From: Capsulimonadaceae bacterium
GTDB taxonomy: Bacteria; Armatimonadota; Armatimonadia; Armatimonadales; Capsulimonadaceae
Direction: 5' to 3'
Length of the DNA: 64,000 bases
NCBI GenBank assembly: GCA_965215505.1
Contig: OZ244065.1
Coordinates: 704,001 to 768,000 of the forward strand
Under the pieces are notes generated by a model that ran no database searches, had not been told where the DNA came from, and saw only the letters and a list, made by a program, of their open reading frames with translations. This document shows, piece after piece, positions 1 to 64,000 of the stretch (its first letter is position 1; the number at the start of each line of letters is the position of its first letter). The position numbers and the translations under genes were made by a program.

Positions 1-39
1 CGGCTCGCCGAGCGGACGTTGGACGAGATGGGGCAGTGA
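1..39 (+). CDS. 3' end of an upstream gene (RLAERTLDEMGQ*), possibly leuC given leuD downstream
   Basis: Frame 1 is open from the window edge to TGA at 37-39; the identity is only guessed from synteny. Confidence 0.3.
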   Translation, partial: RLAERTLDEMGQ

Positions 40-67
40 AAGGGGAAGGCCCGAGAGAAGCAGGCAT

Positions 68-640
68 ATGATGACCGGCCCCATCATCTACCCGCCGCAC
101 CGGATTACCTTTGAGCAGTATATGGCTGAGGAGCAGGTCAAGCGGCGGTACGACATTGTCAACGGCGTCCGCGTTTTCGCCGTGCCGCCGAGTTTGCGTC
201 ATCAAGATATTCTGGGCAACTTCCTGTCACTATTCCGAGATTATGCGGATCAACATGGCTATGCGACGTTGTTTTCGCTGTTCGACGTGCTGATTTCCTG
301 GGAGCCGTTCTGCACCCGGCAGTCGGACGTGATGCTTGTCAGCAAGACCCGCTTACAGTCACGTAAGGACTGCGAACCGTTGTCCATCGCCCCGGAACTA
401 GTCGTGGAAATTCTCTCGTCAATTGACCGCAAACTGGCGTTGGAAAGCAAGCTTCAGGATTATCACACGATAGGCGTTCGAGAATGCTGGGTGGTAAGGC
501 CTGAAAGACGAACGATTGAGGTGATGTGTGCTACCACCGAAGGGTTCAAGGCCGTACAGACATACGGTGCAGGGGAAGCCGCCCATTCACGCACTTGCCA
601 TAACTTGGCGGTGTCGGTTGACGAAGTCTTGTCAGTATAG
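68..640 (+). CDS. Uma2 (DUF820) family PD-(D/E)XK endonuclease-fold protein
   Basis: Motifs PSLRHQ, RQSD, APELVVEILS, KLQDYHTIGVRECWVV. Confidence 0.85.
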   Translation: MMTGPIIYPPHRITFEQYMAEEQVKRRYDIVNGVRVFAVPPSLRHQDILGNFLSLFRDYADQHGYATLFSLFDVLISWEPFCTRQSDVMLVSKTRLQSRKDCEPLSIAPELVVEILSSIDRKLALESKLQDYHTIGVRECWVVRPERRTIEVMCATTEGFKAVQTYGAGEAAHSRTCHNLAVSVDEVLSV

Positions 641-643
641 GCG

Positions 644-892
644 ATGAACAAAAAAGCGACAGGCTTTGGCGGCGGTTGTCAGGAACTTGGGATCGTCGCA
701 GCCGTTTTCGTCTGCGTACTCACATTCACGGCGGCCCTTGTCTTTGATCTTCATGCGAGTATGCCGCTGCCAAGTGCGGCCTTTCATGCGCTGTTGGCGG
801 CAGTCGTCGCGTTTGGCCTCATCGCACTGCTTTGGACTATAGTTTACGCCGCTGTCCGCCTTTTTAGCGGCAAGATCGACGGAGGGATTTAA
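644..892 (+). CDS. Small hypothetical membrane protein (2 TM)
   Basis: 82 aa with two hydrophobic stretches, packed between the Uma2 gene and leuD. Confidence 0.55.
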
Positions 893-897
893 AACTC

Positions 898-1512
898 ATG
901 GAACCGTTCACGAAACTCACCGGCCTTGCGGCCCCCCTGGACCGGGTCAACGCGGACACCGACCAGATCATTCCTAAGCAGTTCCTCAAACGCATCGAGC
1001 GGACGGGCTTCGGGAAGTTCCTGTTCTTCGACTGGCGGTACTTCGCCGACGGCGAGACGCCGAACCCGGAGTTCGAGCTGAACCAGCCGCAGTATCAGGG
1101 CGCGACGATCCTGATCACGGGCAAGAACTTCGGCTGCGGGTCGTCGCGCGAACACGCGCCGTGGGCGCTGGCGGACTATGGGTTCAAGGCGATTTTGGCC
1201 CCCTCGTTCGCGGACATCTTCTACAACAACTGCTTCAAGAATGGGATGCTGCCGGTCACGCTGCCGGAGGAGACCATCACGATGCTCCTGGAGCGGGGGA
1301 GGACGCCAGGCTACCAGATGACGGTGGACCTGGAGAACCTGACCATTTCAGACGAGGAGGGCTTCTCCACCCCGTTCGAGGTGGATGCCTTCCGGCGTCA
1401 CTGCCTGCTCCACGGGCTGGACGACATCGGGCTGACCTTGCAGCATGAGCCGGACATCACGGCCTATGAGGCGAAGCGGCCCGCGTGGACGCGGAGCGCG
1501 GCGGCGGCGTAA
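898..1512 (+). CDS. leuD: 3-isopropylmalate dehydratase small subunit
   Basis: [46 protein letters not shown]. Confidence 0.97.
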
Positions 1513-1518
1513 TAGCCA

Positions 1519-1544
1519 GTCGGGGCGCGGCGAATGCCGCGCCC
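1519..1544. repeat. GT(A/C)G-type REP hairpin between convergent leuD and sbcD
   Basis: GTCG-GGGCGCGGC-GAAT-GCCGCGCCC. Confidence 0.6.
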
Positions 1545-1549
1545 TTCGT

Positions 1550-2800
1550 CTATTTTAGCGCCTCTTCGGCCTCTAGCTCGCGCAGCAACGGCTCGGCATG
1601 GGCGACGAGTTCATCTTTGCGCGGGCGCAGGGTGTCCCGCGTCTCGCAGTAAATGGCGAGGGCACCCAGGGGGTCGAGCGACTCGGTGAGCATCTTGGAG
1701 CGGACGGCGTCGGTGTCCCGGACGATCTCTTTGTGGATCGAGACGGTCAGGTGGCTGGCGTTCAGGGCGGCGCGGATGTCGGCTTCGCGCAGGGCGGCCT
1801 GCTGCTCGGACTTGATCTTGTAGGCGACCTTGACGATGGCCTCCTCGATGGTGTGCTTCTTGATGGCCGCGATGATCGTGTCGGTGGGGTCGTCGCCCGC
1901 CTCGGTCGCGTCCACCTCGATCTCCACGAAAGGGCGCGTCTTGACCCGGACGTGCTTGACCTCGGTGTCGCCTTTCAGCAGGTCTACCAGGGCGAAGCCC
2001 TTCTCCTCCGACCGCTCCCCGAAATCAATCCGCTCGATGCTGCCGCTGTAGACGACGGGCGGCTGCTGGCCTTTGTGCAAGTCCTGATAGCGGTGGATGT
2101 GGCCCAGGGCGACGTAGTCGAACGGCTTTTGTGTCAGCACGGATAGGGACACTTCCGGCTCATTCGTCAGATAGCCGACCTGGTTCGCGCTGAGTTTGGC
2201 GTTGGCGACCGAGAAGTGACCCATCAGGATCGTCGGCAGATCCGGGTCGCAGGAGGCGGCCAGGGCGTTGATCCCCGCCGTGTAGCGATCTACGATGAGC
2301 TGCGTGGTCCCCTGGACGCCCTGGTCTTTGTTCTCCTCGCGGGACAGGACGAGGCTCTTGATGAGGTACGGCATGGCGGCGATCTGGACGCTCGCCCCGC
2401 CCTTCGTCTCCACGACCGCCATGTCGGGGTGGTCGAAGACGCGCAAGCGTTCGCCGGCCAGTTCCCCAAAGATCTCGATGGCGTTGGCCCGGCCCTTCGT
2501 GTTCGGGATGTCGTGGTTCCCGGCCAGCATGACGACCGGGACGCCCGCCTTGGTCAGCTTGGCGAGACACTGGGCGAACTCGCGCTGGTGGGTCTGGTTC
2601 GGGTCGCGCGTCTTGTAGGCGTCCCCGGCGAACACGGCCAGTTCTACCCCGGCTTCCAGGGCGATGGTGATAGCTTCCGACAGGGCGTTGCGGAAGTCCA
2701 CGAGCCGCGAGGGCAGGCCGGTCTGCGGGTCGAAGCGCCCGTAGTTCTCGACGCCGAAGTGAACATCGCCGAAGTGCATGAGGCGGATGGGTTTGGGCAT
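1550..2800 (-). CDS. sbcD: SbcD/Mre11 exonuclease subunit
   Basis: Metallophosphoesterase motifs GDVHFG, AGD, AGNHD, GHF, LGHIH, YSGSIERIDFGE. Confidence 0.92.
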   Translation of the reverse strand: MPKPIRLMHFGDVHFGVENYGRFDPQTGLPSRLVDFRNALSEAITIALEAGVELAVFAGDAYKTRDPNQTHQREFAQCLAKLTKAGVPVVMLAGNHDIPNTKGRANAIEIFGELAGERLRVFDHPDMAVVETKGGASVQIAAMPYLIKSLVLSREENKDQGVQGTTQLIVDRYTAGINALAASCDPDLPTILMGHFSVANAKLSANQVGYLTNEPEVSLSVLTQKPFDYVALGHIHRYQDLHKGQQPPVVYSGSIERIDFGERSEEKGFALVDLLKGDTEVKHVRVKTRPFVEIEVDATEAGDDPTDTIIAAIKKHTIEEAIVKVAYKIKSEQQAALREADIRAALNASHLTVSIHKEIVRDTDAVRSKMLTESLDPLGALAIYCETRDTLRPRKDELVAHAEPLLRELEAEEALK

Positions 2801-2824
2801 GGAAGTCTTCCAACTGACGAAGTT

Positions 2825-2982
2825 TAACCCGGCCTGAAGGCCTAGCCTACTCGAGTGGGCCGCCCCTTCGGGGCTTCGGATAGAAGGGATTGGCCTTCGG
2901 AGGTGTGGTCCGTGATCTGTAGCCCCGAAGGGGCGGCCCGCCGGCGCAGCCGGGAGTAGCCCGGCCCTTCAGGGCCGGGTTA
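2825..2982. repeat. REPIN-like composite inverted repeat (family A)
   Basis: TAACCCGGCCTGAAGGCC...CTAC and GTAGCCCGGCCCTTCAGGGCCGGGTTA flank inner inverted arms GGGCCGCCCCTTCGGGGCT / AGCCCCGAAGGGGCGGCCC. Confidence 0.85.
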
Positions 2983-3000
2983 TCTGCGCGACATCTGGTG

Positions 3001-4083
3001 TTAAACCGGCAGCACTTCCACGACCGGCGGCAGCAGGATGGACTGCGGGTTGGTCGCGGCGGCGATGGCGGGAACGTCGTTCAGGAAGTGGTAACAGACG
3101 CCAAAGTCGGCGTGCTCATCAGGGTGGTCAGCAACTGTGTCGCCCAGGAGGAAAGCGACTGACACATCTCCCTGATGCGTGAGCCGCACCGTCAGTTCTC
3201 GGCAGTCCGGCGGCATTTGTGTGATGGCGACGGCCAAGGCCTTGTCGCTGTCAATCAGGTGGAACCACCGCTGCGGCAGGAACTCCTCCGCTGTAGCCAC
3301 TTCCCCGACATAATCCGTTCGCCCCGCCGTCGTCACGGACCAGCGGGCGTGGGTCGTGTCCCCGAACTCCGTCCGCCAGACGATCTCCGGCGCTTTCTCG
3401 TCGAGTTTGCCGAAGACGTAACCGCCTACGCCGAAGTCGCAGGTAATCGTTGGAGAAGTGATGGCGAGCGGCAGGGTGAAGACGATCTCGTCGCCCCGCT
3501 GTGCCTGCTTTATCTTGTGGGTGACGGTCGCCCAGGATTTACAAGCCGTAATCTCCGTGTCCGTGCCGCAGGCGGTGCCGTCAGGGTAACGGCGTGAGGC
3601 TCCCGTCCAAGCGGTTATGGCTGAGAAGTCAGGGGCATGGTAAAACAAGTCACCACCCTCTTGCGGCAGATCGCCGTTGCGGGAAATACATAGCGGCTCC
3701 CGCAATAACGGGATGCCGTCGTAAATGACTTCACGGATCGTCCCATCATAGTGCAGGCCGATCTGGAACCGCTTCTGCTGGTTGGAGAGGAGGCCGGGGT
3801 TATCCTTCTTCGTGAGGCGAAGTGGATCGTCTAAGGACGCGCTGGATGGTCCTTCCATGAGGGCCAGGTCGCGCGTGGCATGGGGATCAAGAGAAATGGC
3901 GAAGTCGAGCCGGAACGTGCCTCTATGCGTCACTTGCATCGGGAGGTCGTTTGTCCCGTCGGACAAGCGAAGACGCTGAAGCGGGGTGTCCGGCGGCAGG
4001 GCGACCTTAGCGTAGAGTGGATACAGAAACCGCCGAATGCCGGCCGTCTCGCGGACGCGGATGCGGGCTAAAACGTCGCTCAT
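3001..4083 (-). CDS. Hypothetical beta-rich protein, translationally coupled to waaA
   Basis: 360-aa ORF whose ATG overlaps the waaA TGA (ATGA); no family recognised. Confidence 0.7.
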   Translation of the reverse strand: MSDVLARIRVRETAGIRRFLYPLYAKVALPPDTPLQRLRLSDGTNDLPMQVTHRGTFRLDFAISLDPHATRDLALMEGPSSASLDDPLRLTKKDNPGLLSNQQKRFQIGLHYDGTIREVIYDGIPLLREPLCISRNGDLPQEGGDLFYHAPDFSAITAWTGASRRYPDGTACGTDTEITACKSWATVTHKIKQAQRGDEIVFTLPLAITSPTITCDFGVGGYVFGKLDEKAPEIVWRTEFGDTTHARWSVTTAGRTDYVGEVATAEEFLPQRWFHLIDSDKALAVAITQMPPDCRELTVRLTHQGDVSVAFLLGDTVADHPDEHADFGVCYHFLNDVPAIAAATNPQSILLPPVVEVLPV

Positions 4084-5417
4084 TTCGACAGGGTCTCCTC
4101 GAAGATCGCGGCGATGTGGTCTACGGTATACTGCGTCGCCCCCTGGCTGCCCTCAAAGACCGAGTAGGCGGCTTTGCCCATCGCCTCCCGCGCGCCCGCG
4201 TCTTGCAAGAGGCGCACAAAGGCTTCGGTGAGCTGCTGCGTCTGCGCCTCTTTGTCGGTGTCGTCAGCCGAAATCTGGGCGATGCCGCCGCGCATGAGAA
4301 AATCGTCAATGATCTGGGGGAAGTTCTTCATGGACGGGCCGACGACGATGGGCTTGCCGTAGACGGCCGGCTCCATGATGCTCTGCCCGCCGTGCGGGAT
4401 CAATGTCCCGCCGACGAACACGACGGTGGCGAACTGGTAGGCGGTGGCGAGTTCACCCAGGGTGTCCCCGATCAGCACGTCGGCGGACGGGTCGCCGGGT
4501 GCGGGGTCCGAGCGGCGCTTGACGCGCCAGCCCAACCTTTCGGCAAGGAGGGCGACGGGAGCAAACCGCTCGGGGTGGCGCGGGACGAGCAGCAGCCGCG
4601 TGTTCTCCAGGCCCTGCACCTGCCGGACGCGGCGCAGGGTGTCGAGGATGGTCTGCTCCTCACCCTCATGGACGCTGCCGGCGACGATCAGGGGGGCGTC
4701 TCCCGCCGTCAAGGCGAGCGAGTGGTCGAGGGCGGACGCCTGCGCCTCGGTGACTTCTTTCTCCACGAGGTTCCGGTCGTATTTGATGTTGCCGCTGACG
4801 CGCAGTTTGCTCGGGGGTGCCCCCATGCGCTGCAAGCGGTCGGCGTCTTCGCGCGACTTCATTATTAAGAGGCTGTAGCTGCGGAAGACCGGCCCCATCA
4901 GAGGCTGAAGCCAGCGGTAATATTGGAACGACTGGGCGGAGATGCGGCCGTTCGCCATGACGATGGGGACGCCGCGCTTCCGGGTCTCGTGCAGGACGTT
5001 GGGCCAGATCTCGGTGTCAATCGTGATAAAGAGCGCAGGCTTGATAATGTCCAGCACTTTGTTCGCGATGGAGGCAAGATCAATCGGGAAGTAGAAGGTG
5101 TTCCCCACCCCATATTTGGCGAACCGCTCCTGGGCGATGGCCTGGCCGGTCTTGGTGATGGTGCTGAAGACGAATCGCGCCTGCGGGAACCTTTGGGACA
5201 GGGCGTGGGCGAGCGGCTGGACGCTCAGGGTCTCGCCGACGGAGCAGGAGTGTATCCAGACGGTGGGCCGGCCGTCGGCTTTCAGCGTGTCCGGCAGGTG
5301 GCCGCGCCGCTGCCGCAGTGCGGGCAGGTACTTCTGGTGCTTCCAGGCACGGTACAGGAAGTAGGGGGTCATCAGGAAGACCCAGGAGCCGAACAGGAAG
5401 CTGTAGAGGGAGTACAT
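4080..5417 (-). CDS. waaA: Kdo transferase (3-deoxy-D-manno-octulosonic acid transferase)
   Basis: WIHSCSVGE, TEIWPN, NGRIS, VAGSVHEGEE, LVPRHPERF, GDTLGEL, GGQSIMEPA. Confidence 0.93.
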   Translation of the reverse strand: MYSLYSFLFGSWVFLMTPYFLYRAWKHQKYLPALRQRRGHLPDTLKADGRPTVWIHSCSVGETLSVQPLAHALSQRFPQARFVFSTITKTGQAIAQERFAKYGVGNTFYFPIDLASIANKVLDIIKPALFITIDTEIWPNVLHETRKRGVPIVMANGRISAQSFQYYRWLQPLMGPVFRSYSLLIMKSREDADRLQRMGAPPSKLRVSGNIKYDRNLVEKEVTEAQASALDHSLALTAGDAPLIVAGSVHEGEEQTILDTLRRVRQVQGLENTRLLLVPRHPERFAPVALLAERLGWRVKRRSDPAPGDPSADVLIGDTLGELATAYQFATVVFVGGTLIPHGGQSIMEPAVYGKPIVVGPSMKNFPQIIDDFLMRGGIAQISADDTDKEAQTQQLTEAFVRLLQDAGAREAMGKAAYSVFEGSQGATQYTVDHIAAIFEETLSK

Positions 5418-5431
5418 AGGCGATGGGGCCG

Positions 5432-6175
5432 CTAGGCGCTGTTCAAAATGCCGAACATCGCGATGACGCGCTGCAAGTCGGCTTCGGTGTCCACGCCGAC
5501 GGTGTCGTGCGGCGTCTCGGCCACGAAGATGGGGACGCCGTTTTGCAGGAACCGGAGCTGGTCCAGGCTCTCGGACAGCTCCAGGGACGACTGCGACAGG
5601 CTGTGGTATAGATCCAGCGCCTCGCGCGTGTAGGCGTACAGGCCAATGTGCTTGAAGTGCTGGACTCGGCCGGTCCCCGCCCGGTCAAAGGGGACGGGGT
5701 AGCGCGAGAAGTACAGCGCGCTTCTATTCTCCGCCGTGACCACTTTGACGTTGTTCGGGTCGGCGGCCTCGGCGGCCTGGACGGCGACTTTGAGGGTCGT
5801 CACCCGCGCCCCGCTGCCGTCGGTGAATGGAGCCAGCATCAGTTCCAGGTGGTCGGGCCGCAGGGTCGGCTCGTCGCCCTGGATGTTGACATAGATGTCA
5901 GCGTCGGTCCGCGTCAGGACCTCATGCACCCGGTCCGTGCCGGAGGGATGCTCGCCGGTCAGGACGACGGGGATGCCCGCCGCCTCGCAGGACGCCTGGA
6001 TCTCGGGGCTGTCCGTCGCCACGGCGAGGTCCGTCAGGAGCGGCGACCGCTTGGCGTTCAGGTAAACCCAGTGGATCATCGGCTTGCCGGCGATCTCGCG
6101 CAGGGCCTTCCCCGGCAGCCGGGACGAGTTGAACCGGGCGGGGATGACGCCCATGATTTTGAGGTTGGTGGTCAT
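5432..6175 (-). CDS. kdsB: CMP-Kdo synthetase
   Basis: IPARFNSSRLPGKAL, SGTDR, VNIQGDEP, ALYFSR, HIGLYAY; start placed at ATG 6175. Confidence 0.95.
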   Translation of the reverse strand: MTTNLKIMGVIPARFNSSRLPGKALREIAGKPMIHWVYLNAKRSPLLTDLAVATDSPEIQASCEAAGIPVVLTGEHPSGTDRVHEVLTRTDADIYVNIQGDEPTLRPDHLELMLAPFTDGSGARVTTLKVAVQAAEAADPNNVKVVTAENRSALYFSRYPVPFDRAGTGRVQHFKHIGLYAYTREALDLYHSLSQSSLELSESLDQLRFLQNGVPIFVAETPHDTVGVDTEADLQRVIAMFGILNSA

Positions 6176-6210
6176 AAGTTCTTGGCTGACCTCTCCCCGG
6201 CGCAGCACTG

Positions 6211-6345
6211 GCTACCCGGAGGGCAAGCGCCGACCCTCCCCTGTTAAGGGAGGGTGAAGACAGGAAGGGCTTTCACTTCATTCCTACCCTTCCCTAACAG
6301 GGAAGGGTGGCGGCTAAGGTTTTATTGGGGGGCCGCCGGGTTAGG
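6211..6345. repeat. Palindromic repeat doublet (family C)
   Basis: GCGCCGACCCTCCC-CTGTTAA-GGGAGGGTG followed by ACCCTTCCC-TAACA-GGGAAGGGT; shares GCGCCGACCCTCCC with 30183-30390. Confidence 0.6.
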
Positions 6346-7162
6346 TCCCCTCTGGTATCTCCGCCGAATCCGCCGGGCGCAGGTGGATCAGCTTGATCCG
6401 CCAGTGTTCACCGAAGCGTTCCCGGACGGCGGCATCGTCTTCGATCCGTCGCCTCCTGCCGCCCTGCACCCAATACGTCTCGGCCTGGGGCCAAGAGTAG
6501 ACCAATTTGCCTTCGGCGGCCTCGGCCAATGTCAGCGGCGGGCCGTCGGGGACGATACCGATGTCTTCCGGTGACGGCAGGGGCTGGATGAGCCGCTGCC
6601 AGCCGTCGCCGAAGCGCAGGCGTCCGCAGGTGGGCGAGGCCAGGAGCCGCTTGACGCCGTTCTCGACGAACCAGACCCGGCGGTCATCTTCCACGGGGAC
6701 CCGAATCAGCCGCCCTTCGAGTTGTGCTGGAGACGGGGAGGCCGTCCGGCGAACGGGGGCGGCGGTCCCTCGCGCGTCCTCAGACGGCGCGGAGGTCGAG
6801 ATGATCTCTACCCGTCCTACTTCCGTCAGGAACGAAGGCGGGGCGTAGACAGCGACCAGTTCCGCCTCAAAGTGGCCGGCCTCGTCAATGGGGAACAGGC
6901 CGCCCCCGCCGCCCTTGACCGTGTAGGAATACGTAACGCTCTGGCCGTCGGTCGCGGGCAGTATTTCGCGGCTCTGGAGCTGCTTCTCGACGGTGACGCG
7001 CTCGATGACCCGCCAAAGCACCAAGCCCGGCGCGGGCGCGGGCAGTTCGCCCGAGGCGGTCTTGGGTTGCCCCCGGCCCCCGAGCATGCCGCCGCGCGCA
7101 CCGGTCAGGTCAATCTGGGCGGTCACGAAAACGGCCTGCGGGTGGGCGGCGACGTCTTCCAT
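6341..7162 (-). CDS. Hypothetical protein with a duplicated C-terminal motif
   Basis: Two similar units: VWFVENGVKRLL..RFGDGWQRLIQ and YWVQGGRRRRI..RFGEHWRIKLIH. Confidence 0.65.
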   Translation of the reverse strand: MEDVAAHPQAVFVTAQIDLTGARGGMLGGRGQPKTASGELPAPAPGLVLWRVIERVTVEKQLQSREILPATDGQSVTYSYTVKGGGGGLFPIDEAGHFEAELVAVYAPPSFLTEVGRVEIISTSAPSEDARGTAAPVRRTASPSPAQLEGRLIRVPVEDDRRVWFVENGVKRLLASPTCGRLRFGDGWQRLIQPLPSPEDIGIVPDGPPLTLAEAAEGKLVYSWPQAETYWVQGGRRRRIEDDAAVRERFGEHWRIKLIHLRPADSAEIPEGT

Positions 7163-7171
7163 ACGGGTGGG

Positions 7172-8338
7172 TTACACCTTGTAGAGATGCGAAGACCGGT
7201 CGGCCTGGCGGAGCGACTCGCCGATGGAGCCGAGCACCTGCCCGTTGATTGGGGCGGCGATGACGATGCCCAGGGCGTCCCGGTGCAGGCGCTCCAGGCC
7301 GTTCTCGCGCAGATACCCGGCCTTGCCGGCGATGGCGATGGCGTCGGTGGTCATCTGCAAGGCGCTCTCCGAAAGGAACAGCTTGGCGGTCATCGTCGCC
7401 GACTCGACCGGGGGGCGCGAATCGGCGGGGATCGAAGCCATCTGAGCCAGCGCGTAAACGTGGGTCCGCATGACGCTCAGGAGGGAGGCGAGCTGCGAGA
7501 CGCGGACGCGGACGCTCTCGTACTTTTCAAACGAGTTGTTCGCCTTGACGATGTCCAGCAGCCGCCCGAACGTGCCCAGCGCAATGCCGGTGGCGACGAT
7601 GCCCGAGTGCAGGCCGGATTGCATGTCCAGGTTGATGATCGGGCCGATCTTGCCCGGCTCCCCCACCCGCTCCGAGTCGGGGACCAGGGCGTTGTCCAGG
7701 CCGACGACGCCGCTGTGGGTCCCTTGAAGCCCCATCGAGTCCATCGGCTCGCCGATCCGCAGGCCGGGGTTGTCGGCGGGGACCAGGAAGAAGCCCTTGC
7801 CCTCGGTCGTGTCCGTCATCACCATGTAGACGGCGGCGTGGCCCGCGCCGGTGCAGAACGCCTTCTGGCCGCTCAGGTGCCACACGCCGTCCTCGCGGTA
7901 GGCCTTGGTGTTCAGGACGCTCTTGTCCGCCCCCACGCCGCTCTCGGACCAGGCGGAAGCGCCCAGGGCCTCGCACGAGATCTGTGGCAGGTAACGGCGC
8001 TTCTGCGCCTCGGTGCCCGCCCCGGCGATGCGGTTGGCGGTGAGGGTGTGGAGCAGGAGGACGAAGGCGGTGGCGGGCGCGACGCGGGCGATCTGCTCGA
8101 CGGCATAGGTGACGTTGAGCGTGTCCAGCCCCAGCCCGCCGTACTGCGGCGGCGTCTTCATGCCGAGCAGGCCCAGGGCAGCGATGCGCCGGATGTTGGC
8201 CTCGGGGAACTCGCCCTCGTTGGGCCGGGCCTCCGAGGTGTGAACGGTCAGCTCGCCGCCGATGAGCCGCTGGACGGCGTCGCCGATTTTGATGCCGGGG
8301 TATAAATCCCGTGGGTCTTGATCCCAGGTCAGAACCAT
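7172..8338 (-). CDS. Acyl-CoA dehydrogenase family protein (divergent)
   Basis: PPQYGGLG, GTEAQKRRYLP, AWSESGVGAD, LSGQKAFCTG, MGLQG, GY...LERLHRDA. Confidence 0.85.
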   Translation of the reverse strand: MVLTWDQDPRDLYPGIKIGDAVQRLIGGELTVHTSEARPNEGEFPEANIRRIAALGLLGMKTPPQYGGLGLDTLNVTYAVEQIARVAPATAFVLLLHTLTANRIAGAGTEAQKRRYLPQISCEALGASAWSESGVGADKSVLNTKAYREDGVWHLSGQKAFCTGAGHAAVYMVMTDTTEGKGFFLVPADNPGLRIGEPMDSMGLQGTHSGVVGLDNALVPDSERVGEPGKIGPIINLDMQSGLHSGIVATGIALGTFGRLLDIVKANNSFEKYESVRVRVSQLASLLSVMRTHVYALAQMASIPADSRPPVESATMTAKLFLSESALQMTTDAIAIAGKAGYLRENGLERLHRDALGIVIAAPINGQVLGSIGESLRQADRSSHLYKV

Positions 8339-8364
8339 GAGTGGGTAGTCCCTTTCTGCCCCTC

Positions 8365-8394
8365 AGTATAGCCGATTGGTGGGGCGGGTGTCAA
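8365..8394 (-). promoter_or_regulatory. sigma70-type promoter of the acyl-CoA dehydrogenase operon
   Basis: Minus strand TTGACA-N18-TATACT. Confidence 0.65.
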
Positions 8395-8443
8395 CGCAGT
8401 ACGCCGTGCCGAGGCGGCAGCATCTTGGGATACGACATTGCTG

Positions 8444-8470
8444 TAAACATCCGAAACTATTGACCGATAA
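8444..8470 (+). promoter_or_regulatory. sigma28 (FliA/SigD)-type promoter
   Basis: TAAA-N15-ACCGATAA (consensus TAAA-N15-GCCGATAA) upstream of the HD-GYP gene. Confidence 0.7.
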
Positions 8471-8513
8471 TTTGGGTTGACTCGGTGAATGTGGAAGTTA
8501 GACAGGACCAGCG

Positions 8514-10919
8514 ATGCAAGCCCCCCTGCCCGCGGATGAAGAGGCGCGGCTCCAAGCCCTAAAGGATTATCAGATATTAGACACCGGGCGGGAAGCCGAG
8601 TTCGACGACTTCACCGCCCTCGCCGCGCACATCTGTGGGACGCCGATCGCCCTCATCAGCCTGACAGACGCGGACCGGCAGTGGTTCAAATCGAAGACGG
8701 GGATAGACGCCGACGGGATTCTGCGCGATCAGGCCTTCTGCGCGCACACGATCCGCCAGCCGGGCGTCTTCACGGTCCCCGACGCTCAGGCAGACGCAAG
8801 GTTCGCCGACAACCCGCTCGTCACGGGGGAGATGAACGTCCGCTTCTACGCGGGTGCCCCGCTGATCAACGGGGACGGCCACGCCTTGGGGGCGCTGTGC
8901 GTCATTGACCACAGCCCGCGCGTCCTGACGGCGGACCAGGAGCGGGCGCTTCAGGCGCTCTCCCGCCAAGTCATCGCGCGCCTGGAGCTGCGCCGCCAGC
9001 TCGCCGAACGCCGGCAGGCGGAGCGGGAGCTGCGCTCGAGTGAGGCGATCAAGGCCACGATCCTCCAGTCGGCCCTGGACTGCATCATCACCGTGGATCA
9101 GGATGGGCGGGTCCTGGAATGGAACCCCACTTCGGAGGCGACGTTCGGCTACCGCCGGGAGGACGCCGTCGGGCGCGATCTGGCGGAGCTGATCGTCCCG
9201 CCCGCCCTCCGGGCGGTTCACCGCCGGGGCATGGCGCACTTCATGGACACCAGCGAAGGGCCTGTTCTCAACAAGCGCATCGAGATCAGCGCGGTGCGGT
9301 CGGACGGCACCGAGTTCCCGGTCGAGCTGGCGATCACCCCGATCTCATTGGAAGGCGGAACCCTGTTCACCGCCACCCTGCGTGACATCAGCGGACGCAG
9401 GCAGGCCGAGCAGGCGCTCCGGGAAGCACGCGACGAGATGGAGGCGCGGGTGGGGCAGCGCACGGCGGCGCTGGCCGAGGCGAACCGGGCGCTGACGGCG
9501 GAGGCCGCCGAGCGCCAGCGGGTGCAGGAGCAGCTCGCCCACGCGCTCCAGGAGCGCGAGAACATCATGGAGACCGTTCCGGACATCCTGTTCCGGCTGG
9601 ACCTCGGCGGCCGGCTCGTGTGGTGGAACCGTAAGATGGAGGTCATCACGGGCCTCGCTCCCGAAGAACTGCAAGACAAGCCGAGCGTCGAGCTGTTCCC
9701 CGTTGCCGAGCAAGAAAGCATCGCGCGGGCAATCGGCGAGGCGTTCCAGAACGGCTATGCCGAGGTCGAGGGGCATCTCTTCTCGCGTTCGGGTGCCTCA
9801 GTTCTGCACCAGTTCCAGGGCGTCCCCCTGCGGGGTACGGGCGGGCAGATCATCGGCCTGACCGGGACGGGCAGGGACATCACCGAGAGCCGCGTCCAGC
9901 AGGCGGCGCTCGCCGAGAGTGAGCAGCGCTACCGCTCCCTGGTGGAATACTCGCCGGAAGGGATCGTGGTCTACTCCGACAGCCGGCTGGTGTATCTGAA
10001 TGCAGCCGCTCTGAAGCTCTTCCGGGCCGAGACGCCGGACCAGCTCCTCAGCCAGCCCATCCTGGACCGGGTTCACCCGGACTGGCGCGATGAGGCCCGC
10101 CTGCGGGCGCAGGCCAGCCAGGCTCAGGGACAGCCAAGCCGCCTGGCCGAGTTCAAGTATCTGCGGATGGACGGGAGCGCCGTGGATGTCGAGGCGGTCA
10201 GCACCCCCATCCTGTTCGAGGGCCGGCCCGCCGGCCAGGTGCTGATCCGCGACATCACCGGGCGCAAGCGGGCCGAGCAGGAGATCTACGACCTCCACGC
10301 CGAGGTGACGCTGGCCTATGACCAGACATTGAACGCCTATGATGCCACGATCGAGGGCTGGTCGCGCGCCCTGGACTATCGCGACCACGAGACCGAGGGC
10401 CACTCCCGGCGCCTCACCGAGCTGACCCTGCGGCTGGCCCGCGCCCTCGGTGTGGGGGAAAGGGACTTGGTCCATGTGCGCCGTGGGGCATTGCTGCACG
10501 ACATCGGCAAAATGGGCGTCCCCGACCGCGTCCTGCTCAAGCCCGGACCGCTCGACGACGGGGAGTGGGAGCTGATGCGCCGCCACCCCGCCCTCGCCCA
10601 CGAGATGCTGGCCCCAGTCGCCTTCCTGCGCCCCGCCCTGGACATCCCCTACTGCCACCACGAGAAGTGGGACGGGACCGGCTACCCACGGTGCCTGCGC
10701 GGCGAGCAGATCCCGCTGGCCGCCCGCCTGTTCGCAGTTGTGGACGTGTGGGACGCCCTGCGCTCGGACCGCCCATACCGCCGGGCGTGGGAGCGCGAGC
10801 GCGTCCTCGACCACATCAGTAGCCAGTCCGGGACGCACTTCGACCCGCAGGTGGTCGCCGCCTTCCTGGCTCTGATGGCCGAGCGCGATCAACGTCCAGC
10901 CCTCGCAGTGGCCGCCTGA
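8514..10919 (+). CDS. GAF + 3xPAS + HD-GYP c-di-GMP phosphodiesterase
   Basis: GAF (DEEARL, RQWFKS, AFCAHTI, VRFYAGAPL), PAS/PAC ends (RDISGR, RDITE, RDITGRK), LLHDIGK and HHEKWDGTGYP. Confidence 0.93.
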   Translation: MQAPLPADEEARLQALKDYQILDTGREAEFDDFTALAAHICGTPIALISLTDADRQWFKSKTGIDADGILRDQAFCAHTIRQPGVFTVPDAQADARFADNPLVTGEMNVRFYAGAPLINGDGHALGALCVIDHSPRVLTADQERALQALSRQVIARLELRRQLAERRQAERELRSSEAIKATILQSALDCIITVDQDGRVLEWNPTSEATFGYRREDAVGRDLAELIVPPALRAVHRRGMAHFMDTSEGPVLNKRIEISAVRSDGTEFPVELAITPISLEGGTLFTATLRDISGRRQAEQALREARDEMEARVGQRTAALAEANRALTAEAAERQRVQEQLAHALQERENIMETVPDILFRLDLGGRLVWWNRKMEVITGLAPEELQDKPSVELFPVAEQESIARAIGEAFQNGYAEVEGHLFSRSGASVLHQFQGVPLRGTGGQIIGLTGTGRDITESRVQQAALAESEQRYRSLVEYSPEGIVVYSDSRLVYLNAAALKLFRAETPDQLLSQPILDRVHPDWRDEARLRAQASQAQGQPSRLAEFKYLRMDGSAVDVEAVSTPILFEGRPAGQVLIRDITGRKRAEQEIYDLHAEVTLAYDQTLNAYDATIEGWSRALDYRDHETEGHSRRLTELTLRLARALGVGERDLVHVRRGALLHDIGKMGVPDRVLLKPGPLDDGEWELMRRHPALAHEMLAPVAFLRPALDIPYCHHEKWDGTGYPRCLRGEQIPLAARLFAVVDVWDALRSDRPYRRAWERERVLDHISSQSGTHFDPQVVAAFLALMAERDQRPALAVAA
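10141..10357 (+). repeat. 217-bp tract identical to 12914-13130
   Basis: Base-by-base identity by eye from GCCTGGCCGAGTTCAAG to GCCACGATCGAGGG. Confidence 0.9.
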
Positions 10920-10935
10920 AGTTGTGCCAGCCGAC

Positions 10936-10962
10936 TAAAGTTGTCGTGGGAACTGCCGATAC
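10936..10962 (+). promoter_or_regulatory. sigma28-type promoter
   Basis: TAAA-N15-GCCGATAC, 7 nt before ATG 10970. Confidence 0.75.
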
Positions 10963-10969
10963 TCTGACC

Positions 10970-11599
10970 ATGAATCGCATGGGGTTAGCCTCTCTCACAG
11001 TGTTCTGGCTGTGCGCCGTGGGATGGGGGATGACGCGCCTGTCCGGATTTGAGCAGGCGGCGGGAGCGGCGGGGCGGCCACCGGCCCGTTGGCCGCTCGG
11101 CAGCGCGGCGGCGCTGGATGCGACGCGGCCGACCCTGGTCATGCTGGCACATCCCCGCTGCCCCTGTACGCGGGCGAGCATCGCCGAGTTGAATCGCTTG
11201 ATGGCGCTCTGCCCCCAACGCGCTTCGGTCGTCGTCCTGTTCTTGGAGCCGCACGGTTGTTCCAGGGGGTGGGAGCGGACCGACCTGTGGGATGCGGCAG
11301 CCGCCATCCCCGGCGTCCGGGTGGCGGCGGACCGAGACGGAGAAGCGGCGCGACATCTGGGGGCGACGACATCGGGCGACACCTTGCTGTACTCGTCGGC
11401 CGGGCGTCTGCTGTATCAGGGCGGGCTGACAGGCGGCAGGGGACATGAGGGCGACAACGCGGGGCTGGATTCCCTGGCCGCCCTCCTGAGTGGGGGAAAG
11501 CCCCAGGCCGCAGGGACGCCCGTTTATGGCTGTCCCTTGACCCCGGACCGGTCTCCACAATCGTCGCCGGGGGGAGCAAGCGCCGCATGTCGCCGGTAG
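10970..11599 (+). CDS. RedB-like exported thioredoxin-fold protein
   Basis: N-terminal hydrophobic segment, LVMLAHPRCPCTRASIAEL, GATTSG, GGLTGGRGHEGDN, PVYGCPL. Confidence 0.65.
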   Translation: MNRMGLASLTVFWLCAVGWGMTRLSGFEQAAGAAGRPPARWPLGSAAALDATRPTLVMLAHPRCPCTRASIAELNRLMALCPQRASVVVLFLEPHGCSRGWERTDLWDAAAAIPGVRVAADRDGEAARHLGATTSGDTLLYSSAGRLLYQGGLTGGRGHEGDNAGLDSLAALLSGGKPQAAGTPVYGCPLTPDRSPQSSPGGASAACRR

Positions 11600-13692
11600 C
11601 CCCGTCACTCCAGACTGAGGAAGTCCGCTGCCGGGCCGCCGCCGTCTTCACAGACCACCAGCAGAACATCTACCGCCGCACGGACCGCCTGTTCGCCGGG
11701 CTGATGGCTCTGCAATGGATCGGAGCCGTGGCGGCGGCGTGCTGGCTGTCGCCACGCACCTGGGCGGGTACGACAAGCCAGGTCCACCCGCACGTCTGGG
11801 CGGCCCTGCTGCTGGGCGGCCTCATCAGCCTCTTTCCCATCGCACTAGCCCTGGCAATGCCGGGGCGGGTCCTGACGCGCCAAGTGATCGCCGCTTCACA
11901 GCTCCTGATGTCTTCACTCCTGATCCATGTGACCGGCGGGCGCGTGGAAACGCATTTCCACGTCTTCGGGTCACTCGCGTTCCTCGCGTTCTACCGCGAC
12001 TGGCGCGTCCTCGTCACCGCAACGCTCGTCACGGCCTCGGACCACTTGGTGCGCGGGCTGTACTGGCCTCAGTCCCTCTATGGGGCCGCCACCGCCTCGC
12101 TCTGGCGCACGGCGGAACACGCCGGCTGGGTCGCCTTTGAAGACGTGTTCCTTTTGATCTCCTGCCGCCAGAGCGTCCGGGAGTTGCACGAGATCAGTCT
12201 GCGGCAGGCCCAGATGCAGATCGCCGAAGGCCTCCTGATCCGGTCGCATGACGACCTGGAACGGCGGGTCGCGGAGCGCACCGAGGCACTGGAACGGATG
12301 CGCCGGCAAAACGCGATGCTGCTGGCTTCGGCGGGCGAGGGCATTTACGGAGTGGACTGCGAGGGGCGCACCACCTTCGTCAACCCCGCCGCCGCGCGTC
12401 TGCTCGGTTGGGACGCCGCCGACCTCCTCGGCAGGCCGATGCACCCCCTGCTCCACCACACGCACCCGGACGGATCGCCATTCCTGCGCGAGACCTGCCC
12501 CATCCATTCCTCGCTCCGGAGCGGCGAGGTTCATCATGTAGACGATGAGATCTTCTGGCGTCAGGACGGCACGAGCTTTGCCGTCGAGTACATCAGCACG
12601 CCGCTGCGCGAGGACGGGCGGATCATGGGCGCGGTGGTCACGTTCCAGGATATCACCGAGCGCAAGCGGGAGCAGGCGGCCCTCGCCGAGAGCGAGCAGC
12701 GCTACCGCTCTCTCGTGGATCATTCGCCCGAGGGGATCGTGGTCTACCGCGACGACCGCCTGGCGTACCTCAACGGGGCGGCCCTGCGGCTCTTCGGGGC
12801 CGAGAGTCAGGAGCAGCTTCTGGGCCGGCCCTTCCTGGGCCTGGTCCACCCCGTCTGGCACGACGAAGTCACCCGGCGCATGCGCCTCACCCAATGCGAG
12901 GGGCGTGGCAGCAGCCTGGCCGAGTTCAAGTATCTGCGGATGGACGGGAGCGCCGTGGATGTCGAGGCGGTCAGCACCCCCATCCTGTTCGAGGGCCGGC
13001 CCGCCGGCCAGGTGCTGATCCGCGACATCACCGGGCGCAAGCGGGCCGAGCAGGAGATCTACGACCTCCACGCCGAGGTGACGCTGGCCTATGACCAGAC
13101 ATTGAACGCCTATGATGCCACGATCGAGGGGCTGTCACGGGCCTTGGATTACCGGGACCGGGAGACACGGGGCCACTCGGAGCGCGTCACGCGCATCGCC
13201 CTGGAACTGTCACAGGCGATGGGCTTGGGGGCGGACGAGCTGGTCCATGTGCGCCGTGGGGCGCTGCTGCACGACATCGGCAAGATGGCCGTCCCCGACT
13301 CCATCCTGCACAAGCCCGGACCACTGACGGAGGAGGAGCGGGAGGTCATGTGCCGGCACACGGGGTACGCCCACGAGATGCTCTCCCCGATCGCCTTCCT
13401 GCGCCCCGCCCTGGACATCCCCTACTGCCACCACGAGAAGTGGGACGGGACGGGCTATCCGCGAGGACTGCAAGGGGAAGCGATCCCGCTCTCGGCCCGC
13501 GTGTTCGCGGTCGTGGACGTGTGGGACGCCCTGCGCTCGGACCGCCCATACCGCAAGGCCTGGGAGCGCGACCGCGTCCTCGATCACGTCCGCAGTCAGT
13601 CCGGGACGCACTTCGACCCGCAGGTGGTGGCAGCATTTCTGGCCCTCATGGCCACGGAGGAGGAACACGAACCGCTCGCGCTGGCCGCCTGA
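11587..13692 (+). CDS. Multi-TM sensor + 2xPAS + HD-GYP phosphodiesterase
   Basis: TM domain with ETHFHVFGSLAFLAFYRDWR, PAS (HHTHPDG..CPI), LLHDIGK, HHEKWDGTGYP. Confidence 0.92.
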   Translation: MSPVAPSLQTEEVRCRAAAVFTDHQQNIYRRTDRLFAGLMALQWIGAVAAACWLSPRTWAGTTSQVHPHVWAALLLGGLISLFPIALALAMPGRVLTRQVIAASQLLMSSLLIHVTGGRVETHFHVFGSLAFLAFYRDWRVLVTATLVTASDHLVRGLYWPQSLYGAATASLWRTAEHAGWVAFEDVFLLISCRQSVRELHEISLRQAQMQIAEGLLIRSHDDLERRVAERTEALERMRRQNAMLLASAGEGIYGVDCEGRTTFVNPAAARLLGWDAADLLGRPMHPLLHHTHPDGSPFLRETCPIHSSLRSGEVHHVDDEIFWRQDGTSFAVEYISTPLREDGRIMGAVVTFQDITERKREQAALAESEQRYRSLVDHSPEGIVVYRDDRLAYLNGAALRLFGAESQEQLLGRPFLGLVHPVWHDEVTRRMRLTQCEGRGSSLAEFKYLRMDGSAVDVEAVSTPILFEGRPAGQVLIRDITGRKRAEQEIYDLHAEVTLAYDQTLNAYDATIEGLSRALDYRDRETRGHSERVTRIALELSQAMGLGADELVHVRRGALLHDIGKMAVPDSILHKPGPLTEEEREVMCRHTGYAHEMLSPIAFLRPALDIPYCHHEKWDGTGYPRGLQGEAIPLSARVFAVVDVWDALRSDRPYRKAWERDRVLDHVRSQSGTHFDPQVVAAFLALMATEEEHEPLALAA

Positions 13693-13693
13693 T

Positions 13694-13729
13694 TCCATAG
13701 GCCGTGCGCCTCCATATGCCGTGCGCCTC
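13694..13729 (+). repeat. 17-bp tandem direct repeat just upstream of a TATACT -10 element
   Basis: TCCATAGGCCGTGCGCC / TCCATATGCCGTGCGCC; TATACT at 13733-13738. Confidence 0.7.
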
Positions 13730-13774
13730 GGGTATACTGAGGCCTAGAAACTTCCATCCCCCGGAGTACTTCCC

Positions 13775-15799
13775 ATGACCCTGCCGTTCCGCCCGCCCGC
13801 CGTCCCGCTCGTCACGCACGACCCCTACTTCAGCGCCTGGTCCGTCAGCGACGAGCTGACCGGAACCGAGGTCCGGCACTGGACCGGCACAAACTACGGC
13901 CTGTGCGGCCTGGTCCGCATCGACGGCCAGACTTTCCGATGCATCGGCATGATTCCCCGCGAGGTGGAGGCGATGCCACAGACGGGCCTGGAGGTGACGG
14001 CGACGCGCTCGACCTACGTCTTCGAGGCCGCCGGCGTGCGCCTCACCCTGACCTTCCTGTCGCCGCTCCTGCCGCACGACCTGGAGGTCCTGTCCCGGCC
14101 CGTGACTTACATCACCTGGGAGGCGAGTGCGACCGACGCGCGGACGCACGAGGTTTCGGTCTATTTGCACGTCCAGGGCGAGTGGGCGGTCAACAGCGCC
14201 GACCAGTCCGTCGTCTCCTCCCGCTACCGCCAGCCGGGCATGGACGTCCTGCGGATGGGATCGGCGAAGCAGCCGATCCTGGAGACGGCGGGCGACAACC
14301 TGCGGATTGACTGGGGCTACGTCTATCTCGCCGTGCCACACGAGGCACCTGGTACGGCGGCGCTCCTGGAGGCCGATCCGGGCCGCCGCGCCTTCCGCGA
14401 GACCGGGACACTTCCCGGCGCGGACCTGATCGCCGCCCCGCGCCCCGCCCACGACGGCTGGCCGGTCCTCGCCTGCGCCCTCTCGCTCGGGACGGTCGGG
14501 GACGCACCCGTCTCGCGCCATGTCCTGCTGGCCTACGACGACGTTTTCTCCATCGAGTACTTCTACCGCAAGATCCGCCCTTACTGGCGGAAGGACGGCA
14601 TGGGCATCGCCGAGCTTCTGCTCGCCGCCGAGGACGACTACGAGGCGCTGACGGGGCGGTGCGCCGACTTCGACGCCGAGATCGCCGCCGACCTCACGCA
14701 GGCGGGCGGGGAGAAGTTCGCCGCGCTCTGCGCCCTCGCCTTCCGCCAGTGCATCGCCGCCCACAAGCTGGCCGTGGACTTCGACGGCACCCCGCTGTTC
14801 CTGTCCAAAGAGAATTTTTCGAATGGCTGCATCGCGACCGTAGACGTGACCTACCCGTCCGCGCCCTTCTTCCTGCTCCTGAACCCCGACCTGCTGCGGG
14901 CGATGCTGACGCCAATCCTGGATTACGCGAACACGTCGCGCTGGCGGTTCCCCTTCGCCCCGCACGACCTGGGCACTTACCCGCTCTGCAACGGCCAGGT
15001 CTACGGGGGCGGGGAGCGGTCCGAGGACGACCAGATGCCGGTGGAGGAGTGCGGCAACATGCTGATCCTGCTGACCGCCCTGACCCAGATAGACGGCCAC
15101 ACGCGCTATGCCGAGAAGTACTGGCCCCTGCTGAACAAGTGGGCGGAGTATCTGCGCGACAAGGGCCTGGACCCGGAGAACCAGCTCTGCACCGACGACT
15201 TCGCCGGGCACCTCGCCCACAACGTCAACCTGTCGCTGAAGGCGATCATGGGATTGGGAGGCTTCGCCGCTTTGTGCGAGAAGACGGGCAGGGCCGAGGA
15301 TGCCTCGGCCTACCGCCAGGCGGCGCAGGCGATGGCCGACGAGTGGGTGGGGATGGCCGACGACGGCGACCACTCCCGGCTGGCCTTCGACAAGCCCGGC
15401 ACCTGGAGCCAGAAGTATAATCTGGTTTGGGACACCCTGCTGGGCCTGGGCCTGTTTTCGCCGGAGGTGGCCCGCCGCGAGGTGGCCTTCTACAAAACGA
15501 GGCAGAACGTCTACGGCCTGCCCCTGGACAGCCGCAGCGAGTACACCAAGCTGGACTGGATCGTCTGGACGGCGACCTTGGCCGAGAACCCCGCCGACTT
15601 CGCCGCCCTGACCGAGCCGCTCTATGCCTGGGCCGGAGAAACACCCACCCGCGTGCCTCTGACTGACTGGTATTGGACGACCGACGGAAAGCAGGTCGGC
15701 TTCCAGGCCCGCTCCGTCGTCGGCGGCCTTTACATCCCGCTGCTTAAAGACCCCGCCGTCTGGCGGAAATGGGCCGACCGCGCCAGGCCGAAGGAGTAG
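13775..15799 (+). CDS. Glutaminase GtaA-like protein (DUF5127/DUF4965/DUF1793; glycosidase-like fold)
   Basis: RPPAVPLVTHDPYFSAW, SKENFSNGCIATVDV, APHDLGTYP, MPVEECGNM, QLCTDDFAG, WSQKYNLVWD. Confidence 0.88.
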   Translation: MTLPFRPPAVPLVTHDPYFSAWSVSDELTGTEVRHWTGTNYGLCGLVRIDGQTFRCIGMIPREVEAMPQTGLEVTATRSTYVFEAAGVRLTLTFLSPLLPHDLEVLSRPVTYITWEASATDARTHEVSVYLHVQGEWAVNSADQSVVSSRYRQPGMDVLRMGSAKQPILETAGDNLRIDWGYVYLAVPHEAPGTAALLEADPGRRAFRETGTLPGADLIAAPRPAHDGWPVLACALSLGTVGDAPVSRHVLLAYDDVFSIEYFYRKIRPYWRKDGMGIAELLLAAEDDYEALTGRCADFDAEIAADLTQAGGEKFAALCALAFRQCIAAHKLAVDFDGTPLFLSKENFSNGCIATVDVTYPSAPFFLLLNPDLLRAMLTPILDYANTSRWRFPFAPHDLGTYPLCNGQVYGGGERSEDDQMPVEECGNMLILLTALTQIDGHTRYAEKYWPLLNKWAEYLRDKGLDPENQLCTDDFAGHLAHNVNLSLKAIMGLGGFAALCEKTGRAEDASAYRQAAQAMADEWVGMADDGDHSRLAFDKPGTWSQKYNLVWDTLLGLGLFSPEVARREVAFYKTRQNVYGLPLDSRSEYTKLDWIVWTATLAENPADFAALTEPLYAWAGETPTRVPLTDWYWTTDGKQVGFQARSVVGGLYIPLLKDPAVWRKWADRARPKE

Positions 15800-15824
15800 C
15801 AGGCGCGGGCGGGAAGAACTGCGG

Positions 15825-16676
15825 TCAGACTTCGCCCTCGAACACTTCCGCCGCCGCGCCGGTCATGTAGACGTGGTTGTCGGCCTCCGACCACTCGATG
15901 TCCAAGTCCCCGCCGGGCAGGTGGACCAGGACGCGGCGGCCCGTCCTGCCGTTCAGGACGCAGGCGACCGTGGCGGCGCTGGCCCCCGTCCCGCAGGCCA
16001 GGGTTTCGCCCGCGCCGCGCTCCCAAACACGGAAGTTGATCTCGCGGTCGGACAGGACTTCAATGAACTCGGTGTTGATGCGGCGCGGGAAGGCGGAGTG
16101 GCTTTCGACCAGGGGGCCGACGGCCTCGATTGGGTAGTTCTTGACGTCGGAGACGAAGGTGACGGCGTGCGGGTTGCCCATGGAGACGGCGGTAACGTAG
16201 ACGGTGCGGTCGCCGAGGTCGAGGGGGAGGTTGACGACCGGCGCGTCGCCTCCGCCCAGGGTGGTGGGGACGTGCGCGGGCACCAGGACGGGTTCGCCCA
16301 TGTCCACGCGGACGGAGGCGGCCTTGCCGTCCGGCCCGGCCAGGATTTGCAGGTGCAGCAGGCCCGCGCCGGTTTCAACGGGGATGGAGGTGTCGCCGCG
16401 CGTCAGGCCCCGGTCGTAGAGGAACTTGGCGAAGCAGCGTATGCCGTTGCCGCACATCTCGGACTCGGAGCCGTCGGGGTTAAACATCCGCATGGCGAAC
16501 GGCGCGGACCGGCCCGGCAGCAGGGCGATGACGCCGTCGCCGCCGACGCCGAACTTCCGGTCACAGAGGAAGATGGCTCGGCCCTGGGCTTCGATGAGGT
16601 TGGCGTCGCCGTTCTGGCCGAGGCAGTTGACCATGACGAAGTCGTTGCCGATGCCGTGCATTTTCGTGAAGTGCAT
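15825..16676 (-). CDS. dapF: Diaminopimelate epimerase
   Basis: FTKMHGIGNDF, EMCGNGIRC, GNPH, ERGAGETLACGTG. Confidence 0.97.
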   Translation of the reverse strand: MHFTKMHGIGNDFVMVNCLGQNGDANLIEAQGRAIFLCDRKFGVGGDGVIALLPGRSAPFAMRMFNPDGSESEMCGNGIRCFAKFLYDRGLTRGDTSIPVETGAGLLHLQILAGPDGKAASVRVDMGEPVLVPAHVPTTLGGGDAPVVNLPLDLGDRTVYVTAVSMGNPHAVTFVSDVKNYPIEAVGPLVESHSAFPRRINTEFIEVLSDREINFRVWERGAGETLACGTGASAATVACVLNGRTGRRVLVHLPGGDLDIEWSEADNHVYMTGAAAEVFEGEV

Positions 16677-16706
16677 GAAGAGTCCTTTGGGGAGAGTCGC
16701 GGCCGT

Positions 16707-16730
16707 GTAGGGGCACGATTTATCGCGCCC
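16707..16730. repeat. GTAG-type REP (family B)
   Basis: GTAG-GGGCACGAT-TT-ATCGCGCCC; related copy at 36022-36046. Confidence 0.75.
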
Positions 16731-16747
16731 TCTTTTTCGGCCCCGGC

Positions 16748-17146
16748 CTAGGAGATCGGCTCTACAGTGGCCGCTTCGGGCGTGTCGGAGGCGGGCGCGG
16801 GGTTCGGCGTCTGCACCGTCACGCTGGCATCCGGGTGGGTCGTCCCGGCGGGCGCGACCGGTGGGGCGGTGAGGCTGGCGGCGGGCTGGGGCGTCATGCC
16901 CGCCTCGCGCAATGCCTCGGTGTAGAGGTTCTGGAGGGGCCGCATGGGGACGATGCTGGTGACGGCGTGCTTATAGACGAGCTGGGTGGGCTTGCCGGGG
17001 CTGTCCAAAAGGATCGTGTAGGGATCAAAGCCGCGGACATTGCCCCGGAGCTGGACGCCGCCGATGAGGTAGATCATCACGCCGATATTCTCTTTTCGGA
17101 CCTGGTTGAGAAACGTATCCTGAAGGTTGACCTGCGGTTTGTTCAT
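16748..17146 (-). CDS. hfq: RNA chaperone Hfq with a Pro/Ala/Thr-rich C-terminal tail
   Basis: NLQDTFLNQVRKE, GVQLRG, QLVYKHAVTSI; ATG overlaps the miaA stop. Confidence 0.95.
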   Translation of the reverse strand: MNKPQVNLQDTFLNQVRKENIGVMIYLIGGVQLRGNVRGFDPYTILLDSPGKPTQLVYKHAVTSIVPMRPLQNLYTEALREAGMTPQPAASLTAPPVAPAGTTHPDASVTVQTPNPAPASDTPEAATVEPIS

Positions 17147-18102
17147 TGCGAAGCGATTTCCCCTTTGTGCTGCCGTAGCACCTGAATTCTTGCTGCGATC
17201 TCGTCCGCGATCTGCTCGGCACCCTTGCCGTCGGCGGGAACCCACTGGACGCGCGGGTCGCCCCGGAACCAGATGAGCTGACGCCGGGCGAACCGCCGCG
17301 TGTCCTGCTTCATGGCGGCGACGGCGAGGCCGAAGCTCATGTCGCCGGTCAGGGCCGCCGTCATGTGGCGGTAGCCGAGCGAGCGCATTGGTTTGAGGGT
17401 GGCGGGATAGCCCGATGCCAGCAGGCCGCGCACCTCATCAAGAAGCCCACCCTCCAGCATCTGGTCCACGCGGTCATCGATCCGCCCGTACAGGGCCGCG
17501 CGCTCGGCGAAGTTCAGGCCGAACACCAGCGGCTGTTCCTGCGGCTGCCGAGCGCGGTTCTCGGTGTGCAGGTCGGTCAGGCTCCGCCCGCTGGCGGCAT
17601 GGACCTCCAGGGCGCGGATCTGTCGCCCGATGTCATTGACGTGGAGCCGGGCCGCCGTCTCCGGGTCTATGGCCGCGACGCGCGCCAGCAGGGCGGCATT
17701 GCCGTTCGTTTCCGCAAATTCGCGCCACTGCGCGCGGAACGCCTCATCCGGCGGGGCGGTCGGGATGTCCAGAACGGTCGTCAGGGAGCGGACGTACAGC
17801 CCCGTCCCGCCGACGATCAGCGGCACATTGCCGCACGCCGCGATGGCGCGGCAGGCTTCGTCCCCGAGGCGCTGGTAATCGGCCAGAGTCCATTCCTGGT
17901 CGGGGTCGGCGACGTCAATGCCATGGAAGGCGGCCCGCCGCCGCTCTTCCGGGGTCGGCTTGGCCGTCCCGATGTCCATGTGCCGGTAGACCTGCATCGA
18001 GTCGGCGGAGACGATCTCCCCGCCGAGCCGCACAGACAGGCGGATGCCGACCGCCGTCTTGCCCGACGCCGTCGGCCCGACCAGCGCGATCCGGTCCGCC
18101 AT
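17143..18102 (-). CDS. miaA: tRNA dimethylallyltransferase
   Basis: GPTASGKT, SADSMQVY, IGTAKP, VGGTGLY, TRRFARRQLIWF; upstream TTGCGC-N17-TATACT at 18145-18173. Confidence 0.97.
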   Translation of the reverse strand: MADRIALVGPTASGKTAVGIRLSVRLGGEIVSADSMQVYRHMDIGTAKPTPEERRRAAFHGIDVADPDQEWTLADYQRLGDEACRAIAACGNVPLIVGGTGLYVRSLTTVLDIPTAPPDEAFRAQWREFAETNGNAALLARVAAIDPETAARLHVNDIGRQIRALEVHAASGRSLTDLHTENRARQPQEQPLVFGLNFAERAALYGRIDDRVDQMLEGGLLDEVRGLLASGYPATLKPMRSLGYRHMTAALTGDMSFGLAVAAMKQDTRRFARRQLIWFRGDPRVQWVPADGKGAEQIADEIAARIQVLRQHKGEIASQ

Positions 18103-18193
18103 TCGATCCCTTGGGCCTTCCGGCGTCTGCACTCGCACGGCCATAGTATAGCATATACGGGCGGGGCGCGCAAGGCGTTTCAGGCCGCTTCCG

Positions 18194-18439
18194 TCAGCCC
18201 GTCTTCGCCAGGACGGCGTCTATCTCGACGCCGTCCGGCTCGGTCAGCATCGTGTCGCCGATCCACGGGGTCGGCGTCACCTCGCGGCCCGTCCACTCGA
18301 GGACCTGGAGGCGGGCGGCCTCGTCTTCGGTGATGTCGATTTCGTCCCAGGTCACGCCGCGCTGGCGCAGGAAGTAGGCCGCGCGGGCGACATCAGGGCA
18401 GCCCGGACGGGTGTACATCGTGATCTTCGGCTGGCTCAT
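18194..18439 (-). CDS. Glutaredoxin/mycoredoxin-like protein with a single Cys (CPDV)
   Basis: ITMYTRPGCPD, EIDITED, TGREVTP; ATG overlaps the upstream stop. Confidence 0.75.
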   Translation of the reverse strand: MSQPKITMYTRPGCPDVARAAYFLRQRGVTWDEIDITEDEAARLQVLEWTGREVTPTPWIGDTMLTEPDGVEIDAVLAKTG

Positions 18440-19506
18440 TGACAGAACTCCTGGAGTTTTTCGGCGATGACTTCCGCGCCGTTGATGGGGAAGGCCTCAG
18501 CGTCAGGCCGGGCGGCGAGGGCCGATTGAAGCGCCCCCCCCCACTCCCCGGCGAAGAAGGCAGCTTCTGAGATTTCGACGCCGCCCCCCCACTTACTCAT
18601 ACCCAGAACAAGTGCCTCGTGTTCGCGGAAGCCGTAGCGCGGCAGATAGATCAAGGGGACCGAGTTCGCGATGCACTCGGTCAGGGTCCCATAGCCGGCC
18701 TTGGAGATCACGGCGTCCACGGACGCGGCCACGTCGGCGTAGCGCCACTGGCGGGCGTCGAAGGCGCGGACGTTGGCGACGGGCTGCGGCAGGGTGCTGT
18801 CCAGCAGGAAGACCCAATCCGTCCACTGCTCCAAAGCGGGCCAGTGGATGTCCAGGCCCCAGCCGCCCAGGTAGAGCAGGGCGAGGCGCTTGTCACGGGG
18901 GATGCCCAGGGCTTCGGCGAGCGCGGCGCGGCGCGGCTGACCCCGGCGGGCGACGAGGGGGACGCGCTCGACGTTCGGAAACACGTCACCCACGGTCGGC
19001 ACATTAAGCGCCGTGAGGCAGGCGATGGTCGCGGCTCCATACTCGGCGGCCATCTGCCGGAGCAGCGCGGCGTCGGCGTCCATCTCGGCATACTCCGAGT
19101 AGATGTCGTGCCAGGTGAAGTTGGCGATGGCGACGCCGGGGATGTTGGCCTGACGTGCGGCATACAGAGGGAACGGGGGGACATCGGAGGCGACGCAGCG
19201 GACGCCATGTTCCCGAAGAAACGCGACTTCTTCGGGAAGGCGGGCGGCGTTCGCCTGCGCGATCTCGGCATAGCGAGTCAGCGTCTCGCGCCGCAGCACG
19301 GTGACGCTGTCGCTTTGCAGGCAGCCGCAGTCGTACTCGGCGGACACATAGGAGAACGTGCGCCCCGGAAGCTCCTCGCGGAAGAGACGTTCCGGGGCCG
19401 TCGTTTTCAGGATCAGGGGCAGGCTTAGCGGCAGCGATTTAATGACCTGGATGCTGCGGACCGCGTGGCCGAAGCCGTGCCCCGTGATGTAATAGCAGAG
19501 TGCCAT
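18436..19506 (-). CDS. GT-B fold protein resembling the N-terminal domain of plant L-arabinokinase
   Basis: YYITGHGFGHA, DCGCLQSDSVTV, SDVPP..ANFTWHDIYSEY, SKAGYGTLTEC. Confidence 0.75.
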   Translation of the reverse strand: MALCYYITGHGFGHAVRSIQVIKSLPLSLPLILKTTAPERLFREELPGRTFSYVSAEYDCGCLQSDSVTVLRRETLTRYAEIAQANAARLPEEVAFLREHGVRCVASDVPPFPLYAARQANIPGVAIANFTWHDIYSEYAEMDADAALLRQMAAEYGAATIACLTALNVPTVGDVFPNVERVPLVARRGQPRRAALAEALGIPRDKRLALLYLGGWGLDIHWPALEQWTDWVFLLDSTLPQPVANVRAFDARQWRYADVAASVDAVISKAGYGTLTECIANSVPLIYLPRYGFREHEALVLGMSKWGGGVEISEAAFFAGEWGGALQSALAARPDAEAFPINGAEVIAEKLQEFCQ

Positions 19507-19509
19507 GGG

Positions 19510-21003
19510 CTAGGCCAGGTTCAGCACCAATGTCTGCACCGAGCAGGGGGGGAGGCTCAGGGTCAGCGTGTCCCCCTGCGCCTGCACGTCCGTCTGCGTG
19601 ATCCCGACGGCATCCGGCTGCTCGGCGGTGTTGTAAGCGTTGGCGGCCCCCGCCATCGTGTGCAGTCGGCCCCCATGCAGGGTGGCGTCGCGGATGGTCA
19701 CGGTGACCTCCTGGGCCTCGTCCTTCTGCCGGTTGCTGAGGCTGACGATGAGCCGGCCGTCCTTCTTGGAGGCGGACGCCGACAGGAGCGGCATGCTGCC
19801 GGACGGCAGATTGGCCCCGTGCATGTTGGTGATTGCCTTGGCGTCGCGCTCCGGGGCGTCGCCGATCTCGGCGCGGACGGCCTGCGCGCCCCGGTGCGGG
19901 GCATACAGGGCGAACAGGTGATAGGTGGGCGTCAGCCACATCTTCTCGCCCTTGGTCTGGACGAGGGCTTGCAGGACGTTGACGATCTGGGCGATGTTCG
20001 CCGTCGAAACCCGGTCGCACCACTTGTGGAAGACATCCAGGACGCCCGCGCCGATCACGGCATCACGGATCGTGCTGGGCGCCTCATAGTCGGTGCCCGT
20101 AACGGCCTCGGGGTGCCAGATGCCCCACTCATCAAAGGCGATGCCGATCTTCTTTTTGCGGCCCGACGTGAAGAAACGCAAAATCTCGTCGGTGAACCGG
20201 ATGTCGTCTTCCACCAGGGCAGAGGCGTGCATGGAGGCGTAGTAGTCGTCGTCGCTGAAACTGACGGCGGGACCGTGGACCCAGTACTGATGGACCGAGA
20301 CGTGGTCCAGCAGGCTCAGGTGGTTCCGCATGACCTCGACCAGCTTCATGTTCCAGTCGCGGTTGTTCAGGCCACAGGCCACCAGCTCGATGGAGTTGTC
20401 CGCCATCTTCAGGAAGGTCCCGAACCGCTTGAACTCCTTGGCGTAGCTCTCGGCGTCATAATTGCCGCCGCAGCCCCAGTTCTCGTTCCCCACCCCCCAG
20501 AACTTGACATCCATCGGGGCGGCGTGGCCGTTCGCGGCCCGCTCGCGGGCGAGTGTCGTGTCGGCCTTGCCGTTGCAGTAGACGACCCAATCGGCCAGCT
20601 CCTGGGCGGAGCCGGAGCCGACGTTCCCGGCGAGGTATGGGTCGGCCCCAATCATCCGGCAAAGGTCAATGAACTCGTGCGTCCCCAAGGTGTTGTCCTC
20701 GACGACGTTCAGGCCGCAGCTCTCGGCCCAGGTCCGGGGGCGGGATTCGCTCGGCCCGATGCCGTCGCGCCAGTGGTAGGAGTCGGCGAAGCAGCCGCCC
20801 GGCCAGCGCAGTTGGGGGATGCCGACGGCCTTCAGCGCCTCGATGATGTCGGTGCGGAACCCGCCCTGGTTGGGGATGGACGACGTGGGGCCGACCCAAA
20901 GCCCGTCATAGCAGCAGCGGCCCAGATGCTCGGCGAAGTGGCCGTGGATGTAGGGGGAGATGGTGCCGAGGGTTTCATCGGCGTGGATGGTGAGTTTGGA
21001 CAA
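19510..21003 (-). CDS. abfA: GH51 alpha-L-arabinofuranosidase
   Basis: GHFAEHLGRC, RWPGGCFAD, WGVGNENWGCGG, FDEWGIW, ANIAQIVNVLQA. Confidence 0.92.
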   Translation of the reverse strand: MSKLTIHADETLGTISPYIHGHFAEHLGRCCYDGLWVGPTSSIPNQGGFRTDIIEALKAVGIPQLRWPGGCFADSYHWRDGIGPSESRPRTWAESCGLNVVEDNTLGTHEFIDLCRMIGADPYLAGNVGSGSAQELADWVVYCNGKADTTLARERAANGHAAPMDVKFWGVGNENWGCGGNYDAESYAKEFKRFGTFLKMADNSIELVACGLNNRDWNMKLVEVMRNHLSLLDHVSVHQYWVHGPAVSFSDDDYYASMHASALVEDDIRFTDEILRFFTSGRKKKIGIAFDEWGIWHPEAVTGTDYEAPSTIRDAVIGAGVLDVFHKWCDRVSTANIAQIVNVLQALVQTKGEKMWLTPTYHLFALYAPHRGAQAVRAEIGDAPERDAKAITNMHGANLPSGSMPLLSASASKKDGRLIVSLSNRQKDEAQEVTVTIRDATLHGGRLHTMAGAANAYNTAEQPDAVGITQTDVQAQGDTLTLSLPPCSVQTLVLNLA

Positions 21004-21028
21004 GTTAAGCCTCTTTGGAGTATGGGGA

Positions 21029-21766
21029 TTAGGATCTGCGGTGGACGAGAGTGGCGGTCGCCTGGTCGAGCGGGCGGATCGTCATCTGGTCAATGTTGAC
21101 ATGGGGCGGGCGCGTCACGGCCCAAACGATGGCATCCGCGACATCGTCCGCCGTCAGCGGCGTCATTCCCTGGTAGGGCTTCGTCGCCCGCTCGGCGTCG
21201 CCGCCGAAGCGGATCAGGCTGAACTCGGTTTCCACCAGGCCGGGCGCGATCTCGGTGACGCGGACCGGCTTGCCGAGCAGTTCCAGGCGCAGAGTCTCGG
21301 CGACGGCGCGCTCGGCGTGTTTGGCCGCCGTGTACCCCGCGCCACCGGGATAGACTTCAAACCCGGCGATGCTGCCGATGACGACTATGTGCCCCTGCCC
21401 GGACGCTTCCAGCTTGGGCAGGAGGGTCCGGGTCATCCGCATGGTCCCCAGGACGTTCGACTCGAACATCGTCCGCCACTTCTCGTCCTCGGCCTCGGCG
21501 ATGGGTTCCAGGCCCAAAGCCCCGCCCGCATTGTTGACCAGGACGTTTATGGCGGGGACCTGCTCGCAGAAGGCCGCGACGCTGGCCGCATCAGTCACGT
21601 CCAGGGCAAAAGCCCGCGCGCCGAGCGGCGCTGCTACGGCCTGCAACTTGTCCATCCGGCGCGCGCCGAGGACGAGGTCGTAGCCGGCCTGGGCCAAGTG
21701 ATGGGCGGTGGCAGCGCCGATGCCGCTGCTCGCGCCGGTGACGACGGCGATAGGTTTATTTGTCAT
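21029..21766 (-). CDS. SDR oxidoreductase (YdfG-like)
   Basis: TGASSGIG, NNAG, YTAAK, PGLVETEFS; start at ATG 21766. Confidence 0.9.
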   Translation of the reverse strand: MTNKPIAVVTGASSGIGAATAHHLAQAGYDLVLGARRMDKLQAVAAPLGARAFALDVTDAASVAAFCEQVPAINVLVNNAGGALGLEPIAEAEDEKWRTMFESNVLGTMRMTRTLLPKLEASGQGHIVVIGSIAGFEVYPGGAGYTAAKHAERAVAETLRLELLGKPVRVTEIAPGLVETEFSLIRFGGDAERATKPYQGMTPLTADDVADAIVWAVTRPPHVNIDQMTIRPLDQATATLVHRRS

Positions 21767-21785
21767 AGGATATCTTTCATAGAAC

Positions 21786-22979
21786 CTAAAAATGATCCTG
21801 CAAGTAGCAAACGGCGGGCGGTAGCAGCCGGGACAGCACCTGGTACTGCGCCTCGTCACCGACCGTCAGCCGCCCCGCCGCGCGGAGCAAGTCGAGGGAA
21901 GGCTGGCCCCAATACGCCTGCGACAATGCCTGGATGTCCAGCGAGACGCCGGGGGCGTCTTGGGTGGGCGCGGCGGTCACTCGCCCGGCCTCGGCAGTGA
22001 CCGCGAACGTCCGGTTGTTCCACTCGCAGGAGCTATCCGAGACTTGCAGGATGACGCGGCCCGTCAACATAGGCTCCGGCGTCAGCGCGGCGAGTGCTGG
22101 GACAACGTCCACGACGCGGCCCATGAACAGGGGGCTGATCGTCGTGTTCAGGTCGTAATGCATCACATGGAGCGGCAGCGGGTCATCGGCTGGGGCGGAG
22201 AAATCCACCCGGCGTACCTGTGTCCCGTAATAGTGCAGCGTGGACAGCAGCCCGCGATAGGCGGCGGGCGTGTTGGCGAAGAACTCGCCGACATGGCCCG
22301 TCTCGCCGCCGTGCGGATAGCGGAATGACAGATAGCCCTCAGCCTGGTCCGTTAAGGGGTCGTGGTAGACCTGAACATAAGTCGTCCGGTTGTCATGGTG
22401 CGAGAGTGATCGCTTCCAGAAGTTCGGCTGGGCATCAGCCCGCGTCGCCATGCCGCGATGGCGGCGGGCAAACGTCTCATAAATGGGCCGCACGACTTCG
22501 ACCGCCTCCAAACCCTCATAGCAGCGGACGTGTTTGCCTTCCGGGCTGGCCCGGATCTCCGCCGTGGGCAGGTCATAATGCCGCTTCTCCCCCACCCACT
22601 CCCAGCCGTGCCGCCGGTAGAAGGCGTAGGCGAACGGGTACAGGCCGCTCGTGAACCGCCCGGCGTCCCGCATCACGCGCAACGACTCGCCCATCAGGCG
22701 GCCGACGTGGCCCCGCCCGCGCTGTTCAGCCGCGCAGGCGACACCCGCAATGCCGCCCATCGGCAGAGTGGCCGCGCCCCAGATCATATGCAGGTCGTGG
22801 ATCGTCGCCGCCGCGACCAGGCGCGTGCCGTCGAACACGCCCAAAGTCGTGCTGACGCGGTCCTTGTCCTCCTCCGGCTCGGGCGCAGAGGGGCGGCTGC
22901 CGCCGGAGAAAGCCTCCGACATCAGCCGCGATAGGGCCGCGTCATCGTCCGGCGTCAGTGCGCGCAGTTCAGTCGTCAT
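21786..22979 (-). CDS. Eis-family GNAT acetyltransferase with an SCP2 domain
   Basis: GGIAGVA..EQRGRG, LYPFAYAFYRRHGWE, MGRVVDV, C-terminal YLQDHF. Confidence 0.88.
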   Translation of the reverse strand: MTTELRALTPDDDAALSRLMSEAFSGGSRPSAPEPEEDKDRVSTTLGVFDGTRLVAAATIHDLHMIWGAATLPMGGIAGVACAAEQRGRGHVGRLMGESLRVMRDAGRFTSGLYPFAYAFYRRHGWEWVGEKRHYDLPTAEIRASPEGKHVRCYEGLEAVEVVRPIYETFARRHRGMATRADAQPNFWKRSLSHHDNRTTYVQVYHDPLTDQAEGYLSFRYPHGGETGHVGEFFANTPAAYRGLLSTLHYYGTQVRRVDFSAPADDPLPLHVMHYDLNTTISPLFMGRVVDVVPALAALTPEPMLTGRVILQVSDSSCEWNNRTFAVTAEAGRVTAAPTQDAPGVSLDIQALSQAYWGQPSLDLLRAAGRLTVGDEAQYQVLSRLLPPAVCYLQDHF

Positions 22980-23003
22980 AAGATGAGAAGCCTTACGAGC
23001 CAG

Positions 23004-23154
23004 GACGAGTGAATGAATTCACTCGCTCCACTTGGAAGCGTCCAAGGGACGCGAGAACAGGGTGATGCCACCCCGTCTTTCCCCTCCTCTGTTCTTCCAC
23101 CTCTTCTGTCCCCTGGACAGGTCTGGCGGCAGCGAGTGATCTCAATCACTCGTC
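23004..23154. repeat. REPIN-like composite inverted repeat (family A variant)
   Basis: GACGAGTGAATGAATTCACTCGCT ... AGCGAGTGATCTCAATCACTCGTC with inner GTCCAAGGGAC / GTCCCCTGGAC. Confidence 0.8.
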
Positions 23155-23176
23155 TTTTTCGTCTTGTCGCGTCTTC

Positions 23177-24325
23177 CTACACCTTCACCGCCCGCGCGCC
23201 CTGGGCGGCGCGGCAGGCGTAGACGTGGGCCTCATAGTCCGTCTTTTCCTTGTACTGGGCGGCAAGGTCACGGCAGAACTGCGGGACAGCCTCGGCATGG
23301 ACCAGGTTGACCGAGCAGCCGCCCCAGCCGCCGCCCGTCAGCTTTGCGCCGATGCAGCCGGGCAGGCGGGCGGCGAGGGCGACCAGCAGGTCTATCTCGG
23401 GCGTCGAGTTTTCAAAGAGGTCGCGGCAGGACGCATGGCCTTCCGCCAGAAGCTGACCCATTCGCGTCACGTCGCCCTTCTGGGCGGCCTCGCGCATCGC
23501 CAGGACGCGCTTGTCTTCGCTGAGGACGTGCCGCGCCCGCTTGCGCTGGTTCTCGGGCAGTTCGCCCTCGCGCGCCATGAACTCCTCCCAGGTGACTTCG
23601 CGCAGGAGCCGCTTGCCGAAGTGGGCGGCGGCGGCCATGCACTCGGCGTGGCGCGTGGCGTAGTCGCCGCTGGTCAGGGCATGCTTGACGTTGGAGTCGC
23701 AGACGACGATGGCGATGTCGTCCCGGCCCATCTTGACGGCGGTATGTTCCAGGGTCAGGCAGTCCAGGAACAGCAGACCGTCCTGAACGCCGAACACGGA
23801 CGAAAACTGGTCCAGGATGCCGCAGGGGACGCCCACGAACTCGTTCTCCGCCTTCTGGCAGAGCCGCGCGATCTGCATCGGGTCGCGGTCGTAAGGGAAC
23901 AACTGCTGCAAGAAAAACGCCGTCGCCACTTCCAGGGCCGCCGACGAGGACAGCCCCGCCCCGCCCGGCACGTCGCTGTGGATGACGGCATTGAAGCCGC
24001 CGATACTCACGCCCTCCCGCTTGAGCTGCTGGACGACGCCCAGCACATAGCTGGCCCACGAGTTGTGCGGGTCGGCCTGGATGTCCTTCGCCGAGACGGA
24101 CGAGTCTCGCCGGAAGTCGGCGGCGTGGAGGGAGATCGTATCGTTCCCCGTCGGCGACCCGGCCACGACCGTGCCTTTGTCCAGGGCGGCGGGCAGGACG
24201 AACCCGCCGTTGTAGTCGGTGTGGTTGCCCATGATCTCGACCCGCCCCGGCGCGAGCGCGGCGGCTTCGGGCGCGGACCCGAAGCGGCGCGTGTAGGCCG
24301 CGACGGCGTTGTCTACGAGTGCCAT
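23177..24325 (-). CDS. galK: Galactokinase-family GHMP sugar kinase
   Basis: APGRVEIMGNHTDYNGG, PGGAGLSSSAA, CGILDQ, GAKLTGGGWGG. Confidence 0.88.
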   Translation of the reverse strand: MALVDNAVAAYTRRFGSAPEAAALAPGRVEIMGNHTDYNGGFVLPAALDKGTVVAGSPTGNDTISLHAADFRRDSSVSAKDIQADPHNSWASYVLGVVQQLKREGVSIGGFNAVIHSDVPGGAGLSSSAALEVATAFFLQQLFPYDRDPMQIARLCQKAENEFVGVPCGILDQFSSVFGVQDGLLFLDCLTLEHTAVKMGRDDIAIVVCDSNVKHALTSGDYATRHAECMAAAAHFGKRLLREVTWEEFMAREGELPENQRKRARHVLSEDKRVLAMREAAQKGDVTRMGQLLAEGHASCRDLFENSTPEIDLLVALAARLPGCIGAKLTGGGWGGCSVNLVHAEAVPQFCRDLAAQYKEKTDYEAHVYACRAAQGARAVKV

Positions 24326-24352
24326 TGTGTCATCCCTTTGTCATCAGAATCG

Positions 24353-24568
24353 TCACAAGTCGCGCGGCGTGAGGCCGGTTTGTTTAGCGATTCGGGCCAG
24401 CATTATCGGGCCGATCTCCACCCCGTCATGGAAGGCCCAGATGTAGTCCGGCCAATCCGCGCGTTCCAATACGATATGGGAACCACCGCTCCGGCGCTTG
24501 ATGCTCCAGCCGATACGAAGAAGCGCCGCCAGAACACGCCCCGCCTTTGTAGAAGGCCATTGACTCAT
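24353..24568 (-). CDS. hicA: HicA family mRNA interferase toxin
   Basis: RIGWSIKRRSGGSH..L, AFHDGVEIGP.MLARIAKQTGL. Confidence 0.88.
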   Translation of the reverse strand: MSQWPSTKAGRVLAALLRIGWSIKRRSGGSHIVLERADWPDYIWAFHDGVEIGPIMLARIAKQTGLTPRDL

Positions 24569-24592
24569 GAATGCGCCTTCATTACGAAATTC

Positions 24593-24811
24593 TCATGCCG
24601 CAATGGAGAAAACCTGTGGCAGTACATCCACTTGTTCCGGCAAAGTTTCTCCATGCTCAACCCGGTCCGCAAGGACCCGCAGCGCGAGAACTTGGGCACG
24701 GACAACCGCCTCAGTACGGGTTTCGCCGTAGGCCAGCACGCCGGGGAGTTCGGGGATCTCACTTAACCAGCGGCCGTCCTCTTCTTGTTCGACTTCAATG
24801 GAAATTCGCAC
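24593..24811 (-). CDS. hicB: HicB family antitoxin
   Basis: IEVEQEEDGRWLSEIPELPGVLAYGET. Confidence 0.88.
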   Translation of the reverse strand: MRISIEVEQEEDGRWLSEIPELPGVLAYGETRTEAVVRAQVLALRVLADRVEHGETLPEQVDVLPQVFSIAA

Positions 24812-24827
24812 TGTTTCACCTTCTGTC

Positions 24828-25367
24828 TCACTGCACCCGCCGATAGATGCCGTTCGCGCGCTCCATCAGCCCCGTGTCCACCATCTCGCGGCGCAGGCTC
24901 GCGTAGTCCTCGTGGTAGTTCAAGAGCAGGTAGCTGACTTCCTGCTCGGTGTAGGCGCGGCCCGTCTCGAACTTCCCGACCAGGTAGCGCAGGACGACCT
25001 CCCGCTTCTTGCGCTGGACCGGGATGGTTTTCAGCCTGCCGTTGACAAAGAAGTCCCCCAGCACCCGCGCGTCAAAGGCGGACGCATCGGGCGGCAGGTC
25101 GGACGCGCTGGCCGCCGCTTTCGTCTCGCGCAACGCCTCAAAGATCGCCGACGGCTTGTACCGCCAGCGGAAACCGTCGTGGGCGAACGTCTCCTCCAGC
25201 AGCCCCGCCGCTTTGAGCGGCGGCAGCAAGGCCATCGTCTCCGCCTCGGATAGTCCCGCCGCCCGCGCCAGCGTGTGCAGGGGGAGTGGGTCGCCGCAGA
25301 GCTGGCCCAGCAATTTGACCTTCTTCGGGTCGGCGAACACGCGCAGGATGTCGGCGGGGTTGGTCAC
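24828..25367 (-). CDS. ArsR-type HTH + DUF2087 protein
   Basis: LRVFADP N-terminus; GRLKTIPVQRKKR, YTEQEV, DYASLRREMVD. Confidence 0.85.
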   Translation of the reverse strand: MTNPADILRVFADPKKVKLLGQLCGDPLPLHTLARAAGLSEAETMALLPPLKAAGLLEETFAHDGFRWRYKPSAIFEALRETKAAASASDLPPDASAFDARVLGDFFVNGRLKTIPVQRKKREVVLRYLVGKFETGRAYTEQEVSYLLLNYHEDYASLRREMVDTGLMERANGIYRRVQ

Positions 25368-25661
25368 GCTAACCTATCGCCTCCGCCACATAGATTTTGG
25401 GATTTCGCCTAGAACGTGGGAGTTTAAGCCTGGATCGTTCTGGTCTGCTCGATATTCACGGACTTCTTTGCGATCTGTGTTCCATCGAACGACGATCTTG
25501 CAGCCATGCTGAAGATAAATTTGCTTTAGGAACGGCGCAGCTCCCAACGCTTCCTGTATTTTGGCATCGTACACGTCATCACCGGAACGCTCGTAGTCGC
25601 CAATATGAACTGACGTTTCCCCCGTTTTATGTACCACGGGCAGAGTGAGCGCTTCTGTTGT

Positions 25662-26483
25662 CTAGCCGGGCGGCTTCTTTTCCGCCTGCTCCCGTTGCCA
25701 GGCCCGCGCATACGCGGCGGGCGGCACATACTTCAGGCTGCTGTGCGGACGCTCCTCATTGTACCAGAGCCGATGCGCTCCCAGCCGCACCTGGGCGTCC
25801 TGAACCGAGGCGAAGACCTCGCGGTCAAGCAACTCGTCGCGCAGTTTGCCGTGGAAGCTCTCCTGGAACCCGTTCTGCCACGGGCAGCCAGGGTCGATGT
25901 AGTGCGGCGCGGAGCCGCTGCTCGAAAGCAGGCTCTGGACCTCGCCCGCGATGAACTCGGGACCGTTGTCGCTGCGGACGAAGCGCGGGACGCCGCGCAC
26001 AGCGAACAACGGCTTCAAGGCGGCAAGCACTGCCCCGCTGGTCAGGGACACGCCCACCGTCACGGACAGCCACTCGCGCGTGAACTCGTCCAGGATGTTC
26101 AGCAGGCGGATCTTGCGACCAGAGAGCAGCCCGTCCTCCTGGAAGTCGTAGCTCCAGACGTGGTCGGGGTGCTCCGCCTGGCAGGGCACGCGCCGCCCCG
26201 CCCTGACCTTGCGCTTCTTCGGGCACTGCGGCACTTGCAGGCCGCTCTTTCGCCAGACGCGCTCCACGCGCTTGCGGTTGACGAGGTGGCCGCCCGCCCG
26301 CAAGAGCGCGTGGGCGCGCGGGATGCCGAAGCGCGGGTGCTTCCGCTTGATCCGCTCAAGCTGCTCCCGGAGCGGCTGGTCGTCACGCGGGTGCGCCTGG
26401 TAGCGGGCGCTGGAACGCGAGATTTTCGCCAGGCGGCAGGCTTGGCGCTGTGAGAGGCCGCGCTCCACCGCCTGCGAGACCAC
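25662..26483 (-). CDS. IS3 transposase OrfB (DDE integrase core), reached by -1 frameshift
   Basis: WSYDF, RSDNGPEF, PWQNGFQESF; frame is -1 relative to OrfA. Confidence 0.93.
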   Translation of the reverse strand: MVSQAVERGLSQRQACRLAKISRSSARYQAHPRDDQPLREQLERIKRKHPRFGIPRAHALLRAGGHLVNRKRVERVWRKSGLQVPQCPKKRKVRAGRRVPCQAEHPDHVWSYDFQEDGLLSGRKIRLLNILDEFTREWLSVTVGVSLTSGAVLAALKPLFAVRGVPRFVRSDNGPEFIAGEVQSLLSSSGSAPHYIDPGCPWQNGFQESFHGKLRDELLDREVFASVQDAQVRLGAHRLWYNEERPHSSLKYVPPAAYARAWQREQAEKKPPG

Positions 26484-26518
26484 CGCGCGCCCCTCGGCCA
26501 GCGGGTCGGCGGCCTCGG

Positions 26519-26785
26519 CTACTTTTTTTGCAGGATCTCCTTGATGATGTCGACCTCCAGGTCGCGCTCGGCGAGCAGGCGCTTGAGGCGGGCGTTCTCT
26601 TTTTCCAGCTCGCGCAGGCGGGCGGCTTCATTGACGGTCGCACTGCCGAAGCGCGAGCGCCAGCGGTAGAAGCTGTTCTCGGAGACGTTGTGCTGGCGGC
26701 AGACTTCGGCGATAGTCTGTTCGCCCTTCTCGGCCTGCTGCAAGATGGCGACGATCTGCGCGTCGGTGAACTGGCTCTTCTGCAT
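26519..26785 (-). CDS. IS3 transposase OrfA (HTH)
   Basis: KSQFTDAQIVAIL, VCRQHNVSENSFYRW, RLRELEKENARLKRL; ends in slippery A7G followed by TAG. Confidence 0.93.
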   Translation of the reverse strand: MQKSQFTDAQIVAILQQAEKGEQTIAEVCRQHNVSENSFYRWRSRFGSATVNEAARLRELEKENARLKRLLAERDLEVDIIKEILQKK

Positions 26786-26962
26786 TCGAGTATTCTACCT
26801 TTCGGGTCAATACTCACCTTGCGAATGGTACAGTTTTTGGGGGAAAGGTCAGAACCTCTCCGTCGTAGATTTGTAGATGGCTCAGATGCGGGGTGGCACG
26901 AACCCTGTTGATTGTGAACATAATCTACCTCATACACCTGGTACATAATGCCGTTCCTCATG

Positions 26963-27607
26963 TCACGCAACACGGTGGAATGGCCCATACAAAAAGAAGT
27001 CTACATAAACTTGCACGCCAAAAGCAGAACCGCCACTGATAGAGCCAGTAGTAGCAACACCCTCAGAAAACCAATTTGGCAGTATGTTGGCGGCATTCTC
27101 ACGCAATGCGTCGCTGGTTGATATTGTGTATGCCTTATTTAACGCATCAATATACTTCACGACGTTGCTAAACTTCATGTCTACTACTCTACTGGGGTGT
27201 GTCACTAGCAACAGGGCGAAAACCTGCGTCTGCTCGTTTGCTACACCCCGCGCCTTCTGAATGTCGGCAACCACCGCCCTCTGATAGCCTGCCTTTGTCG
27301 CATCAAAGGTGTACATGGATTTAAGTTCAACGATAGCGGCGGGCGAATCATTCTCCAGTATAGCTATGTCTGAGTGCCGCCACTCACGGGCGACGAGAAG
27401 CCCTTTCCGAGTCAACTGACGATACAACTGGAATGCAATCGCGTCACGAATGACGAACTCAGGTTTCGACGTAAGAGCAAGGTAAGCAAGCTCGTCCGGC
27501 TCGAAATTGGTGGCTAGTCCGTTCAGGATGTTTAGCAGGAGAGGCTGGTATTCCAAAGTATTCCTTTCAGCCCGCTCGCCGCGCGAGGTCTTTATAAACT
27601 TCGTCAT
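26963..27607 (-). CDS. Hypothetical protein with a PD-(D/E)XK-like motif
   Basis: AREW..SDIAIL....IVELK; visibly AT-richer than flanking genes; start uncertain. Confidence 0.6.
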   Translation of the reverse strand: MTKFIKTSRGERAERNTLEYQPLLLNILNGLATNFEPDELAYLALTSKPEFVIRDAIAFQLYRQLTRKGLLVAREWRHSDIAILENDSPAAIVELKSMYTFDATKAGYQRAVVADIQKARGVANEQTQVFALLLVTHPSRVVDMKFSNVVKYIDALNKAYTISTSDALRENAANILPNWFSEGVATTGSISGGSAFGVQVYVDFFLYGPFHRVA

Positions 27608-27836
27608 CGTTTCGCTTTCCGACGACCACGATACGGACGATGCTGTCTACTACCGTGTAGCAGACACGGAACTCCCCAGAGTCGATGCGGCGGTAGCCCG
27701 CATAGCCGGAAAGATGCTTGGCATCATTGGGGTATGGGTCACGAAGTAAGTCATGGATTTTCGACGCCACTTGCTTGAACTGTTTGGGCTGCAAACCTTG
27801 CAGGAAGCTGTGTGCATCTTTGGAAAGGTCGAGCAT
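27567..27836 (-). CDS. RelE/ParE family toxin
   Basis: KQFKQV..KI..L..DPYPND.KHLSGY..YRRIDSGEFRVCY, VVGKRNDDEVY. Confidence 0.9.
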   Translation of the reverse strand: MLDLSKDAHSFLQGLQPKQFKQVASKIHDLLRDPYPNDAKHLSGYAGYRRIDSGEFRVCYTVVDSIVRIVVVGKRNDDEVYKDLARRAG

Positions 27837-28384
27837 TACAGGTCAACTCCCATCTGCGCGAAGAAAGCACGGGTTTCGTCTACACCGATGAATCCTTTTC
27901 GTTCCGCCTGTTCAATGTAGTCATCCGCAATTTCATTGCCGAAGGCGATGGACAGGTATTTGAATGTGCCTTCTTCCATCTCTTCCAGAATCGCGTAGGC
28001 TTCATGTAGCACAGCGGAGCATAGTTCGCCTTGATCTTCAAGCCCTTCGGATTTGGCTTGGTAACGCAGGGCTGCATTGGCCAGGCGACCGAAAAGCTCG
28101 ATCTTGGAGTTGCCACCATAGAGAGGGAGGAATATGTCTCGCAACTGGAAGAAGAGCCAGCTAAGTTGCGCCGCATGAGGCGTGACAACAAATCGGGGAG
28201 CGGGGTAGAAGGCGTCCGGCTCAATCTCAGGCTGCTCGGAGGTTATTACAACGTCCGCGCCCACCCACTCCTCCGGCTTGGCGTCTGGTACATCCTGCTC
28301 CACAATGACAGGGATAGGCTCGTCACGCAGACGCGCGGAGAGGGTGTTCAATGCTTCTCTAGCGGTAGTGAATTCTGTGTCCAT
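27836..28384 (-). CDS. Hypothetical protein, probable atypical antitoxin
   Basis: Stop overlaps the toxin start (TAATG); acidic C-terminus EQAERKGFIGVDETRAFF; AAGGAG RBS. Confidence 0.6.
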   Translation of the reverse strand: MDTEFTTAREALNTLSARLRDEPIPVIVEQDVPDAKPEEWVGADVVITSEQPEIEPDAFYPAPRFVVTPHAAQLSWLFFQLRDIFLPLYGGNSKIELFGRLANAALRYQAKSEGLEDQGELCSAVLHEAYAILEEMEEGTFKYLSIAFGNEIADDYIEQAERKGFIGVDETRAFFAQMGVDL

Positions 28385-28403
28385 TGATGACTCCTTTGTT
28401 GAG

Positions 28404-29138
28404 CTACTGCGACTCGAATTCAGCGTTGATGGCGGCGTAGTCTTCGGGCGTACCCACGTCGCGCCACTTGCCTTCCAGGGCGATGCCTTTGGTGGGGTGG
28501 TCGTCGTTAATCATTGCGGTGATGGCGTCGGGCAATTCGTACTCGCCGCGCGCGGAGGGGACGATCCTGGAGGTGTAGTCGAAGATGAGCGGATCGAAGA
28601 TGAACAGGCCGGCGTTGTTCCAGTGGGTCGCCGCCGTGCCTTTGGCGGGCTTCTCCTGGATGCGCTGGATGATGTTGTTCTCGTCGAGGTAGACGGCGGC
28701 CCCGGCCCAGGGGTCCTCCACCCAGTTCAGGCCGACGTAGGCTTTGATCTCGCGGGTGCCCGTCTCGACGTAGGCGTCCCCGAAGCGGCCGTAGTTGACG
28801 GGGTCCAGCATGATGTCGCCATAGGTCATCAGGAACGGGGCGGCGGACAGGGCGGCGCGGGCGGTGTTGACGGCGTCCCCCACCCCGCGCGGGACCTCCT
28901 GGGGGACGTACTCGATCTGCCAGCCCCATTCGGAGCCGTCACCTAAATAATCCTGCAAGACCTCGGCCTTGTAGCCGGTGATCAGGACGAACTCGCGGAT
29001 GGGCGTCGTGGCGGCGATGCCCTCCATGATGCGCTCGATCATGGGGACGCCGCCGATGGGGATCATGGGCTTGGGCTGGTCGGCGGTCAAAGCGCCGAGG
29101 CGGGTGCCGCGTCCGGCGGCGAGGAGGAGGGCTTTCAT
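28404..29138 (-). CDS. Sugar-phosphate nucleotidyltransferase (RmlA/GlmU-like)
   Basis: LLAAGRGTRL..PKPM, YGDI, EKP, SARGEYELPD, WRDVGTPED; start ATG 29138 with GGAGA RBS. Confidence 0.88.
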   Translation of the reverse strand: MKALLLAAGRGTRLGALTADQPKPMIPIGGVPMIERIMEGIAATTPIREFVLITGYKAEVLQDYLGDGSEWGWQIEYVPQEVPRGVGDAVNTARAALSAAPFLMTYGDIMLDPVNYGRFGDAYVETGTREIKAYVGLNWVEDPWAGAAVYLDENNIIQRIQEKPAKGTAATHWNNAGLFIFDPLIFDYTSRIVPSARGEYELPDAITAMINDDHPTKGIALEGKWRDVGTPEDYAAINAEFESQ

Positions 29139-29153
29139 CGTGTATCTCCAGGC

Positions 29154-29261
29154 AAGGCCAACGTCTTCAAGAAGGCCAACGTCTTCAAGAAGGCCAACGT
29201 CTTCAAGAAGGCCAACGTCTTCAAGAAGGCCAACGTCTTCAAGAAGGCGAACGTCTTCAAG
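29154..29261. repeat. 18-bp tandem repeat x6 (AAGGCCAACGTCTTCAAG)
   Basis: Five exact copies plus one C>G variant, running into a REP arm. Confidence 0.95.
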
Positions 29262-29263
29262 AA

Positions 29264-29331
29264 GGGCGAACACAAGGTTCGCTCCTACGGGGTAATCGGC
29301 GTCGGCGTAGGGGTGAACCTTGTGTTCACCC
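29264..29331. repeat. GTAG-type REP doublet (family B)
   Basis: GGGCGAACACAAGGTTCGCTCCTAC and GTAGGGGTGAACCTTGTGTTCACCC; same core at 46940-46960. Confidence 0.8.
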
Positions 29332-29369
29332 CCCAGCGGTTTCTGTTCCAGTGATCCCTACTCCGGCGT

Positions 29370-30170
29370 TTACTCCATGCGGGCATATTTGAGCGAGTCG
29401 GCGCAGGCGCAGGCGCGGCCTTCCGGCATCCCGGCCAGCATCGTTTTGAGGACCTTTTTGACGTTGGCCGTGTTCTGCGCCAGGACCTCCAAGACGCTGT
29501 GCGCCTCGACGGCGGCGACATCGGCGACCAAGCCGGCGTCGTAGTCGGTGACGAGGGACAGGGTGACGTAGCACAGGGACAGCTCGCGGGCCAGGATGAC
29601 CTCGGGGTACTGCGTCATGGTCACAGTCTGCCAGCCCATCTGCGTAAACCAGCGGCTCTCGGCTTTAGACGAGAAGCGTGGGCCTTGGATGACGACGCTG
29701 GTCCCCGCCTCGTGGACGGTGACGCCGTTCTGCCGGGCCGACTCGATGGCGAGGGCGCGGAGCTGCGGGCAGTAGGCGTCGGCGGAGGAGACGTGGGTGA
29801 CGACAGGGCCGTCATAGAAGGTGTCCGCCCGCCCGGTCGTTCGGTCCACGAACTGGTCATTGATAACAAAGTCCCCCGGCGCGATGTGCGCCTGAAGCGA
29901 CCCGACCGCGCTTGGGGCGAGAACGCGGGTCACGCCCAGGCTCTTGAGCGCCCACAGATTGGCGCGATACGGGACCTTGTGGGGCGGCAGCGAGTGGGAC
30001 CTGCCGTGCCGGGGCAGGAAGGCGACCCGGCGGCCCGCGATGGTCATCAAGGCGACCCTGTCGCTCGGCGGGCCGTAGGGGGTTTCGACTTTGATCTCTT
30101 CAATGTCGCCCTCGGCGAACTCATAAAAGCCGCTGCCGCCGAAGATGCCGATTTCCGCCGTGTGCTGCAT
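29370..30170 (-). CDS. mtnP: S-methyl-5'-thioadenosine phosphorylase
   Basis: IFGGSGFY, ETPYGPPSD, FLPRHG, GPRFSSKAES, VTDYD. Confidence 0.92.
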   Translation of the reverse strand: MQHTAEIGIFGGSGFYEFAEGDIEEIKVETPYGPPSDRVALMTIAGRRVAFLPRHGRSHSLPPHKVPYRANLWALKSLGVTRVLAPSAVGSLQAHIAPGDFVINDQFVDRTTGRADTFYDGPVVTHVSSADAYCPQLRALAIESARQNGVTVHEAGTSVVIQGPRFSSKAESRWFTQMGWQTVTMTQYPEVILARELSLCYVTLSLVTDYDAGLVADVAAVEAHSVLEVLAQNTANVKKVLKTMLAGMPEGRACACADSLKYARME

Positions 30171-30182
30171 AGGATATTTTCA

Positions 30183-30390
30183 GAACCCATCCCGGCGCGA
30201 GCGCCGACCCTCCCGAAACAGGAAGGTGGACTGGGAAGGTGGTTGTTTGGTTCGCCGTGATAAACGGGAAGCCACCCTGCTAAAAAGGGCATGGTCAAAA
30301 AGCCCCATGCAAGAAGGTAAAACCCCAACGTATATCCACTCGCTTACCCACCCGTTCCGGGAGGGTCGGCGCTTACGCCGGGGTGGGTTC
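30183..30390. repeat. Inverted repeat doublet (family C); right arm lies inside the rnc 3' end
   Basis: GAACCCATCCCGGCGCGAGCGCCGACCCTCCCG ... CGGGAGGGTCGGCGCTTACGCCGGGGTGGGTTC. Confidence 0.75.
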
Positions 30391-31066
30391 CCAAAGCCGC
30401 TTCTGCCGCTGCCTGCTGGGCCTCTTTTTTGGTCTTGCCGCTGCCGGTCCCGGCGATCGCGCCGTCGAGCAGGACGGCAATCGTGAAGATTTTATCGTGC
30501 GGTTTGCCGCGCTCCGAGGTCACCTGATACACGGGAGACGAGAGATGGTCGGCCTGGCGCAGCTCTTGCAGCACGGTCTTCGGGTCGCGCCAGTCGCGGC
30601 TGCGGCTGACCGAGGCGATCTCCGGCGCGAGTATGCCTAGCAGGAACTCGCGGGCGGCCTCGTAGCCGCTCTCCTGGTAGATGACGGCAACCAGGGCTTC
30701 GACGGCGTCGGCGATGATGCTGTCGCGGTTACGTCCGCCCATCGCCTCCTCGGTCCGGCCCAGGCGGATGAGCGGGGCCAGGTCCATGCGCCGGGCGGCG
30801 GCGGCGAGCGCGTCTTTGCAGACGATCAGGGCCTTGGCCTGGGCCAGTTCACCCTCGCCGCGCTGTGGGAACTGCGCGTACAGATACTCAACGATGACCA
30901 GGCCCAGCACCGAATCGCCCAGGAACTCCAAACGCTCGTTGCTCTCCAGCGGCCGGTCGGGGACCAGGGACTTGTGGGTCAAGGCCTGACGGAGCGCGGC
31001 CATGTCCCGGATGGGCAGGCCGCGCCTGAGGGCTTCGGTCCGCAGGTCCCCGCCGCCTTCGGTCAT
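30344..31066 (-). CDS. rnc: Ribonuclease III
   Basis: NERLEFLGDSVL signature; dsRBD DPKTVLQE..GSGKTKKEAQQAAA. Confidence 0.97.
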   Translation of the reverse strand: MTEGGGDLRTEALRRGLPIRDMAALRQALTHKSLVPDRPLESNERLEFLGDSVLGLVIVEYLYAQFPQRGEGELAQAKALIVCKDALAAAARRMDLAPLIRLGRTEEAMGGRNRDSIIADAVEALVAVIYQESGYEAAREFLLGILAPEIASVSRSRDWRDPKTVLQELRQADHLSSPVYQVTSERGKPHDKIFTIAVLLDGAIAGTGSGKTKKEAQQAAAEAALGTHPGVSADPPGTGG

Positions 31067-32292
31067 CGCAGCGCCTGGAGGGCCTGGCTGATCCGCGCGA
31101 CGCCGCGCTGGATGTTCTCCATCGAGGTGGCATAAGACAGCCGGATGTTGCCGTCCGCGCCGAAGCCGGAGCCGGGGATGACGGCTACCTCATACGCCTC
31201 CAGCAGGTACGCGGCCAGGTCGTCCGAGCTGCCGATGGTGCGCGGCGTGTCGCCTTCGGGTTTCCAGCTCTTGCCGTAGAAGGCGGAGACGTTCGGGAAG
31301 ACGTAGAACGCCCCGCCGGGGTTGAGGCACTGGACGCCGGGGATGTCCTTCAAGGCGGACACGATGTAGTCCCGCCGCTGCTGGAAAGCCTTCCGCATCG
31401 TCTCGACCGAGTCCTGTGGCCCGTTCAGGGCTTCGACGCCCGCCGCCTGCGTGATGGAGGTCGGGTTGGACGTACTCTGGTCCTGGATTTTGGACATGGC
31501 TGCCACGATGTCCAGGTCGGCGGCGGCATAGCCGAGCCGCCAGCCGGTCATGGCGTGGGCCTTGGAGAAGCCGTTGATCGTGATGGTCATGGCCTTGACC
31601 GCCTCGCCGAATGAGGCAGGAGACACGAACTCATTGCCCGTATAGAGTATCTTCTCGTAGATCTCGTCGGACATCAGATAGAGGCCGCGCCCGACGCACA
31701 GGTCGGCGATGTCCCGCAGCGCCGAGGGCGTGTAGACCGCCCCGGTCGGGTTGGAGGGCGAGTTGATGACAAGCAGCTTTGTCCTATCAGTGACGTAGCC
31801 TTCGATCTGCGCGGCGGTCGCGAGGAAGCCAATGCTCTCGTCCGTCGGCACGATGACGGGAGTGCCGTCCGCCAGCTTCACCTGTTCGGGGTAGGACACC
31901 CAGTAGGGCGCGGGGATGATGACCTCGTCGCCCGGATCGAGCAGGGCCTGCATCAGATTATAAATGGAGTGCTTGGCCCCGCACGAGACGATGATCTCGT
32001 TGCGCGAGTAGGTCAGACCGTTGTCGCGCTTCAGCTTGGCGAGGATGGCGTCTTTGAGGGCGACGGTGCCGGAAGACGGCGTGTATTTGGTGTCCCCTTT
32101 CGCCAAAGCGGCGACGGCGGCGTCCTTGACGTTCTGAGGCGTGTCGAAGTCCGGCTCGCCCGCGCCGAAGGAGATGACGTCCTTGCCCTGTGCTTTCAGG
32201 GCGTTGGCCTTGGCGGTGATCGCCAGGGTTGGCGAGGGGGCGGCGTGGAGCGCGCGCTGGGACAGCATCCGTTGCTGGGGCGGCGTGATCAT
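31063..32292 (-). CDS. aspC: PLP-dependent class I/II (aspartate) aminotransferase
   Basis: GEPDFDTP, NSPSNPTG, SDEIYE, GFSKAHAMTGWRLGY, IRLSYA; upstream TTGACT-N18-TACAAT at 32352-32381. Confidence 0.9.
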   Translation of the reverse strand: MITPPQQRMLSQRALHAAPSPTLAITAKANALKAQGKDVISFGAGEPDFDTPQNVKDAAVAALAKGDTKYTPSSGTVALKDAILAKLKRDNGLTYSRNEIIVSCGAKHSIYNLMQALLDPGDEVIIPAPYWVSYPEQVKLADGTPVIVPTDESIGFLATAAQIEGYVTDRTKLLVINSPSNPTGAVYTPSALRDIADLCVGRGLYLMSDEIYEKILYTGNEFVSPASFGEAVKAMTITINGFSKAHAMTGWRLGYAAADLDIVAAMSKIQDQSTSNPTSITQAAGVEALNGPQDSVETMRKAFQQRRDYIVSALKDIPGVQCLNPGGAFYVFPNVSAFYGKSWKPEGDTPRTIGSSDDLAAYLLEAYEVAVIPGSGFGADGNIRLSYATSMENIQRGVARISQALQALR

Positions 32293-32412
32293 AGGAAGGT
32301 TCTCCCGGCTGATAACGGCAGCCGCTCGGTTGCGGCTGGAATGTTGCGGCTATTGTAGCCGACGGGGCGGGGGGAAGTCAAGGCAGGTAGACCCCAGGCG
32401 GCAACTCTTGGG

Positions 32413-32487
32413 GTAGGGGCGGCGCTTGCCCCGCCCTCCTTGTAAGGGCGCGGCAAGGAAAGAGGGCGCGGCAAGCAGCGCCCCTAC
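32413..32487. repeat. GTAG-type REP doublet (family B) with an internal arm duplication
   Basis: GTAGGGGCGGCGCTTGCCCCGCCC ... AGGGCGCGGCAAG twice ... CAGCGCCCCTAC. Confidence 0.8.
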
Positions 32488-33842
32488 ACATCTACAGGGA
32501 GCAGGGCGGGATTCTCCGCCACCCGCCGCCCGACTTTCGCCAGATCGTGCCACTCGCCGTGGAGTTTGACGCGCACGATGTCGGCCGTGAAGTCGTTGTT
32601 CGTGCCGTCCTCGGTCGAGTTGCTGAACAGGTACGAGCCGACGCCGTAGACGTCGGCGGGGACACCGTTGTCCTCGAACTCGCGTATCTTGCGCGGCGTG
32701 AAGCCGCCCGTGACGGTGATCTTGACGGCCTTGCAGTAGGCCCGCGCCCGCTCCAGCCACTGGAAGGGGATGTCCCAGCTCTCATAGGCGCGGTCCATCT
32801 CGCGGCGCAATGTATAGACTAGGCGCGGGTTGACGCCCTTGTCCAGCCGCCGATCGCCCAAAGGCTCGATGCTCTTGTCCCGGAGGCTACCCGCCGTGTC
32901 GGGGCGGACTCCGTAGAGGACGTACTTCTCGGCCTCCTCGTGCTGTCCCTGCCCTACCAGTTCCATGTAGCGCGTGAACAGCGCCTTCATGGTCAAGAGG
33001 CTGTCGCCTACGCAGTCGTTGTTAAAGTCCACCAGGGCGATGCGCGGGATGTGCGGGGGCAGAATGCGGGCGAACTGCAAGACGGTCTCGGCCGTGTCCC
33101 CCAGGAAGCAGGCAATGGCGGCATGGGCGACAGTGCCGCCGCCCGCCCCGCCCCACCAGTCCCCCTGTTCGTCGGTGGAAACCGCACTGGTGACACTATG
33201 GCCCGAGGTCCGGTTAAAAAGCTGCACAGCGATATGGTAAGCGTACCCGTCGCCCGCCTGCACCTCATGGGCGTCGAACCGGGCCGGGAAGAACAAGACC
33301 TCCTTCCCCCGCGCCGCGTGCAGGACCTCATACACGTTGGTCGCGACGCGCGTGTTCCGCGTCAGCGCCCCCAGCGTCGGCGTCTCCAAGGGCGCGAAGT
33401 CCCGGTAGCGCCCGCGCACTTTCAGCACCGGGGTCACCTCGTTCGGGTCGCCGCCGTAGGGGGCGATGAACCCGTCGTGTACCGCCGTCACCTCCAGGGC
33501 GTCATAGGTGGAGACCCACTCGCCCTGCGCGTCGAAGTGGCCGGTGCATTCCCGGAGCATCGCCAGAGCTTTGTCTACACCGACGACTACCGAGAAGGGC
33601 TGGCGGCGCGTGAACCACTGCATCTCGACCTCGATGTCGCCGGTGTGGATGTCATCCAGCGCCAGCCCCTTCTCTTCCAGCGCGGCGTTCTGGCCCGCGA
33701 AGGTGTACCCGTCCCGGACCAGGCCGGTCAGCAGGGTCACGATGTTGTCGAAATACTTGTCCGAGTACCACCCGCGCCGCATCCGCGCCACGTCCAGCTT
33801 GAACGTCTCCGCCCCCAGCCGCTTGCCGTCGAATACGCTCAT
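32484..33842 (-). CDS. Nicotinate phosphoribosyltransferase-like type II PRTase
   Basis: GWYSDKYF, FFPARFD, GGTVAHA, ALVDFNNDCV, GVRPDT, VTGGF, YGVGS, DFTADIV, KVGR; start ATG 33842. Confidence 0.8.
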   Translation of the reverse strand: MSVFDGKRLGAETFKLDVARMRRGWYSDKYFDNIVTLLTGLVRDGYTFAGQNAALEEKGLALDDIHTGDIEVEMQWFTRRQPFSVVVGVDKALAMLRECTGHFDAQGEWVSTYDALEVTAVHDGFIAPYGGDPNEVTPVLKVRGRYRDFAPLETPTLGALTRNTRVATNVYEVLHAARGKEVLFFPARFDAHEVQAGDGYAYHIAVQLFNRTSGHSVTSAVSTDEQGDWWGGAGGGTVAHAAIACFLGDTAETVLQFARILPPHIPRIALVDFNNDCVGDSLLTMKALFTRYMELVGQGQHEEAEKYVLYGVRPDTAGSLRDKSIEPLGDRRLDKGVNPRLVYTLRREMDRAYESWDIPFQWLERARAYCKAVKITVTGGFTPRKIREFEDNGVPADVYGVGSYLFSNSTEDGTNNDFTADIVRVKLHGEWHDLAKVGRRVAENPALLPVDV

Positions 33843-34384
33843 TCCATCCCCGCCTCCGCCCGAATCGTGTCCCACGCCGTCGTGAACGCCTGATACTCGG
33901 GTGCCTGATACATGGCGAACACGACGCGCTCCAGCGACGTGTCCGGGTGGCTGTCCAGGTACGATTGCACTGTTCGGAGCGCCGTGGGCGCGGCCTTGTC
34001 CAACGGGTAGCCGTAGATGCCCGTCGAGATGGAGCAGAACGCGATGCTTTTCAGACCCTTCCCCTCCGCCTTCTCCAGACACGACCAGTAGCACGACGCC
34101 AGCCGCTCGGCCTCGTTTGCGTTCCCGCCCTTCCAGACCGGCCCAGCCGTGTGGATGATGTACGGTTGCTTCAGGTTATGCCCGCTCGTCAGCACCGCCG
34201 CCCCCGTCTTGGCCCCATTCGGCGCGGCCTTCTCCAGTTCCGCCATCAGCGCCCGCCCCGCCGCTCGGTGGATCACGCCGTCAATGCCGCCCCCGCCCCG
34301 CATGGCCGTGTTCGCCGCGTTGACGATGGCATCCACGTCCTGGTCCACAACGCTGCCCCGGACGATCTCGATGGTTGTCTTCAT
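33839..34384 (-). CDS. Macrodomain protein (O-acetyl-ADP-ribose deacetylase / ADP-ribosylhydrolase)
   Basis: DAIVNAAN..GGGGIDGVIHRAAG, IIHTAGPVW, SISTGIYGYP. Confidence 0.93.
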   Translation of the reverse strand: MKTTIEIVRGSVVDQDVDAIVNAANTAMRGGGGIDGVIHRAAGRALMAELEKAAPNGAKTGAAVLTSGHNLKQPYIIHTAGPVWKGGNANEAERLASCYWSCLEKAEGKGLKSIAFCSISTGIYGYPLDKAAPTALRTVQSYLDSHPDTSLERVVFAMYQAPEYQAFTTAWDTIRAEAGME

Positions 34385-34397
34385 TGGTGGCATTCAG

Positions 34398-34847
34398 TCA
34401 TTCCGTTATCTTGAGCAGCTTCAGCTTGGCCTGGACAAAATCCTTGTCCGAGAGGCCACCTTCTTGATGCAGTCTACTGATGCGCTCTAGTTGGGAAATG
34501 AACTCCTCCGCGCTGTTCTGTTCTGGCTGAACTGAGATAGGAGTATCGGGAACAGGTTCCTGATTGGGAGCGCCTGCTATCGCCTTCAACATGGCGACTA
34601 TGTAGACCGGATTCACGGCAGTCACCCGCTCTTTGACTAATCGTGTCGCAGTCAACTCAGTTAATGGCAGGCGCAAGTCATGTGCCGCTTCCACTTCAAC
34701 GCGGCGGATAGGTCGGGCCGTACCCGTACTCTCAGGCTCAACAGTGACATGCTTGCTATCCACTGAGACAACCCGAAAAGGCTTACCAGTTTTTGTCCGC
34801 AAGTTCTGACCTTCTAATTGGCTCACCCGTTCCCATACTGTTGCCAT
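34398..34847 (-). CDS. Hypothetical protein with a C-terminal SHOCT domain
   Basis: QLERISRLHQEGGLSDKDFVQAKLKLL; AT-richer composition. Confidence 0.7.
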   Translation of the reverse strand: MATVWERVSQLEGQNLRTKTGKPFRVVSVDSKHVTVEPESTGTARPIRRVEVEAAHDLRLPLTELTATRLVKERVTAVNPVYIVAMLKAIAGAPNQEPVPDTPISVQPEQNSAEEFISQLERISRLHQEGGLSDKDFVQAKLKLLKITE

Positions 34848-34929
34848 CTTTTCACATTACCCTTTGGGCTTCAACTAATCCAACGCAGAGGACATTACGC
34901 GCTTCGGGGCTGGCCTGTCGGCCAGGGAA

Positions 34930-35068
34930 CCACGGGTTGAAACCCGAGGCTGACAAAAGCCCAGCGTCCAGGGGACGGAAGAGGCAGAGCCTGATTTCAG
35001 AGGCATCTTGCATTGTCTTGCGTCCCCTGGACGCTGGGAACTTTGGTGCCACGGGTTGAAACCCGTGG
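34930..35068. repeat. REPIN-like composite inverted repeat (family A variant)
   Basis: CCACGGGTTGAAACCCGAGG ... CCACGGGTTGAAACCCGTGG with inner CCCAGCGTCCAGGGGACG / CGTCCCCTGGACGCTGGG. Confidence 0.85.
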
Positions 35069-35074
35069 ACGTCT

Positions 35075-35605
35075 CTATCCGATCAGCCGCGCAAACGCGG
35101 CTTCGTCCCAGCCGTAGCCGGCGTCGTCGTAGGTGACGCCTTTGATCTCGCGGCGGCCGGTGCGGGCATGCACGCCGCCCAGAGCCTCGTAGAAGCGGCG
35201 GGCGGGGTTGTGGACGTTGACCCAAATCAGCAGGGTCCGGTGGCCGTCCTGAGACATGCGCCGGGCGAAGGTCTGGACGAGGCGGCGGCCCAACCCCCGG
35301 CCCTGGTGGGATTGGAGCAGGTAGAGGCCGTAAATCTCGCTCCGGTAGTCGGGATCGCCCGCCTTCTCCGGGCCGCCCGCGACGAAGCCGACGGTCTCGC
35401 CGCCGTCCGTCTCGGCGACGTAGACCGTCGTTCTGGCGGGGCCGTCGGCGCGCAGGGTTTCGGCCCACATCCGCTCCCGGTCGGTGACGGAGAGGGCGTC
35501 GAGGTGTTCCTGCGGCATGATGCCTGGGTAGGTGGTGCGCCAGCTCTCCACATGCACCCGCGCGATGCCCGCCGCATCTTCGCAAGTGGCTTGCCGGATC
35601 GTCAT
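35075..35605 (-). CDS. GNAT family N-acetyltransferase
   Basis: IARVHVESWRTTY, EIYGLYLL..HQGRGLG, NPARRFYEALGG. Confidence 0.9.
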   Translation of the reverse strand: MTIRQATCEDAAGIARVHVESWRTTYPGIMPQEHLDALSVTDRERMWAETLRADGPARTTVYVAETDGGETVGFVAGGPEKAGDPDYRSEIYGLYLLQSHQGRGLGRRLVQTFARRMSQDGHRTLLIWVNVHNPARRFYEALGGVHARTGRREIKGVTYDDAGYGWDEAAFARLIG

Positions 35606-35982
35606 TTGTCCGTCTGCTCCGCCATAAAGATTTCAATGACTTCGATGCTGCCGACGATGTTCGCGTTGAACTCGGCCAATTCCTCCGCCGGTATCCAGTA
35701 TTCCTGATGCTCGCGGCTGCCGACGGTCTGCACGGCGTGGCGGCTGAGGTAGTCGGCGTTGACCTCAAAGCGCGTGACGTAGCCGACGGAATCCGAGGCG
35801 GCGTCGCGCGTGTTCCAGTCGCGGGCGATCTGGGCGGCGTACTCTTGGGACAGGACGGGGTAGAAGATCGGCTGGAACGGCAGGCGGGGCGGGAAGGCGG
35901 CCCAGCCGCTCGTCTGGATCAGGTCGAGTTCCTTCTGCCCGACGGGGCGGTAGAGGGTGAGGGTGGCGGGGGCGGTCGGCAT
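35602..35982 (-). CDS. Small conserved protein, possible ART-like fold (family often labelled ADP-ribosylation/crystallin J1)
   Basis: TLYRPVG..EL, FPPRLP.QPIFYPV, YAAQIARDWN, GYVTRF, HQEYWIPAEEL; TACAAT 6 nt before ATG suggests a leaderless mRNA. Confidence 0.7.
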   Translation of the reverse strand: MPTAPATLTLYRPVGQKELDLIQTSGWAAFPPRLPFQPIFYPVLSQEYAAQIARDWNTRDAASDSVGYVTRFEVNADYLSRHAVQTVGSREHQEYWIPAEELAEFNANIVGSIEVIEIFMAEQTDK

Positions 35983-36021
35983 GGGGGGATTGTACCCGAC
36001 CGGAGAAGCAGAGAGGAGAAA

Positions 36022-36046
36022 GGGGCGCGATTCATCGCGCCCCGAC
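36022..36046. repeat. REP hairpin (family B)
   Basis: GGGGCGCGAT-TC-ATCGCGCCCC-GAC. Confidence 0.7.
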
Positions 36047-36060
36047 AACGCGGAGGGCGT

Positions 36061-37536
36061 CTAGGCCGGCTCCTTCACCTTGTCCTGCATGACGTAGCCC
36101 TCGTTGTCGCAGGAGAAGAGGATCGGCTTGTCGTCCTTCACCGTCTCCAGGTGGACGGGGCGGCCCCACAACTTCTGGATGTTCCGCAGGACGCGCTCGG
36201 TGTAGTCGGGGTCCAGGGCCTTGCCGTCGAAGGCGTGTTTGAGGTACATCTCGCCCCGGCGCTTGTAGTCGCCGTCCTCGACGGTCAGGATAGGCTGGCC
36301 GAAATTCGTCATCGAGTCCACGATGCTGTCGCGGACGCGCCGCCAGTCTGTGTCCTGGACCACCCACATCTCCTCGCCGTCCACTTCTTCCAGCTTGTAG
36401 GTGTAGAGGTCCAGCTTCTTGACCAGAGGCTCGGTCAGGTACTTGCGGAGGAAGGTCACGTCGTTATCCTCCTCGCAGACCTGGAAGATCTTGGCGCGTC
36501 CCTCCCCGGCGGGGCGGGCGATGGCGCGGCCCATCCAGTCCAGTTCCTCCTCGTCGCCCACCTCGACCGTGCCGTCCCAGCGGCGCTCGATGTCCTTCAA
36601 AATTTGGAAGCCGACATAGTAAGGGTTGATCTGCATCCGCGAGCCGGACGGGGACAGCACGGACGAGTGCAGGCGGCGGAACTCCCAGTGCTCTTCGGAG
36701 GTCAGGTCCAGCGACTCCAAAATCTTCTCGTGCCAGTAGGACGCGAAGCCCTCGTTCATGATTTTGGTCCGCATCTGGGGCAGGAAGTACATCATCTCGT
36801 CGCGGATGATCTGCAAGATGTCCCGCTGCCACTCGGTCAAGGTCCGCCCGTACTCGATCAGGAACCGCAGCAGGTCCTTCTCCGGCTCCTCGGGGAACTT
36901 GCGGGCGCGCGGCTTGTGCCGCTCCCCGCCCCCGGCGACCTCCCAGATGTCGTCGTAGTCGGTCCGGCCCGGCTGCCCGGCGTGGAGGCGGTCGTCCTCG
37001 TGCTGCTCGGGCGTCTTGCGCTTCAGGGAGGGCGAGGTCGGGTCGAAATGCTCCTCGATGGTCATCACCGTGTCCAGGAACTCCTCGACCTCGCGCCAGC
37101 CGAACTCCTGCTCGTACTGCCGGATTCGCTCGGCGTGCAGGCGCATCTGCTCCACCATGCGCCTGTTGGTGTGGGCGAAATAGGTGTTGTGCTTGAAAAA
37201 GTGGCAGTGGCCCAGAACATGCGCGGCGACGAACTTGTGCGAGAGCATGGAGTTGTCTTCGACCAGAAACGCCTGGCAGGGATCGGTGTTGAAGACGATC
37301 TCGTAGATCTTGGACATGCCATACTCATACGAGGTCTTCTGCCGGTGGTAGTCCCGCCCGAAGGTCCAGTGTGAGAAGCGGGCCGGCAGGCCGTAAGCGC
37401 CTAGCTCGTAGATGACATGCTGCGGCACGACCTCAAAATGGGTCGGATACGGGTCCAGGCCGAACTCGCGGGCCTGGTCCCAGATGATCTCCAGCCAGCG
37501 CTCCAGTTCTACTTTCTCGGTCGGCGAAAAGCTCAT
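36061..37536 (-). CDS. spoVR: SpoVR/YcgB family protein
   Basis: RFSHWTFG, KIYEIVFN, AHVLGHCHFFK, TKIMNEGFASYWH, NPYYVG; start ATG 37536. Confidence 0.92.
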   Translation of the reverse strand: MSFSPTEKVELERWLEIIWDQAREFGLDPYPTHFEVVPQHVIYELGAYGLPARFSHWTFGRDYHRQKTSYEYGMSKIYEIVFNTDPCQAFLVEDNSMLSHKFVAAHVLGHCHFFKHNTYFAHTNRRMVEQMRLHAERIRQYEQEFGWREVEEFLDTVMTIEEHFDPTSPSLKRKTPEQHEDDRLHAGQPGRTDYDDIWEVAGGGERHKPRARKFPEEPEKDLLRFLIEYGRTLTEWQRDILQIIRDEMMYFLPQMRTKIMNEGFASYWHEKILESLDLTSEEHWEFRRLHSSVLSPSGSRMQINPYYVGFQILKDIERRWDGTVEVGDEEELDWMGRAIARPAGEGRAKIFQVCEEDNDVTFLRKYLTEPLVKKLDLYTYKLEEVDGEEMWVVQDTDWRRVRDSIVDSMTNFGQPILTVEDGDYKRRGEMYLKHAFDGKALDPDYTERVLRNIQKLWGRPVHLETVKDDKPILFSCDNEGYVMQDKVKEPA

Positions 37537-38162
37537 AGTGATATGTTCCCTTGCTGTTCCCGCGCGTCTTGCACCATGAAAACCAGAATGCCGAGGATCA
37601 TTTCCGGCTGGTGGATGTAGTACTCCGTCTCGTCTACGGTCACGTCGGCTCCCCGCAGCCGTAGGAACTTCCACGCGCTGCCGGTGGTGACAGCCCCATA
37701 AATGCAGGGCAGTTCCGTACCCCGGCGGGCGTTGAACCGCTGGGCGGCCAGCATTTCGGCGACGCACTGGCCCAGCCCGGACTTGATGTTGTCGTTTTTG
37801 GCTTCTACCACGGCGACAACGGGCGCCTGCACGACAAGCTGCAACGGCGACAGACTGAATAAGTAGTCGCAGACTCCGCCCAGCCCGACATCAGCGTCCA
37901 CCGTGAAGTCTACGCCGGAGAACAGGCTGATGCTGCCCCTAAAGTGACGCCGCGCCTCAGCCAGCACGGGCGCGATGATGAACTCCGAGCGCGCCTTCTC
38001 CGTGCTGATGTCCAAGGCCAGAGGGACCGAGTCGGCCAAAGTCTCCCGCAGAAGGGCGCTGGGGACGACCGGCATGGCCCGCGCGAAGACGTCCGTCTCA
38101 GACACCACATGCAGGCCGAACTGCTGGATGAGCATGTCTAACGTGAAGTTGTTGTAAGCCAT
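37533..38162 (-). CDS. PD-(D/E)XK-fold hypothetical protein
   Basis: MAYNNFTL, EKARSEFIIAPVL, GVCDYL, VVEAK, GQCVAEM, YGAVTTG..WKF. Confidence 0.75.
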   Translation of the reverse strand: MAYNNFTLDMLIQQFGLHVVSETDVFARAMPVVPSALLRETLADSVPLALDISTEKARSEFIIAPVLAEARRHFRGSISLFSGVDFTVDADVGLGGVCDYLFSLSPLQLVVQAPVVAVVEAKNDNIKSGLGQCVAEMLAAQRFNARRGTELPCIYGAVTTGSAWKFLRLRGADVTVDETEYYIHQPEMILGILVFMVQDAREQQGNISL

Positions 38163-38218
38163 GCGAATTCCCGTCCCTTAGTTCTGTTACCCGTCTGGAA
38201 CCCCGTGTGGTTCCCCGC

Positions 38219-41134
38219 TCAGAGCGCGGCGCGCACCTGGAGGGAGCCGGGCTGCCGGGCGGCGGCGGCGCTGATGGCCTCCGCCGAGCCGAGGACGACG
38301 CGGCGGCCGGGTTCGCGCATGGCATCCAGCACGTCGGCGAAGGCCCGGAAGTCCTGCTCCGTGGTGGCAAGCACCTGGTCGCGCCAGCCCTGCCGCCAGG
38401 CGTCCGTCTCGCCTGTCAGGTGCCGCAGAAGGGAGACGTAGCCGCGCGCGTCCGGCAGCCGGTAGGTGTCTAAGCGGCCGATGGTGCCGATGATGCTGCG
38501 GGTCAGCTCCTTGTCATCCAGGGCCGCTGCGCGCAGGAAGGCACCCGCACCGTCGTAGACGCCAAAGGTGGCGTCCACGTTGGGGTCACGCCAGGACAGG
38601 TAGGACAGGACGCCCGTTGTCGGGTCGAAGATGCAGGTCCCGCCATACGCGCCGCCCTGGACCCGCACCTGCTGCCAGAGCCAGCTCGTGGAAATGAACC
38701 GGGTGATAACGGACGTCGAGCCGTTCTCGGCCAGGCCGAGCGCGTAGAGGTTTGCGGCCTTGCCGACGGAGTTGACCTGGGACGGCACGGTCCAGGCCTC
38801 GCCGCCGCCCGCCGCCGTCTGCCAGTCCCAGGAAGCCGGGGCGGCGGGGTCGGACGGCAGGGAGGCCAGGAAGTCCCGCACCAAGGGCTTGGCCTGCGCC
38901 CAGTTGTCGCCGTCCAGGGTGATGTTGCAGAGCATGGCGTCGCGGCTGACGAGGATCTGTTTCACCCGTTCCAGCGCCTCCCGCACGGCGGGCCAGTCGG
39001 CGTCTATCTTGCCGACCAGATCGCGCAGGAAGAACAGGAACTCCAGGCCGCGCAGACGCTCCTCCGCCCAGCCGGCCTCGCTCAATGGCGCATGCAGGCG
39101 GATCATGACATACCCGGCATCGGCGGAGGCGAGGGAGGATTCCATGCGGGCCTTCTCCTCCACCGCGATCTGACGGAAGCGGTCGCGGTCGTCCCAGCGG
39201 GCGGTCGTGAGTACGTCGCGCAGGATGTCCAGCATCTCGCCGGTGCGGGGTGCCAGGACCTTTCCGCGCAGGAACAGCCAGGCAGCGGCCTCGCCCCCGC
39301 CGCGCGCGTCGCCGGTGAACAGGTCTGGCCGGATGCCGCCGGTGACGCGCCCGATGCGCTGGGTCAGGCGGACGTAGTCCTCACGCTCGGTGCCGAGCTG
39401 GAGGATGGCCCGGCCGAACAGCGTGGCGTAAGGCAGCAGGTCCGGCGTCAGCCGGTGCAGGTCCAGGCCAACATCCAGATAGGCGATGCCGCTGGTGTTC
39501 AGGTCGTGGGTGACGATCCGCGCCCCGTCCGCCGTCTCGACACCGATGGGGATGGGCGTGTTCTTCAGGGGCAGGTCCGCGCGCCCCAGCATCGGCAGGG
39601 TCGCCAGGACCTCGGGCGGGTCGGGCGTCTCCTGGCGCTCCTTCAGCGCCCGCGTCCGCGCCGCGACTTCTTCGGTTTCGCCCGGCCCGAAGGCGGCGCG
39701 GGCGGCCTCCAGCCTGGCCTTCTCGGCGGCCTCCATGGCCTGCGTCAGCCCTGGGTCGGGCCGCAGCGTCAGTGTCGTCCGGTGCGGGTTGTCCACGAAG
39801 AGGCTCCGGATCATGCCTTCAAAGTAGGGGCCTGCCTGCGCCCGGCTCTTGATCGCCTCCAGCGGCGCGGCGTAGGCCAGCGGCCACCAGGGGTCGCCGC
39901 CGTAGGTCCAGGTGGTCAGCGCGGAGAACATCTGGGTCAGGCCGCGCGGCGTCCCGCCCGAGTTCATCTCGCGCTTGTCGAACTCGATGGTGTTCAGGGC
40001 GGCTTCCAGGGCCGCGTGGTCAATGCCTTCGTCGGCCAGGCGGCGCAGGGTGTCCAGCATCAAAGCTTCGACGGCGGGCGCGTCCGCCTCGCGCGTCCCG
40101 CGCAGGCCGAATGAGAAATAGCTCTGGCGCAGGAGTGCGGCCAGGCCAGGCCCGGCGACGTCCTCACCCAGCCCCGAGTCGGTGAGCGCTTTCCGCAGGG
40201 GCGAGGCGGGCGTACCCATCAGGATGTGGCGCAGGATGGCGAGCGAGAGAGCGGTTTCCGGGCTGTCCATTTCAGTCAGCAGCCAGTTGACGCAGACCTG
40301 GGCCTTGCGCTCATTGTCCCCGTCCGCACTGACGGCGTATTCGTGTGTCACCGACGTGGGCTGACTGAACCGGGCCTGGAGCGGGACGGGGGGCGCGGGC
40401 GGGAGCGGTTCGAACTCGCTCAGGTAGTCGTCGAGCAGGCGCAGACGCTCCTCGGGGGCGTCGTCGCCGCTGAAGAAGATGCGGGCGTTGGACGGGTGGT
40501 AATAGGCGCGGTGGAAGGCGACGAACTGCTCATAGGTCAGGTCCGGGATGTCCTTCGGGTCGCCGCCCGAGGACAGCCGGTAAAGCTGGTCGGGGAACAG
40601 GGACGCCTGGGCGTACTTGTAGATCAGGGACGACGGCGAGGAATAAGCGCCCTTCATCTCATTGAAGACGACGCCCTTGTAGATCAGGGGGTCGGCGGGG
40701 TCGTTCAGTTCGTAGTGCCAGCCCTGCTGCTCGAAGGTTTCGCGCGCCAGGCGCGGGTAGAACACGGTATCCAGATAGACGTCAACGAGGTTGTAAAAGT
40801 CGCGCGTGTTGACGCTGGCGATCGGATAGCAGGTCCGGTCGGGGTAAGTGAGGGCGTTCAGGAACGTGTTCAGGGACCCTTTGATGAGTTCCACGAAAGG
40901 GTCTTTAAGGGGGTACTTGCGCGAGCCGCACAGGACGCAGTGTTCCAGGATGTGCGCGACGCCCGTCGAGTCCGAGGGGGGCGTGACGAAGGTGATACCG
41001 AAGCACTTGTTCTCGTCGTCGCTTTCCAAAGACAGCAACTCGGCCCCGGTCTTCATGTGCCGGTAAAGCCGCGCCTCGGTGCCGAGTTCCGCGATAGGCT
41101 GGTCGCGCACCAGCTCGAAGCCGTGGAGGTTCAT
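38219..41134 (-). CDS. M16C insulinase-family peptidase (PreP/Cym1-like)
   Basis: TGVAHILEHCVLCGSRKYP, FLNALTYPD, GVVFNEMKG, VRVQGGAYG, SWRDPN; start ATG 41134. Confidence 0.92.
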   Translation of the reverse strand: MNLHGFELVRDQPIAELGTEARLYRHMKTGAELLSLESDDENKCFGITFVTPPSDSTGVAHILEHCVLCGSRKYPLKDPFVELIKGSLNTFLNALTYPDRTCYPIASVNTRDFYNLVDVYLDTVFYPRLARETFEQQGWHYELNDPADPLIYKGVVFNEMKGAYSSPSSLIYKYAQASLFPDQLYRLSSGGDPKDIPDLTYEQFVAFHRAYYHPSNARIFFSGDDAPEERLRLLDDYLSEFEPLPPAPPVPLQARFSQPTSVTHEYAVSADGDNERKAQVCVNWLLTEMDSPETALSLAILRHILMGTPASPLRKALTDSGLGEDVAGPGLAALLRQSYFSFGLRGTREADAPAVEALMLDTLRRLADEGIDHAALEAALNTIEFDKREMNSGGTPRGLTQMFSALTTWTYGGDPWWPLAYAAPLEAIKSRAQAGPYFEGMIRSLFVDNPHRTTLTLRPDPGLTQAMEAAEKARLEAARAAFGPGETEEVAARTRALKERQETPDPPEVLATLPMLGRADLPLKNTPIPIGVETADGARIVTHDLNTSGIAYLDVGLDLHRLTPDLLPYATLFGRAILQLGTEREDYVRLTQRIGRVTGGIRPDLFTGDARGGGEAAAWLFLRGKVLAPRTGEMLDILRDVLTTARWDDRDRFRQIAVEEKARMESSLASADAGYVMIRLHAPLSEAGWAEERLRGLEFLFFLRDLVGKIDADWPAVREALERVKQILVSRDAMLCNITLDGDNWAQAKPLVRDFLASLPSDPAAPASWDWQTAAGGGEAWTVPSQVNSVGKAANLYALGLAENGSTSVITRFISTSWLWQQVRVQGGAYGGTCIFDPTTGVLSYLSWRDPNVDATFGVYDGAGAFLRAAALDDKELTRSIIGTIGRLDTYRLPDARGYVSLLRHLTGETDAWRQGWRDQVLATTEQDFRAFADVLDAMREPGRRVVLGSAEAISAAAARQPGSLQVRAAL

Positions 41135-41168
41135 GGATGGTTCTCTTTCTAAGGTGTGTGCGGCTGCC

Positions 41169-42395
41169 CTAGGCACCCAATCCCGCGCCGCCGCCGACGC
41201 CGCGCTCTTCGGCTTTGGCCTGGGCGTAGCCGCTCTCGGCGAAACCGCGCAGCGGGTCCGTGGGGTCCGGCAGGGCGAGGTCGGAGCGCACTTTCCACAG
41301 CAAGGGCCGGACGTCGGTCGCGAAGGCGGACTTGATGATCTCCTCGGCGGCGACAAGGTCCTCCGACTGACGCGCCTGGGCCAGCGCGGGTTGGTTTACG
41401 AGTAGGGCTTTGGCGTAGGCGGTTTGCAGGGCAATCAGGCTCTGGATCATCTCGGCGACCTTGTTTTTGAGCGTGTGGCTCTCGTCTATCATGTAGGCGA
41501 CGTCGCTGGCGATGCCGTCGTTCTCCCCGGCGACCAGTTCCGTGTAGATCAGGTACAGCTCGTAGGGGTTGACCGAGCCGGTCGTCAGGTCGTCGTCGGC
41601 GTACTTGCGGTTGTTGAAGTGGAAGCCGCCCAGGCGGCCCTCGTCCAGCAGGAAGGCGACGATGTGTTCGATGTTCGCGCCGGGCAGGTGGTGGCCCAGA
41701 TCCACCAGCACCTGGGCGCGTTCGCCTAGCCCAGCGCACAAGGCGTAGGCCATGCCCCAGTCGGCGATGTCGGTGTGGTAGAAGGCCGGCTCGAACGGCT
41801 TGTACTCGATCAGCATCCTTTGGTCGCCTTTGAGGTCGGCGTAGACTTCCGCCAAGCCCTCGGCGAAGCAGCGTTTGCGCGCCCGCATGTCCCCCTGGCC
41901 GGGGAAATTGGTGCCGTCGGCGAACCACAATGACAGGTTCCTGCTGCCGACGGTGTCCATGATCCCGACGCACTCGCGCATGTGGGCGACGGCCTTGTCC
42001 CGGACGGCAGGCCGGGCGCTGCCCAGGCTGCCGAACCGGTAATCATGGTCCTGGAAGACGTTCGGGTTGACCGCGCCGACCGAGAGGCCCAGTGAGCGCG
42101 CGTAGGCCGACAACTCCGACCAGTCCGCCCCGGCGTCCCACGGGATGTGGACGGCGACGCTCGGGGCGATGCCCGTGTACCGATGCGCCTGGGCGGCGTC
42201 CTCGAACTTCTCGAACACGGTGCGCGGCGCACCGGCCATTCGGAACGCCCCGAAGCGCGTCCCGCTGTCCGCGTATCCCCAGGAAGGCGTCTCGACCGCC
42301 TGCGTTTTCAGCCGCGCCTCGGCGGCGGCGACGTCTATCCCGTCATCGGCCAGACGCCGCGCGAGCAGATCATATTCGGCTTGATAGTTCGGCAT
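41169..42395 (-). CDS. rhaI: L-rhamnose isomerase (RhaI type)
   Basis: ETPSWGY..SGTRF, HIPWD, WFADGTNFPGQ, EYKPFEPAFYHTD, DLGHH, GFHFN..YADDDL. Confidence 0.88.
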   Translation of the reverse strand: MPNYQAEYDLLARRLADDGIDVAAAEARLKTQAVETPSWGYADSGTRFGAFRMAGAPRTVFEKFEDAAQAHRYTGIAPSVAVHIPWDAGADWSELSAYARSLGLSVGAVNPNVFQDHDYRFGSLGSARPAVRDKAVAHMRECVGIMDTVGSRNLSLWFADGTNFPGQGDMRARKRCFAEGLAEVYADLKGDQRMLIEYKPFEPAFYHTDIADWGMAYALCAGLGERAQVLVDLGHHLPGANIEHIVAFLLDEGRLGGFHFNNRKYADDDLTTGSVNPYELYLIYTELVAGENDGIASDVAYMIDESHTLKNKVAEMIQSLIALQTAYAKALLVNQPALAQARQSEDLVAAEEIIKSAFATDVRPLLWKVRSDLALPDPTDPLRGFAESGYAQAKAEERGVGGGAGLGA

Positions 42396-42457
42396 GGAAA
42401 ATCTCCCCTGCCCCTTAATTTCCCCGCCGGGCGTTCTTTTCCCTGCTTCCCTTCGCC

Positions 42458-42486
42458 TTGACAACGGAGCAGGCGCAAGGTACACT
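42458..42486 (+). promoter_or_regulatory. sigma70 promoter of aroF
   Basis: TTGACA-N17-TACACT. Confidence 0.75.
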
Positions 42487-42546
42487 GAAAGACGCTATTT
42501 TGAGTGACAAACTATTTCGAGGCGGCAGCGGTCCGAGGAGCAGGCA

Positions 42547-43578
42547 ATGATCATCATACTCTCGTCAGCGGCGACGAAGGAGAACTTGAAGCAAGTGACA
42601 CAGATGCTGGAGGAGCGCGGCTACGGCGTCCATCTCTCCGAGGGCGTGGAGACGACCATCGTGGGCGCGGTGGGCGTCCCCAACGACCCCTCGGGTAAGG
42701 CCGAAGTGATGGAGCAGTTCGCAGCCCTGCCCTTCGTGGACAGAGTCGTCCCGGTCACCAAGCCTTACAAGGTCGTCAACAAGCAGTTCCACCCGGAGCC
42801 GACCGTCATCAACGTGCGCGGCGTCCTCATCGGCGACCCGACTTTTGTCGCCGTCATGGCCGGCCCCTGCACGGTGGAAACCGAGCCTCAGCTCATGGAG
42901 GCCGCCCGCGCCGTCAAGGCCGCCGGGGCGCACATCCTGCGCGGGGGGGCCTACAAGCCCAGCACGTCCCCCTACTCCTTCCACGGCCACGGCGAGCCGG
43001 CCCTGAAGATGCTGGCCCAAGCGCGCGAAGAACTCGGCATGCCGATCATCACCGAAGTCTTAGACGTCCGTGACGTGGAACTCGTCTGCAAATACGCCGA
43101 CATCTTGCAGGTCGGGACGCGCAACATGGCGAACTTCCCGCTCCTGACCGAGATCGGCATGACGCAGACGCCGGTCATGCTCAAGCGCGGCATGGCGGCG
43201 ACCATTGAAGAATGGCTGCAAGCCGCCGAGTATATCGCGAGCCGGGGCAACAAGAACGTCATGCTCTGCGAGCGCGGCATCCGCACGTTCGAGACCTACA
43301 CCCGCAACACCTTCGACATCAACGCCGTCGCCGCCGTCAAGGAATTGTCGCACCTGCCCATCATCGCCGACCCCTCCCACGCCACCGGCAAGGCCAGTCT
43401 GGTCAACGCTGTGACCCGCGCCGCCATCGCCGCCGGTGCGGACGGCGTCATCATCGAGGTCCACCCGAACCCCGAGAAGGCCCTGAAGGACGGCGCCCAG
43501 TCCCTCCTGCCCGAAGCCTTCGTGAAACTGATGCACGACATCGCCCCCATCGCGCAGGCCGTGGGGCGGCACCTGTAG
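42547..43578 (+). CDS. aroF: DAHP synthase, class I-beta, with N-terminal regulatory domain
   Basis: AGPCTVE, LRGGAYKP, QVGTRNMAN, LKRG, CERGIRTFE, DPSHATG, DGAQSL. Confidence 0.93.
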   Translation: MIIILSSAATKENLKQVTQMLEERGYGVHLSEGVETTIVGAVGVPNDPSGKAEVMEQFAALPFVDRVVPVTKPYKVVNKQFHPEPTVINVRGVLIGDPTFVAVMAGPCTVETEPQLMEAARAVKAAGAHILRGGAYKPSTSPYSFHGHGEPALKMLAQAREELGMPIITEVLDVRDVELVCKYADILQVGTRNMANFPLLTEIGMTQTPVMLKRGMAATIEEWLQAAEYIASRGNKNVMLCERGIRTFETYTRNTFDINAVAAVKELSHLPIIADPSHATGKASLVNAVTRAAIAAGADGVIIEVHPNPEKALKDGAQSLLPEAFVKLMHDIAPIAQAVGRHL

Positions 43579-43599
43579 ACGGGCCACGAGGCAAAGAGG

Positions 43600-43660
43600 A
43601 AAACGACGAGGCCGCAGAGAATGAGCGTTTTAGCAACGCTTCTCTGCGGCCTCCGTTTTG
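43600..43660 (+). terminator. Long hairpin after aroF
   Basis: GAGGCCGCAGAGA..AGCGTT / AACGCT TCTCTGCGGCCTC followed by CGTTTTG. Confidence 0.6.
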
Positions 43661-43688
43661 TTGCCGCACACGCTGTACTTGGGACGAA

Positions 43689-43880
43689 ATGCGGACACCC
43701 AAACAATTCGGTCTTTGTCTATTTGCCGTCGCCTGTTGCTGCACACCCTACATCGGCTGGCTCCTCTGGCGAAAACATATGCGGATAGGACGCTGGGATT
43801 TGGAAGCGTATGATGTGTACCTTGCTCAGAGTAATCTTGGGCAACCGCCGAAAACACTTTTGCGCCAAACCGGACCGTAA
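43689..43880 (+). CDS. Small hypothetical membrane protein
   Basis: MRTPKQFGLCLFAVACCC...; ends just before the antitoxin RBS. Confidence 0.35.
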   Translation: MRTPKQFGLCLFAVACCCTPYIGWLLWRKHMRIGRWDLEAYDVYLAQSNLGQPPKTLLRQTGP

Positions 43881-43889
43881 GGAGACTTT

Positions 43890-44168
43890 ATGACCATTAC
43901 ACTTGCACCGCAGACCGAGGCGAAACTAAAAGAAATGGCGAGTCGGGAGGGCCGTGAGGTAAACGCATTGGCCGACGATTTGCTGGCTGCTGTGGTGGAA
44001 GCCGCCGACCGGGACCATCTGGAAATGCTGGAGGGCATCGAGCGCGGACGGCAGGCCTATGCAGAAGGCCGGTCACGCCCTTTCTCTGAATATGTGTCTG
44101 ATGTCTTACAGCGTCGTCAAGACCGTGATGCCGCTCACACACAGGAGCCAGAGAAAATTGCCGCCTGA
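43890..44168 (+). CDS. RHH/CopG-like antitoxin
   Basis: MTITLAPQTEAKL.., LEGIERG...AEGRSRPF; AAGGAG RBS. Confidence 0.75.
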   Translation: MTITLAPQTEAKLKEMASREGREVNALADDLLAAVVEAADRDHLEMLEGIERGRQAYAEGRSRPFSEYVSDVLQRRQDRDAAHTQEPEKIAA

Positions 44169-44538
44169 TGCCCCCGAAGATGACGAGCCACGCATCTACA
44201 TCGTGCGCTTGTCTGAACCTGCTGAAGCTGAGATAGAAGCCGCCTATCTTCACCTGATGGGGGCCATTTCTTTCTCGTTTGCAAATCGCTGGCAGGATGG
44301 GCTTTTTCAGGCGATTAACGGCTTGTCTCTGTTCCCATTGCGCTATGAGGCAGTGCAAGGGCGCGGCAAGTCTCAGAGTTCAGCACGGCGCTTGGTCTAT
44401 CGACAAGGGCGAGTCGTCTACCGTGTCCTCTTCGACCTTGTGGATGAGGATGATGACGGAGAGTTGGACACGATTGTGATCTTGCATATCCGTCACGGCG
44501 CACAATCAGACTCATCCGAGGAAGACGAAGCCATCTAG
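44158..44538 (+). CDS. RelE/ParE family toxin
   Basis: VRLSEPAEAEI, LSLFPLR, RRLVY..YRVLF, VILHIRHG; TTG start with AGGAG RBS. Confidence 0.8.
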   Translation: MPPDAPEDDEPRIYIVRLSEPAEAEIEAAYLHLMGAISFSFANRWQDGLFQAINGLSLFPLRYEAVQGRGKSQSSARRLVYRQGRVVYRVLFDLVDEDDDGELDTIVILHIRHGAQSDSSEEDEAI

Positions 44539-44553
44539 AAAGGAACACCCATC

Positions 44554-44871
44554 ATGGCATTTGACCAGTATCACGAACCGCCGGGCGAGCTTTCGCAGGA
44601 GACGCGGACGTTTGCTCGAATGATCGCGTCGCTCACCGAAGAAGCCGAGGCGATCAACTGGTACGAGCAGCGGCTTTCGGTCGAGAAGAACAAGGACGCG
44701 CGGGCGATCATGGCGAACGCCCAGCAGGAGGAGTTCAAGCACTTCGGCATGGACCTGGAGTTCCTGCTGCGCCAGAAGCCGAAGTGGCGGATCGCGATGC
44801 AGAAGATCCTGTTCCAAGACGGCGACATCGTGGAGCATGGGGAAGAAGCCGAAAAGGCCGAGGACGAGTAG
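44554..44871 (+). CDS. Encapsulated-ferritin-type (EncFtn-like) ferritin protein
   Basis: YHEP, SLTEEAEAINWYEQR, EEFKHFGM.LEFL. Confidence 0.8.
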   Translation: MAFDQYHEPPGELSQETRTFARMIASLTEEAEAINWYEQRLSVEKNKDARAIMANAQQEEFKHFGMDLEFLLRQKPKWRIAMQKILFQDGDIVEHGEEAEKAEDE

Positions 44872-44898
44872 GCTCTTAGGAATCAGGATACGGAGCGG

Positions 44899-45399
44899 AT
44901 GACGTTCACACCACTCACGCGCGCCGGGCTGGTCATCGGGCTGGGGATCGGCGGGTTCTTTGACGGGATCGTGCTGCACCAGATCCTCCAGTGGCATCAC
45001 CTGGTCTGCTTCACGCCGGACTGTAAGCCGACCTCGGTGGAAATGCTCCAGCACCAGAACACGCAGGACGGGTACTTCCATCTGGCGGTCTGGATGCTGA
45101 CCATCCTCGGGACCATCCTTCTTTTTCGGGCCGCCCGTCAGCCGGACACGCCCTGGACCGCGAAGGCGTTCGGCGGGTCGGTCCTGGCCGGCTGGGGCAC
45201 GTTCAACTTCGTGGAGGGCCTGATAGACCACCAGATATTAGGCATTCACCACGTCCTGCCCGGCCTGCACCAGTTCGCCGCAGACATGGCGTTCCTGGCC
45301 TCCGGTGTGCTGCTGGCGGTCGGCGGGTGGCTGCTGGCCTCAGCGGGCGGCGCGGGCCCACAGGGGCGGCAGGTGGAAGCAGTCACCAGCCCGGCGTAA
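44899..45399 (+). CDS. DUF2243 membrane protein
   Basis: GIGGFFDGIVLHQILQWHH, DGYFH, GWGTFNFVEGLIDHQILGIHHV. Confidence 0.88.
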   Translation: MTFTPLTRAGLVIGLGIGGFFDGIVLHQILQWHHLVCFTPDCKPTSVEMLQHQNTQDGYFHLAVWMLTILGTILLFRAARQPDTPWTAKAFGGSVLAGWGTFNFVEGLIDHQILGIHHVLPGLHQFAADMAFLASGVLLAVGGWLLASAGGAGPQGRQVEAVTSPA

Positions 45400-45401
45400 G
45401 C

Positions 45402-45437
45402 GGAACAGACAGGGGAACAGACAGGGGAACAGACATG
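45402..45437 (+). repeat. 12-bp tandem repeat x3 ending in the Uma2 start codon
   Basis: GGAACAGACAGG twice, then GGAACAGACATG. Confidence 0.85.
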
Positions 45438-46031
45438 GCACTGGCGCGGCAGTACGCTGACCCGTACATCGAGAAGACGTACTACACGGAGGCCGAATAC
45501 TTCGAGTTCGAGCGCACGGCGTTTGGGCGCTGGGAGTATGTGAACGGCGAGATACGCCAGATGAGCGGTGGGACGACCGACCACGGGGCGATCAGCATGA
45601 ACATAGGCCGAATACTCGGCAATGTTTTAGTTCCGCGCGGTTGCCGCATATACGGCTCAGATGTCAAGATTCACACGGGCGACGGCATCAATACGTTTCC
45701 AGACATCTCCGTGATCTGCGGGGAACATCATTATTATCTGGGCAAAAAGGACGTCGTCCTGAACCCGTTGCTAGTTGTGGAGGTGCTTTCGCCCTTTACG
45801 GAGGGCTATGACCGGGGCAAGAAGTTCGACCACTACCAGACGATCTCGTCGCTCCAGGATTATCTGCTGGTAGAGCAAGACCAAGCCCGCGTACTTCTGT
45901 TCACGCGCGACAATAGCCACTGGGAGATGCGGGAGGTGAGAGGGCTGGAGGGCACTGTTCACCTGCCTTCCGTGGATGTGACGCTCGCACTCAGCGACGT
46001 GTACGCACTGATCGAGTTCGGCGCGGAGTGA
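45435..46031 (+). CDS. Uma2 family endonuclease-fold protein
   Basis: EYVNGEI..MSGG..DH, FPDISV, NPLLVVEVLSP.TE.YDRGKKF..Y. Confidence 0.9.
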   Translation: MALARQYADPYIEKTYYTEAEYFEFERTAFGRWEYVNGEIRQMSGGTTDHGAISMNIGRILGNVLVPRGCRIYGSDVKIHTGDGINTFPDISVICGEHHYYLGKKDVVLNPLLVVEVLSPFTEGYDRGKKFDHYQTISSLQDYLLVEQDQARVLLFTRDNSHWEMREVRGLEGTVHLPSVDVTLALSDVYALIEFGAE

Positions 46032-46909
46032 CCATGACAGACGAAGCACACTTTCCGGGGCATTTTGGGACCGTCGCCATCGTTGGCGTCGGGCTGATCG
46101 GCGGGTCGCTGGGCATGGCCTTGAAGGGGCGGCGGCTGGCGCAGCGGGTCATCGGGATCGGGCGGAACCCCGAGCGGCTGGACAAAGCCGTCGCCCTGGG
46201 GGCGATTGATGTGGGGGTGACGGACCTGACGCGGGGCGTGGCCGGGGCGGACGTGGTCGTGCTGTGTACCACGGTCGGGCACATCGTCGAGACGCTGCCC
46301 GGTGTGCTGGAAGCGGTCAGGCGTGGCGCGGTGGTCACGGACGTGGGCAGCACGAAGGGGGCCATCGCCCGGCGGGCGGCGGGGTCCCCGCTTTTCGTCG
46401 GCGGCCACCCGATGGCCGGGTCGGAGCAGGCGGGAGTGGAGTCGGCGACGCCGCTGCTGTTTGAGGAGGCGACCTGGGCGGTGACACCAACAGAAGAAAC
46501 CGATCCGGGGGCGCTCAGGACCGTGGAGCGGCTGGCGCGTGAGGTGGGGGCGACGACACTAACGCTTTCGCCCGAGGCGCACGACGCCATGCTGGCCGTG
46601 ACCAGCCACCTGCCGCACGTCCTGGCCTCGGCTTTGATGCGGCAGGCGGCGGCGGCGCAGCGGGTCCACGCGCAGACGCAACGGCTGACGGCGGGCAGTT
46701 TCGCCGACGCGACGCGCGTAGCGGCGAGTCCGCCGGAGATCTGGCGCGACGTCTGCCTGACCAACCGGGAAGCGCTGCTGGCCGCACTGCACGGGTTCCG
46801 GGCGGAACTGGATGCGCTGGAAGAGGCGGTGGGGGCGGGCGATGCGGCCCGGATTGAGGCTTTCTTCGCGGCGGGCGTGGAGGCGAAACGCGGCTGGGGC
46901 CGGTTGTAG
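46028..46909 (+). CDS. tyrA: Prephenate/arogenate dehydrogenase
   Basis: GVGLIGGS, TDVGSTK, GGHPMAGSE, HD...A.TSHLPH, DATRVA.S.PEIW. Confidence 0.92.
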   Translation: MTMTDEAHFPGHFGTVAIVGVGLIGGSLGMALKGRRLAQRVIGIGRNPERLDKAVALGAIDVGVTDLTRGVAGADVVVLCTTVGHIVETLPGVLEAVRRGAVVTDVGSTKGAIARRAAGSPLFVGGHPMAGSEQAGVESATPLLFEEATWAVTPTEETDPGALRTVERLAREVGATTLTLSPEAHDAMLAVTSHLPHVLASALMRQAAAAQRVHAQTQRLTAGSFADATRVAASPPEIWRDVCLTNREALLAALHGFRAELDALEEAVGAGDAARIEAFFAAGVEAKRGWGRL

Positions 46910-46939
46910 TGGGGAGCAGAAGGACGAACGCATGAGGGA

Positions 46940-46969
46940 GGGCGAACACAAGGTTCGCCCTTTTTTATT
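46940..46969 (+). terminator. REP-derived hairpin plus T-tract between convergent tyrA and HDOD genes
   Basis: GGGCGAAC-ACAAG-GTTCGCCC-TTTTTTATT. Confidence 0.7.
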
Positions 46970-46983
46970 GCCCAGACATTATC

Positions 46984-47871
46984 CTAAAGCACGTTCAGGA
47001 AGTCTTTCGACTCGTCGAACTTGCGGCAGGTGTCGGTTTCCACGGCCTCCCAGACCGGCGGCGAAAAGGCAAGCCATTTCTCGACCTCGGGGGCCAGGGC
47101 GGGGACGAGAGTATCCCCGGCATTGCCCAGCGCCAGCTTGCGGGCGACGTGGTCGGCGGCCTGGATCGTCGCGGCTAGCTCGAAGTATTCTTTCGCGAAG
47201 ACGGGCTGGTGATGCAGCGTGATCATCGCCGTCAGTGACAGGGGCAGGTTCCACTTCTCGGCGATCCGCTTACCGACGAGCGCGTGGCCGACGCCAAGGG
47301 CGGTCTTCTCCGCCTCCCAGACGGAGATCTTCGCTGCACCGGCGAGCTTGATGGCGATGGCATACTGGTCAGGGAAGTATTGATCCAGGAATAGCTTGCC
47401 GATGTCATGCAGCAGGCCCCCGATGAAGACCTCCTCCACCGACTTTGCCCCGATCCCCTTGCGGCGGGCGATGACGCCCGCCGCCGCCGCCACGCCCATC
47501 GAGTGCGCCCAGAAGGCGTCCCGGTCCAGGGCGGTCTTCTGGCCGCGCGCGTCGAAGGCGTTGAAGACGCCGAGCGAGGTGGTCAGGTTGCGGACGGTGT
47601 TGAAGCCCAGGATGACGACAGCGTTGGTGATGGTGGCGATCTTGCGCGGGAAGCCGTAGTAGGAGGAGTTGACCAGGCGCAGCACTTTGGAGGCCAGCGC
47701 CTGGTCGGCGGAGATCAGGCGGTTCAGGTCGCTGGCCGAAGTCGTCGGGTCATTAATGGTCTGCATGACGCGCACGATGACGGCCGGCAGGGGCGGCAGG
47801 TCTTGCAGCTCGTCTTCGATGATACGCAGCAGGCGCTCCTGCTTCAGCTTGGTTTCGATTAAGGTCGGCAC
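46984..47871 (-). CDS. HDOD domain protein
   Basis: LPPLP, DQALASKVLRLVNSSYYG, AVVILG, FWAHS, GLLHDIGK, HALVG..IAEKWNLP. Confidence 0.92.
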   Translation of the reverse strand: MPTLIETKLKQERLLRIIEDELQDLPPLPAVIVRVMQTINDPTTSASDLNRLISADQALASKVLRLVNSSYYGFPRKIATITNAVVILGFNTVRNLTTSLGVFNAFDARGQKTALDRDAFWAHSMGVAAAAGVIARRKGIGAKSVEEVFIGGLLHDIGKLFLDQYFPDQYAIAIKLAGAAKISVWEAEKTALGVGHALVGKRIAEKWNLPLSLTAMITLHHQPVFAKEYFELAATIQAADHVARKLALGNAGDTLVPALAPEVEKWLAFSPPVWEAVETDTCRKFDESKDFLNVL

Positions 47872-47949
47872 GGCCAGTCCTCACTTCGCGGGATAACGAA
47901 CGACGGAACAAACGATAGGACAAGAGAGCAATCGGGAGTTCTGCCGTCA

Positions 47950-47977
47950 TTATCGGCACGGGCGGGGAGGAACTAGA
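47950..47977 (-). promoter_or_regulatory. Probable sigma28-type promoter of the HDOD gene
   Basis: Minus strand TCTAGTT...GCCGATAA; perfect -10, degenerate -35. Confidence 0.5.
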
Positions 47978-47993
47978 GGAGGAACGTGCGGGT

Positions 47994-48563
47994 CTACTTG
48001 ACCAGCGCGAGGATCGCCTTGAACTCGGGCGTCCCGGCCTGGCGCAGCAGTTCGTAGACGGCGGCTTCCGCCGCACAGGGTAGGACGCCGCTGTCGCGCA
48101 TCCGCTCCATGCCCAGCTTGTGCTTTTCTAGGGAGCGCGCGGAAACGGCGTCGGCGGCGACATGGACCTGGTAGCCGAGTGCAGCGAGGTCGAGGGCCGT
48201 CTGCGAGACGCAGATATGGGTTTCGACGCCGCAGAGCAGGATCTGACGCCGACCCGAAGAGGCGACGCTTTCGAGGAAACCCGCCGCGCCCGCACAGGAG
48301 AAGCACATCTTGTCGAGGGGCACGCCGACGGTGTCGCCGAGTGCCTGCGCGATCTCGGGGACGACGCCGCCCATGCGTTCGGCATACTGGACCGTCGGGA
48401 TGACGGGGACCCGCATGACGGCGGCGGCTTCGACCAGGAGGCGGACATTTCCCACCAGCCGCTCCCGGTCGTGGATGCCGCGCAGGAACGGCTCCTGCAT
48501 GTCTACGACGACCAGCAGCGCGTCTTCACGGCGCAAGATATGGGGATGGCGTCCTTCGGGCAT
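47994..48563 (-). CDS. Isochorismatase-family hydrolase
   Basis: LVVVDMQE, DKMCFSC, CGVETHICVSQTALD. Confidence 0.9.
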   Translation of the reverse strand: MPEGRHPHILRREDALLVVVDMQEPFLRGIHDRERLVGNVRLLVEAAAVMRVPVIPTVQYAERMGGVVPEIAQALGDTVGVPLDKMCFSCAGAAGFLESVASSGRRQILLCGVETHICVSQTALDLAALGYQVHVAADAVSARSLEKHKLGMERMRDSGVLPCAAEAAVYELLRQAGTPEFKAILALVK

Positions 48564-48581
48564 GGCTGGCTTGGGTGGCTC

Positions 48582-49661
48582 TCAGGCGGGGGGCGGGGCA
48601 CACGAGGCGCGGGTGATCAAAAGGCCAGGGAGGGAAACATCCTGGGCGGCTTCAGGCTCCTCGCCTTCCGCCGCCTGACTCTCGTGGGCCTGGTAGAGAG
48701 CCGCGATGGCAGCTCTTGCGATCTCGGGCACGGGCTGGCGCACGACGGTCAGCGGCGGCGTGAGCGCCTCGGCCAGGCGCGGCGTGTCCCCGAACCCGAC
48801 CAGCGAGACCTGCTGCGGGACGCGCAGGCCCAGCTCGACGAGCGTCTGGGTCGCCACGGCGGCGACGTTCTCGTCGTTACAGACCACGGCGGTCGGCAGG
48901 GTCGCCCGGTCCACGCCCGGCCTCTGGAGGCTGGTGAGGACGCGCCGGATCTGGTCCCGCTCCTCCAGCGTTTTCATCGTGTCGAAGGGCTGCCAGATGA
49001 CCTGGGCGGGGTCGGCCCCTTGGGCGAGCCAGGCCGAGTGCAGGCCCTGGAGGCGGCGCTGGGTGACGCGCGGCGTGGCGACGGGTGCGAGCAGGACGAT
49101 CCGGCGATGTCCCATGCTCCACAAGTAGTCGCCGAGCAGCCGCCCCGCGCCCGTATTGTCCAGGTGGACCTGCGCCAGATCGCGCGGCGGATTGTCTACC
49201 TCGCCGATCATGACGCAGGGGATGCTGGCGCTGGCCGCCTGACGCGGCAGGGGGACCGAGGAGAGGAGGAGGAGGCCCATCAGCCCGAGCGAGTCCAGGC
49301 GCGGCAGGTCGTCGGCGTTCAGCAGCCGCAGCCCGAAGTCGTCTTCCGCTTCGGCCCCTTGCTTTTGGGCGTACTCGCGCAGAGCGATCTGCAAGTTCTG
49401 GATGAGGTAGGCACTGGAGGAGCTGTAATCCTGATCCCAGACGCCGATGAACTGCTCCGTGTGCTGGCGGCGCAGGCGGCGGCTGCCGCGCGGGCGGCCC
49501 GAGCGGACGGGGGTGTAGTTCAGCATCTCGGCGACTTGCAGCACCTTGCGGCGCGTGCTGTCGCTGACGAAGGTGCCGTTGTCACGCCCGCTGAGTACGG
49601 TCGAAACGACGCTCGGGGAGACCCCGGTCCGCTCTGCGATGTCCTTCAAGGTGACTGGCAT
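48582..49661 (-). CDS. LacI family transcriptional regulator
   Basis: TLKDIAERTGVSPSVVSTVL, GHRRI, NDENVA, PQQVSLVGFGD, LTVVRQP. Confidence 0.92.
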   Translation of the reverse strand: MPVTLKDIAERTGVSPSVVSTVLSGRDNGTFVSDSTRRKVLQVAEMLNYTPVRSGRPRGSRRLRRQHTEQFIGVWDQDYSSSSAYLIQNLQIALREYAQKQGAEAEDDFGLRLLNADDLPRLDSLGLMGLLLLSSVPLPRQAASASIPCVMIGEVDNPPRDLAQVHLDNTGAGRLLGDYLWSMGHRRIVLLAPVATPRVTQRRLQGLHSAWLAQGADPAQVIWQPFDTMKTLEERDQIRRVLTSLQRPGVDRATLPTAVVCNDENVAAVATQTLVELGLRVPQQVSLVGFGDTPRLAEALTPPLTVVRQPVPEIARAAIAALYQAHESQAAEGEEPEAAQDVSLPGLLITRASCAPPPA

Positions 49662-49740
49662 GGGTTACTGTCTGTGATTATACACGAAAAGTCCGGGTTT
49701 ACAACCCCGCCGCAGAAATGAGGCAAACAAACGTGAGACC

Positions 49741-49763
49741 GCCGGGGTGCGCGTCACCCCGGC
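49741..49763. terminator. Hairpin downstream of mdh
   Basis: GCCGGGGTG-CGCGT-CACCCCGGC. Confidence 0.45.
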
Positions 49764-49778
49764 GGTCCTCCTCCACTG

Positions 49779-50783
49779 CTACAGCTTGCCGAGTTCCTTG
49801 AGGCTGTCTACGGTGCCCTGCACCTTGGCCGCTGACTCTTTGATGCCGGCCATCTCGGTGTCGGTGAGCGGGGCCAGCGCCATCAGGTCGTAGACGTCTT
49901 CCACGCCGCCCGCCCCGAGCAGGGCCGGGACGCCGAAGTACAGCCCGCTGACGCCGTACTGGCCGTCCAGGAGGACCGTGCTGGCGAGGATGCGCTTGCG
50001 GTCCAGGAGGACCGCCTCGACCATCTCCGCCGTCGCGACGCCCGGCGCATACCACGCGCTCGTCCCAATGAGGCCCGTCAGGATGCCCCCGCCCTGCCGG
50101 GTGTCGTCCTCGATCTTCTGGAGCTGATCATCGGTCAGCTTGCCCAGGCCAACCCACTTCTGGACGGGGATGCCGCCCACGGTGGTCAGGCTGCGGACCG
50201 GCACCATCTGGTCGCCGTGCCCGCCCAGGACATACGCCTGCACGTCCTCGACGGAGACGCCGACGGCCTGAGCGATGTAGTTGCGGTAGCGGGTGCTGTC
50301 CAGGACGCCGGCCTGGCCGATGACGCGCGCAGAGGGCAGGCCCGACGCCTTCAGGGCGACGTGGCACATGGCGTCGAGCGGGTTGGAGACGACGATGTAG
50401 ACCGCCTCGGGGCTTGCCGCAGCGGCCTGGGCGGCGACACTCGCCACGATGTCGGCGTTGACGGCCAGCAGGTCCTCGCGGGACATCCCCGGCGTCCGGG
50501 GCCGGCCCGAGGTGATGACGACCACGTCGCTATTGGCCGTGTCGGCATAGTCCGATGTGCCCTTGATGCGCCCGTCATAGCCGACGATGGGCGCAACCTG
50601 GTTGAGATCGAGCGCCTTGCCCTGCGCCATGGAGCCGGTCTTGCGGGGCCGCTCCAAAGTCAGGTCGTCCGGCAGGTCCAGCAGGACCACGTCGCTGTAC
50701 CCCTGTTGCGCCACATGGAACGCCACCGTCGCGCCGACATTGCCCGCGCCGATGACGCTGACTTTTTTCTTTCCAGAAGCCAT
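49779..50783 (-). CDS. mdh: Malate dehydrogenase (LDH-like)
   Basis: IGAGNVG, GKALD, PRTPGMSREDL, SNPLD, GVLDSTR, GGHGD; downstream of icd. Confidence 0.93.
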   Translation of the reverse strand: MASGKKKVSVIGAGNVGATVAFHVAQQGYSDVVLLDLPDDLTLERPRKTGSMAQGKALDLNQVAPIVGYDGRIKGTSDYADTANSDVVVITSGRPRTPGMSREDLLAVNADIVASVAAQAAAASPEAVYIVVSNPLDAMCHVALKASGLPSARVIGQAGVLDSTRYRNYIAQAVGVSVEDVQAYVLGGHGDQMVPVRSLTTVGGIPVQKWVGLGKLTDDQLQKIEDDTRQGGGILTGLIGTSAWYAPGVATAEMVEAVLLDRKRILASTVLLDGQYGVSGLYFGVPALLGAGGVEDVYDLMALAPLTDTEMAGIKESAAKVQGTVDSLKELGKL

Positions 50784-50821
50784 TTTCTGTGTGTTTCTCC
50801 TTGATGATAGTTGACGATAAG

Positions 50822-51442
50822 TTACGGAAGCAGGGCGGCGACTGCGACCGGCTGGGGCGCGGCCAGCGGCGGGATGACTTCACCGCTCCGGTGGATGGTC
50901 CTCTCGGCGTAGCCGAAGCCGTGGGGCTGCGTCTCGTCAGGAACCGGCTGCCGATGGACTTCTATTTGGGCCGGGGTCTGGTCAATGTTGATGATCCAGT
51001 AGTCCGCCACGCCCGCACTGGCGTAGAGGCTTGCTTTCTCGCGGCGGTCGTAGGGGAGCGTTGAGTATGAGACTTCCACAATCAGCGCCGCCTCCGTCAG
51101 CCCACGATTTAAGAATTCGCGGAAAGTTCCGGCAATCACCGCGATGTCGGGCAGCGGGTCGGTCGCCCTCCCGACACTGAAAGGCTTCTCCTCACTTACG
51201 AAGAAGCCCGCGCCGAATACCTCCCTGAATACCCCACTCGCCATGGTGACGATTCCGCGATGCAGATTCCCTACAGGCGGCATGGCGATGATTTCCCCCC
51301 CGATCAGTATGACGCGCTGACCCTCAAACAGGCCCTCTTCCCGCATCTGGTGAAATAGGTCACGGGTGCAGCGCCAGGGGGCGGGGCGGAGATCCTCAGC
51401 GGGCGCGGTGCCGGGAGCAATCTCTCGTTCAGCGACGGCCAT
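50822..51442 (-). CDS. Uma2 family endonuclease-fold protein (tandem paralogue 2)
   Basis: LIGGEIIAMPP..LH, PLPDIAV, LIVEVS, DRREKASLYASAGVADYWI; start ATG 51442. Confidence 0.88.
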   Translation of the reverse strand: MAVAEREIAPGTAPAEDLRPAPWRCTRDLFHQMREEGLFEGQRVILIGGEIIAMPPVGNLHRGIVTMASGVFREVFGAGFFVSEEKPFSVGRATDPLPDIAVIAGTFREFLNRGLTEAALIVEVSYSTLPYDRREKASLYASAGVADYWIINIDQTPAQIEVHRQPVPDETQPHGFGYAERTIHRSGEVIPPLAAPQPVAVAALLP

Positions 51443-51467
51443 GTTCTTTATCCTCCTGGTGGGTGCC

Positions 51468-52091
51468 TCATGGGAGCAGCATGGATACGGCGATAGGCTT
51501 GGGGGAGGCGAGCGGCTGGATGACTCCACCACTCCGGTGGACGGTTTTCTCGCGGTAGCCGAAGCCATGAGGCTGTGTCTCGTCCGGGACGGGCTGACGA
51601 TAGACTTCTATCTGGGCCGGCTCCTGGTCAACATTAACGATCCAGTAGTCGGCGACGCCAGCCGACGCATAAAGGCTCGCCTTCCCGCGACGGTCATAGG
51701 CCAGTGTCGTGTCTGAAACCTCCACGATAAGTGCAGACTCCGTCAGACCCCGGCCAAGATAATCACGGACGCTGCCCTGGATGATCGCGATGTCAGGCTC
51801 CGGGTCGGTCGCCCTCCCGATGTCGAAGGGGCACTGCACACTTACAAAGAAGCCGCTGCCGAACACTTCGCGAAGAACGTCGCTCGCCAAGATCAGGACG
51901 TTCCGATGCAGATCGCCCATCGCCGGCATGGCAAGTATCTCCCCGTCCACGAGAATCGCGCGCCGGCCCTCGAACAAGCCCATTTCGCCGATCTGGTTGA
52001 ACTGCTCTCTGGTCCAGCGGTAGGGCTGAGGAGTCCATTCCCCCTCAGCCCCCTGCGCCGGGGTGGTCAACTCGCGTTCGGCGACTGCCAT
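51468..52091 (-). CDS. Uma2 family endonuclease-fold protein (tandem paralogue 1)
   Basis: LVDGEILAMP, PEPDIAI, LIVEVSD, DRRGKASLYASAGVADYWI. Confidence 0.9.
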   Translation of the reverse strand: MAVAERELTTPAQGAEGEWTPQPYRWTREQFNQIGEMGLFEGRRAILVDGEILAMPAMGDLHRNVLILASDVLREVFGSGFFVSVQCPFDIGRATDPEPDIAIIQGSVRDYLGRGLTESALIVEVSDTTLAYDRRGKASLYASAGVADYWIVNVDQEPAQIEVYRQPVPDETQPHGFGYREKTVHRSGGVIQPLASPKPIAVSMLLP

Positions 52092-52119
52092 CTTCCTCTT
52101 CTCCTATCATGCTCCTGAA

Positions 52120-53196
52120 CTAACCGGCCTGCATCTTGGCGATGATGGCGTCAGCCATCTCGGCCGTGCCGACGGCGGTGGGGTCGTTGCGGTCCGGCTT
52201 CATGTCGTAGGTGACGCTCTTGCCCTCGGCGATGACGTCGGCGACGGCCTTCTCCAGGCGTGCGGCGGCCTCGTCCTCTTTGAGATACTTGAGCATCAGC
52301 AGGCCGCTCAGGATCAGCGCGGTGGGGTTGACCTTGTTCAGATTCTTGTACTTGGGAGCCGACCCGTGCGTCGCCTCGAAGAGCGCCATGTCCGCGCCGA
52401 TGTTCGCGCCGGGCGCGACGCCCAGGCCGCCGACCAGCCCCGCGCATAGGTCGGAGAGGATGTCGCCGTAGAGGTTCTCCATGACCATGACGTCGTAGTT
52501 CTCGGGCTTCTGGACGAGCTGCATGCACATGGCGTCCACGAGCCACTCGTCGTACTCGACCCGGCCCTCGTAATCCTTGGCGACCTCGCGGGCGATCTCA
52601 TAGAAGAGGCCGTCCGTGTACTTCATGATGTTTGCCTTGGCGACCGCCGTGACCTTCTTGCGCCCGTTCTCAATGGCATACTCGAAGGCGGCCTTGACGA
52701 TCTGGCGCGACCCGGTGCGGGAGATGGGCTTGATGGAGATGGCCGAGTCCCGGCGGATCTTGCCGCCCGCCATGTCAATGATCTTGCCGGCCTCGGCGCT
52801 GTCCACGGGGTACTCGACGCCCGCGTACAGGTCCTCGGTGTTCTCGCGGACGATCACCAGGTCCACGTCGGTGTAACGCGAACGGACACCCTTATACGAC
52901 TTACACGGGCGGATGCAGGCGTACAGGTCCAGCTCTTTGCGAAGGGCGACGTTGACCGACCGGAAGCCGGTGCCGATGGGGGTGGTGATGGGTCCTTTGA
53001 GGGCGATCTTGTTCTTGCGGATGGAGGCCAGAACATTGTCCGGCAGCGGCGTCCCCGCCGTCTCCATGATGTCCACGCCCGCCTCGACCACGTCCCACTC
53101 GAAGGCCACGCCGGTGCCCTCCAGGACGCGCCGTGTGGCCTCGACCAGCTCCGGCCCGGTGCCGTCTCCCCGAATCAGTGTCACTTGATACGCCAA
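52120..53196 (-). CDS. icd: Isocitrate dehydrogenase (isocitrate/isopropylmalate family)
   Basis: [58 protein letters not shown] start, GGAGG RBS. Confidence 0.88.
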
Positions 53197-53244
53197 TGAA
53201 CTCTCCTCCACGCGGGGCAAGCCCCCTCAAAACAGAATAGGGCT

Positions 53245-53273
53245 AGTATAAGCGTTCCAGGGGATTTTGTCAA
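53245..53273 (-). promoter_or_regulatory. sigma70 promoter of icd-uma2-uma2-mdh
   Basis: Minus strand TTGACA-N17-TATACT. Confidence 0.8.
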
Positions 53274-53440
53274 GCAAGCCGCCCGCTCCGGGATGGGGCG
53301 GGCGGGGGAGAGTTGCTTTAGGCGTGCAAGTGTGACACAATAAGGTTCGAGGGCTGTCGCCGGGGTTTGCCTGACTCTCCGGCCGGTCCCCGCAATCCTT
53401 CATTTGCCCATCCCCATATATCGATCAAAGGAGACTGAAC

Positions 53441-54400
53441 ATGCCGCTGGTAGACATGCCGCTGGAACAACTGCTGACGTATGAGGGGCGCAGCCCGCGC
53501 CCCGCCGATTTTGACGAGTTCTGGGACGGCGCACTGGCCGAGATGCGCGCCCTGGACCCGCAGGTGGAGATGGTCCCACACCCCCTTAAAGCCTCATTCG
53601 CGGCGTGCTTTGACCTGTACTTCACCGGCGTCGGCGGGGCGCGGGTCCACGCCAAGCTGCTGCGCCCCAACAGAGCGCCCGCCCCGCACCCGGCCCTGGT
53701 CATGTTCCACGGGTACGGGAGCAACAGCGGGGACTGGGCGGGCAAGCTCGGCTATGTCGCACAGGGGTACTCGGTCGCCGCCCTGGACGTGCGCGGGCAG
53801 GGAGGGCTGTCACAGGACGTGGGCGGGACGACGGGGCGGACGGCGAGCGGCCACTTCATCCGGGGCGTGGACGACGGGCCGGAGAAGATGCTGTTCCGGC
53901 AGGTCTTTCTGGACTGCGCCCAACTGGCGGGGATCGTCATGGACATGCCGGACGTGGACGCGGGCCGCGTGGGGGCCATGGGCGGGTCTCAGGGCGGGGC
54001 GCTGACGGTCGTTTGTGCGGCCCTGGAGCCGCGCGTCAAGAAGGCCGCCGCCACGTTCCCCTTCCTCAGCGACTACAAGCGCGTCTGGGAGATGGACCTC
54101 GCGGCGGGCGCGTACCAGGAGATCCGGGACTACTTCCGCACGTTCGACCCGCGCCACGAGCGCGAGGAAGCGGTCTGGACCCGGCTCGGCTATGTGGACA
54201 TCCAGCACCTCGCCCCGCGCATCCAGGCCGAGGTGCTGATGCCGGTCGGCCTGATGGACACGGTCTGCCCGCCCTCTACGCAGTTCGCCGCCTACAACAA
54301 GATCACGTCGCCCAAGAGCCTGCTGGTGTACCCCGACTTCGGCCACGAGGACCTGCCGGGGGCCAATGACGCCGTGTTCGACTTCTTCGCCGATCTGTGA
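53441..54400 (+). CDS. CE7 acetylxylan esterase / cephalosporin-C deacetylase
   Basis: DFDEFW, FHGY, DVRGQGG, GGSQGG, D.VCPPSTQFAAYN, PDFGHE. Confidence 0.92.
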   Translation: MPLVDMPLEQLLTYEGRSPRPADFDEFWDGALAEMRALDPQVEMVPHPLKASFAACFDLYFTGVGGARVHAKLLRPNRAPAPHPALVMFHGYGSNSGDWAGKLGYVAQGYSVAALDVRGQGGLSQDVGGTTGRTASGHFIRGVDDGPEKMLFRQVFLDCAQLAGIVMDMPDVDAGRVGAMGGSQGGALTVVCAALEPRVKKAAATFPFLSDYKRVWEMDLAAGAYQEIRDYFRTFDPRHEREEAVWTRLGYVDIQHLAPRIQAEVLMPVGLMDTVCPPSTQFAAYNKITSPKSLLVYPDFGHEDLPGANDAVFDFFADL

Positions 54401-54430
54401 TGCTTTGATGGACGGCCTTAGATGACGGCC

Positions 54431-55276
54431 TTAGAACACCGGCCCAGCCTGGGAGAGCGTGTCGCAGGTCTGGCTGGTGACCTGCTCGAAGTCGGCGGGC
54501 GTCAGTCCCAGCGTGGTTAAGGCCTCGGGGTGGAGCGTGTAGGCCAGGCCGTCCACGCCCAGCCCGATGCCCAGGGTGAGGCAGACGGCGTCGGCGACAT
54601 GGACGAGGCATGGCAGCGGGGAGGCTTCGGGGGATTCGAGCGGCGCGTGGTGCCAGCGCACGGCGGTGACCAGGGAGGCTGGCAGGTTCCAGCGCTCCAG
54701 CAGGCGCGCGCCCGCCTCGGCATGGTCGAACCCCAGCACCTCCTGCTCCGCCCCGGCGAAGGTCATGTCGTCCCCTGAGGCGCGGCGGAGGACGTGGCTG
54801 AACTGGTCGGGCAGGTAGGTGTTCAGGACGATCTTGCCGATGTCGTGCAGCAGCCCCGCCACGAAAGCCTCCTCGGTCGCGCGGTAGCGGGCGCGCTGGG
54901 CCAGCATCTGGGCGGCGGAGGCGCAGGCGAGCGAGTGCCGCCAGAGCGCGCCGCGCGGCAGGGCGTAGCCGACGACATCCTGTTCCAGCATCTCCTGGCA
55001 GCTCGTCGCCATGACCAGGTTGCGGGTCGTCCTCATCCCCAATGTGATGACGGCCTCGGAGACCGTCGCGATGCGGCGGCTGGCTCCGTAGAAGGCGGAG
55101 TTCGCGAGCTTCAGCACGCGCACGGCGAGGGCCTGATCCGAAGCCAAGGCCCGTGCGACGTCCGCCGTGCCCGCCTTCGGGTCGTCGGTGAGCTGCATAA
55201 CGCGGACGACGGCGGCGGGCAGGGCGGGTAGGTCCCGTACCTGACGCACAAGGGTTTCCAGGCGGCGATCATCCAT
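54431..55276 (-). CDS. HDOD domain protein
   Basis: LPALP, DQALAVRVLKLANSAFYG, LWRHS, GLLHDIGK, DHAEAG..LERWNLP; overlaps the cheD stop. Confidence 0.92.
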   Translation of the reverse strand: MDDRRLETLVRQVRDLPALPAAVVRVMQLTDDPKAGTADVARALASDQALAVRVLKLANSAFYGASRRIATVSEAVITLGMRTTRNLVMATSCQEMLEQDVVGYALPRGALWRHSLACASAAQMLAQRARYRATEEAFVAGLLHDIGKIVLNTYLPDQFSHVLRRASGDDMTFAGAEQEVLGFDHAEAGARLLERWNLPASLVTAVRWHHAPLESPEASPLPCLVHVADAVCLTLGIGLGVDGLAYTLHPEALTTLGLTPADFEQVTSQTCDTLSQAGPVF

Positions 55277-55865
55277 ACGTCCACGCCCCTTCCAGGATGG
55301 GACTCGCGGCGGCACCGGCCCGCAGGCCGCCCGGACTCAGGATGACCAGCATCCGTTCGGCCAGACCCACGGGGCGCACCCAGACCGTGCCGGTGGCGGC
55401 CTCCAGCGTCACCGTCCGCCCGAAGTGGCCGCCCGTGTCCTCGGCACAGAGTGGGATGCGGGCGCGGGCCAGTTCTTCCTTGACGGCGTGGACGTTCCTC
55501 AGACCGAACTCCAGGCGCGACCGGGTGCCCATGTCCGAGGCGGCGTCGGTGAATATCTGTGCGCCGCCCACCAGGGCGGCCTGCACGTGGGCGGGCTGGC
55601 CGCCCAGCCGCGCGATCTCGGCGAGGGCGTGGGCGACGGCCGTGTCGGCGCACTTGCCGGGCGGGGGCGGGGTGGCGGGACGCACGCCCAGCCCGGAAGG
55701 CGGGAGGGTGACGGGGAGGACGACATGCACCAGGACGGCGAGGCGGGTGTGGCTCTCATAGAGGCACAGGCCGACACACGCGCCCAGGCCGCGCGCTTGC
55801 AGGCGCGTGTCAGACGTGCGGGCCAGTCCCGTTTCCCCCATTTCCACTGCCACGACCGATGCCAT
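55269..55865 (-). CDS. cheD: Chemoreceptor glutamine deamidase CheD
   Basis: GLGACVG.CLY, HVVLP, KCADTA, LVGGAQIF, GLRN, EDTGG..GRTV. Confidence 0.88.
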   Translation of the reverse strand: MASVVAVEMGETGLARTSDTRLQARGLGACVGLCLYESHTRLAVLVHVVLPVTLPPSGLGVRPATPPPPGKCADTAVAHALAEIARLGGQPAHVQAALVGGAQIFTDAASDMGTRSRLEFGLRNVHAVKEELARARIPLCAEDTGGHFGRTVTLEAATGTVWVRPVGLAERMLVILSPGGLRAGAAASPILEGAWTYG

Positions 55866-55928
55866 TGTTCAGAAGGTTCCTTCCCTCCTGATTATGGCGG
55901 CCTGTCACTGATTCTCTAGGAGGGGCGG

Positions 55929-57119
55929 CTAATCCAGCAAAATCACGGCGGCGGTCTGGCCGGCGGGGATGACCGAGACATCGGCGGGGATGACCAGCAG
56001 GGCGTTCGCCTCGACCATGGAGCGCATCATGCCGGACCCCTGCCGGCTGACGGGGGCGACCGTGTAGCCGCCGCCTTCCGCCGTCACGACGGCGCGCTGG
56101 TAGCTCTGGCGGCCCGGCGTATGGCTGGCGTCCTCGGTAAGCCGCGCCGTCATCCGCGGGCGGGAGGGTTCTGTCAGCCCGCGCAGGCGGCGCAGGGCAG
56201 GCCGGACGAACAGCTCGAACGTCACCATGGAGGAGACGGGGTTGCCGGGCAGGCCGAAAAAGACGGTCTCGCCCCAGCGCCCGAAGGCGACCGGCTTGCC
56301 GGGGCGGATGGCGACGCGCCAGAAGTCCATCGTCCCGCGCTCGGCGAAGACGGCCTTGACAAAGTCGTAATCGCCGACCGAGACGCCCCCGCTGGTCAGC
56401 AGCACGTCCGCCCCCGAGGCCCGGTCGAAGGCTTCGCGCAGTGCCTCCGGCGTGTCCCGCGCGTGGAGCCGGTGGGTCACGGTCCCGCCCGCCTCGGTCA
56501 CCTGGGCGGCCAGGGTGTAGGCGTTGGAGTTGTAAATCTGTCCCGGCAGGAGCGGCAGCCCCGGCTCGACCAGCTCATCCCCGGTGCTGATGATCGCCAC
56601 GCGCGGGCGGGGGTGGGCGCGGAGCAGGGCGCGGCCCACGACGGCGGCCATGCCGACCTCGGCGGGGCGAACCAAGCTGCCCGCCGCCATGACCAGACTT
56701 CCTGCCTCCACATCCTCCCCGGCTCGCCGGATGTGCTGGCCCGGCTCAATGGGCTGGAGGAAGGCGACGCCCGCGCCTTGCGCCTCGGTGTCCTCCACAG
56801 GTACGACCGTGTCCGCACCGGGCGGGACGGGTGCCCCGGTCATGATCCGCACGGCACTGCCGGGCGTCAGCGTCGGCAGGGACAGCGCCCCGGCGGGGAT
56901 GTCGCCCGACACGGGCAGCGTCGCGGGGATGTTCGCCAACTCGGCGGCCCGGACGGCGAAGCCGTCCATGCTGCTGTTGTCGAACGGCGGGACGGCCTGG
57001 GGCGCATACACGTCTTCGGTAAGGACGCAGCCGAGCGCGTCTGCGAGCGGCAGATCAACGGGCCGGAGCGGTGCGATCTGGCTGAGAATCTGGGCGAGGG
57101 CCTGGTCGTAGGTGAGCAT
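55929..57119 (-). CDS. moeA: Molybdopterin molybdenumtransferase
   Basis: PPFDNSSMDGFA, RIMTGA, STGDEL, TSGGVSVGDYD, PGKP, LPGNPVS. Confidence 0.95.
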   Translation of the reverse strand: MLTYDQALAQILSQIAPLRPVDLPLADALGCVLTEDVYAPQAVPPFDNSSMDGFAVRAAELANIPATLPVSGDIPAGALSLPTLTPGSAVRIMTGAPVPPGADTVVPVEDTEAQGAGVAFLQPIEPGQHIRRAGEDVEAGSLVMAAGSLVRPAEVGMAAVVGRALLRAHPRPRVAIISTGDELVEPGLPLLPGQIYNSNAYTLAAQVTEAGGTVTHRLHARDTPEALREAFDRASGADVLLTSGGVSVGDYDFVKAVFAERGTMDFWRVAIRPGKPVAFGRWGETVFFGLPGNPVSSMVTFELFVRPALRRLRGLTEPSRPRMTARLTEDASHTPGRQSYQRAVVTAEGGGYTVAPVSRQGSGMMRSMVEANALLVIPADVSVIPAGQTAAVILLD

Positions 57120-57128
57120 AATATGGCC

Positions 57129-57270
57129 CCCGGCCTTGAAAGGCCGGGCTACTGGTGAGTGAAAGCCCCTCCGGGGTTTCAGAGAGGACGGTGGCAGCGC
57201 GAAACCGTCCTTAGCCCCGGAGGACCTTCGTCCTGCTTAACCGGGAGTAGCCGGGCCTTTCAAGGCCGGG
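57129..57270. repeat. REPIN-like composite inverted repeat (family A)
   Basis: CCCGGCCTTGAAAGGCCGGGCTAC ... GTAGCCGGGCCTTTCAAGGCCGGG with inner CCTCCGGGG / CCCCGGAGG. Confidence 0.85.
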
Positions 57271-57276
57271 TGCCCC

Positions 57277-57780
57277 TCATGGCTCGACCGGATGCCCCGT
57301 CTCGCGCACCCGCAGGACATCCACGGCGTGGGGCAGCAGGGGGATGAGGCTGACCGTGCCGTCCCGCGCCCCGGACGGGCTGCCGGGGAGGTTGACGATG
57401 AGGGTCGCGCCCCGGACCCCCGCGATGCCGCGCGAGAGGGCGGCGAAGGGGGTCTGTTTCAGGCCCTCCCAGAGCAAAAACTGGCTGATGTTGGGCGCGG
57501 CCCGCTCCAGGACTTTGCCAGTCGCCTCGGGCGTCACGTCGCGCGGGCTGAAGCCGGTGCCGCCGGTGGTCAGGATGACGTCACACCCGTACTCGTCCGC
57601 CCAGCGCCTCAGAGTCTCGGCGATGACCTTCTTGTCGTCCGGCACGACGGCCTCCAAAGCCACGACGAACTCCGCTTTGGGCAGGCTTTTTTTGACGGCC
57701 GGGCCGGACAGGTCTTCCCGCTCGCCCGCACTGCACCGGTCACTGACCGTCAGTACCCCGACTCGGATCAACTCTCCCAT
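57277..57780 (-). CDS. mog: MogA/MoaB molybdopterin adenylyltransferase
   Basis: LTVSDR..REDLSGP, TTGGTGFSPRDVTPEAT, ALSRG, VNLPGSP; start ATG 57780. Confidence 0.9.
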   Translation of the reverse strand: MGELIRVGVLTVSDRCSAGEREDLSGPAVKKSLPKAEFVVALEAVVPDDKKVIAETLRRWADEYGCDVILTTGGTGFSPRDVTPEATGKVLERAAPNISQFLLWEGLKQTPFAALSRGIAGVRGATLIVNLPGSPSGARDGTVSLIPLLPHAVDVLRVRETGHPVEP

Positions 57781-58241
57781 GCGAAGTCTCCACTCTTCCC
57801 GCCGGTCTTCGTGACCAGATGGACGCCCTCGATCACCATGCGCTTGTCCACGGCCTTCGCCATGTCGTAGACGGTTAGCGCGGCGACCGTCGCCGCCGTC
57901 AGCGCCTCCATCTCGACGCCCGTCTGTGCCACCGTCGTCGCCGACGTCCTGATCGTCAGCCGCCCCTCGCCGAACTCGAAGTCCACGGAAACGTCGGCAA
58001 GCGGCAGCGAGTGGCACAGGGGGATCAGCTCATCCACCCGCTTCGCCGCCAAAACCCCGGCGACCCGCGCGACGGCCAGGGCGTCCCCCTTGGCGAGTTC
58101 GTTTTGACGAATTTTGTGCAGCGTCTCCGGCAGCATGGTCAGGATGGCCTGCGCCGCTGCCACCCGTCGGGTCGTCTCTTTGGCGGAAACGTCCACCATG
58201 CGCGCCTTGCCGTGTTCGTCAATGTGGGTGAGGTCAGGCAT
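57768..58241 (-). CDS. moaC: Cyclic pyranopterin monophosphate synthase
   Basis: LTH.D..G.ARMVDVSAK, KGDAL, LIPLCH, TGVEMEAL, YDMAKAVD, KTGGKSG. Confidence 0.96.
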   Translation of the reverse strand: MPDLTHIDEHGKARMVDVSAKETTRRVAAAQAILTMLPETLHKIRQNELAKGDALAVARVAGVLAAKRVDELIPLCHSLPLADVSVDFEFGEGRLTIRTSATTVAQTGVEMEALTAATVAALTVYDMAKAVDKRMVIEGVHLVTKTGGKSGDFAWES

Positions 58242-58465
58242 CAGATCATCCCATTGGCACGCTTTAGGGCTTGCAGCAGATCTATCATCTCGCTGGGCCG
58301 GAAGTAGATGCCCTTAACGATGTGGCCGGTGTCTCCATGAAGGGTGTCGATATAGACGTTGCGGGTGCCGTCCTTGCCCTCACGGATCGTGATTTGACAC
58401 TGGCAGTTTGGGGTTCTGCTGCTCGGCCACGGGAATGTGGCGACGACTTCCTCATCGTTGTTCAA
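58241..58465 (-). CDS. Small hypothetical protein
   Basis: 74 aa, overlaps neighbours at both ends; AT-richer. Confidence 0.55.
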   Translation of the reverse strand: MNNDEEVVATFPWPSSRTPNCQCQITIREGKDGTRNVYIDTLHGDTGHIVKGIYFRPSEMIDLLQALKRANGMI

Positions 58466-58803
58466 TTTGCGGTCCCCACTTCTGCCTTCCGACGGCCTGA
58501 TGGTTCGGTTTTGCGTGCCTCACAAGTCCTTTGCCACTCGTCTGCTGAGACGCGGCGAACACAACTCTCGCCACGCTCATCGTAAATGAGCCAGCCATCA
58601 ATCTCCGCAGACAACTCGCGGAGCATGATTATTTGCTCAGAGCTGATACTGTTCTTCCAGCGCAAGTCCGAAGACAGCCCATGAACAACATCCCATATCG
58701 CGTACTCGGTCCCCATCTCCCAGGACGCGCAGTAAGCATCCTGGCTGATCTCCGACATCAGCATGGACATGAGCGCGACCAGAGTTTTCTTGCTGAGTGC
58801 CAT
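58462..58803 (-). CDS. Hypothetical protein
   Basis: MSEISQDAYCASWEMGTEY.IW; preceded by minus-strand TGGTATAAT. Confidence 0.65.
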   Translation of the reverse strand: MALSKKTLVALMSMLMSEISQDAYCASWEMGTEYAIWDVVHGLSSDLRWKNSISSEQIIMLRELSAEIDGWLIYDERGESCVRRVSADEWQRTCEARKTEPSGRRKAEVGTAN

Positions 58804-58862
58804 AGCGTGTACCTGCCTCTTATTATACCACGCGCCCCGCCCACAAACAAGCAATCCTGCAC

Positions 58863-58892
58863 TTGACAGCCATGGTAGACGCTTGGTATAAT
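58863..58892 (+). promoter_or_regulatory. Consensus sigma70 promoter of dinB, overlapped by GTAGAC/GTCTAC half-sites
   Basis: TTGACA-N18-TATAAT with extended -10 TG. Confidence 0.8.
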
Positions 58893-58923
58893 CAGATGTC
58901 TACAGTAGAAAGGAGTCTACACA

Positions 58924-60123
58924 GTGTCCGTCGGCTGGCTGTTTTTGGATATGAACTCGTTTTTCGCCTCGGTCGAGCAGCAGGAACACCCCGAGCTGCG
59001 CGGGCGGCCGGTCGCGGTCGTCCCGCTGCTTTCGGACACGACTTGCTGCATCGCGGCGTCTTACGAGGCGAAGGCGTATGGGGTCAAGACGGGGACGAAC
59101 GTCGCCGAGGCCAAGCGGCTCTGCCCGAGCCTGCGGCTGGTCGAGGCGAAGCACGGGCCGTACCGGGAGTATCAGGCGCGGATCTTCAACACGGTGGCGC
59201 AGTGCCTCCCGGTGACGGAAGTCCTATCGGTGGACGAGATGGTGTGCAAGCTGTGGGCGAACGAGCGGCACCTGAGCGACGCGATCCGGCTAGGCGAACA
59301 CATCAAGGGGCGGATCAAGGCGGAGGTGGGCGAGTACATGCACTGCTCGGTGGGGCTGGGGCTGAACCCGTTCCTCGCCAAAGTCGCCGCCGAGATGCAG
59401 AAGCCGAACGGGCTGGTCGTCCTGGACGCCGAGGACCTGCCGCACAAGCTGTTCCGGCTGGCTTTGACCGACTTCCCCGGCATCAGCACGGGCATGGAGG
59501 CGCGGCTGCACGCTCGTGGCGTACATACCACCGAACAAATGTACGCGCTGACACTGGCGCAGATGCGGGCGATCTGGGGCGGCATCGGAGGGGAACACTG
59601 GTGGCACCTGCTCCGGGGCCATGAGGTCGCGAAGCCACCGGCCGTCCGGCGGAGCATCGGCCACTCGCACGTCCTGGCCCCCGAACTGCGGACGCCGGAA
59701 GGGGCGGCGTCGGTGGCCGGGCGGCTTTTAGAAAAGGCGGCGGAGCGGATGCGGCATCACGGCTACTCGGCGCGCGGGCTGGCCGTCCATGTGCGGAGCG
59801 AGGACGGACAGACCTGGGCGGCCAAGCGGAGATCGCTGCCCTGCACGGACACCTGGACACTGCTGGCGTCTCTGCGCTCCTTATGGGAACATCCGTTCCC
59901 TATAGTGCGTCAGGTCGGGGTCGTGCTGTATGACCTGGTGCCGGACGGCCAGTGGACTCCCTCGCTGTTCGGGGAAGATGCGGCGCGGCGGACCGCCTCG
60001 CGGGCGGTAGACGAAATCAACCGCCGTTTCGGGCGCGGGACGCTGTCGATGGCCTCGGTGGTGCCGGTGCGCGGGACGGCGGAGGACAAGATCGCGTTCG
60101 GGAAAGTTGGGGAAATGGATTGA
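58924..60123 (+). CDS. dinB: Y-family DNA polymerase (DinB/Pol IV-like)
   Basis: FLDMNSFFASVE, IAASYEAK.YGV.TG, SVDE, SVGLG...LAKVA...KPNG; catalytic residues intact. Confidence 0.88.
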   Translation: MSVGWLFLDMNSFFASVEQQEHPELRGRPVAVVPLLSDTTCCIAASYEAKAYGVKTGTNVAEAKRLCPSLRLVEAKHGPYREYQARIFNTVAQCLPVTEVLSVDEMVCKLWANERHLSDAIRLGEHIKGRIKAEVGEYMHCSVGLGLNPFLAKVAAEMQKPNGLVVLDAEDLPHKLFRLALTDFPGISTGMEARLHARGVHTTEQMYALTLAQMRAIWGGIGGEHWWHLLRGHEVAKPPAVRRSIGHSHVLAPELRTPEGAASVAGRLLEKAAERMRHHGYSARGLAVHVRSEDGQTWAAKRRSLPCTDTWTLLASLRSLWEHPFPIVRQVGVVLYDLVPDGQWTPSLFGEDAARRTASRAVDEINRRFGRGTLSMASVVPVRGTAEDKIAFGKVGEMD

Positions 60124-60168
60124 AGCCCTGCCGTTCGGGGCGGAGCGTTTTCCGGGTACATCTTTCCC

Positions 60169-60972
60169 ATGCTATTCCTCGGCTTAGACCTCGCCTGGGG
60201 CGACAAGAACACCAGCGGCGGCCTGGTCCTCTTCTACTCCCCTGACGGCAACAATCATGGGACGATCCTTGATGTCACCGAGGCACTAGGAGATGACGAC
60301 GAGATCGTCGCCTGGGTCCGGCGCTGGGACGCGGAGGCCGGGGCGGAGGGGTTGGTGCTGGGCGTGGACGCGCCGCTGCTGGTGCCGAACCTGACGGGCA
60401 AGCGGCCGTGTGAGGCCGAAATCGGGCGGCGGTTTGCGAGGTTCCAGGCAGGGGCACACCCGGCGAACCGAACCATCTTCAAGGACAGTGTTCGGGGCGA
60501 GCGGCTGGTGGCGCGGCTGGCGGAGCATGGGGTCACGGATAACCCGTATCTTGATGCCCCGCGCCAAGCGGGTGTGCGGCAGATGATGGAAGTATTCCCC
60601 CACCCCGCCCATGTCATTCTGTTCGGATTGGCGCGGACGCTGAAATACAAAGCGAAGCCGGGCCGGGACTATGCAAGCCGCTGGGCGGCGATGAACGAGT
60701 ACAGTCGCCTCCTGCGGGGTCTGACAGCCCATGACCCGCCTTTGAAGCTGCCCCCGGATTGGCCGCCTGCCGACACGAGAGGCATTATCGCGGGGGCTTT
60801 GAAGCGGCTCGAAGACGGAATGGACGCGCTCACCTGCGCTTACATCGTTTACTGGTACTGGTGGCACGGCCGGGAAGGCGCGGAGGTGCTGGGGGACCTG
60901 ACGGACGGCTACATCGTCATCCCGCACCGGCCCGATGCGGACAAGCCCTCGGGGGATAATCAGGTACAATAG
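60169..60972 (+). CDS. DUF429 family predicted RNase H-like nuclease
   Basis: FLGLDLAWG, GVDAPL, EVFPHP, YKAK, DALTCAY. Confidence 0.85.
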   Translation: MLFLGLDLAWGDKNTSGGLVLFYSPDGNNHGTILDVTEALGDDDEIVAWVRRWDAEAGAEGLVLGVDAPLLVPNLTGKRPCEAEIGRRFARFQAGAHPANRTIFKDSVRGERLVARLAEHGVTDNPYLDAPRQAGVRQMMEVFPHPAHVILFGLARTLKYKAKPGRDYASRWAAMNEYSRLLRGLTAHDPPLKLPPDWPPADTRGIIAGALKRLEDGMDALTCAYIVYWYWWHGREGAEVLGDLTDGYIVIPHRPDADKPSGDNQVQ

Positions 60973-60975
60973 GCC

Positions 60976-61542
60976 ATGCCTGCTTCGCCGCTCCCGGTCC
61001 TGCAAACGCCGCGCCTGACTTTGCGCCCCATGACCGTCGCCGACACGGAGGCCGTCTACAAGATGATTGCCGCCTCGCGCGAATCGTTCGCGCGCTGGTT
61101 CGGCTGGGCACGGGCCAGCACGAGGGAGTCGGTACAGGATTATGTGCAGCAGGCGGCGGAGGGGATGACGGTCGGGAGCGCCTGGCACTACGTCGTGCGG
61201 ACGCGGCAGGGGAGTCTGATTGCGCGGGTGGGCCTGACTCAGATCGACCCGGTCAACTTCAGCGCCGAGCTTGGCTACATGCTGCGGACGGATTTCGAGG
61301 GAAGCGGGCTGATGACCGAGGCCGCGCAGTATCTTCTTTCCTACGCCTTCGGCGCGGGCGGCCTGCACCGGATTACTGCCTATGCCGATGTGGAGAACGT
61401 CGGCAGCCAGAAGGTGCTGGCCCGGCTAGGCTTCCGGCACGAGGGGACGGCGCGGCACATGCTGCACCTCCCCGAGCGCGGCTGGCGCGACCACCACGCC
61501 TACGGGCTGCTGGAAGGGGAACTGCGTGACGGACGCAAGTGA
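60976..61542 (+). CDS. RimJ/RimL-type GNAT acetyltransferase
   Basis: TPRLTLRP, AELGY, GSGLMTEA, NVGSQKVL.RLGF..EG. Confidence 0.88.
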   Translation: MPASPLPVLQTPRLTLRPMTVADTEAVYKMIAASRESFARWFGWARASTRESVQDYVQQAAEGMTVGSAWHYVVRTRQGSLIARVGLTQIDPVNFSAELGYMLRTDFEGSGLMTEAAQYLLSYAFGAGGLHRITAYADVENVGSQKVLARLGFRHEGTARHMLHLPERGWRDHHAYGLLEGELRDGRK

Positions 61543-62170
61543 GCCTCCGGACCTGCTGGTCTGCGCGGCGACGGAAATGGAGCTTAAGGCATTTGGGAAT
61601 GTGTGCGCGGGCGACGGACGGGAGAGTTTCCTCACCGGCGTCGGCGTTCCCGTCGCACTCGCTCAGACACTGCTGGTCGCAGGGCGTCTGCGGCCTGCCC
61701 GCATCCTGAACATCGGCATCGCCGGGGCCTACCCCGGCAGCGGTCTTGCCATCGGCGACATCGTGATCGGCACCTCCGAGGTCTACGGCGATGTCGGCTT
61801 CGAGCTGCCCGAAGCGCCGGGTTTCCGGCACATCGGCGAGTCCTCTTGGGGGACCTTCTACCACGACCCGCTGACACTGACGGCGTTCCCGGAGTTCGCG
61901 GGCACGGCGACCGGGCGTGGCTGCACCGTCAATGCCTGCACCGGGACGGAGACCACGGGGCAACTGCGGGAGCATCTTTTCGGGGCCGCCTTCGAGACGA
62001 TGGAGGGCGCGGCAGTCGCGCAGGCCGGTACTGTGCTGGGCATCCCCGTCTGCGAGATACGCGCCATCAGCAACATCGCCTCCGACCGGGACATGCGGCC
62101 CGAGAACATCAAGACGGCCCTCGAAAGCCTGCGAGCCTACTTCCAGAAGTTTAGAAAAAGAACACCATGA
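61526..62170 (+). CDS. mqnB: Futalosine hydrolase
   Basis: TGVG, NIGIAGAY, TVNACTG, ETMEGAAVA, EIRAISN; adjacent to mqnD. Confidence 0.88.
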   Translation: MTDASEPPDLLVCAATEMELKAFGNVCAGDGRESFLTGVGVPVALAQTLLVAGRLRPARILNIGIAGAYPGSGLAIGDIVIGTSEVYGDVGFELPEAPGFRHIGESSWGTFYHDPLTLTAFPEFAGTATGRGCTVNACTGTETTGQLREHLFGAAFETMEGAAVAQAGTVLGIPVCEIRAISNIASDRDMRPENIKTALESLRAYFQKFRKRTP

Positions 62171-62967
62171 CCGACCTGAGCCTGGGCATCTCGCCCTGCC
62201 CGAACGACGTCTACATTTTCAGCGGCCTGCTGCTGGGCGCGGTCCATGCCGAGGGCATGACGTTCCATGTGGACTATCAGGACGTGGAGACACTGAACGC
62301 CCGCGCACAGGCAGGGGCGATGGACGTGGTCAAGATCAGCTACGCGAACTTCTTCCACTGCCAGTCCCAATACGATCTGCTGCCCTGCGGCGGTGCCTTG
62401 GGGCGCGGCGTCGGCCCGCTGCTGCTGTCCAACGGGGGCGGCTGGGACCCGGACGGGGAGGTACTGGTGCCGGGCGAGTTCACGACCGCGAACTTCCTGC
62501 TGGACTTCTACGCCGGCCGCCCCCTCCGCAAGCGGTTCCTGCCGTTCGACGCGCTGTACGCGCGGCTTTTGGACACGCCGGGCACACAAGGCGTGGTGAT
62601 TCACGAGAAGCGGTTCACGTTCGCCGCCGACGGGCTGCATCTGATTCAGGACTTGGGAGACTATTGGGAGCGCGAAACCGGCTTTGCCATTCCGCTGGGC
62701 GCGATCGCCGCCCGAAAGGGCTTGGACCACGCGCGTCTGGCCGAGGCCGTGCGCGGCAGCCTGCGCTGGGCTTATGCCCATGACCCGGAGGCGTTCGCGC
62801 TCTGCCGTGAACACTCACAAGACCTGAACCCCGCCGTCGTGCGCGCCCACATCGAGCTGTACGTCAACAGCTTCACGGAAGACGTGGGGCCGGAGGGGCA
62901 GGCGGCGGTGGAGTTCTTCCTGTCGCGGCAGCGTGACGCGGCGGCGAGAAATAGGAACCGGCCATGA
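62167..62967 (+). CDS. mqnD: 1,4-dihydroxy-6-naphthoate synthase
   Basis: SPCPND, DVETLN, GGALGRGVGPL, TTAN, IHEKRFT, DLG..WE..TG..IPLG, HIELYVN. Confidence 0.93.
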   Translation: MTDLSLGISPCPNDVYIFSGLLLGAVHAEGMTFHVDYQDVETLNARAQAGAMDVVKISYANFFHCQSQYDLLPCGGALGRGVGPLLLSNGGGWDPDGEVLVPGEFTTANFLLDFYAGRPLRKRFLPFDALYARLLDTPGTQGVVIHEKRFTFAADGLHLIQDLGDYWERETGFAIPLGAIAARKGLDHARLAEAVRGSLRWAYAHDPEAFALCREHSQDLNPAVVRAHIELYVNSFTEDVGPEGQAAVEFFLSRQRDAAARNRNRP

Positions 62968-63100
62968 ATGGCCGGCCTACTGTTAAGTGGAAACCGCTAC
63001 GCGGTTGAAGAGGGGATTAACTACAACGGCTGTTCTTTCCATTTCCTAGTCGCGGAGCGACTTCCATTCAACAGTAGGCCGGCCATTCATGGCCGGTTCC
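62954..63100. repeat. REPIN-like composite inverted repeat (family A)
   Basis: Perfect arms GGAACCGGCCATGAATGGCCGGCCTACTGTT / AACAGTAGGCCGGCCATTCATGGCCGGTTCC. Confidence 0.9.
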
Positions 63101-63111
63101 AAGCTCTCCCC

Positions 63112-63873
63112 TCACCCGCGCCCCAGCCGCGCCGCGTCTTCATACCGCACCAGGGAGCCGCCGAAAATGTCCAAGGCACTGCCGATGGTCAGGTCCACCC
63201 TGCCGCCGGAAAGCTGCTCGACGCGGGCGATGTCTTGCAGGCGGCGCGCGCCGCCGGCGTAGGTGGTCGGCAGTGTCACCCATTCCCCCAGTAGACCCAC
63301 CAACTCCCCGTCAATCCCCTCGCACTTGCCTTCCACATCAGCGGCGTGGATGAGGAGTTCAGCGCACGACGCCTCAAACAATGCGAATGTCTCGGCGTTC
63401 AGACGGGTGGCAGTGAGCGTATGCCAGCGGTCGGTGGCGACGTGATATGTGCCCTCGGGCGTGCGGCGGCAGGAGAGGTCCACGACGAGGCGGGGGCTGC
63501 CTACGGCTTGGGTCACGGCGCGCAGGCGTTCGGGGGAGAAGACGCCGTCAGGAAAGAGATAAGAGGTAACGATGACGTGGCTCGCGCCAGCGTCCAGCCA
63601 GCCGGGCGCGTTTTCGGGTGTGACGCCGCCGCCGATCTGGAGGCCGCCGGGGTAGGCGGCCAGCGCGGAACGGGCGGCGTCTTCGCTGCCAGGCCCCAGC
63701 ATGATGACGTGGCCGCCGCGCAGGCCGTCGCGGCGGTAGAGGGCGGCGAAATCGGAGGCGGAGCGGTCGGAGACGTGGTTTGTGATCGTCTGGTCGCCGT
63801 CGTCGGTGAGGGTGCCGCCGACGATCTGGACGACGCGGCCCGCGCGGAGGTCGATGCAGGGGCGGAAGGCCAT
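63112..63873 (-). CDS. hisA: ProFAR isomerase, eukaryote-like (HIS6) subtype
   Basis: FRPCIDL..G.V.QIVGGTL, GGHVIMLG, GASHVIVTS, LVVDLSCR, IHAADVEG.C.GID, DLTIGSALDIFGG. Confidence 0.92.
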   Translation of the reverse strand: MAFRPCIDLRAGRVVQIVGGTLTDDGDQTITNHVSDRSASDFAALYRRDGLRGGHVIMLGPGSEDAARSALAAYPGGLQIGGGVTPENAPGWLDAGASHVIVTSYLFPDGVFSPERLRAVTQAVGSPRLVVDLSCRRTPEGTYHVATDRWHTLTATRLNAETFALFEASCAELLIHAADVEGKCEGIDGELVGLLGEWVTLPTTYAGGARRLQDIARVEQLSGGRVDLTIGSALDIFGGSLVRYEDAARLGRG

Positions 63874-63877
63874 GGGG

Positions 63878-64000
63878 TCAGTCCTTACGCATCAGCAGGG
63901 AGAAGGTGTTGGGGAGTTTGGCGACCATTTCCGGGGGCAGGTTCGGGAACTGCTCCCAATAAGTTTCGGCGTGTTCCTCGATCTTTTCCAGGCGCAGACC
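63878..64000 (-). CDS. C-terminal fragment of a gene running off the window, possibly a SAM-dependent methyltransferase
   Basis: GLRLEKIEEH...LPNTFSLLMRKD*. Confidence 0.5.
   Translation of the reverse strand, partial: GLRLEKIEEHAETYWEQFPNLPPEMVAKLPNTFSLLMRKD

Follow-up and report, generated by a model that had tools for sequence, protein, structure and literature searches.

Plant L-arabinokinase (ARA1) carries an N-terminal domain ahead of its kinase half. A gene run in a Capsulimonadaceae bacterium (contig OZ244065.1, positions 704,001 to 768,000; these 64,000 nucleotides are referred to as the window) raises the question of whether bacteria keep both halves as separate genes, as proposed in an initial annotation that read the run as a possible split ARA1 for arabinose salvage, and what the N-terminal half might do.

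The gene run and the ARA1 N-domain homologue

The co-directional run of GHMP kinase, Eis-like, SDR, GH51 and GT-B genes was recovered as initially described, all as minus-strand ORFs in agreement with their Pfam/NCBIfam matches (Table 1). The stop codon of the GH51 gene and the start codon of the GT-B gene are separated by 3 bp (tag-ccc-atg), and the stop of the latter is overlapped over 4 bp by the start of the glutaredoxin-like gene. Three genes and 3.7 kb lie between the GT-B gene and the separate galactokinase-type (GalK) gene.

Table 1. Features of the gene run and its upstream region (positions of the window)
Feature	Position	Strand	Evidence or content
Galactokinase-type GHMP kinase	23177-24325	-	PF10509 + PF00288 + PF08544; TIGR00131 347 bits vs cut-off 226.65
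Eis-like GNAT acetyltransferase with SCP2 domain	21786-22979	-	PF13527, PF17668, PF13530
SDR, YdfG-like	21029-21859	-	PF00106 E 2.6e-46 from residue 37; listed start probably too far upstream
GH51-type alpha-L-arabinofuranosidase	19510-21003	-	PF06964 E 1.6e-37, 129.7 bits vs cut-off 27
GT-B protein, 356 aa, stand-alone plant ARA1 N-domain homologue	18436-19506	-	alignment, AF2 model
Glutaredoxin-like protein, 81 aa	18194-18439	-	PF00462 E 1.5e-10; ATGA overlap with GT-B
Sugar-1-phosphate nucleotidylyltransferase	28404-29273	-	PF00483 from residue 47, E 1.8e-38
Lineage-specific insert, nucleotidyltransferase to GalK	24326-28403		DUF2087 gene 24828-25367, IS integrase (rve) 25662-26483, unassigned ORFs

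The GH51 protein has no obvious signal peptide when its translation is inspected by eye, and NF051901 aligns to its residues 3-493 with 249.7 bits, under the equivalog cut-off of 625. The nucleotidyltransferase (matched sub-threshold by the MurU model, 97.9 bits vs a cut-off of 250) lies upstream on the same strand behind inserts, as had been annotated, about 4 kb from GalK; GC is lower in this insert (0.57 at 26-28 kb), which is missing from three other loci (L004, L009 and L023), so that nucleotidyltransferase and GalK adjoin there.

Residues 1-353 of the GT-B protein align with residues 23-377 of the Papaver L-arabinokinase (118/366 identical, 32%, E 5e-45, pairwise alignment), so that the ARA1 similarity suspected from motifs extends over the full length, and those motifs are all present (YYITGHGFGHA, DCGCLQSD, SDVPP, NFTWHDIYSEY, KAGYGTLTE). 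A search with the GT-B protein among longer proteins gave five matches, all from plants and four of them named L-arabinokinase (E 4e-38 to 1e-10). Across an alignment of 17 sequences from bacteria, plants, algae and fungi, 15 residues are invariant (G13, H14, R17, E93, D108, N129, F130, Y136, Y156, G214, K269, G271, Y272, R290, E295). Judged by sequence, the protein belongs to the family that supplies the N-terminal half of plant ARA1, here as a free-standing bacterial protein. Eukaryotic sequences of the family form their own clade in a quick tree (SH-aLRT 99), apart from the clade of the window protein, and no bacterial protein with ARA1-N and kinase fused in one polypeptide was seen in the sequence searches.

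The AF2 model (pLDDT 97) has a GT-B fold of two Rossmann domains, with structural matches to YojK (Z 22.8 over 331 residues), MurG (Z 21.8) and MGD1 (Z 17.6); the best Foldseek matches listed were glycosyltransferases, chiefly GT1 enzymes of natural-product pathways and UDP-glycosyltransferases of plants (E 4e-13). The structural matches also included 2-epimerases and NeuC (Z 18-20), GT-B enzymes whose substrate is UDP-GlcNAc but which do not transfer it. PF13528 (21.3 bits, cut-off 25) and PF04101 (21.8 bits, cut-off 22) both scored sub-threshold, and no NCBIfam model matched the protein. A family profile aligned with Bacillus YjiC (E 3e-5), placing K-x-G-Y-G...E and E295 on the H-G-G...E and Y-E-Q stretches, i.e., K269, G271, E277 and E295, and weakly with the galactolipid synthase MGD1 (E 4.5e-4). 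By analogy with GT1 enzymes, K269, G271, E277, E295 and the invariant H14 and D108 may serve in nucleotide-sugar binding or as a catalytic base. The predicted fold looks most like that of an NDP-sugar glycosyltransferase of the GT1/GT28 kind.

The kinase partner and the conserved neighbourhood

The kinase of the window (382 aa, motif GRVEIMGNHTDYNGG) has human GALK1 as its closest solved structure (E 1.7e-83), and R28, D37, D172 and Y222 match in an alignment with GALK1 read by eye. It is the sole GalK-type gene in a genome that encodes GalT elsewhere, adjoining a GH2 beta-galactosidase-like gene, and it may be an ordinary Leloir galactokinase. Its assignment as the ARA1 kinase half was ruled out, as it is of GalK type, scores above the TIGR00131 cut-off and shares 28% identity with that half over 282 residues. 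The locus is thus related to the ARA1 arrangement without being a split copy of it: the N-domain homology of the initial reading stands, its kinase half does not.

In this kinase GNHTDY replaces the usual GEHTDY sugar signature. N34 is invariant in 22/22 GT-B-linked kinases, and E occupies the equivalent position in human GALK1 and in 30/30 other Armatimonadota GalKs. The same E-to-N change is present in 11/11 further GalKs of Capsulimonadaceae and its sister family that are not adjacent to GT-B (three from genomes in which no GT-B gene was found) and absent in the three genomes of other families that carry a GT-B gene (3/3); it characterises the entire clade and therefore counts as one evolutionary event.

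GalK lies upstream of GT-B on the same strand in 22 of the 26 Capsulimonadaceae loci, and three of the other four end at contig ends. Within Capsulimonadaceae, synteny extends over the entire block, RNase III, MiaA, Hfq and DapF included, and the kinase-GT-B linkage therefore reflects inherited gene order in part. Among the sister-family loci, GalK is found within 8 kb upstream of GT-B in 8/13, and the other seven flanking genes of the window are retained in none (0/13). The adjacent kinase is missing from 5/13 sister-family loci and from three Capsulimonadaceae loci of two genera (L125 and L126; L128). The data support a linkage of GT-B to a GHMP sugar-1-kinase that goes further than background synteny. 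The nucleotidyltransferase, initially proposed as a cassette partner, is confirmed upstream of GalK in 18 Capsulimonadaceae loci and directly adjacent to it in 7, e.g., at 27 bp in L004 and in L023, where nucleotidyltransferase, GalK and GT-B follow one another with gaps of 15 and 9 bp; this supports a place for it in the ancestral cassette of Capsulimonadaceae, originally adjacent to GalK.

The remaining genes of the run are variable inserts, and the conserved part is the kinase followed by GT-B. GH51 is not in the conserved core because only 14/26 family loci have it beside the GT-B gene. In most Capsulimonadaceae loci an SDR gene immediately precedes GT-B or GH51, an Eis-like gene occurs in 6/26 genome loci (L002, L003, L010, L011, L025, L026), and a glutaredoxin-like gene follows GT-B in most loci of the genus. 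At L128 a GH43 and a GH51-like gene are downstream of GT-B, and in the window GH51 is upstream; glycosidase neighbours of the GT-B gene thus arose at least twice. The proposed distinctness from AraABD catabolism applies to the locus, but an araA/araB/araD-like cluster is present in the genome as well.

No kinase was found beside the GT-B homologues of other phyla at 49 genome loci, nor beside GT-B in 69 further metagenome loci. The conserved neighbours of the Nitrospinota homologues are GT2 and GT28-like genes; outside the order of Capsulimonadaceae such neighbours occur in 28 loci, and at L033 the gene of an LPG_synthase_TM family membrane protein overlaps the GT-B start.

Stand-alone ARA1-type kinases (motif GRLDVMGGIADYSG, about 480 aa with inserts, no signature E) were detected in 114/401 Armatimonadota genomes searched; none was found in the genome of the window. 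They share 37-49% identity with the plant ARA1 kinase half and are mostly unlinked to the GT-B gene, the two being separate genes in relatives; family f8 has the kinase in 32/32 genomes and GT-B in 0/32. Some are followed by a 317-aa nucleotidyltransferase, and in one organism (L201 and L202, which are identical) the kinase, this nucleotidyltransferase and GT-B stand in a row, separated by 0 and 79 bp. There GT-B is 57% identical to that of the window, and the kinase matches residues 506-992 of Papaver ARA1 (37% identity, E 3e-82), which supports a true split ARA1 arrangement in this related lineage, known from that one organism.

Possible roles of the GT-B protein

Our tentative preference, held at somewhat less than even confidence, is that the GT-B protein uses or senses an NDP-sugar (of galactose or L-arabinose) supplied by a salvage cassette of kinase and pyrophosphorylase. 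Glycosidases, e.g., the inserted GH51, would free L-arabinose or galactose in the cytoplasm from imported plant oligosaccharides; as is known for their families, the kinase would form the sugar-1-phosphate and the nucleotidyltransferase the NDP-sugar, which the GT-B protein might bind, transferring the sugar to an acceptor. A stronger form of this idea, which we regard as rather doubtful, makes ARA1-N a catalytically active glycosyltransferase family whose donor is UDP-L-arabinose or UDP-galactose from the linked kinase and pyrophosphorylase. If it were true, plant ARA1 would combine kinase and glycosyltransferase activities, its N-domain draining the sugar nucleotide or reporting on it, which would account for the toxicity of the kinase domain when overexpressed on its own. 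According to PMC12281597, overexpression of the ARA1 kinase domain alone with L-arabinose feeding raised UDP-L-arabinose about eightfold and caused cell death, L-arabinose feeding was tolerated by wild-type seedlings, and the N-domain is termed a "putative glycosyltransferase". The same toxicity would suit a GT-B protein that is a candidate sensor or hydrolase of NDP-sugar, limiting salvage flux as feedback or safety valve and building no glycoconjugate. The conserved stretch aligned to the GT1 nucleotide-sugar motif and the non-transferring UDP-GlcNAc 2-epimerases and NeuC among the structural matches (Z 18-20) also fit such a protein, but the best matches are transferases and the Nitrospinota homologue has two further glycosyltransferase genes as neighbours, as suits a biosynthetic role; we consider this reading distinctly improbable.

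Galactose minus C6 is L-arabinopyranose, and kinase and GT-B might together be a two-subunit L-arabinokinase with a non-catalytic GT-B, GH51 supplying L-arabinose and the product going to NDP-L-arabinose. The homology of GT-B to ARA1-N, the 3-bp gap to GH51, the N in the kinase signature (vs E in human GALK1 and the 30/30 other Armatimonadota GalKs), the lack of the signature E in ARA1-type kinases as well, and the pairing of a true ARA1-type kinase with GT-B in one lineage all point this way. However, the kinase is by its score a genuine galactokinase and is the sole GalK of a GalT-bearing genome, the E-to-N change is clade-wide (11/11 non-adjacent GalKs) and absent in 3/3 GT-B genomes of other families, whole families hold the ARA1-type kinase without GT-B (32/32 vs 0/32 in f8), GH51 occurs in 14/26 loci only, and residues invariant across kingdoms favour a ligand-binding or catalytic site over a passive partner, which leaves the two-subunit enzyme unlikely. 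It also seems improbable that the adjacency is without function, GT-B being an envelope or glycolipid glycosyltransferase that came to lie near GalK by chance in one order: the Nitrospinota and Fibrobacterota relatives do appear to be such enzymes, GT2 and GT28-like genes (28 loci) or LPG_synthase_TM (L033) are the neighbours outside the order, the family profile weakly matches MGD1 (E 4.5e-4) and the kinase is missing at several loci of the order, but the kinase-GT-B pair persists where the remaining synteny of the two families is gone, L201 has a different kinase type and a different nucleotidyltransferase in the same position, and plants fuse both functions in one protein. As to the salvage reading that we tentatively prefer, a bacterial ARA1-N homologue encoded separately beside sugar-salvage genes offers a testable idea for the role of the plant half.

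Comparison with known systems

GT1 enzymes (YojK/YjiC, OleD, CalG and plant UGTs) are the best structural matches of the GT-B protein (Z 20-23, 300-330 residues aligned), although sequence identity is only 11-18%, the His of the GT1 H-G-G is Lys in the GT-B protein, and the N-terminal loop G-H-G-F-G-H-x-x-R is peculiar to the ARA1-N family. MurG and MGD1 (GT28, transferring sugar from UDP-sugars to lipid acceptors) share with it a glycine-rich N-terminal loop, but PF04101 comes near its cut-off without reaching it, and lipid-related genes are absent from the locus. In AmgK/MurU-type pairs an anomeric sugar kinase and a sugar-1-phosphate nucleotidylyltransferase bypass de novo synthesis; the salvage logic is that of the window cassette, whereas such pairs have another kinase family and another sugar, and we know of no GT-B partner for them. 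The bacterial stand-alone ARA1-type kinases share the plant-like salvage theme of the locus but, unlike it, also occur in families where GT-B was not found. Plant ARA1 differs in that its N-domain precedes the kinase in one protein, whereas the GT-B protein of the window is encoded by a separate gene downstream of a kinase that is of GalK type and not ARA1 type; the two nevertheless have in common homology over the whole length, the same 15 invariant residues and the association with a GHMP sugar-1-kinase.

Gene order around the GT-B gene

The run of genes and the protein motifs described in the initial annotation were confirmed: the genes lie as listed below in the GC-rich window (GC 0.57-0.70), and every motif quoted is present in the translation of the 356-aa GT-B protein. 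The GH51 stop is 3 bp from the start of the GT-B gene, whose own stop overlaps the start of the glutaredoxin-like gene by 4 bp (ATGA); the latter gene is translationally coupled to the GT-B gene, and most loci of the genus have it in this position. The nucleotidyltransferase gene is parted from the galactokinase (GalK) gene by a low-GC insert (0.57), three ORFs of which lack any Pfam match. The 165-aa product of the Hfq ORF has its Hfq domain at residues 41-104, and the ORF shares about 100 bp with that of MiaA; its listed start probably lies too far upstream. The GtaA-like protein has DUF4964, DUF5127 and six-hairpin domains, and a homologue adjoins the GT-B gene in another locus of the family (L128). 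A single public RNA run over 18194-24325 gave short pieces on the GalK, GH51 and SDR genes, many only 90-95% alike, and none on the GT-B gene, and is uninformative on transcription.

Features of the window and of two further loci on contig C1 of the same genome
Feature	Coordinates	Strand	Remark
Sugar-1-phosphate nucleotidylyltransferase	28404-29273	-	most upstream of the run
Lineage-specific stretch of ~4 kb (DUF2087 gene, IS integrase, unassigned ORFs)	24326-28403		between nucleotidyltransferase and GalK
IS integrase (rve)	25662-26483		inside the 24326-28403 insert
Galactokinase (GalK)	23177-24325	-	galactokinase equivalog model
Eis-like acetyltransferase, then SDR		-	between GalK and GH51
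GH51-type arabinofuranosidase	19510-21003	-	directly upstream of GT-B gene
GT-B protein, 356 aa	18436-19506	-	
Glutaredoxin-like protein, 81 aa	18194-18439	-	downstream of GT-B gene
MiaA, Hfq, DapF	MiaA 17143-18144; Hfq 16748-17245	-	after glutaredoxin-like gene
GtaA-like protein	13775-15799	+	
GalT (L076)	C1:4806540-4810007		4 Mb from GalK
L-arabinose catabolic cluster (L276)	C1:159500-169500		araA, Zn-dehydrogenase, FGGY kinase, class II aldolase, HAD, nucleotidyltransferase, NUDIX, PhyH, enolase, amidase

A stand-alone homologue of the ARA1 N-domain

PF13528 and PF04101 match the GT-B protein just below their Pfam cut-offs, and none of the NCBIfam models matches it. A search for longer proteins returned five matches, all from plants (981-1029 residues; E 4e-38 to 1e-10), four of which carry the name L-arabinokinase. 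Residues 1-353 align with residues 23-377 of the Papaver enzyme (32% identity, E 5e-45); the likeness to the N-terminal half of plant L-arabinokinase (ARA1), which the initial annotation had proposed from motifs, is thus correct and extends over the full length. Proteins of similar length gave 303 matches, almost none of them with a name; one bears the label L-arabinokinase from its source. When 1.84 billion representatives were scanned, 344 clusters matched at E up to 1e-30 and 3052 at E up to 1e-3; of the best 150, almost every one is a stand-alone protein some 330-390 residues long. These numbers make the family a large one, mainly bacterial and as yet uncharacterised.

The plant N-domain as query retrieved mainly plant fragments, together with short algal, protist and fungal proteins holding the domain (406-471 residues, among them P0396, P0397, P0323 and P0327 from early-diverging fungi and green algae/protists). 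In a quick tree (56 sequences, SH-aLRT support), the eukaryotic proteins and four metagenome proteins formed one clade (99), and the window's protein fell in another (99) with the two Armatimonadota families, Sumerlaeota, Nitrospinota and Fibrobacterota; it is therefore not the nearest bacterial relative of the plant domain. A passage of a 2025 paper still terms the N-terminal half of the plant enzyme a "putative glycosyltransferase" (PMC12281597), and a literature search on arabinokinase with a glycosyltransferase domain found no paper in the collection searched.

The AlphaFold model, built from an alignment of 68 diverse members, is confident (pLDDT 97.0, pTM 0.94). Among the Foldseek matches listed, the best are plant UGTs and GT1 glycosyltransferases that act in natural-product pathways (E about 4e-13), and an independent structural scan returned YojK (Z 22.8), a kitacinnamycin glycosyltransferase (22.4), SpnG (22.0), CalG1 (21.8) and MurG (21.8). 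Sequence comparison with the single protein found nothing among solved structures; with the family profile it picked up UDP-glycosyltransferases of the YjiC type (E 3e-5) as well as MGD1, a galactolipid synthase (E 4.5e-4). The ESM Atlas offered only unnamed or loosely named glycosyltransferase clusters. In the profile alignment, the K-x-G-Y-G...E stretch and the invariant E295 face the H-G-G...E and Y-E-Q segments of YjiC; in GT1 enzymes these segments hold the diphosphate, ribose and donor sugar. Fifteen residues are invariant among 17 sequences from bacteria, plants, algae and fungi (G13, H14, R17, E93, D108, N129, F130, Y136, Y156, G214, K269, G271, Y272, R290 and E295), which argues that the plant N-domain is not a decayed relic; judged from this sequence conservation, the residues point to one common ligand-binding or catalytic activity across kingdoms.

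Kinases and nucleotidyltransferases beside the GT-B gene

The kinase of the window scores 347 bits with the galactokinase equivalog model (cut-off 226.65), has human GALK1 as its nearest solved structure (E 1.7e-83) and shares only 28% identity over 282 residues with the kinase half of ARA1. It is encoded by the sole GalK-type gene of the genome (6.18 Mb); a 333-aa GHMP kinase, whose gene adjoins a HAD phosphatase gene, is the one further match to the signature. The distant GalT gene is flanked by a GH2 gene and a gene for a protein with an arabinofuranosidase C-domain and a 3-keto-disaccharide-hydrolase-like domain.

The GalK signature reads G-N-H-T-D-Y, that of human GALK1 G-E-H-T-D-Y. The Asn is invariant in all 22 kinases upstream of a GT-B gene and also in 11 of 11 further GalKs of Capsulimonadaceae and its sister family located away from a GT-B gene; for three of these, the genome search yielded no GT-B gene. 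Glu is present in 30 of 30 GalKs from other Armatimonadota families (the best-scoring Pfam signature matches, which lean toward the consensus) and in all three genomes of other families that carry a GT-B gene. This distribution marks the change as one trait of the clade. Co-evolution with the GT-B protein was considered and rejected, because the change tracks the clade and not GT-B presence or adjacency. The replaced Glu probably contacts the C6-OH of the sugar (a literature search for the hydroxyl contacted found no passage), and its replacement may or may not alter sugar choice.

True ARA1-type kinases form a second class: they are about 420-505 residues long, share the motif GRLDVMGGIADYSG with Papaver ARA1 and are 37-49% identical to its residues about 498-997 (E 1e-84 to 5e-154). 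Of the 401 Armatimonadota genomes searched, 114 have such kinases (L163, L164, L170-L172 and L179-L195 are loci of this kind); in one family, in which the GT-B gene was not found, all 32 of 32 genomes have them. A search of the window's genome found none. Bacteria thus encode each half of ARA1 in a gene of its own, and the two genes are mostly not linked. Apparent fused bacterial forms were discarded, since the long open frames at ARA1-type kinases are upstream read-through or a neighbouring gene. The neighbours of stand-alone ARA1-type kinases include no constant partner except an occasional 317-aa nucleotidyltransferase; at L179/L180 a GH51 gene directly follows the kinase.

The GT-B gene was found in 50 of the 401 genomes; the window's family accounts for 24 (of 28), the sister family for 22 (of 24), and 3 lie elsewhere. 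Within the window's family, 22 of 26 genome loci have GalK upstream and on the same strand (of the other four, three run into a contig end and one shows no GalK up to 8 kb away), and the nucleotidyltransferase precedes GalK in 18, abutting it in 7; in Capsulimonas-type loci all three genes are contiguous (gaps of 15 and 9 bp in L023). GH51 is present in only 14 of the 26 loci and Eis in 6, SDR in most, and these three genes are later inserts, so that GH51 drops out of the unit in which the initial annotation had placed it. In one MAG with long contigs (L026), the matches to GT-B, GH51, Eis and DapF are broken up, and we suspect assembly frameshifts here and not pseudogenes. The kinase is absent at five sister-family loci and at L125, L126 and L128 of the window's family; at L128 a GH43 gene starts 3 bp after the GT-B gene and is followed by a GH51-like gene.

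Conserved linkage in other genomes, which the initial annotation had named as a check, is seen in two families of the order. No GalK- or ARA1-type kinase was found within the flanks examined at 49 genome loci of Nitrospinota, Fibrobacterota, Sumerlaeota, Planctomycetota and Pseudomonadota (42 with at least 3 kb of upstream sequence), no GHMP kinase by Pfam among 81 neighbours from 12 of these loci, and no kinase next to the GT-B gene at 69 further metagenome loci of unknown origin; kinase linkage is therefore not a rule of the GT-B protein family. Nitrospinota have a conserved run of a small ATC_hydrolase-like gene, GT-B, GT2 and a GT28-like gene (flanking genes in 28 or 29 loci), and in L033 (Chitinivibrionales) a gene for an LPG_synthase_TM family membrane protein overlaps the GT-B start; such contexts fit a biosynthetic glycosyltransferase. 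Divergently upstream in L034 and about 28 other Nitrospinota loci are genes for a DAO oxidoreductase, a class III aminotransferase and PTPS.

Among 80 metagenome loci, two identical contigs, i.e., one organism (L201 and L202), carry the sole true split-ARA1 arrangement seen: an ARA1-type kinase (456 aa, 37% identity to Papaver residues 506-992, E 3e-82), a 317-aa nucleotidyltransferase and a GT-B gene 57% identical to the window's (L201:3579-7062; gaps of 0 and 79 bp), followed by enolase and amidase genes. The kinase and 317-aa nucleotidyltransferase pair occurs without the GT-B gene in three other families. The window's own genome has a 63% identical 317-aa nucleotidyltransferase in L276, the cluster encoding the classical L-arabinose catabolic route; its place in the araA run ties this enzyme type to L-arabinose metabolism. 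A NUDIX hydrolase gene sits with it in that cluster.

Possible roles of the GT-B protein

The proposal of a split bacterial L-arabinokinase stands in so far as a stand-alone ARA1-N homologue follows a sugar kinase, but its kinase is GalK-type, and the locus cannot count as a split copy of ARA1. An arabinokinase made of two proteins is accordingly an unlikely reading, for which the arrangement in L201/L202 comes closest; co-folding of GalK with the GT-B protein (alignments A4 and A3) scored 0.00, below the mark, and carries no weight for or against. It is about as doubtful that the adjacency of kinase and GT-B gene is non-functional. The entire block, including housekeeping genes, is syntenic in the window's family, so linkage there is by itself weak evidence, and some loci lack the kinase. 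The sister family is more telling: 8 of 13 loci have GalK on the same strand no more than 8 kb upstream (4 of them within about 300 bp), the other seven flanking genes of the window are all lost, and NADH dehydrogenase genes follow instead.

The strongest argument for a function on the product of the pair is the swap: two kinase types and two nucleotidyltransferase types stand directly upstream of the same GT-B family, which argues that the GT-B protein works with what such a pair makes, the ARA1-type case coming from one organism. An NDP-sugar sensor or hydrolase would also use that product and is a rather improbable reading beside the GT1-like fold and the biosynthetic contexts in other phyla. 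The likeliest of the readings, held tentatively, is a salvage-coupled NDP-sugar glycosyltransferase. The locus is a cassette related to the ARA1 arrangement, with a galactokinase-type enzyme, and ancestrally a nucleotidyltransferase too, encoded ahead of the stand-alone ARA1-N homologue. Homology, fold, conserved residues and the gene order with its distribution are observed here; the donor, acceptor and sugar, and any protein-protein contact, we infer.

The large family that includes the stand-alone form has no name, and bacterial neighbourhoods with sugar-1-kinases and NDP-sugar pyrophosphorylases point to a concrete biochemical role. The locus also displays an unusual galactokinase variant, and suggests that soil Armatimonadota able to degrade arabinan and galactan salvage sugars in a plant-like way. 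Compared with the 1000-residue plant enzyme, the bacterial protein, small and soluble, is much the easier one to use in ligand-binding studies, activity screens and crystallography.
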